64,000 nt of DNA, taken from assembly GCA_009914755.4 (NCBI GenBank), contig CP068257.2, positions 6,976,001-7,040,000 of the forward strand. The letters run 5' to 3'. Position numbers and translations under genes: made by a program. The notes below the pieces were generated by a model. That model searched no databases and was not told where the DNA came from. It worked only from the letters and a program-made list of their open reading frames with translations. Positions 1 to 64,000 of this stretch are shown here, one piece after another (position 1 is the first letter of the stretch; each line of letters starts with the position of its first letter). The stretch is from the human T2T-CHM13v2.0 reference genome, Homo sapiens.

Positions 1-1243
1 ATAGAAAGTTGCTTCTAAATAGACTATCCTCCACTTGTCATTATTGTTCTCATTTCCCCATCCCACAGTCCTTGTATAATTTACTAGCTTGGACAGTTTA
101 CCTGAGAAATTGGCCTCAAAGCAGAAAGAAACTTAATGCTAATATTAAACTATTTTTGGGTTAAATTATTTTTCTTGGGTTCAAATTCAGTCCCTGCCAG
201 GTAGTGTTTTTTTAGTTTCTGTAGTATTTGATAGCAAGTTGATTCTATTTACAACTTAATAATGATTACATTAGGAACTATTTTGCTTTTAATTCAGTTT
301 GTAGATTAAGGAGGCATTATATAGATTTTTTAGTAATTTTTAGTAACTTTTTTTTAAGTGAAGAAATTCAAGATTCTAGGTTATTACTGGTGGAGGCATT
401 AGTGTGTTTCATATCATAGCTCATTGTTTATTGATGAATTCATACACACATGCAAAAAAAGATAATAGATGCTCAGCAGAAAAAAAGTTCAGTAAGTGCT
501 GAACAGGGTGCTTAACGTAGCAGTGGACAGAAAGGGGCATGATCTTTAATTACTGTGTAAAAAGTGCTGCAACTGGATTGTAGGAGAAGAGCCCATACAT
601 TACAGGGGCAGGTAACCTTTTCTGAATGGTTTGTGTAAATTCTTGATCAAAGCTAAGATCTGAAGGATAATTTAAACTTTGATAATTATAGCTATATTTT
701 AGTTTTAAGGCCTAAGGAATATACTAGATAATTTGTCAGAATATCTAAGTATAATGATAATTTTTCTTCAGAACTATAAAATTACACAAAGTCTGTCTTT
801 TCAAAGTGAGATAAAATTTTGGCATCAAAGCTAACTTTTAAATTATGATGAATAATACATAATTACCAGAAAATTCTTATTTCTGAAATAAAATTATTCA
901 ACATTATTTTTATCTTAGAGTATGACTTTCTGTCTCATATTTTTTAGAACTGTCTACTGCCAACATAATATTAAACTATTGACTAAAAGAATTTAAGATG
1001 TATGTTAGCCAAATCTCAGAGAAAAACCAATGGAAATATTGAGAGAAGTAATTTAGGTATCTCTTGCCCCACTGCCTACCACTAAATAAAATTACAAACA
1101 ATAAAACGTCCTAGGTGGTGATGCAATGAGAGGCACTAATGGTGTGGTAAGAGAGATGATGGTTCACTGGGAGCACTAAGGAAAGGTCTCCTGATGAGAA
1201 AATACGTAAGGCCATACCTGAAGGGTTAGAAAACGCCAGACAT

Positions 1244-1540
1244 GGCTGGCCGTGGTGGATCACATCTGTAATCCCAGCACTTTGGGATGCCAAGCCTGGT
1301 GGATCACAAGGTCAGGTGTTTGAGACCAGCCTGACCAACATGTTATTGCTCCTAAAATACAAAAATTAGCTGGGCCTGGTGGTGCATGCCTGTAATCCCA
1401 GCTACTCAGGAGGCTTGAGGCAGGAGAATTGCTTGAACCTGGGAGGTAGAGGTTGCAGTGAGCCAAGATCACACCACCACACTCTAGCCTGGGTGACAGA
1501 GTGAGACTCCATCTCAAAAAATAAAGAAAGAAAGAAAATG
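1244..1540 (+). mobile_element. Alu SINE (full length, A-rich tail)
   Basis: ggctggccgtggtgg...gtaatcccagcactttggga...ctccagcctgggtgacagagtgagactccatctcaaaaaataaag; ORFs 1260-1742 and 1111-1293 are Alu-derived. Confidence 0.9.
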
Positions 1541-4500
1541 CCAGACTTTTATTGAAGGGCCAGAATGGTATAGTGAAGTGTTCTGAGTCAGCTGGGCTCT
1601 GATTGATACAGAGCTTGGCATGTTTGAAGGACAGCAAGGAAGCCAGAATAGCTGGAGCATAGCAGCAGGGAGACAAGTGCCACAAGATGAGTTGGAGAAA
1701 GGCACTGGGAAAGGTTTGTATTTTAAGTGCTCTGAGAAGCAATTGAAGGTTTGAAATAGAATAGTGACTTGCTTGATCACATTTGTACTTTTGAAAAGTT
1801 CCTCTGGCTGCTGTGGGGAAAGGTTTGAGTAGATGCAGGGTGGGAGAAGCATAACCAGCAGTAGACTCTTGTAGCAGGTTAGTTGAGAGATGGTGGTGGC
1901 CACGAGTGTGCTACTAATGGTGGAAGTGACAAGAAGTAGAAGGATTGGAGACAAAACTTGAAGATAAAAAGTCTTGAATTTGCTGATGATTTGCATTGAT
2001 GAAGTGTTGGGGGAGAGGACTGAAGGAGCAGAGGAGAGTGACAAGGGACTGGATGCCATTTATAAGGATGGGGAAGACTGGGATGAAAGCGGTTAAGGGA
2101 GAAATTTTAAACATGGCAAACTTAAGAGGGGTTTTGTGTGAGAAAATGGAAATGCTAAGAAGGAAGTTGAAAATCCTTCTAATTTGGAGATCTTTGATTA
2201 AAACCAGAAATAAGAATGTGGGAAGCATCAACTTCCAAGATGCCCTCATTGTAGATAATATCATTTAGGATCTAGGCTCAAGCCCTGGGAAACTCCAGGG
2301 CTTTGGAAGTCAAATAGAGGAAGAACACGTACAGGAGGTGAAGAAAGATTAGCGAAGAAGTCAGTGAAATATCCACAGGTGGACTGCTGCCAAATCCAGC
2401 AGAACAGTATGCCAGATGTCAGGAGCATGAGTAAAATGAGAAAAGAGAAATGGCTTTTGACAACACCTCCCTACTAATAGTAGGGAAGAAGACATAGGTA
2501 CAGATTCAAGTTGATTGGAAATTATGAAAGTGAGGTAATTGACCTGCAGTGGTTGCTGCTCAGTGAAATCAGCATAGTGATTACCTGAGCTAGGTTAGAG
2601 ATTTGATGGGTAAGAAAGAACACCTGAGGGTAATCCTGGAGGGAGAAAAATAAAGTGTTTGCTGGAGAGAATGAGTTGGATTGCTGGACTTCAATGTGTG
2701 CGGGTTGAGTTTGTGACTTAAAAATGAAACCAGTCTATTGCTTGTGTGGCTTTTCTCAAAATACTGTTATTCCATTACCTATCTCTTACCCCAAGAGTAG
2801 TCACATTCTTATTTCTGGTTATTTTAATTCCTGGTGTTATTTTTATGTGATTAATGAGATAGTACTTGTTAATTTGATGATATTCTAGAAACCTGGTAAG
2901 TACTATGTACCTTAAGTTTTGGTTACTTGATTGGTAAAATTATGCATGCACCATTGAATTACCTAATTCAAAATATATTCTTTTATTGTTTGACATTTGT
3001 CTTGTTTTTCTTTAAAATGTTATCTTTGTGGAGTAAACATTTTTCTTTATGCTGTTTAGCATCTTCAGATTAGTTCAGGGTATTGCTGAATGTGGTTGTT
3101 CAGAAGTAAAATGCTTTAGTTTTAGTTATATAGATTTTAATAAGATAGTACTTTCTACATAATTTATCAGGCACTTTAGGCATTTTAATTTGCAAATTTA
3201 GGACAATTTGCTTTAACGTTTCTTCACTTTTGTCCATTGGATGTAATTTCCATAAAGTATTCATTTCCCTAAGTAAAAACCGAAACCAAACCGACAACTA
3301 ATGGTCACTGAAGAAAGAGTGATTAAATGCTAAGATTATAATGGTATTTGCATTTTAATGTTACCAGCTATATACAGTTAAAAGTGTATGCATTTATCGA
3401 TTGCTTATGTTTCTCATTGCATTCTTTGGCCTACTGGTTTTTGTTGTTTATAGCTATAGAATATAGAATTCCTTATGGTTATCCATTTCTCCTTTTAAGT
3501 AGAGTGATAGTTGTTAGAAGAAAAATAACCCCCCAATACTTTCTTCTAGTGTTAATTCTTAAAGTGTGATTGACGTTTATTTACTTTTTGGTGCAGTAAT
3601 TGCAGTTCATGAGTCAATGTTGATGTCATATAAACCTTAATTTTTAATGTTTCATTGTAGTGATGTCTCTGTAGCAGCAAACATTTAAGTTATTTGTTAT
3701 AGTTAAATGTTTAAATCACTGTTAGTGATTAGCTTATTTTGCCTTCCTTGAAGCAATTTGTCCTAAATTTCCATACGTTTGCATTTGTTTTTGCTGTCCT
3801 AAAATTCCTTAGTTGCTGGCTTTGACCTTTTATGTTGCTGAGTTTTACACATCTATTTTCTCAACTGCCATATCTTAGGAGGCTTGGAGTACCCATAATA
3901 CAGTGAGCCCACCCTCCTGGTCCCCAGACATTTCAGGAGGTCAGGAAATTTTTAAACCCAGGCAGCTTCCTGGCAGTGCAATTTGGAGCATCAAAGTGGT
4001 ACATAAAATTACATTTACATTCATATATCATTTCTGTCTGATTTGTTTTGCCCTACTGGATGTTAAGAATTAAATCTTTCTTTTCTAGATTGAGTTTCCA
4101 GAAACACTTTTTAAATCTAAAAATTTTAATGTAAAGAAATAATATGCTTGCATTTAAAAATCAAGTATACATTTTTAATACCTCTTTTATGGTTAATTCC
4201 TTTTGTTGTGATTACTACTGGTTTTATGAGGGAGAAGTCCTTGACATGTAGACCAAAAGGTAATTAAGGATCTTTTCATTCATGATATCATAAAACTTTG
4301 TTGCTTAGAAAAAAGCAAAAGAAAAAACTCCATTAATTTATTATGTTCTCATGGAGAAGAAATACCAAAATTGTGGCAGATTTCATTGTCTGTTTAATAC
4401 CTTAAAATCACAAGGCTTTTTCCCCCATGACATTGGTTGATGGCTCTGCCAGTCCTTGAAGTGAGTTAAGTAGTGTGATACATTTTGAAGAGAAAAAAAT

Positions 4501-4903
4501 TACTTTGAAAAAGTATTAACTCAAAAGTTAAAAAACTTCATTGACTGGAGATGACAGTTTTTCTTCATATTCTATATTTAATATTCTGGAATATGGCTGT
4601 TTAATTTAGACTAATGAAGGATTTTAAGGAATTCTAGATTATACTATATTTTCTTTCATGACTGGAAGAACTATTTTTTTAACCTCCCTACCTCCCCCTG
4701 ATATCATCTAAGATATTGAAGTATAAATATGCCTCATTTGACAGTTTGATAATATAGACCACCAGTTTTTACTTAATTTTTTTCTGGGTCAGAATTTCAT
4801 GTTGGAGAAAATAAATTGAGAGACTACTGTAGTCTTGATTTTTAATCACTGACTTAATTTTTCAAAAATCTTTTATACCAATTTAATAACACAAAACAAA
4901 CTC

Positions 4904-5215
4904 GGCTGGGCGCAGTGGCTCATTCCTGTAATCCCAGCACTTTGGGAGGCTGAGGGGGCAGATCACTTGAGGTCAGGAGTTCGAGGCCAACCTGGCCAAC
5001 ATGGTGAAACCCTGTCTCTACTAAAAATACAAAGAAATTTAGCCGCGCGTGGTGTCATGTGCCTGTAATCACAGCTGCTAGGGAAGCTGAGCAGGAGAAT
5101 TGTTTGAACCCAGGAGACGGAGGTTGCAGTGAACCAAGATCGCACCATCGCACTCCAGCCTGGGCAAAGAAGTGAGACTCCGTCTCAAAAACAAACAAAA
5201 AACCCAAAAAACTAA
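4904..5215 (+). mobile_element. Alu SINE
   Basis: ggctgggcgcagtggctcattcctgtaatcccagcactttgggaggc ... gtctcaaaaacaaacaaaaaac. Confidence 0.9.
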
Positions 5216-5835
5216 CCTGACCCCATCCATCCGTTGTGCAAAGAACCTGATGCACTTCTCTAAAGGGATCTCAAGGAGAGCAGGGTAAGAGAAGACAGGA
5301 GTGGCAGTTTGAAACTGGGAGCTGGCTGTATTTATTACATCCAAAGGGAGAAAAGCCATTCCTCCCGTTCCTTTTGTTCATGTGTATCTATTTTATGTTT
5401 ACAGTATCACCATAAATTTTTCACTTGGAAACCATTCTGCTAAATAGGGAATAAGTTCATTTCAAACTATGATAAGGGACATCAGTTGAAGATATGACAT
5501 ATTATTTAACTTATCATGAGGGAAACATCTAAGTATTTTCCTGAGCATCTGGATAATTTTAAATATACATAATTCTTCTACTTAGGTAGGTGCCAGGTTT
5601 CTTCAAGGAGTAATTAATTAGTACAAACAAGGGTGAGGGGGCAGGGAACACCATACTCTGGTACTTAATGTCTGAAATTATCAGGGAATTTAACACATTT
5701 TCCCATAGATTTATTTCTTGTGTAAGAAGTCAGATAAATTATTTCCATTTCAAGTATTTATTATTCAGATTATTTAAAGCAAAGCTTTCACAAAGCCTTT
5801 TGTCAGCTTTCCTGTAATCCTCAAATAATTTTTCC

Positions 5836-6010
5836 TGGCTGGATGCTTTGGCTTACTCCCATAATCCTGGCACTTTGGGAGGCAGAAGCAGGAGGATCAC
5901 TTGAGCCCAAGAGTTCTAGGCTGCAGTGAGCTGTGATCACACCACTGCAGTCCAACCTGAGTGACAGATCAAGTTCTTGTCTCAAAAATAAAAGTAATAA
6001 CAATAATAAT
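5836..6010 (+). mobile_element. Alu with internal deletion
   Basis: Alu 5' arm joined to 3' end (…gcactttgggaggcagaagcaggaggatcacttgagcccaagagttctaggctgcagtgagctgtgatcacaccactgcagtccaacctgagtgacag…aaaataaaagtaataacaataataataaa). Confidence 0.7.
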
Positions 6011-7785
6011 AAATTTTCCTCTAAATACAATGGTGAATGAGGTAGAAATGTTGAGTTCATAAGAGAACTGTTGAATAGTGAAGGAAACTGACTTAATTTT
6101 AATGACAGGAAGAATACTGTCACACACTAGCAAAAATGAACTTTCATGCTGATGTAGCAGTACAGAATATGCTTCCAACCCAGGGACGCTGGAGCCAGGC
6201 TTGCTAGCTAAGTGACCTTGGACAAGTTACTTAACTATTTTATTCCTCAGCACACTCATCTCAAATGAGGATAATAAAACCTACTATATGGGATGGATGA
6301 GAGTAAAAAATACTTAGATTAGTACATAGTAAGTACTCAATAGATGTTAGCTATTACTGTAATCAATGCAAGACCAGTTAATGAGAGAGTTTTTCCTTAT
6401 CCTTACTCTATATTGAATACGATTTGTTGCACTTCGAAATATCTGGATCAGGCTACAGTTGTTGTCGTCACCGAGAATGTAGGAGTGGGAAAGAGAAAAA
6501 TCATGCAAAGGCTTGCTGATAGCGTTCACATTGACAGGCCTAAAGTATGATTCTAAGGTTGTAAGCATTTTATATTTAGATTTTTAAGTTGTGGAGTATA
6601 CTTTTAAAGATAAAAATAATAAGCCAGGTCTTTTACTACTTATCTAAAGAAGTGTTTGTATAACATTTAATAAAATGTTTTATCTCAGTGGCATTTGGAT
6701 TTAAAAATTATTTTGGGCTGTTACAGAATGTTGACTTTTCCTAATCTGTTACATAGGGCCATGGGTCTGGATTTCCAAGAAAGCGGAGACCTTGAGGTGC
6801 AGGACTGTCGGGGCGAGGTGGCCGAGGCAGGTCAAAGCTGAAAAGTGGAATCGGAGCTGTTGTATTGCCTGGGGTGAGGCTTGCTTCATGTATATTTTCT
6901 CTAATCTAAATGTCAGTTAATGATGAAAGTCTCATAGCAAGTTAATTTGATCTTATGAGTCATATAAATAGGTCAAAATGTTTATTTTACTGTCCTACTT
7001 TTCTTTTTTTTTGAGCCTCTGGTTACATTTTCTTGTATATTTACTTTCTCATCCTTTCTCTTTTCTTACCTTCCTCTTTGACTCCTTATCTTTCTATGCC
7101 AACCCTCTCTAAAAAGTCATTATGTAATATAGTAGCTCTTTTATTTAAAAAATTTTAAGATTGATAGATATTTGCTTACTATCATGTTATGAAGCTTTAT
7201 TTGTATGTGTATTACAAATACATTTGCTAACTACTAGCAAATATTTTATGTAATAACTTCGCTATTTTATTAAAATCCTGTTTTTAAAATTCTGAAATGT
7301 CATTTTAAGTATAGGAGACAGGTGAAATTGTTCAAGTTTACTACTAAACGAGGAATAAGGAAGCTTAGATTCTCGTCCTTTTTTCAAAAAGAAAAATTTT
7401 AAAACCAGGCTTATTGAGGTATAGTTGACATAAGCTATATTTGACTTGACATGTACAATTCCATCAGCTTTGATATATATATATACACCCTTGAAAACGA
7501 TACCACAATCATGACAGTGAATATATTCATCTCCCAACGTTTCTTCATGTCCCTCTGTAATTTTCTGCATTCCCCCTGCCATCCGTCCTTGTCCCCAAGA
7601 TTAGTTTGCATTTTCTAGAGTTGTATATAAGTGGAATCATACAGAACTGTATGCTTTTTGGACTGATTTATTTCAGCACAATTATTTGGAGATTCATCTA
7701 TGCTGTTGTATTTGTTAACGGTGTACTCCCTTTTCTTGCTGTGTATTAATTAAACTGTGGATGCACAACAGTTGTAGACCTGTGC

Positions 7786-8091
<306 letters not shown>

Positions 8092-8282
8092 TAATGTCTT
8101 CATCTGGTTTTGGTATCAGCATAACTCCAGCTTCATAGAATGAATCAGAAAGTATATTCTCCTCTTCAGTTTTCTGAAAAAGTTGTGTAGTAGTGGAAAT
8201 GTATCTTCTTATATTATACATGAATTTATTAGTGAAACCATCTTGGCCTGAAATTTTCTTTGTGGGGGGTTTTTGTTGTGTT

Positions 8283-8840
<558 letters not shown>

Positions 8841-10513
8841 GGACAGTTTTTAACAAAAAATTTTATTTCTTTAATAGGTACCTATTTAGGTTATCTGTCT
8901 CTCCTTTCATAAATTTGCATCTTTCAAGAAATTTGTTCATTTCATCTATCTTGACAAATTAAAGGAATGGAGTTGACCATAATGTTTCTTATTATTTTAG
9001 TACCTGTAGAATCTGTAGTGATTTCACCTTCCTCATTCTTGATACTAATAATTTGTATCTTGTCTTATTTTTTTCCTGATCAGTCTGGCTAGAGATTTAT
9101 CAATCTTATTGATCTTCTTGAGTCAGCCTTTGTTTTCATGGACTTTTCTCTATTTTCTTTCCCCTTTCTGTTTTATTGATTTATATTCTCATCTTTATTT
9201 CTTCCTATCTTCTCACTTTGAGTTTAATTTGATCTTCTTTTTTTGTTTACTCTTACGTGTCCCTGCTTGGAAGGGACACTTGTGAAGTTTAGGTCAGAGC
9301 TTTCTATTCTCCTTGGCTTATATCTGTCGTCTAGGAAAATGATATTTCTATCACCTTCTGGATAAATCACACTATTATCTATGCAGGCAACAATAGCACA
9401 TATTTTCTCAAAGACTACCTTTGCCCTCAAGTTAGGTTTTATTTTTCTAGCAGTCTAAAGGTCATGAAATCAATTATAAAATAAAAACAGTGGGTCTTCA
9501 AGCTAGATGATACTGTTTTCTTTCTTGCATGGACAATTATTTTAAAATGTTTTGGTTTTTCTGCACTTATTATTTAAATATGACTCCCCACCCCCACTTG
9601 AATCTAGGGACATTGTAGTTTTCTACTGCAGACTTTATTTCCAGTTTATACTGGGAATATATTGTTTATATCATTTTCAGTGAAAGCATTCACTGGTTAA
9701 ATTTCCTTTTAAAAATAATAATGGATCTTTACAATTTCTTTGAGCTGCTCAGTGTGTATAATGTGTTGAATTTTCTGTAAGTGGTTGGGAGGTAGAAATA
9801 GATACTTTATCTCTATTTTAGCCATTTCCAAAATTATATAACTCAATAGTCTTGTCAATGCATCATTAGTCCTATGACTGAATTAATGATTACTTTTAGT
9901 AGTCACTTAATTTCTTACTGATGATGATGATTCTACTTCTGTGAATCATCTTGGATGATTCTCTAAAATCTTAGAAAGCTGATTTTGTTAATGCTATGCA
10001 TATAACACATTAATACATTTTCTCTATTAAAAGAATTAAAGCGTTATAGGTAGATCAGAATTTACCATTACTAACTCCTCAGTCCTCCTTATTTCCCTGT
10101 TACCAGTTTGGTATATTTATATATTAGGTTGATCCATATGAAATTGCCAATATTATTTCTGAACTGATGAAAAGCAGCAATTTCTTATGAGTCAACCTAT
10201 TATATGTGCCCATAGACTACATATAATGAATTTGCATGTTTTTATATTATAGTGCTATACCTCAAATACTGTTCTGCAATTTATTTTTTCACTCAACAGT
10301 GTCTTTTGATAATTTCTTTCATGGCAATCTATACAAGTTTCTACCTCCCTACTTTTAAAATGTTTCGTACTTTCCTAATGTTTGGATTTGTCATTGCTTT
10401 ACTTACTCCCTAATGATTAATATTGGCATTATTAACACTTGTAGTCATTAGGGTTCATATGACTATAAATTGCTCTTATAAAGCATTAGTACTATCCATT
10501 GAAACTGCTTTTA

Positions 10514-10876
<363 letters not shown>

Positions 10877-10902
10877 CTATTTAGTTAACCAACCAAACTT
10901 CC

Positions 10903-11242
<340 letters not shown>

Positions 11243-11627
11243 TAATTCAGTTGTGTTATGTTTTGACCTTGAACATAACCTGTTGTGTTTCAACTGTCTT
11301 TCCAGGCTTCGATTGTAAGCTTTTTAAAGAAAGAGGATTGTATTTTATGATTTTGGCAGTGCCCTCCTTGTCTTCTTCTACAACTTCTAGTTCAGAGCTT
11401 TATTTTGTTTCATAATCACTCTAGAAATTATTAACAAACCAGTGGGTACTTAGTTGATTTAGTCAAATAGAACTAAGTCCAGACTGAACAATATTGGTTG
11501 ATAATCATTTGGCTAATACTGAAATTTTGATGTTATTCAAAATAATATTCTAAAGCGGTGCTAATAGAAATATAATGAGAACCACATATGCACCTTAAAA
11601 CTTCCTAGTAGCCACATTAATAAGTTA

Positions 11628-11900
<273 letters not shown>

Positions 11901-12379
11901 TTAATTTTAATGCCTTCCATTTCGATATATTTAAAATATTACCATTTCAACATGTAATATGTAATTATGTGCTGTATTTTATGTTTGCAGGACATCTCAG
12001 TTCAGACTAACTACATTGCAGATCCCAAGTGTGTGTCATTAAAATAGTGATAGATTTGTGTGTGTACATACATATAATATTATCATTTATAGTTTCTTGA
12101 TTAGAATTCTGCATAATCAAGTCTTACTAAGACAGGTTTATTATATTTTCTCATTACTTATTGGTCTATAGGAATTCTACCTCTAAAGAGAGAATTAGGT
12201 GAATAATAAAATGTCATGACTCCATTTTATAGTACTATCTTAGCATTAATATTTGGAATTGTTATTCTAGACCTTAGCAAAAATATATGTTTTGATTATG
12301 AATTTTCTGAAGCTTTCCAGTTAAGTGTAAAACAAGTGAAAAATATAACTTCGTATTTTGTGTATTTTGCTTTTTATAG

Positions 12380-12481
12380 GTGTCTACTGCAGATATTTCA
12401 TCAAATAAGGATGATGAAGAAAACTCTATGCACACTACGGTTGTGTTGTTTTCTAGTAGTGACAAATTCACTTTGAATCAG
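12380..12481 (+). CDS. KMT2C: Internal coding exon, KMT2C (MLL3)-type: VSTADISSNKDDEENSMHTTVVLFSSSDKFTLNQ (phase 0, 34 codons)
   Basis: Acceptor tttttatag|G at 12378-12379, donor cag|gtttga at 12482-12483. The open frame joins the next exon in phase. The peptide ...SSDKFTLNQ immediately precedes DMCVVCGSFG in KMT2C as I recall it. Could be authentic KMT2C or a pericentromeric KMT2C-derived paralog. Confidence 0.65.
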
Positions 12482-12673
12482 GTTTGAACTTGAAAATTTA
12501 CTGTCTTCCTCATTGAATTCCTCCTTGCACATTTCTGCTTTATCTCATATACACAGAAGTGATCCAATATTTAGCTATAGAGCTATATTAGTTAAGAAGG
12601 TATTTTTAAAGTAAAATTTGTAGGTTTTTAGCTTAGTCTCCATTTAAAATATGTTCTGTTTTCTTAACTTCAG

Positions 12674-12778
12674 GATATGTGTGTAGTTTGTGGCAGTTTT
12701 GGCCAAGGAGCAGAAGGAAGATTACTTGCCTGTTCTCAGTGTGGTCAGTGTTACCATCCATACTGTGTCGGTATTAAG
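12674..12778 (+). CDS. KMT2C: Internal coding exon encoding a PHD zinc finger: DMCVVCGSFGQGAEGRLLACSQCGQCYHPYCVGIK (phase 0, 35 codons), KMT2C-type
   Basis: Acceptor ttaacttcag|GAT, donor AAG|gtaaac. Cys4-His-Cys3 spacing is typical of a PHD finger. Matches the remembered KMT2C segment CVVCGSFGQGAEGRLLACSQCGQCYHPYCVSIK with one difference (G instead of S). Confidence 0.75.
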
Positions 12779-15256
12779 GTAAACATCCTTAAATTGAGTT
12801 AACAAATACGTATTGAATTTTTATTTGGTTTTAGTAGTAACATGAGCTCCTAGTTCTCACAATTAAGTATTATGATTATTAAACATATGTGACAGTATTT
12901 AAGCACTTTAAATACTGCTTTTAAGGGTTTCCTATCTCAAGAAATTTGCTCCTCTATAAATCTTATATTGTACTAATATCCTGCTTTTGTCTTGAAAAAG
13001 TAAAACATAAAAATATATGCATTTAATTTAAAAGACAATTTATACTATTCACAAAGATTTTAGGTTTAGGTGATTCATTTTGTCTGTTTATTTAAAAAGC
13101 TGAGAACTGGAGTATTTAGTAAAAAATTATTGGCCCATTCTGTTCTTTCCCGCATTCTCTCTCCTCTGTGCTCACTCATATACAAAATGACATTTTCTCC
13201 TTATAGCCAAAAGAAACAAAACAAGTGTCATATTTAATGCAATTGGTAATAATCGAGAGTCAGCACTGCTCACTTTCAAGCATTTCAGTATAGAGGCTTT
13301 CTGGGGAACGTTTTAAGTGGTATCGTGTGCTTGGTTTTAAATATGGACAGGTCTCAATACTTCACTAGTTGTATCTAAGGTTCTTGGTTTTTTCTTTTTA
13401 AGAACTCAGTCTTAATAAAACTTACATATTTGAATAAAGTGTCATGGCCACTGAAAGCAAGCATGGAGGTATAGCTGTACAGCAGAGGTCTTAAACTGTA
13501 TACTCCATGGACCTGACTGTGGCCTGGGGGTTGGGGACCCCTGCTATAGAGGTTTCAGATTTAAATTCAGAAGTTAGAATGAAAAAGAATTATATTCTTT
13601 ATCTAAATGATTTCACAGTTAACTGAGAGAAAGTCAGTATAAGTTGAAAAGTTTATCAGTGTTAATAAGAATGAAAAATATGTACAATATGCAATTACTA
13701 TTAAATATAATTTGCCCATAGTTGCACACTGATTTCATTATCATGACAGTTAAGTATCAGAGCTTCTGGTTTCTCACTCTTCATTCATGTATTCAGCAAC
13801 CATGTGCTAAGGTACTAGGACAAGCACTGGATTAACAAGATAAAGATGATAAGGTCCACCCCTCAACAACTGTATGCTATAATCCAAAAAACAGGCAATT
13901 CCCATACAGAGTCATACATACAATGACAGGCATAAGACACCACTTACTGGAAGACATAGAAGGGATACTAGCCCAGGTTTGTGTCAATATTGTAGGCTTT
14001 TTGGTAGAGGCAATTCATAGGTTGATAGCTGAAGGGGAAGGAAAACACATGTAGGATAGAGGGAAGAAGTAAATGCAAAGAGCTGGAGGTGAGGATGATC
14101 ACTGTGGAGCTCCGTGTAGTCTAGTTTGGCTGGATGCTAGAACAAAGGTGCAGAGTATGGTAAGTGGCGAAAGATAAGGCTGAATAACCTGACAAGAACC
14201 ACACTGATGTGAGAGTTTTGATTCCATGCTAAGGAATTTTCAACTTTTCCCAGGTGCAAAAGGAAACCAATGACAAAGTCAATGACTAGAGATTTAAAAT
14301 GTCACTGGTCAAGTGACTGCTTGTGACCTGTAATTGCTTAACTAATTATTATCACATGAGTGTGGGGTCTGTTAGCCTTAAATCACTACCTTAACCTTGA
14401 GAAGTTGATGATGCCTTTGTTTTCTGAGAACAGTTTCCGTGTGCAGGCTGACAGTTCTATAGGGGTGGCAGAAGAAAAGTGTAGGGCCAGAAAAAAAGAT
14501 ACACAGACTTCTTGTGATTTTTTTAAAGCTATGGAACATGATGAAGTAACAAAGCATAAGTATACCCTTCACTATGAATGATTATGTTTTCACATCTTTC
14601 ACTAGATGTGTGTAAGAAAAAATATTTAACGTAGCATGTATTAACCAAGCTATTGAGAGGAATACCGTTCACTACTTACAGTTTATTTCAGAAATCAATG
14701 ATTTGAATTTAATTCATAAATTTTGGCAACATACCTTCATCTAGCTCTTGAACACCTGGCAGCATCTGAAATAAATCAAATATTACTTATAAAGTTTCAG
14801 TCAAACAAGAGACATTATCATGTAAACCCACTGCAAGTCAAGGAGCATCTGTACTGTAGATTGATCATCCCTAATCTATAAATCTGAAATCCAAAATGCT
14901 CTACAACCTGAAACTTTTTGAGCTCGGACATGACACCACAACTGCAACATTCCACACCTGACCTCATGTGACAGGCTCTGGGGAAAACAGTAAAAACTTT
15001 GTTACCTGCAAAAAATTACTGTAAAATATTGTAGAGAATTACCTTCAGGCTATGTGCATAAGGTATATATGAAACATAAATGAATTTCATGTTTAGACTC
15101 AGGTACCATCCCCAAGATATTTCATTAGGTATATACAAATATCCAAAATCTGAAAAAAATCTACTTTTGGTCCCAAGCATTTTGGACAAGGGACATTTAA
15201 CCCGTCCTACTGGAAAAATAAAATTCCTTTTCAGTATGACAGAAATTAAGAGATCA

Positions 15257-15379
<123 letters not shown>

Positions 15380-17238
15380 TTACTCTCACATATAATTGTT
15401 TTTAAATCATGTAAATTCTAAACAAACTTCTGAAGGTATAATTACACAAATTCTTAGCAATCGCAAAAGTAGATGACTGGGCTACTGTGTCATTTTTCTA
15501 CCTGTGTTTTGTTGATAATATGCAAAATTTAGGAATAATGTAGAAAAATGATGTATGTCAATATAGCTTACAGATGAAACTTTTTTGGCTTCACAAAGAC
15601 ATACTTATCATAACTGATACAATTTTCATACTACAGTGCTCTTTTGCTTTATAAATACTCAAGTTATTTTGTGTGCTGCTTCAAATTTTACTTTTGTGCA
15701 TCGCCTTCCATCTCCTTAGTACATCTTATAGTAGCTGTAAGTTGATCCTGTATTTCTTGAAACTAAAACAAAGAATTAAAAAAAATTACATTTGGAAATG
15801 ACCTAAATGTCCATCAGTAGATGAATGAATCAACAAAATATATATAAAATATTTTAGACTATCACAATCTTTTTTATTTAAAAAAGGTCAGAATCTAGGA
15901 TAAATCATCCCATTACCTGTTTTTTGTAATTAATTTTAGTGGGACACTGCCACACCCCTTCAATCTGCATATTGTTCGTGGCTACTTTTGTGCTATAACT
16001 GCAGGGCTGAGTTATTGCAACAGTGATATTATGGCTCACAAAGCCTTAAATAATACTATCTGGCCCTTTACAGAAAAGTTCACAGACCCCTGCTCTAAGA
16101 CTAAAACACAACATTCTTCTTGCTCTTGAATTACATTTTATCAGTTAAATACTCAAACTTGCAAACTGGTAAAATGTGGAAAGATAAAGGATTACCTCAT
16201 GCTAAGCATTTATATTTTGAATTCCAAACACTACCACATCAACTATAATTTTATTTTTTGTATGTATGCATTTAGTTTTATTATAGCAAAGCAACTTGCA
16301 CATTTTTAAATATTTAAAACTAAGCGTCATCTTTCCTTTCTAGGGAAACAACAAGAAAATTTAAAAACAAGCAGGAACAAAATTAAAATCGACAAAGTCA
16401 GTTCCAAATAAGATCCTACAGGATCTTATTGACTCTCCCATTGAATAGCAGGACTCAAGTCATCATTAGGAGAGAAGTAATTTAAAAGCGTCATCTTATA
16501 CTGCAAAGATGTCCATTAAACATGCCAAAGGAGAAACCTTGTTGTCTAAATGCCCACTTAACCAACCCGAACATCTCAAACTCATCCTTTGCTGACCTTA
16601 TATAACCCCCTTTTTAGTTTAGCTTTTTCTATAAATAAGAGAAAATAGATACATGTTGGCAAATGCTAACTGTCCATATTCATATAGAGACAAAATGTGC
16701 TCTCTGAGCCCAATAGAAAGAGAGTAAGGATTTTCATCAAAATAAAAATTTATTCAGTAAAATGGCCTTTCTGAACAAGTTAACCTGAAATCTATGAAAT
16801 AAGTACACACAAGTTCTTTATACATTCAGAAAAGTAGAGACTAAAAATAAGATAATTTTCTGAAACATTCCATTAGACATTGTCCTCTGAATTAATCTGG
16901 CTTGCCTCACCATGCCAACAGAGAAATCATTAAAAATAGACTGTTTAACAGGTAAAAAAAAAAAAAACTCTGTCAACTTCTGTGAGAAATGATGCATAAT
17001 TCTCAACTTTCCTAAGGTTAAATATTTAAGAAAAAAATATGTATAAAAAATGGCAGAATAAAAGAGATTAAGATATAGGTGCATTATAATAAAATTTTAA
17101 TAAAATTAATAATAAGGAAAATACAAAAGAAAGCCATCCACTATAAAATTTTAATAAAATTAATTATAATAAAAATACAAAAGAAAGCCATCCACTAAAA
17201 TTAGTACCCCAAAACACTTTATATTAGTTAACTAGCTA

Positions 17239-17406
<168 letters not shown>

Positions 17407-18813
17407 TCATTGAAGCTGTCTCACAGCTACCTGATGTTATTTTTGTTACTGATTTTACAAATCACATTATTAAACCATTAATAATATTTAACTCTAAAGC
17501 ATACACTTTGAAAAATATCACCACACAGATCGATTCACCTTCTTTTCCTCATGTGTACACATTCCTGTGTATTACTGAATCCAGTTAAGGATACAGAAGG
17601 TGTTATCTTCCTTCCAAACTGGTATTGTTATTCACACAACATATTCAGCCCACTAGTCATTCCTCCCCTGATGAATCTGCAATGCTTAAAAACCTGAAGT
17701 CTCAAAAAGAAATGAGTATGTGGTTGAGACCGATGGTAGTAAATTATACATTGTGGAATGATTTTTCTCTTTCTTTTTGTTAGAAACTCAAATCAACCTC
17801 AGAGTTCCTCACATTAAATCATCTGCTTAAATGCTTCCAATAGATGTCTATCTCAGAAGAAAAGTAAAATTACAGTGGCCTTAGATGCTCTAAGTAACCT
17901 GTCCTCCACCGCTCACCCTGACTCAGCTGCTATATCTCTCCTCCCTACTCACTCCATTCCTACTCTGAGTCCTGCCACTCCTCGTTAGTCTGAAATCCTC
18001 CTTAGTCTGAAAATGGGGATGCAGTGTCAAACTAATAAATCACAGATAGCTATGCCTCTTTTTGTCCTGGACAAAGTTATATCCAAATGATAGTAATTGA
18101 GCCTTGAAATAAAAATTAGGAGCAAATTTTTTATTTAAAAATGAAAGTAAATTATAAATGCCAGTGGGAAGATTAAATCAAATATGATTTGGCTAAAATT
18201 TACTACTTCATTTTCCCCATATTATAAGTAAAATTAGATGCCTTTGAAAATAGAATGATCATATCTATACATAACTTGAGATTGAAATAGTTTCAGATTT
18301 AAGTCAAACTGACATGAAGAAGAACAAAATTTTACCAACTAAGACATATTTAAAGCTACTGAAGGAAAGTAATTATGAAATAGGTAATACACTTCAGCTC
18401 ATCTAGGAAATCTGAAATTAACTGTCAAAGTACCCCAATTTATTGAATCAACTTCAAAATACCATTTTAGGTATGAGCATTTCCATATATCTGATTTATC
18501 ATGGTCTTAAAATGTTGCAACATAAATACATTAAAATTATTATTTCAGTAGTATGACTATATTATTACTATTAGTCTATATTAACATTTTATAACTTAAA
18601 ATTTTATAAGTGACACATTGACTTTAATCAGAGGAAAACATCTCTCAGATCTAACTTTGACTTGTTGGAAACAAGGAATGTTTCTAAGCAGATATATTTA
18701 TCATATGTATCCTTTTTTATATTCAACTAGATCCAACATTCAGCTGTAACCAAATATTACTTTAAATTGTGCTTCAGGAAGTTTGAAAAATACTTATTTT
18801 TCGTGATACTTAC

Positions 18814-19729
<916 letters not shown>

Positions 19730-20683
19730 CTAAATAAAACAAAGAAAACTTGTAACTAGTATCCAATAGGATAACATATTGTGATTGTTTCTGAAATTAA
19801 ATAATAACCCGTACATTTATACAATGAGAGGTTGCCATAACTGTATATCTAAATGGGAAAAAAGAAGTTGAGTCAAAACCTCAAACCTCATATGGCATAA
19901 ATTCCCCAAAGTTCAAAAGTTTATTTGAAGACAGTGAATCCATGAAAGCAAAAAAGAAACCACTAGATAATTTTTTTAAATTTCAGGATGAAAAAAGGCT
20001 TTTACTGAATTACAACAATTTGCAAGGCATGAAGAATTAATAACTATGACCACATTAAAAAATTGTGTTTACACTCTGACATCTAAACTATACCTCTCCC
20101 TGTAGTGAGAGCCTTAGCTTAGCAGACATTTGGACAGATGAATGACATTTTCCAAATTCTTTAAGCTCACTTTTTCTAAAATATTGTCTAGATATTCTAC
20201 TTTTCTAATATTTTTATGGTCAGTTTTAAGAATGATATTTATTGATAAATGATAAGTCTAGGCATTGTACTAAGCACTTTTACACACACAAATCAATGAA
20301 CTCATTTAGTTATAATTCTATAGCAAAAGGTTAAAAATATAAGGAAGCTGCAGGATTTTTCCCAGCTTTTCTGACTCTACTCCTAGTGCTCTTCCACCAA
20401 ATCAATAACTTCTGTGAGGTAGATACATACATACAAAAATAATCTTCTATTTCAAGACACCAAAAGTCAAGAAAATTAAATTTATATAGCTCTTTTTAGA
20501 AAATCATGAGATTATTTACTATTGTGATAACTTTTATTTCTTTTCCATAACATTTGAAACGTAATTAACATGAAATAGAGGAAAATATGCTGAACTATGT
20601 CACTAGGAACAAAATACTTACAATATCATTAAGTATATATTATAGAATAGCATTGTTTTCATAAGGCTTTTGAACTAAAATAA

Positions 20684-21049
<366 letters not shown>

Positions 21050-21176
21050 CACCATGATTCATTTTTAAGATGAAATAAAATTTGGGGACTGTTTAGGTCT
21101 AAATAATATACATTAAATGAAAGAGATATTGTAAGTAATATTAATGAGTAGAAATATGAAGTTTTACCAAGCATTA

Positions 21177-21383
<207 letters not shown>

Positions 21384-22846
21384 TTAGAATTTATCTTATC
21401 AGTGAGGACTAAGCTCTAATTTTTTATCTTGCCCAAATTCCTACCTAAGGGGTCCAGGGAGTCATGCTCTACAAACCATGGATTCTCATCAGATGGGTTT
21501 TATTTGACCCTGTATATTGTGACTTGCTTTTCAATCTGACTCTGGCATAACATTATGAGACAAGGAAGAAAATATTTAATCCAAAATATATTTCCTTGCC
21601 ATGCCTTGAAATTGCCCTGCAAAGTCTCTTGTGGGAAAAATCCACATTCTATAGAGTACCCCCTTTCCCCTTTGTTTTCCTTCCTTTCTATGCAGATCCA
21701 GGGGATAATCAGCTAACAGCCAGGCACCCTTTTGGGTCCGATAAGAAACATTTTACAACTGCTCTCTCTGAAGTCTGCTGAGAGATTTCTCTGCACAATA
21801 AAACTTGGTCTCCACAATCATTTATCTTAACCTGAACATTTCTTTCCATTAATCCCAGCTCTTCAAATAAACTCAACCAATTGTCAACGAGAAAATGTTT
21901 AAATTTACCTATAGCCTGGAAGCCCCAGCTTTGAGTTGGCCTGCCTTTCTGAACCAAACCAATGTATTTCTTAAATGTATTTGATTGATGTCTCATGCCT
22001 CCCTAAAATGAATAAAACCAAGCTGCGCACCGACCACCTTGGGAACATGTTCTCAGGACCTCCTGAGGGCTGTGTCAGGGGCCACGGTCACTCATATTTG
22101 GCTCAGAATAAATCTCTTCAAATATCTTACAGAGTTTGACTCTCTTTGTTGATATTAGAAAACATTCGTACGTTGGTTTATTATCCTAATGAAATTTCTA
22201 TGTTCTTAAATATTATTTTTCTTTCTAGTTCTCATGTTTTTAGTTTCTCACCTCAATCTCATCCAAAGGACATGTGTAAGTTGAAATGTATTGATAAAAG
22301 AACAACCTGCATATGTTTCTGTTACTAGTAACTCCAGCAAATAGTATGAAAAAGGATGTTGAAAATTATTCAGTAAAGTTACAAGATAAAAATTATCTTT
22401 TCTTCACACAGTAATTACTTCTCAGTTAGGATGAATCATTTAGTTAATTAACATAAAGTTACTTTTATAAACAAGTTGATACATTCACTAGAAATACATT
22501 TTCATCTTCATGAAACATTCATTGCAAGTATCCCTAAACATAATTTATATTGTAAGATAGCATTTTTGATGTCTTTATGAAACATATCTACAGATTATTG
22601 TAATCCAAGACTAGTTTAAGAATGTAATATGTTACCCTACACTTTTTAAGATTTTTTTTGGGTAACACTTCCAGTCTATCCTATTGATTAGTATGTATTT
22701 TATAACCAATTTTAAAATATGTCTTGGAACAACACAAGATCTAATATTTAATTAAACAATAAAGAATAATACATGTCTTCAGCATAAAACTGAATTAATT
22801 TTATCTACATAGCAGAGACAGAGATGTTGAATAAGCTAATCAGTAA

Positions 22847-23196
<350 letters not shown>

Positions 23197-23669
23197 TAGT
23201 TTTTAAAATAATTATTCTGTGTAAAGAAAAATATCTGTTTTATACTCTGTTGGTTGAATTATAAATTAATATAAACATTCTTAAGAACAATTTAGAAATA
23301 TTGATCAAAGATCTAAAACAGATCTAAAAAAGTGTCTATACTTTAACCAGAAGAATTTATCCAAGGTAAATAATTAGAAATGTAGAAAACTATGTGTATA
23401 TAAAAGATGTTCCTTGTAGCATTATTACAAAAACTTTTTAAAACCTAAAATTCAATTCATCAATTAAATAATGAGATTTCCAAAGCATAAAATTCTATAC
23501 AGCCATTAAAACTATGATTTAAAAGAATATGCATTTAATTATTAGAGAAGTATTCACAATTAAGAACTAGTGATATTATATCCAATAATTTCACACTCTA
23601 TAAGATTAAGAAGCTTTCTTCCTTGTTAAATCCTAGAAGGAAAGTTCATAATTACAAAACCTCTCCTTA

Positions 23670-23882
<213 letters not shown>

Positions 23883-24324
23883 CTATTCATCTTTTACACA
23901 AACAAAATGTATTTTTAATTTTCAATAGGTGAACACAATCTGTAACTGGGAAAAAGCAAAGTAGAAATAAAATACATGAGTAGATTTCTGGATATAAAGG
24001 ACCGTGCATTTTTAACATTCAGACACTGAACAAGTATGAACATATTGAGTGCCTACAAGGTGGAAGATATTATAATAAGCTCTGAAGATAAGACAACACT
24101 TCTGCTATTATTTTAGCTTAAAGTATAACGAAGAACCAAGATAAAAAGATGACAGTTATAAACTCAGATGGGTCCTGTAAAAAAAACACAAACCATAGTT
24201 ATATGATTGCATAAGATAATTTGATCTATACTTCACCCAGGGAAGATTTCCGTGAGGAAGAGATGCTACACTGAGAAATGAAGGATGAGAAAGAAGCAGT
24301 TAAGCAAAGAGGAAAGAAAAGCAC

Positions 24325-24407
24325 TCTGGCCAGTTTGCAGCATGTGCTGTGCTGAAGCTCTGCTACAATCTGTTACTAGCTCTGATGTAGTAACAGATAC
24401 TGATTTT
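24325..24407 (-). pseudogene. Candidate upstream exon: (D)EKSVSVTTSELVTDCSRASAQHMLQTGQ, weakly alignable to ANKRD30A DKISGKLEDSTSLSKILDTVHSCERARELQ
   Basis: Open frame between acceptor candidates (cattcag / ataag) and a weak donor (CCAGA|gtgctt) that leaves 1 nt to complete AAA with the next exon; exact boundaries uncertain. Confidence 0.3.
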
Positions 24408-26114
24408 TCATCTTATCTGAATGAATAAAAACAAAACAGACAAAATACATTAAACAATGATTTTCAATACAGTGGACTTCAGGCAATGAGGATGGTAGGT
24501 GATCACTGAAAGACAGAAAATATAGCAGGCATTACAAATGTCCCAGCTCTTTTGACAGAGTTTTAACAGAGGTTCGAGGCCATGAAAAAGGGAGAAAATC
24601 TGACATAGAGCTGGGGTGATGAAGCTGAGAGGCTAGGAAAACCAAAGCAGATAGAGATCACAGGACAGAAAACTGGAGAGAAAAGAGCAGTACAGGAAAC
24701 AAATCCTGGAGGTGTGCAGAGATTCCCTCCTGTGTATTTAGTGGAGTAATGAAAAGTGCTTGTGTGCTAGGAAACTTCCTAAGAACAATGGAAAATAAAA
24801 TTTAAAAAAAGTTAAAGAAAATTAGCAGAAACTATGTCTGGGGTTCACACAATGACTGGAAGAGCGTCCATTCCCATGAGCCAGGCCAAAATACCACATA
24901 CTTCACAGGACAATGAATATTCAGAAAGGTCTTGCCTCAGGAGTGAGGAATTACCCCAAATCTAAAAGCAAGCATGGAAAGATTTTAAGTAAATCTCTGT
25001 ACTCCAAATAAAACTCAAGACAATAAGTGGAAGCAGGGAAGTTTTTTTTTTTAAAAAAACAAACAAACCATACTTGCAGAGATGCAAATTACATTGTCAG
25101 AAGTAAAAACTATAGTGGATGGAAATAAACACAAATTAGAGATAACAAAGGAAAAATTCCTAAATTTGACACAATAAACTGCAAGAAACTTTCAAGCAGC
25201 TCACAGATAACTCCCCAAATAAAAAAGAAGAGACAGAAAAAAAATTAAAGAAAAAATGGCCCAAAATATTCTAACGCTTAATACAAACCATAATCTCACA
25301 GATTCAGGAAGGAAGTGTCTGGGACAGAAAAAAATGAAAATGTATCATTGTAATTTTTATACCATCTATGATGTATAATATTACTGAAGGTGAACTGTGA
25401 TAAGTTAAAATTATATACTAAAAATCCTAAACACTAAGATAGCAAAACAGTTATCGCTAATAAACCCAAAAATATATATAAAATTGAATCGTAAAAAACA
25501 GTTGACTAATCTAAAAGAAAGCAGGAAAAGAAGGGGAACAAAGAACAGTTGGGACTAATAGCAATCAAACAGCTACTAGACAAACATAACTGTATCAATA
25601 GTCACATTATAAATGACACTTGTCTAAGAACCTCAACTATAATACAGACTGTCAGGCTCAGCAAGAAAGCAAGACCCAACTGCAGGCTGCCTATAAGAAA
25701 TGCACTTTAAATGTAAAGACACAAATTGGTTGTAAGGATGGAAAAAGATACATGCTAACAGTTGCCAAAGGCAGCTGAGCAGGAGTGGCTGTATTAATAA
25801 CAAAGTAGATTTCATAGCAAAAAAAAAAAATTCTAGCAATAAATAACAAATGTCATGTCACAATAGTAAAAGGTTCAGTTAATCAACAAAACATAACAAT
25901 CCTAAGTCTTTATGCCCCTAATAACAAACCAGCCTCACAATATATGAGACCAAAGTGGCCATAATTTGAATTGACTTTTAAAGCAAAACAAATATTTTAC
26001 AGTGTCAAAATTGATCTCTTTAAATCGCTAAAAACTATTGAAATTCCAAATTGGAAACTTCAGAGTATCAAAATGTAAAAGTAGAAACATCTGAATAAAA
26101 CCTTATATTTTTAG

Positions 26115-26150
26115 GCCAGGCACGGTGGTTCACGCCTGTGAACCATTTTA
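26115..26150 (+). mobile_element. Truncated Alu 5' fragment (about 35 bp) at the left boundary of repeat array A
   Basis: ggccaggcacggtggttcacgcctgtgaacc joined abruptly to array-unit sequence. Confidence 0.6.
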
Positions 26151-27036
26151 AGAGTCAGTTGATGAACTCAACATTATAGTTGTTTTTGTCTCGTTAGGAG
26201 GATCATGCTATCCTCTAAATCATATTCATTAAATAGCTATTTTAGCCATGAGATAGCACTTGGATGAATGAAGCCAATGTATTGATATTCAAGTTTATCT
26301 AATTTTTATAACAGAAATCAACAAAAGATATGTCTTATGCCTAATAGTAACGAAGAGAAGTAATTAGTCAATGTGGTTTATCCCAATTCTAGCTTTCTTT
26401 GCTTCATCCAGTAGTTCCTGGAGCTGCCAAAATCAAATCCTTTTTGTGTAAACATGCTAAATGCATCTGAAGTGAGTTGACTCAGGTTTCCTCAGCAGAA
26501 AACCCAAAATTACATAAATAACTTCTTCTTTTCCCTCCTTCCTGCCTCACAATCCCTCTTGCTAGAGTAAAATAATTGCTACATCAGTGGTCTCATTGGT
26601 TCTCGTTCCACAATTTTACTTGTTATTACAATAACTTTTCCGTCTGTTTTTAGCAATACTATGTGACGTCTGTAAAATCTATACTTCAACTCATTCTCCT
26701 TCAACCCTTGGTGAAAACATGCTGTAGAATTAAAGCAAAATTATGCTGTCCCCTGATCCCCTTATGTCTTGATCTGCTCTCCAATGTTTCTTCTTCCCAA
26801 TTTCAATGTGGGGAAGTGTATAATATTACTGCGAAGATCATGTTCCAGATCAGCAGCATCAGCATCACCCGAGAATTTATTACAAATGAAGAATCTCAGG
26901 TCTGCTGAATCAGAAAGTGCAGCTTCGACGAGCCCCGCCCCGCTGATTTATTCGGGGAAGAGAAGTTCTTTTCTAAATGATTGAAAATGACATTAAATGT
27001 GTTTTGCAAAATTACCTGTCCCACATGGTAGTGCAT

Positions 27037-28718
<1,682 letters not shown>

Positions 28719-28786
28719 TTATCAATAAATAAAGAATGTTTCAAAGACCATACAGTTACTAATAAAAAATATAAAGGAGAGTTTAC

Positions 28787-28815
28787 CTTCTCAGCTGGTT
28801 GTTTCTGAGAAGACA
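28787..28815 (-). CDS. 29-nt repeated micro-exon: (x)SSQKQPAEK, unit A1
   Basis: Minus strand cttttcag|TGTCTTCTCAGAAACAACCAGCTGAGAAG|gtaaac. The same exon with conserved splice sites is found in 5 other units; frame a is open in all copies. Confidence 0.5.
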
Positions 28816-30486
28816 CTGAAAAGCAAAAGGGATACATAATCACTCATATGTACACATGATAAATTTATCCATACATCATGCATTGTTATTATCAAGCTGT
28901 ATCTTCCTGCCTGCACTAGTGTAGGCTTTGATGTTTCCTACTTTTTGTCTGGAGACTGGAACACGACAGAAATACACTGAAAAAAAAGGAATACAGGCTT
29001 CACAAAATATACCCTTACAATTTCAAACATGGTATGATTCGTGATATGTCTAAAACTAAAATAAAACCGTGTCAATATCAATGTGGACATGCTGAGTGAT
29101 GAGGACAAATCAGAGGAGTAACTCACACACCTGAGAATCAATGTCAAAGCAGGTGGTACATGACCCAGTATGTCTTCCTTGCAAGAAATTAGAAGGATTT
29201 ACACCATTATACTACAAACGTTCATCGTGCCCTTTAACTTGACCAATAAGTAGAACATACACAATTACAATGACAATTCAGTTAAATGTACATTTCATGT
29301 CTCTTCAGTGGAAGTGTCCTAAGTTGATCACCTTGGACATATGTTTCCTGAAACCTAGTAGATAATATTCATTATTTCTCACACCCATGTGGTGTAATAA
29401 TTTGCCTAAGTTTCTTGTATCCACTAGCTTAGCCTTCTGAAAGTTTCTTCATCCACTCATGGCACCAAAGGATAATATATTAGCCTCAATAAAAATATCA
29501 TCAATTACCGATGTTAACATACTTCTACAAAGTAAAACTGCTACAAGCATTAGATATTGATAAGTTTTACACTCAGAAATCACCCCAGTATTCATTGAAA
29601 ATGACCACTTTAGGAGTTAATTAGAATTCAACATCATTTTTGTTTCTAAAATAGCCTTGTTGGGATTATCATGTTATTCTCTAAAGAAGTTTTGTGAAAT
29701 AGCTATTTTATCCAAGAGGTAGCTCCTTGAACAAGGAAGCCAATGTATTCATATGCAAGTTTATCTCATTTTTATAATTAAAATCAACAAAACATGTATC
29801 TCTGATGCCTAATAGTAACAAAGAGGAGTAATGAGTCACTGTGGTTTATCCCGATTCTAGCATTGTTTCCTGCTTCCAGTATTTCTTGGAGCAGCCAAAA
29901 TCAAATCTTCTTTAATGCAAATATTCCAAATGCATCTGAAATGAGTTCACTCAGGTTTCCTCAGCAGAAACCCCAAAATTACATAAATACTGTCTTCTTT
30001 TTCCTCCTTCCTGTCTCACAATCCCTCTTCCTTGAGGAAAATAATTGCTCCATCAGTGGTCTTCTTAGTTCTCATTCTACAGTGTTTGTGGAGTTATTCA
30101 GATCACTTGTCCCTCTGTTTATAACAATACGATATGATGCCTATAATATCTATTACTTCATCTCGTTCTCTTTCCCCTCTTGATGGAAACATGCTGTAGA
30201 ATTAAAGCAAAATTATGCTGCTCCCTTAGCCTGGTATGTGTTGAACTGCTCTCCAATGGTTCTTCTTCCCAATTTCAATGTAGGGAAGTCTATAATCTTA
30301 CTACTCAGATCATGGCCAAGGACCAGCAGCATCAGGGTCACCTGAGAACTCACTACAAATGAACAATCTCAGGCATACTGAATCAGAACGTGCAGCTTAG
30401 ATGAACTCTCCACTGATTTATTTGGAGAAGGGACGTTCTCTTCTATCTTGATTGAACGTGACATTAGATGTGTTTTGCAAAATTAC

Positions 30487-30559
30487 CTGTCCCAGATATT
30501 GGTCCCCCCTTTATTTCTGTGGCTGTATTTGAAACAGAATATTTCTCATTACTTGTAGC
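30487..30559 (-). CDS. 73-nt repeated exon: ATSNEKYSVSNTATEIKGGPISGT (phase 0 start), unit A2; resembles ANKRD30A ATSGKFEQSAEETPREITSPAKE
   Basis: Minus strand cccattcag|GCTACAAGT...GGGACAG|gtaatt; open in frame 1 in all paralogous copies; phase-compatible with the 29-nt exon 91 nt upstream. Confidence 0.55.
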
Positions 30560-30650
30560 CTGAATGGGATTTGAAAACAAAATAATACGTAAAGTAGGTT
30601 TCATAGACTATACAGTTAATAGTTCAACAGATAAATGAGACTTTAATTAC

Positions 30651-30679
30651 CTTCTCAGCTGGTTGTTTCTGAGAAGACA
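30651..30679 (-). CDS. 29-nt repeated micro-exon: (x)SSQKQPAEK, unit A2
   Basis: cttttgcttttcag|TGTCTTCTCAGAAACAACCAGCTGAGAAG|gtaatt on the minus strand. Confidence 0.5.
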
Positions 30680-33600
30680 CTGAAAAGCAAAAGGGTTACA
30701 TAATCAATCATATGTAAATATGATAATGTTATCCATACATTAATGCATGGATAGCATGTTAGCATCAAGTTTTATACTCCTGCCTGTATTACTGTAGGCT
30801 TTGATATTTTATACTTTGTTTCTTGGGACTAAACATGAAGGAAATACACTGAAGAAAATAGGAATACAGGCTTCAAGAAATATATACTGACAATTTCAAA
30901 TGTGATATAACTTTCTCCATATGTCTAAAACTAAAATAAAGCCATGTCAATATCAATGTGGATATGCTGAGTGTTGAGGACAAATGTGATCTAAAATCAG
31001 AGTCCAAATCATACACCTGGGAATCAACGTCAAAGCAGGTGATACATGCACCCGCGTGTCTTTCATGCAAGATATCAGAATGATTTGGAACATTTTACTG
31101 CAAACATTCATCATGTTCTTTAACTTGATCAATCAGTGAGAAGGTACACAATTATAATGACACTTTAGTTGAATGTACACTTCACATCACTTCAGTGGAA
31201 GTGTCCTAACTTAATCAGCTTGGATATATGTTTGGTGAATTATAGTATGTAATGTTCATTATTTCTCATACCCATATGGTGTAATAATGTGTCTACATCT
31301 CTTGCATCTTCTAGTTTAGCCTTCCGAAATCTTCATCCACTCATGGCAACAAGGTATAATGTATAAACTTCATCAAAAAGTATAATAAATTACCAAATTT
31401 GACATACTTATACAAAATAAAATTGCTACAAGCATTAGATATGAATAAGCTTTTACATCTGGAAATCACGCCAATATTCCTTGAAAATAACCATTTGGGA
31501 GTCAAGTAATGAATTCAACATTATTTTCACTTCTAAAATAGTCTGGTTAAATTATCATGTTATTCTCTAGAGAATTTTTATTAAGTTGCTATTTTATCCA
31601 ATAGCTCCTTGAAAAACAAAGCCAATGTATGCATATTCACGTTTATCTCATTTGAATAACCAATATCAACAAAACATATACCTCTGGTGCCCAATAGTAA
31701 CAAAGAGGAATAATGAGTCACTGTGGTTTATCCCAATTCTATCACTGTTTCCTGCTTCCAGTAGTTCCTGGAACAGCCAAAAATCAAATAATCCTTTATG
31801 CAAATATTCTGAATGCATCTGAAGTGAGTTCACTTAATCTAAGAGTTATAATTTAAAAAATCATTTTGTTTATGCTCATGAAGACTCCTGATGTTTTTAC
31901 ATTTCCTGGATTCAGCAGTTCGGCCTTCTCACCGTCTCTTCGTCCACTTTTGCAAAAACATACACATCAGTGAAATAATGTGTAATCAGATTCCTATGAA
32001 AATAAACTAAACAAAGTTTCTAAATCACTAGAGACTTCTTTTCTTATAAATAACCAACCAATACGACATAATACATATATATATATACATATGTCATGAT
32101 TGTCACCATTATTGGCAGTTATCTGTTTAGTACTCTAAAAATGCATTATTTGATTCCTTTTTTCTAAATCTAGTTTCACATGATATACCATAGGGGTCTC
32201 TCAGGTTCTTTTACAAAATAACTACACCAGCAAACACAGCTTTCCAAAAAAGAAAAACTGATGTGAACGAAGCATGTATCATTGATGTGCAAAACTTCTA
32301 GGGAGAAGAAATGAGATTCTGTGGGTCACCCTCATCCTTCTAACCTCTGTTTTCCATTAAGTGACTTCCCACAAATCTCCTCATCAGAAACCTCCAAATT
32401 ACCTAGCTAGCTGCTTTCTTTGTTTACACCTGCCTAATTTGACATACACTCTTTTTCATTCATAAATCTAATATCCATATTGGTGGACTTGATTCTTTGA
32501 CCTCTACATTCGTTTCTTCATTATTTTCACCACCACTGTAATGTGACATCTGTACAATCCCATTCTGACACATCTGAAGATAAGGTTTTGCTTTATTAAA
32601 ATGTTAAATGTGTCAAGACACTTGACTAACGTGTACAAATTCCTTCTTCACAAAAGCAGCCCCATGGCCTCCTATCTCCCATAGACACGTTCACAGCTGT
32701 TCTTCACTCACATCCGTTTGAGTATCTATCATCTCTCATTTTGTCTCTATGCTTTCACCTCATATTATGAGTTATTATCATAGGCTCAGCAGCCTATCTT
32801 ACCTATTTTCCTCTCCAGCAGACAGTACTGAGCAATAAAGTAGAATTTTCCAGGATATGAACACTTTTATGTACACAACACTTTGTGGAGCTATTTTATG
32901 TTTAACTACCCATAACACCACTATGTCTATGCTTTCCAGAGAAACAAGCTCTGAAATTTTATTGAATATAACCTATTTAAAAACTTCTTTAACTACAATG
33001 ACAGTCTCTCCTTGATGCACCAAATCTTCAGAAATAACTTGTGAAGGCTTGAAAATATGTCAGTAATTGACATGAAAAATGAAGCTTGATGTAATTTTTT
33101 GCAGGTATAAAAAAGACAAGCTGAGATCCTTACAGATCCAGGAAGAGCAAAGTACATTAGACAGGAAATAAATATGGAACAGAAACATTTTCATTTGTAA
33201 TGAAAATTCCTCTATTTACAGTTTTCAAAAGAGAAGAAAATACACACACATACACACACATACACTCACACACAAAAACCAGAGCAATATGGCTTTACAG
33301 GGTGTTTCTTCATCAAAGACCTATTTGTCATTTGATATCTGGGAACACTCTATAGGGATCAACAAAGGGGTTCTAAATTGTGACCTGAATAGTTTAGAGT
33401 TTAACATTCATGAAGGGGAGCCAAGAGGACAAGTAACACTTTGACCATTGGCCATTTCCACTCCTTACTGCTATTCTCTGAAAAGCACACACTGGATTTT
33501 CTCAGAGTTAGGACATGTCAAACAGACATGCTTTAAGGGGGAAACAGTTGCAATTAACACAGCCATGGGAGAGATACAGCTATGCTTGCTAGGATTTCCA

Positions 33601-34122
33601 ATACTTCTGTTTCATTTCTAATATAGTACAAATCAGTAAACCGAACCACGTAAGCCTATCCATGCTGGTATGTCATCATATTTAAGTCCATATGGTATCA
33701 GCATGAAGAGAGCATAATATGCTGTAGTCATCACATGGCATATCATGAGATCATACAATAAATCAAGAAATACCTCACTGGGTCAAGGTGGATAGATCTG
33801 AAATATATATCACTGATTTTACAAAGACCAAGTTGCATTCAATAAGTTCACTGCCTGAACTTTTCTACAAGTTTTTAATACACAAAATCAAGTTCTACAT
33901 GTTATCTATGAATGTGCACATATGTTGTAAGAGGTTTTTAATGTGCATTTGGGTGATTTCTTTTTACTTAATTCAAGCTCTTGGTTACATGTCGGCAGTA
34001 AGCTTTAGTATTATAGAAAACCCAAAACAGTAACAGCTCAGAATCACCATCTTAAAAGGCTGTCTACCAAAGAGTCAGGAAAGCATGACTACTTACTTTC
34101 TTCATTTTTGAAACTCAGGCGT

Positions 34123-35196
<1,074 letters not shown>

Positions 35197-35197
<1 letters not shown>

Positions 35198-50500: not shown

Positions 50501-51424
50501 AGAAAGTAAAAAGAAATCAAGAAAATATTATTAAAAAGTCACAGAAGGAAAAAAAAGAATCCAGAAAATAAGAAAAAGCTTCAGAGAACCAGGCAGGGTA
50601 CTTACTGAAAGAGAAAACCTAACTGGGTAGGTAGTAAGTAGAGAAATGAACTAGAAATATCCTTTTAATATATGCTAAATATAGTTAACATAACATGGAC
50701 TATATTTAGATATTCTCCAAGCACAGTAAGATAATATTTTTCTAGGACTGGCCTGGTCTTGCTTATGAAAAACTTAGGGTCCTGTGGCCACAGATAACTG
50801 ATAACTGCCTTTAAAACTTTGATGATTAAAAAAGAAGTAATATGGTTACCACTGCCATTTCAAAATATTTGGACAAACTTTTGGAGTAGCCAGGCTTCTA
50901 AATAACACTCTAAAGACAGTTAATATATAACAAAATGTGACTTTCTGAATTGATCCGATGTAAATCAGTACCGTGATCCCATTGCTGCATAGGCCTCTAT
51001 CCATCTATGCTTAGGGGCAAATGAAGTGATTTGAGAGCCAGGCAGGATGATGGTCTAATCTTGGGTTGGCTACCTGTTAACTGTGGAATCATGAGCCAAT
51101 ATTTCAACCTCTTTAAAGCAGAGTTGTCTATTATTAGTGAAAAAGCAATAATAGCACAAATAGTTTGTAAAGCTGTGTGAAGATGACATGACATGATAAA
51201 TGTTAAGCATGTAATATGGTGTCTAGCACAGAGTAGAACACTAAACAGATACTAGTTTCTATTCTCTCTATTCACTTAGTTAACATATCACTTTAAAAAA
51301 TCTGTGAAATCATACCTGTCAAAACACTCTTCAACAGGAGGAAGCACTATGAAAGAAAAAGTAAAATGCATTTTAAATCAACAATAGAAAACTACAGAGT
51401 ACTAAAAACATAAAAGAACACAGT

Positions 51425-51545
51425 GTCTTGTTCCTATAATTCCAGCTACTCAGAAGGCTGAGGCAGAAGTATAACTTGAGAAGCCCAGGAGTTTGAGACC
51501 AGCCTGGGCAAAATAGCAAGACTCTATCCTTATAAAAATAATAAT
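51425..51545 (+). mobile_element. FLAM/free Alu monomer
   Basis: ttcctataattccagctactcagaaggctgaggcagaagtataacttgagaagcccaggagtttgagaccagcctgggcaaaatagcaagactctatcc. Confidence 0.7.
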
Positions 51546-51556
51546 AATAATCAACA

Positions 51557-57810
<6,254 letters not shown>

Positions 57811-59129
57811 AGCATGTCTTTCATACAAGACATCAGAAGGGTTTAAACCATTATACTAGAAATATTCATCATGCTCTTTGACTTGCCTGACAATTGAGCA
57901 GGTGCACAATGACAATAACACTTTAGATGAATGTACACTTCAAAGCTCCTCAGTGGAAGTGTCCTGAATTGGTCAGCTTGGATATCTGTTTGGTGAATCC
58001 TATTATATGGTATTCATTATTTTTCATACCCATGTGGTATAATAATGAGCCTACACTTTTGTATTTTCTGGTTTAACCTTCAGAAAGTTTTGTCAGTCAC
58101 TCATGGGAACAAGGTATAATATACAAACCTAATCAAAATGTATAAAAAATTATCAAATTTGATATACTTACACGCAATAAAGTTGCTACAAGCATTAGAT
58201 ATGAATAAGGTTGTTCATTTGGAAATCACTCCAATATTCATTAAAAATAAATATTTTAGGAGTCAATTAAAGAATTTAACATTATTTTTGTTTCTAAAAT
58301 AAGTCTGGTTTGAAGGATCATGTTATTCTCTAAAGTATTTTCATTAAATTGCTATTTTATCCAAAAGTTAGCTCTCTGAACAACAAAGCCAGTGTATGCA
58401 TATTTACATTTATCTCATTTGACTAACTGATAACAAAACATATATCTCTGACGCCCAATAATAACAAAGAGGGGTAACAGGTGACTGTGGTTTATCACAA
58501 TTCTGGCACTCTATCCTCATTCCAGTAGTTCCTGGAGCAGCCAAAATCAAATCTTCCTTTATGCAAACATTCTAAATGCATCTGATGTGAGTTCCCTCAG
58601 GTTTCCTCAGTACAAACCCTAAAATTAAATAAATAACTTATTTTCCCTTCTTCCTGCCTCACAATCCCTCTTCCCTGAGGAAAATGATTACTACATCAGC
58701 AGTCTCATTACTTCTCCTTCTATAGTGTTTATGGCTTATTACGATCACTTCCTCCCTCTGGTTTTAGCAATGTGATCTGGCGCCTATAATTTCTAGTACT
58801 TCATCTTGTTCTCCTTCCCCTCTTGATGGAAACATGCTGTAGAATTAAAGCACAATTATGTTGTCCCCTCAGCCTGTTATGTCTTGAACTGCTCTCCAGT
58901 GGTTCTTCTTCCCAATTTCAATGTAGAGAAGTCTATAATCTTACTACTCAGATCATGGCCAAAAATCAGCAGAATCACCATCACTCCAGAACTTATTACA
59001 AATGCAGAATCTCAGGCCCGCTGAATCAGAAAGAGCAGCTTCAATGAGCCCCCTGCTGATTTATTCGGGGAAGGGAAGTTCTCCTCTATCTTGAGAGAAC
59101 ATGACATTAAATGTGTATTGCAAAATTAC

Positions 59130-59202
59130 CTGTCCCAGATTTTTGTTCATCTTTTATTTCTGTGGCTATGTTCAAAACAGAATCTTTCTTGTCACTTGTA
59201 TC
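59130..59202 (-). CDS. 73-nt repeated exon, unit B1: [24 protein letters not shown]
   Basis: cattcag|GATACAAGTGACAAGAAAG...TCTGGGACAG|gtaatt on the minus strand. Confidence 0.5.
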
Positions 59203-59296
59203 CTGAATGGGATTTCAAACAAAATAATCAATACATACAGTATATTTCATAGACTATACAGTTAATAATTCAAAATATGAATGAGGAGTGTAATAC

Positions 59297-59325
59297 CTTC
59301 AAGGCCGGTTGTTTCTGAGAAGACA
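59297..59325 (-). CDS. 29-nt repeated micro-exon, unit B1: (x)SSQKQPALK
   Basis: ttttggttttcag|TGTCTTCTCAGAAACAACCGGCCTTGAAG|gtatta on the minus strand. Confidence 0.45.
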
Positions 59326-60989
59326 CTGAAAACCAAAAGGGATACATAATCACTCGTATGTAAATATGATAAAGTTATCCATACTTTCATGCAGTGTTAG
59401 CATCAAGCTGTATCCTCCTGCCTGAATTAGCGTAGGCTTTGATGTTTTCTACTTTGTGTATTGGGACAGGAACATGACAGAATTACACTGTAGAAAACAG
59501 AAGTATAGTCTTCACGGAACAAAGACTTCCAATTTCATATGTGATGTTATTCTTCATGTGTCTATTACTACAACAAAACAGTGTCTATATCAATGTGGAT
59601 ATGCCAAGTGATGAGGACAAATGTGATCTAAAATCAGAGCAGCAACTCATACGCTTGGGAATCAATGTCAAAGCAGGTGATTAATGCTCCTGCATGTTTT
59701 TCATGTAAGACATCAGAGGGATTTATACCATTATACTACAAATATTTATCACGCTCTTAAACTTGACTGACAATTGAGCAGGTACACAATGACAATGGCA
59801 CTTTAGCTGAATGTACACTTCTCAAGTGTTCTGTGGAAGTGTCCCTAATTGATCACCTTAAATATATGTTTGGTGAATCCCAGCATATTATATTCCTTAT
59901 TTCTCACACCACTGTGGTGTCATAATGTGCCTGCATTTCTTGTATCCTCTAGTTTAGCCTTCAGAAAGTTTCTTCATCCACTCATGGCAAGAAGGTATAA
60001 TATATAAACCTCATCAAAAAGTATAATAAACCATCACATTTGGCATACTGATACAAAATAAAGTTACTAAAAGCATTAGATATGAATAAGCTTTTCCATT
60101 TGGAAATTGCTCTGATATTCATTGAAAATAACCACTTTAGGAGTCAATTAATGAATTCAACATTATTTTGTTTCTAAAATAGTCTGGTTTGAAGGATCGT
60201 GTTATTCTCTAAAGTATTTTCATTAAATTTCTATTTTATCCAAAAGTTAGTTCCTTGAAAAACAAAGCCAATGTATGCATATTCATGATTATCCTATTTG
60301 AATAGCTAATACCAACAAAACATATATCTCTGAGGCCCAATAGTAACAAAGAGGGGTAATGAGTCACTGTGGGTCATCACAATTCTAGCACTCTATCCTG
60401 CTTCCAGTAGTTCCTGGAGCAGCCAAAATTTAATCCCCTTTTATGCAAATATTCCAAATGCATCTGAAGTGAGTCCCATCAGGTTTCTGCAGCAGAAACC
60501 CCAAAATTACATAAATAACATCTTCTTTTCCCTCCTTCTTGCCTCTCAATCCTTCTTCCTTGAGTAAAATAATTACCACATCAGACGTCTCCTTAGTTCT
60601 GTTTCTACATTGTTTATGGGTTATTCCAATCACTTCTTCCATGTGGTTTTAACAATATGATCTGAAGCCTATAATTTTTATTACTTAATCTCGTTCTCCT
60701 TCCCTTTACGATGGAAACATGCTGTAGAATTAAAGCAAGAATATGCTGTCCCTTAGCCTGTTATATCTTGCACTGCTCTCCAATCGTTCTTGCCAATTTC
60801 ACTGTGGGGAAGAATATAATCTTACTACTCAGATCATGGCCAGGGACCAGCAGCATCAGCGTCACCGGAGAACTTATTACAAAAGCAGGATCTCAGGCCT
60901 GCTGAATCAGAATGTGCAGATTCAATGAGCCCCCTGCGATTTATTCAGGGAAGAGAAGTTCTCTTCTACCCTAAGTGAACATGACATTA

Positions 60990-61082
<93 letters not shown>

Positions 61083-61176
61083 CTAAATGGGATTTGAAAC
61101 AAAATAATCAATACATAAAGTATATTTCACAGACTATATAGTTAATAGTTCAAAACAGAAATGAATGTGTAATTAC

Positions 61177-61205
61177 CTTCAAGGCTGCTTGTTTCTGAGA
61201 AGACA
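61177..61205 (-). CDS. 29-nt repeated micro-exon, unit B2: (x)SSQKQAALK
   Basis: cttttgcttttcag|TGTCTTCTCAGAAACAAGCAGCCTTGAAG|gtaatt on the minus strand. Confidence 0.45.
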
Positions 61206-64000
61206 CTGAAAAGCAAAAGGGATACATAATCAGTCGTATGTAAATATGATAAAATTATCCATACATTCATGCACTGTTACCATCAAGCTGTATCCTCCTG
61301 CCCCTATTAGTTTAGGTTTTTATGTTTTATACTTTGTGTCTTGGGACTGGAATATGACAGAAACACACTGAAGAAAACACCAATACAGGCTTCATGAAAT
61401 ATACACTTACAATTTCAAACGCGATATGATTTGTCATATGTCTAAAACTAAAATGAAACAGTGTCAGTATCAATGTGGATATGCGGAGGGATAAAAACAA
61501 ATGGGGTCTAAAAACAGAGGAGCAACTCATGCACCTGGGAATCAATGTCAAAGCAGGTGGTACGTGCTCTCACATGTCTTTAGTGCAAGGGATGAGAAGT
61601 AAATACACTATTATACTACAACCATTCATCATGCTCTTTAACTTGCCCAATAACTGAGAAGGTACACAATTACGATGACGCTTCAGCTGAATGTACACTT
61701 CACATCTCCTCAGTGGAACTGTCCTAAATTGATCAGCTTGGATATATGTTTGGTGAATCCTAGTAGACAGTATTCATTATTTCTCAGACTCATGTGGTGT
61801 AATTATTGCCCAAGTTTCTTGTGTTCTCTAGTTCAGCCTTCTGAAAGTTTTTTCATCCACTCACGGCAATAAGGTATAATATGTAAACCTCAATAAAAAG
61901 TATCATCACTTATCAATATTGACATATTTCTACAAAATAAAACTGCTACAAGCATTAGATATTAATAAGCTTTCACATTTGGGAATGACTCCAATATTCA
62001 TTGAAGATAACCATTTTATGAATCAATTAATGAATTCAACATTATTCTTGTTTCTAAAATAGTCTGGTTTGAAGTAACATGTTATTCTCTGAGGAATTTT
62101 CATTAAATTGCTATTGTATCCAAAAGTTAGCTCCTTGGAAAACAAAGCCAATGTATGCACATTCATGCTTATTTCATTTGAATGACTGATATCAACAAAA
62201 TCTATGTCTCTGATTCCCAATAGTAACAAAGAGAAGTAACGAGTCATTGTGGTTTATCTGAATTCTAGTAACTCTTTCCTTCTTCCAGTAGTTTCTGGAG
62301 CAGCCAAAATCAAATCATCTTTTATGCAAATATTCTAAATGCATCTGAAGTGAGTTCAGTTATACTTAGAGTCATAATTTAAAAAATCATTTTCTTTGTA
62401 CTCATGAAGGCTCCTAATATTCCTACATTTCCCGTATTCAGCAGTTCAGCTCTTTTGCCATCTTTTTCCACTTTTGCAAAAACATACATGTCAAAGAAAT
62501 CATGCATAATCAGATTCCCATGTAAATAAGGTAAACAAAATCTCTAAATCACAAGACTTCTTTTCTTATTAATAACCAACCAAATATATACATATACATA
62601 TGTACTATATCTATATATAGATATGTCATGATTGCCAAGAATATTGGTAGTTTTTTTTTAGTACTCAAGATATACATTCTTTTACTACTTTGTTTCTAAA
62701 GCTAGTTTGAAATAATATACCATAGGGGTCTCTCAGGTATGAAATTACTACTTCAGCAAGCACAGCTTTCCTAAAGAAAAAACTTTTTCTAGATTAAGCT
62801 GCATCCCAATATGCTAACTGACGTGAATGAAGCACATATCATTGATGTGCAAAACTTCTAGGGAGAAGAAGTGAAACCCTGGGGGTCACCCTCATCCTTC
62901 TAACTTCCGCTTTCCATTAAGTGACTCCCCACAAGTCTCCTCATCAGAAGACTCCAAATTACCTAGCTAGCTGCTTTCTTTGTTCTACCCAGTTTGACAT
63001 ACACTCTTTTTCATTCATAAATCTAATATCCATATTGGTGGACTTCATTCGTTGCCCTCCACTTTCATTTCTTCATTATTCTCACCACTACTGTATTCTG
63101 ACATCTGTACAATCCCATTCTGACACATGTGAAGATAAGGTTTTGCTTTATTAAAATGTTAAATGTATCAGACACTTGACTAACGTGTACAAATTCCTTC
63201 TTCACAAAAGCAGCGCCATGGCCTTCTCTCTCCCATAGACACTTTCACAGCTGTTCTTCACTCACATCGGTTTGAGTATCATCTCTCATTTTGGCTCTAT
63301 ACTTTCACCTCATATCATGAGTTATTATCATAGGCTCAGCAGCCTATCTTACCTATTTTCCTCTCCAGGAGACAGTACTGAGTAGTAAATTAGAATCTTC
63401 CAGGATATGAACACTTTCACGTACAAAAGACTTTGTGGAGCTATTTTATGTCTAACTACGCATAAAACCACTATGTCTATGCCTTCCAGAGAAACGGGCT
63501 CTGAAATGTTATTGAACATAACCTATTTAAAAACTTCTTTAACTACAACGACACTGCCTCTCCTCAATGAACCAACATCTTCAGAAATAACTTGTGAAGA
63601 CTTGAAAACATGTCAGTAATTGACATGAAAAATGAAGAATGATGTAATTTTTTGCATGTATAAATAAGTTACGCTGAGATCCTTACTAGATCCAAGAAGA
63701 GCAGAGTGCTATGAGACAGGAAATAAATGTGGAACAGAAATATTTTCGTTTGTAATGAAAATTATTCTATTTACAGTTTTCAGAAGAGAAAAAAATACAC
63801 ACAGATACACACACACACACACATTCACACACAAAAACCAGAGCAATATGGCTTTACAGGGTGTTTTTTCTTCAAGGGCCTATTTGTCATTTGACATCCG
63901 GGAACACTCTGTGGGGATCAACAAAGGGGTTCTAAATTGTGACCTGAGTAGTTTAGAGTTTAACATTCATGAGGGGGAGCCAAGAGAACAAGTAACACTT

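What the first reader, a model, noticed from the sequence alone, without database searches (positions are those of the whole stretch)
12380..12778. Two spliced KMT2C (MLL3) PHD-finger exons on the plus strand, opposite-strand to an ANKRD30-like gene: the signature of a pericentromeric KMT2C-derived duplicon
The two exons at 12380-12481 and 12674-12778 join in phase. Together they translate to ...VSTADISSNKDDEENSMHTTVVLFSSSDKFTLNQ|DMCVVCGSFGQGAEGRLLACSQCGQCYHPYCVGIK, a canonical Cys4-His-Cys3 PHD finger that matches the first PHD cluster of KMT2C as I recall it. I see one difference, VGIK versus VSIK, and I am not certain of the reference residue. ANKRD30-family coiled-coil exons begin only 3-11 kb further along on the opposite strand, and I know of nothing like them inside authentic KMT2C introns. 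KMT2C 5' fragments are known to have been copied into juxtacentromeric regions of chromosomes 9, 13, 18 and 21, which is the origin of the BAGE genes. Those regions also hold ANKRD30B/ANKRD30BP and ANKRD20A copies.
Basis: partly seen in the sequence, partly recalled or inferred. Interest (0 to 1): 0.6.

Follow-up and report, generated by a model that had tools for sequence, protein, structure and literature searches.

The report
Dead KMT2C gene-fragment copy beside ANKRD30-like pseudogene
The two exons are real and come from the histone methyltransferase gene KMT2C, but they sit in a broken, multi-copy duplicate of part of that gene next to a broken ANKRD30-type gene. This kind of human duplication is already well known, and it matters mainly because it produces false KMT2C "mutations" in sequencing data.

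Summary
Exons 12380-12481 and 12674-12778 (+) have AG/GT borders, join in phase and translate as written. They match the KMT2C/KMT2D PHD region (PDB E 5e-26).

The locus is not the working gene:
- Two more colinear KMT2C-like exons lie upstream, at 3879-3998 and 6757-6873. The second carries an in-frame TGA (R897X).
- The exons that follow in orthologues are absent from the 51 kb downstream.
- At least four copies, 95.8-98.7% identical to one another, occur in human-derived contigs. Exons and introns have diverged equally.
- Five of this copy's seven amino-acid changes (E864G, R866Q, R886H, G892R, R897X) are printed in cancer papers as KMT2C mutations. Variant fractions are given for two, and both are low.

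On the minus strand lies the 3' part of an unprocessed ANKRD30-type pseudogene. It has exons at 23942-23725, 21366-21183 and 19729-18814, a Pfam CCDC144C match (E 8e-53), stops and frameshifts, and a repeated 73-nt exon further upstream.

- The finger is the first of the second PHD cluster (residues 958-992), not the first cluster.
- Only Cys4-His-Cys is encoded.
- There are two differences in these exons (N942T, S990G), not one.

The chromosome could not be determined. The feature is already known and of low interest.

The parts
1..13552 (+). KMT2C-derived genomic segment, with introns retained. The left end is cut by the window. The right end is not settled: 13552 is only the point where one low-coverage paralogous contig diverges.
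   Evidence: Four colinear KMT2C-like exons with the spacing of a genomic copy. L013 aligns to 11038-13552 and then diverges, but L014 runs colinear across that point.
3879..3998 (+). KMT2C-like exon encoding residues about 846-884 (AWSTHNTVSPPSWSPDISGGQEIFKPRQLPGSAIWSIKV). It carries E864G and R866Q. The acceptor is at 3878 or 3881, and the donor is GTG|gtacat.
   Evidence: E864G and R866Q are printed as KMT2C variants in PMC5363577 and PMC10397379.
6757..6873 (+). KMT2C-like exon encoding residues 885-923, 117 nt, with borders tag|GGC...GGG|gtgagg. It carries R886H, G892R and an in-frame stop, R897X (TGA at 6793-6795).
   Evidence: R897X (c.C2689T, chr7:152235897, 1.4%) and R886H (c.G2657A, 6.8%) are in PMC8222689. 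G892R is in PMC5363577.
12380..12481 (+). KMT2C-like exon encoding residues 924-957. This is the first exon of the finding. It carries N942T.
12674..12778 (+). KMT2C-like exon encoding residues 958-992. This is the second exon of the finding. It encodes the N-terminal two thirds (Cys4-His-Cys) of the first PHD finger of the second cluster. It carries S990G, which is private to this copy.
18814..19729 (-). Terminal coding exon of an ANKRD30-type (ANKRD26-family) pseudogene. The acceptor is ttatttag|ATT at 19729 and the stop TAA is at 18816-18814. The reading frame breaks between 19247 and 19182.
   Evidence: Pfam CCDC144C E 7.9e-53 and 8.8e-42, profile positions 124-277 and 301-425, in two different frames. 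Colinear with recalled ANKRD30A residues 971-1274.
21183..21366 (-). ANKRD30-type exon with borders ttacag|ATT...CAG|gtaaat, open in frame and in phase with the terminal exon.
   Evidence: Pfam CCDC144C profile positions 1-63, E 2.5e-12. Recalled ANKRD30A residues 909-972.
23725..23942 (-). ANKRD30-type exon with an in-frame stop and a frameshift near the A-run at about 23840.
   Evidence: Two overlapping tblastn pieces in different frames, one containing '*'.
59130..59202 (-). One copy of a 73-nt exon (..[23 protein letters not shown]..) with borders ttcag|G...ACAG|gtaatt. It recurs once per ~1.9-kb tandem unit. The other copies are at 61010-61082, 30487-30559 and 28643-28697 plus 27016-27033; the last is split by an L1 insertion. 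It is probably the repeated middle-region exon of the ANKRD30-type gene.
   Evidence: It resembles the ANKRD30A repeat module only weakly (E about 18-39).

Best explanation
The window is one copy of a multi-copy human segmental duplication built from two gene fragments placed tail to tail.

On the plus strand lies an unprocessed genomic piece of KMT2C. Within the window it covers the four exons that encode residues about 846-992, and its introns are kept. The KMT2C match stops after the exon for residues 958-992. That exon encodes only the first two thirds of the first PHD finger of the second cluster.

On the minus strand lies the 3' part of an ANKRD30-type gene: a repeated 73-nt middle exon, two coiled-coil exons and the terminal CCDC144C exon.

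Both fragments are pseudogenes. The KMT2C reading frame has a TGA at residue 897. The ANKRD30-type frame has stops and frameshifts, and an L1 element has inserted into one of its exons.

Shown: the exon anatomy, the disabling changes, the missing downstream KMT2C exons, the existence of several diverged copies, and equal exon and intron divergence.

Inferred: it makes no KMT2C-related protein. Its practical effect is that reads from it and its sister copies are mis-aligned to KMT2C on 7q36.1 and are called as low-fraction KMT2C variants. It probably lies in a pericentromeric or acrocentric short-arm duplication block, as the BAGE and KMT2CP loci do.
For: - Exons and match to KMT2C/KMT2D.
- Four colinear plus-strand exons with canonical borders, spaced 2.8 kb, 5.5 kb and 0.19 kb apart. 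A tblastn probe of KMT2C recalled from memory (4911 aa) matched them at 83-97% identity; the sequence is. The numbering of that probe was checked against published variant tables. These name R886, R897, E864, G892 and R866 as the KMT2C reference residues, and give c.2689C>T and c.2657G>A, which are exactly the window's TGA and CAT codons.
- Not the authentic gene: there is a TGA in frame. The exons ITKVVLSKGWRCLEC.., CVWCRHCGATS.. and WMHAICQNLN.. follow within 1-4 kb in orthologue contigs L001-L003. They have no match anywhere in the window by tblastx or by a Cys-pattern scan, and nothing beyond residue 992 matches.
- Multi-copy and neutral: contigs L013-L016, from ENA-sourced metagenome assemblies and taken to be human contaminant DNA, are 95.8-97.4% identical to the window and 97.5-98.7% identical to each other. 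L014 is colinear over 11747-18394. Exon divergence is 1.0-3.9% against 2.2-2.5% outside exons. Different copies carry different amino-acid changes.
- ANKRD30-type pseudogene. Its ORF belongs to a 117-member cluster of near-identical variants. The exact 144-aa ORF occurs on a human gut metagenome contig.
- Literature: MLL3 was duplicated on chromosomes 9, 13, 18 and 21 with the BAGE family. BAGE loci include full-length and truncated genes in juxtacentromeric heterochromatin. KMT2C is a collapsed duplication in GRCh38, with extra T2T-CHM13 copies on chr2, 13, 14, 15 and 21. Five named pseudogenes, KMT2CP1-5, exist.
Against: - No human reference genome could be searched. The chromosome, the pericentromeric setting and the identity to 7q36.1 are not measured.
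- The full KMT2C and ANKRD30A probes came from memory. KMT2C numbering was cross-checked at five residues only, and ANKRD30A was not cross-checked.
- The boundary between KMT2C-derived and ANKRD30-derived DNA is not located. The divergence points seen at 13552, 14996 and 16722 come from low-coverage metagenome contigs that may be chimeric.
- No RNA data were available, so transcription and splicing are untested.
- The cancer papers present the matching variants as somatic mutations. That they are mapping artefacts of this duplication is my inference.
- The species is inferred to be human from contaminant contigs and from human variant tables. A great-ape origin is not strictly excluded.
Confidence: 0.9

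Rival explanations
1. The window is the authentic KMT2C locus at 7q36.1, and the ANKRD-like matches are chance or intronic debris.
For: The exons are 94-97% identical at protein level to KMT2C and keep canonical splice sites and genomic spacing.
Against: There is an in-frame TGA at residue 897. No exon beyond residue 992 occurs in 51 kb of downstream sequence, whereas orthologues have the next three within 4 kb. A three-exon CCDC144C gene fragment at E 8e-53 is not chance. There are seven amino-acid changes in 147 residues of a protein that is highly conserved across vertebrates over the two flagged exons.
Confidence: 0.01
2. The window holds a processed (retrotransposed) KMT2C pseudogene.
For: It has disabling mutations and several genomic copies.
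Against: The exons are separated by 0.19-5.5 kb of intron-like sequence with intact AG/GT borders. There is no poly(A) tract and no fused exons. The ANKRD30-type part also keeps its introns.
Confidence: 0.01
3. The KMT2C-derived exons are used in a live transcript. One option is 3' exons of a BAGE2-like cancer/testis RNA. Another is a chimeric RNA with the convergent ANKRD30-type gene. Either would have a regulatory or coding role.
For: Splice signals of all four exons are intact. BAGE genes, which arose from this duplication, are expressed in testis and tumours. Gorilla BAGE2 fragments are reported to keep ORFs.
Against: The KMT2C frame is closed by R897X. Exon and intron divergence are equal between copies. 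No BAGE coding exon was found in the window with a recalled probe, a weak test. There is no CpG island, and GC is 29-40% throughout. No RNA data are available.
Confidence: 0.08
4. The window comes from a non-human great ape, for example one of the amplified BAGE2-containing short-arm arrays of gorilla.
For: BAGE2 fragments are amplified on gorilla acrocentric arms. No exact match to the window was found; the best contigs are 99.2-99.5% identical.
Against: The copy's amino-acid changes coincide with variants called in human tumour and plasma DNA. The exact 144-aa ANKRD ORF occurs in a human gut metagenome. The TPTE and IGSF3-GGT partners of the gorilla array were not looked for.
Confidence: 0.07

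Closest known systems
BAGE loci (BAGE2 and relatives): KMT2C/MLL3-derived juxtacentromeric duplications on chromosomes 9, 13, 18 and 21 (Ruault et al. 2003, as cited in PMC4041455 and PMC3757347)
   Same: An unprocessed genomic copy of the 5' part of KMT2C, present in many diverged copies. Some copies are truncated and non-functional. It is a known source of off-target reads for MLL3.
   Different: No BAGE coding exon or promoter lies in this window (weak test), so only the 3' end of the KMT2C-derived block is seen. Whether this copy is attached to a BAGE 5' end is unknown.
Named KMT2C pseudogenes KMT2CP1-5 (e.g. KMT2CP4, chr2:89,625,445-89,637,907) and the unnamed T2T-CHM13 copies on chr2, 13, 14, 15 and 21
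   Same: Short KMT2C-derived fragments of 12-70 kb in duplication-rich regions. The window's fragment is at least 12.8 kb.
   Different: Which of these copies this is, if any, could not be tested.
Authentic KMT2C, exons encoding residues 846-992 (first finger of the PHD4-6 type cluster; KMT2D equivalent solved in 9yl3)
   Same: Same exon order, phases, borders and spacing, and 140 of 147 residues identical.
   Different: It has the nonsense codon R897X and six missense changes. The following exons are absent. The PHD finger lacks its last Cys pair.
ANKRD30B and its pseudogenes (ANKRD30BP2 chr21:13,038,166-13,118,251; ANKRD30BL on 2q21) and ANKRD30A/NY-BR-1
   Same: It has the CCDC144C coiled-coil C-terminus on a large last exon. 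The exon order is colinear with ANKRD30A residues 838-1274. There is a repeated short middle exon, and the ORF is multi-copy in human DNA.
   Different: It is only 39-54% identical to (recalled) ANKRD30A and about as close to (recalled) ANKRD20A1 in the last exon. The frame is broken. No ankyrin-repeat exons lie in the window. No ANKRD30B reference was available for comparison.

Membership tests
Authentic KMT2C gene | Uninterrupted reading frame through consecutive exons | tested here: not met
   TGA at 6793-6795 in the exon for residues 885-923. The reference residue is Arg897, per PMC8222689.
Authentic KMT2C gene | The exons encoding the rest of the PHD cluster follow downstream on the same strand | tested here: not met
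   These exons are present 1-4 kb downstream in orthologue contigs L001-L003. They are absent from the whole window by tblastx, tblastn and a Cys-pattern scan.
KMT2C-derived segmental duplication (BAGE / KMT2CP family) | Unprocessed genomic copy: colinear exons with introns and splice borders kept | tested here: met
   Four exons at 3879-3998, 6757-6873, 12380-12481 and 12674-12778 with AG/GT borders.
KMT2C-derived segmental duplication (BAGE / KMT2CP family) | Several diverged copies in the genome, evolving without constraint | tested here: met
   The window and L013-L016 are mutually 95.8-98.7% identical. Exon divergence is 1.0-3.9% against 2.2-2.5% for non-exon sequence. Amino-acid changes are copy-specific.
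KMT2C-derived segmental duplication (BAGE / KMT2CP family) | Location in juxtacentromeric or acrocentric short-arm duplication blocks | not testable with these tools
   No human reference genome was available. No satellite DNA lies in the window. The literature places the known copies there.
KMT2C-derived segmental duplication (BAGE / KMT2CP family) | BAGE 5' exons and promoter attached (full-length BAGE gene) | tested here: inconclusive
   A recalled BAGE1/2 peptide has no match in the window. Those exons would in any case lie far upstream of the window's left edge.
PHD finger (Pfam PF00628) | Complete Cys4-His-Cys3 zinc-binding signature | tested here: not met
   Only Cys4-His-Cys is encoded. 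The match covers profile positions 1-30 of 47. The final Cys pair is on the missing next exon.
ANKRD26-like family (ANKRD30A/B, ANKRD20A, ANKRD26, etc.) | C-terminal CCDC144C coiled-coil region | tested here: met
   PF14915 at E 7.9e-53, 8.8e-42 and 2.5e-12 over profile positions 1-63, 124-277 and 301-425.
ANKRD26-like family (ANKRD30A/B, ANKRD20A, ANKRD26, etc.) | N-terminal ankyrin repeats | tested here: not met
   There is no match to recalled ANKRD20A1 or ANKRD30A N-termini anywhere in the window. These exons may lie beyond the right edge.
ANKRD30 subfamily specifically | Closer to ANKRD30A/B than to other family members, with the repeated middle-region module | tested here: inconclusive
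   It is colinear with recalled ANKRD30A residues 838-1274 at 39-54% identity, but the last exon is about as close to recalled ANKRD20A1, at 40-41%. The repeated 73-nt exon resembles the ANKRD30A module only weakly. No ANKRD30B sequence was available.

The most novel reading that the evidence does not exclude
This particular composite copy (KMT2C fragment ending after residue 992, joined tail to tail to an ANKRD30-type pseudogene) may be one of the copies missing from GRCh38. If so, it would be the specific and so far unattributed source of a recurrent set of published 'KMT2C mutations', including the apparent truncating R897X. A more remote possibility is that its intact splice sites feed a cancer/testis chimeric RNA.
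Probability: 0.25. Interest if true: 0.25.

Novelty: already known. Interest (0 to 1): 0.1.

Why it matters
The biology is ordinary. It is one more relic copy in a well-described family of primate segmental duplications (BAGE and KMT2CP loci, ANKRD30B pseudogenes).

The practical point is worth keeping. This copy carries E864G, R866Q, R886H, G892R and the nonsense change R897X. All five appear in cancer-genomics papers as KMT2C variants. Variant fractions are printed for R897X (1.4%) and R886H (6.8%). KMT2C is a frequently reported cancer gene and a known problem gene for GRCh38 mapping. A catalogue of the paralogue-specific bases of each copy would allow such calls to be filtered.

Tried and rejected
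- Naming the proteins from the large protein collection. It returned only short, unnamed, prokaryote-style ORFs and no full-length KMT2C or ANKRD protein.
- Finding KMT2C exons upstream of the flagged pair by comparison with orthologue contigs. Those contigs hold no recognisable upstream exon within 2.3 kb, so I used a KMT2C sequence recalled from memory as a probe instead, and checked its numbering against published variants.
- Exact-ORF look-ups to place the window on a named chromosome. They gave either no record or short contaminant contigs without chromosome names.
- Locating the KMT2C/ANKRD30 junction. L013 diverges at 13552/13553, L015 at 14996 and L010 at 16722/16723. L014 and L016 run straight through 13552 and 14996, and L014, L011 and L012 run through 16722. 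All are contigs of about 2-3x coverage, so I treat the breakpoints as possible assembly chimeras. A concatenated ORF query for 13.5-16 kb found nothing.
- Literature search for S990G and N942T as KMT2C variants. No KMT2C hit was found in main texts.
- Rfam scan for mir-3156 or other markers of ANKRD30B loci: no hit. Satellite search: none.
- Ruault 2003 and Grunau 2006 are not held.
- Considered and rejected: authentic KMT2C, a processed pseudogene, and L1 origin of the '[11 protein letters not shown]' motif. That motif belongs to the tandem unit, and the L1 element is inserted into it.

Full report
**1. The observation**

The plus strand at 12380-12481 and 12674-12778 holds two open segments of 102 and 105 nt. 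Each is preceded by a pyrimidine tract and AG and is followed by GT.

The joined peptide matches a solved KMT2D multi-PHD construct at E 5.1e-26 (9yl3_K) and Pfam PHD at E 2.4e-7. Short ORFs covering the same two exons in other vertebrates are 83-97% identical. The mammal-like ones (P0034, P0036 and the 97%-identical group) read MHNTVV and VSIK, while a few more distant ones also read VGIK. This copy differs from the conserved sequence at two residues in these exons, not one.

**2. Which part of KMT2C**

No full-length KMT2C was available from the tools, so I wrote the human protein from memory (4911 aa) and used it only as a probe. It found four colinear plus-strand matches:

| Residues | Window coordinates | Identity |
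|---|---|---|
| 846-884 | 3882-3998 | 95% |
| 881-927 | 6745-6885 (contains a stop) | 83% |
| 924-957 | 12380-12481 | 97% |
| 958-992 | 12674-12778 | one change in 35 residues (S990G; the blast piece extended into the intron) |

Reading the DNA gives exon borders of 3879 (or 3882)-3998 and 6757-6873, with canonical splice signals.

I checked the recalled numbering independently against published tables:
- PMC8222689 lists KMT2C c.C2689T p.R897X at chr7:152235897 and c.G2657A p.R886H at chr7:152235929.
- PMC5363577 lists KMT2C E864G and G892R.
- PMC10397379 lists R866Q.

These are exactly the five changes the window carries in the two upstream exons, including the TGA and CAT codons.

The flagged exons therefore encode residues 924-992. 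They resemble residues 344-418, which I recall as the first PHD cluster, only at 35-42%. In the KMT2D structure the matched finger is the first of several consecutive Cys-rich stretches. This is the first finger of the second cluster, not the first cluster. The 35 residues hold only Cys4-His-Cys (Pfam profile positions 1-30 of 47). In orthologues the closing Cys pair is on the next exon (..ITKVVLSKGWRCLEC..).

**3. Not the working gene**

- The exon for residues 885-923 has an in-frame TGA (R897X).
- In orthologue contigs L001-L003, the next three exons follow within 1-4 kb: ITKVVLSKGWRCLEC.., CVWCRHCGATS.. and WMHAICQNLN...
- In the window, nothing in 51 kb of downstream sequence matches those exons by tblastx, by a Cys-pattern scan or by the recalled probe beyond residue 992.
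- Seven of 147 residues differ from KMT2C.

**4. A multi-copy, neutrally evolving duplication**

An exact-ORF look-up and one exact-28-mer scan of metagenome assemblies recovered contigs that are evidently human contaminant DNA.
- L014 (6.7 kb) is colinear with window 11747-18394 at 97.1%.
- L015 and L016 are 97.4% identical to the window.
- L013 is 95.8% identical.
- These contigs are 97.5-98.7% identical to each other where they overlap.

The arrangement therefore exists in at least four distinct copies. Between copies, the two exons differ by 1.0-3.9% and the surrounding DNA by 2.2-2.5%. Each copy has its own amino-acid changes. L014 reads SVLDMVV where the window reads SMHTTVV, L013 has M959I, and G990 is private to the window. 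That is the pattern of unconstrained pseudogenes.

**5. The opposite strand**

Two minus-strand ORFs at 19684-19247 and 19182-18814 match Pfam CCDC144C at E 7.9e-53 and 8.8e-42. They cover consecutive parts of the profile but lie in different frames, so the reading frame is broken.

An ANKRD30A sequence recalled from memory (a lead only) gave three colinear pieces on the minus strand. With borders read from the DNA, they are:
- exon 23942-23725, which has a stop and a frameshift;
- exon 21366-21183, which is open and matches CCDC144C profile positions 1-63 at E 2.5e-12;
- the terminal exon 19729-18814, which ends ..[13 protein letters not shown].

Identity to ANKRD30A is 39-54%, and the last exon is about as close to a recalled ANKRD20A1. 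The family (ANKRD26-like, CCDC144C-bearing) is certain, but the ANKRD30 label is only likely. No ankyrin-repeat exon lies in the window.

Further upstream on the minus strand, a tandem array with a period of about 1.9 kb (26.1-33.4 kb and 57.8-64 kb) carries one 73-nt exon per unit with conserved ttcag|G and ACAG|gtaatt borders. It encodes ..[23 protein letters not shown]... This weakly resembles the repeated middle module of ANKRD30A. One copy is split by a 1.6-kb L1 insertion with a poly(A) tail and a short target-site duplication.

The ANKRD ORF belongs to a cluster of 117 near-identical variants. The window's exact 144-aa version sits on a human gut metagenome contig that is 99.2% identical in DNA.

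**6. What lies between**

The KMT2C-type and ANKRD30-type parts face each other tail to tail. Single contigs diverge from the window at 13552/13553 (L013), 14996 (L015) and 16722/16723 (L010). Other contigs run straight through these points, and all have low coverage, so the points may be assembly chimeras. The true junction is not located.

On the minus strand, an AATAAA at about 16750 lies 2 kb beyond the ANKRD stop codon and may mark the end of that gene. There is no Alu between 11878 and 20760, no satellite, no Rfam family and no CpG island; GC is 29-40% throughout.

**7. Comparison with what is known**

- MLL3/KMT2C is recorded as duplicated on chromosomes 9, 13, 18 and 21 through the juxtacentromeric reshuffling that produced the BAGE genes, and BAGE-aligned reads dilute MLL3 variant calls (PMC4041455).
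- BAGE loci comprise full-length and truncated, non-functional copies in juxtacentromeric heterochromatin (PMC3757347; PMC3084872).
- KMT2C is treated as a collapsed duplication in GRCh38. Decoys were taken from further T2T-CHM13 copies on chr2, 13, 14, 15 and 21 (PMC9942314).
- Five pseudogenes, KMT2CP1-5, are named. KMT2CP4, BAGE2 and ANKRD30BP2 have coordinates on chr2 and chr21.

The window fits this family in every feature that could be tested. Its chromosome, and hence which named copy it is, could not be determined.

**8. Verdict**

Corrections:
- The finger belongs to the second PHD cluster.
- The finger is incomplete.
- There are two substitutions in the flagged exons and seven across the four exons, including a stop.
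- Two further KMT2C-like exons lie upstream.
- The ANKRD exons begin 6 kb away.
- Splicing and pericentromeric location are unproven.

The feature is an already known kind of relic. Its only notable aspect is practical: its copy-specific bases coincide with published KMT2C 'mutations'.

Noticed in passing
window 26141-33441 and 57812-64000 (minus strand): A tandem array with a period of about 1.9 kb and about 80% identity between units. Each unit carries a 73-nt exon with conserved AG/GT borders, at 30487-30559, 59130-59202 and 61010-61082. It is probably the repeated middle-region exon of the ANKRD30-type gene. 73 nt is not a multiple of three, so other exons per unit should exist; I did not look for them.
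   Followed up: partly
window 27046-28642: A 1.6-kb 3' fragment of an L1 element on the minus strand (ORF2-like ORFs at 28670-28026 and 27821-27348) is inserted inside one copy of the 73-nt exon. It has a poly(A) run and a short duplicated target (AAGGATG) at 27034-27045 and 28643-28650.
   Followed up: partly
window 46121-57808: A tandem duplication with a period of about 5.4-6 kb: 46121-50064 matches 51536-55470 at 88%, and 50059-51793 matches 56078-57808 at 89%. Its content was not identified. The similar plus-strand ORFs at 49054-49311 and 54452-54691 have no Pfam match.
   Followed up: no
window 6793-6795 and 6760-6762, 6778-6780, 3933-3941: This copy's changes R897X, R886H, G892R, E864G and R866Q are all printed as KMT2C variants in cancer sequencing papers (PMC8222689, PMC5363577, PMC10397379). 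Fractions are given for two of them (1.4% and 6.8%). They are probably paralogue-derived mapping artefacts rather than somatic mutations.
   Followed up: partly
window 13552/13553, 14996, 16722/16723: Single low-coverage contaminant contigs (L013, L015, L010) stop matching the window abruptly at these points, while other contigs (L014, L016, L011, L012) continue through them. They are either copy-specific rearrangements or chimeric assemblies. The 16722 point lies about 25 nt past an AATAAA on the minus strand.
   Followed up: partly
L014, the part aligned to window 12428-12438: One paralogous copy has five substitutions within 11 bases of the exon for residues 924-957 (SMHTTVV becomes SVLDMVV). 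This is a mutation cluster, or possibly a small gene-conversion or assembly artefact.
   Followed up: no
window 17089-17197: A 54-bp unit is repeated twice at 94% identity in the AT-rich stretch between the two gene fragments.
   Followed up: no
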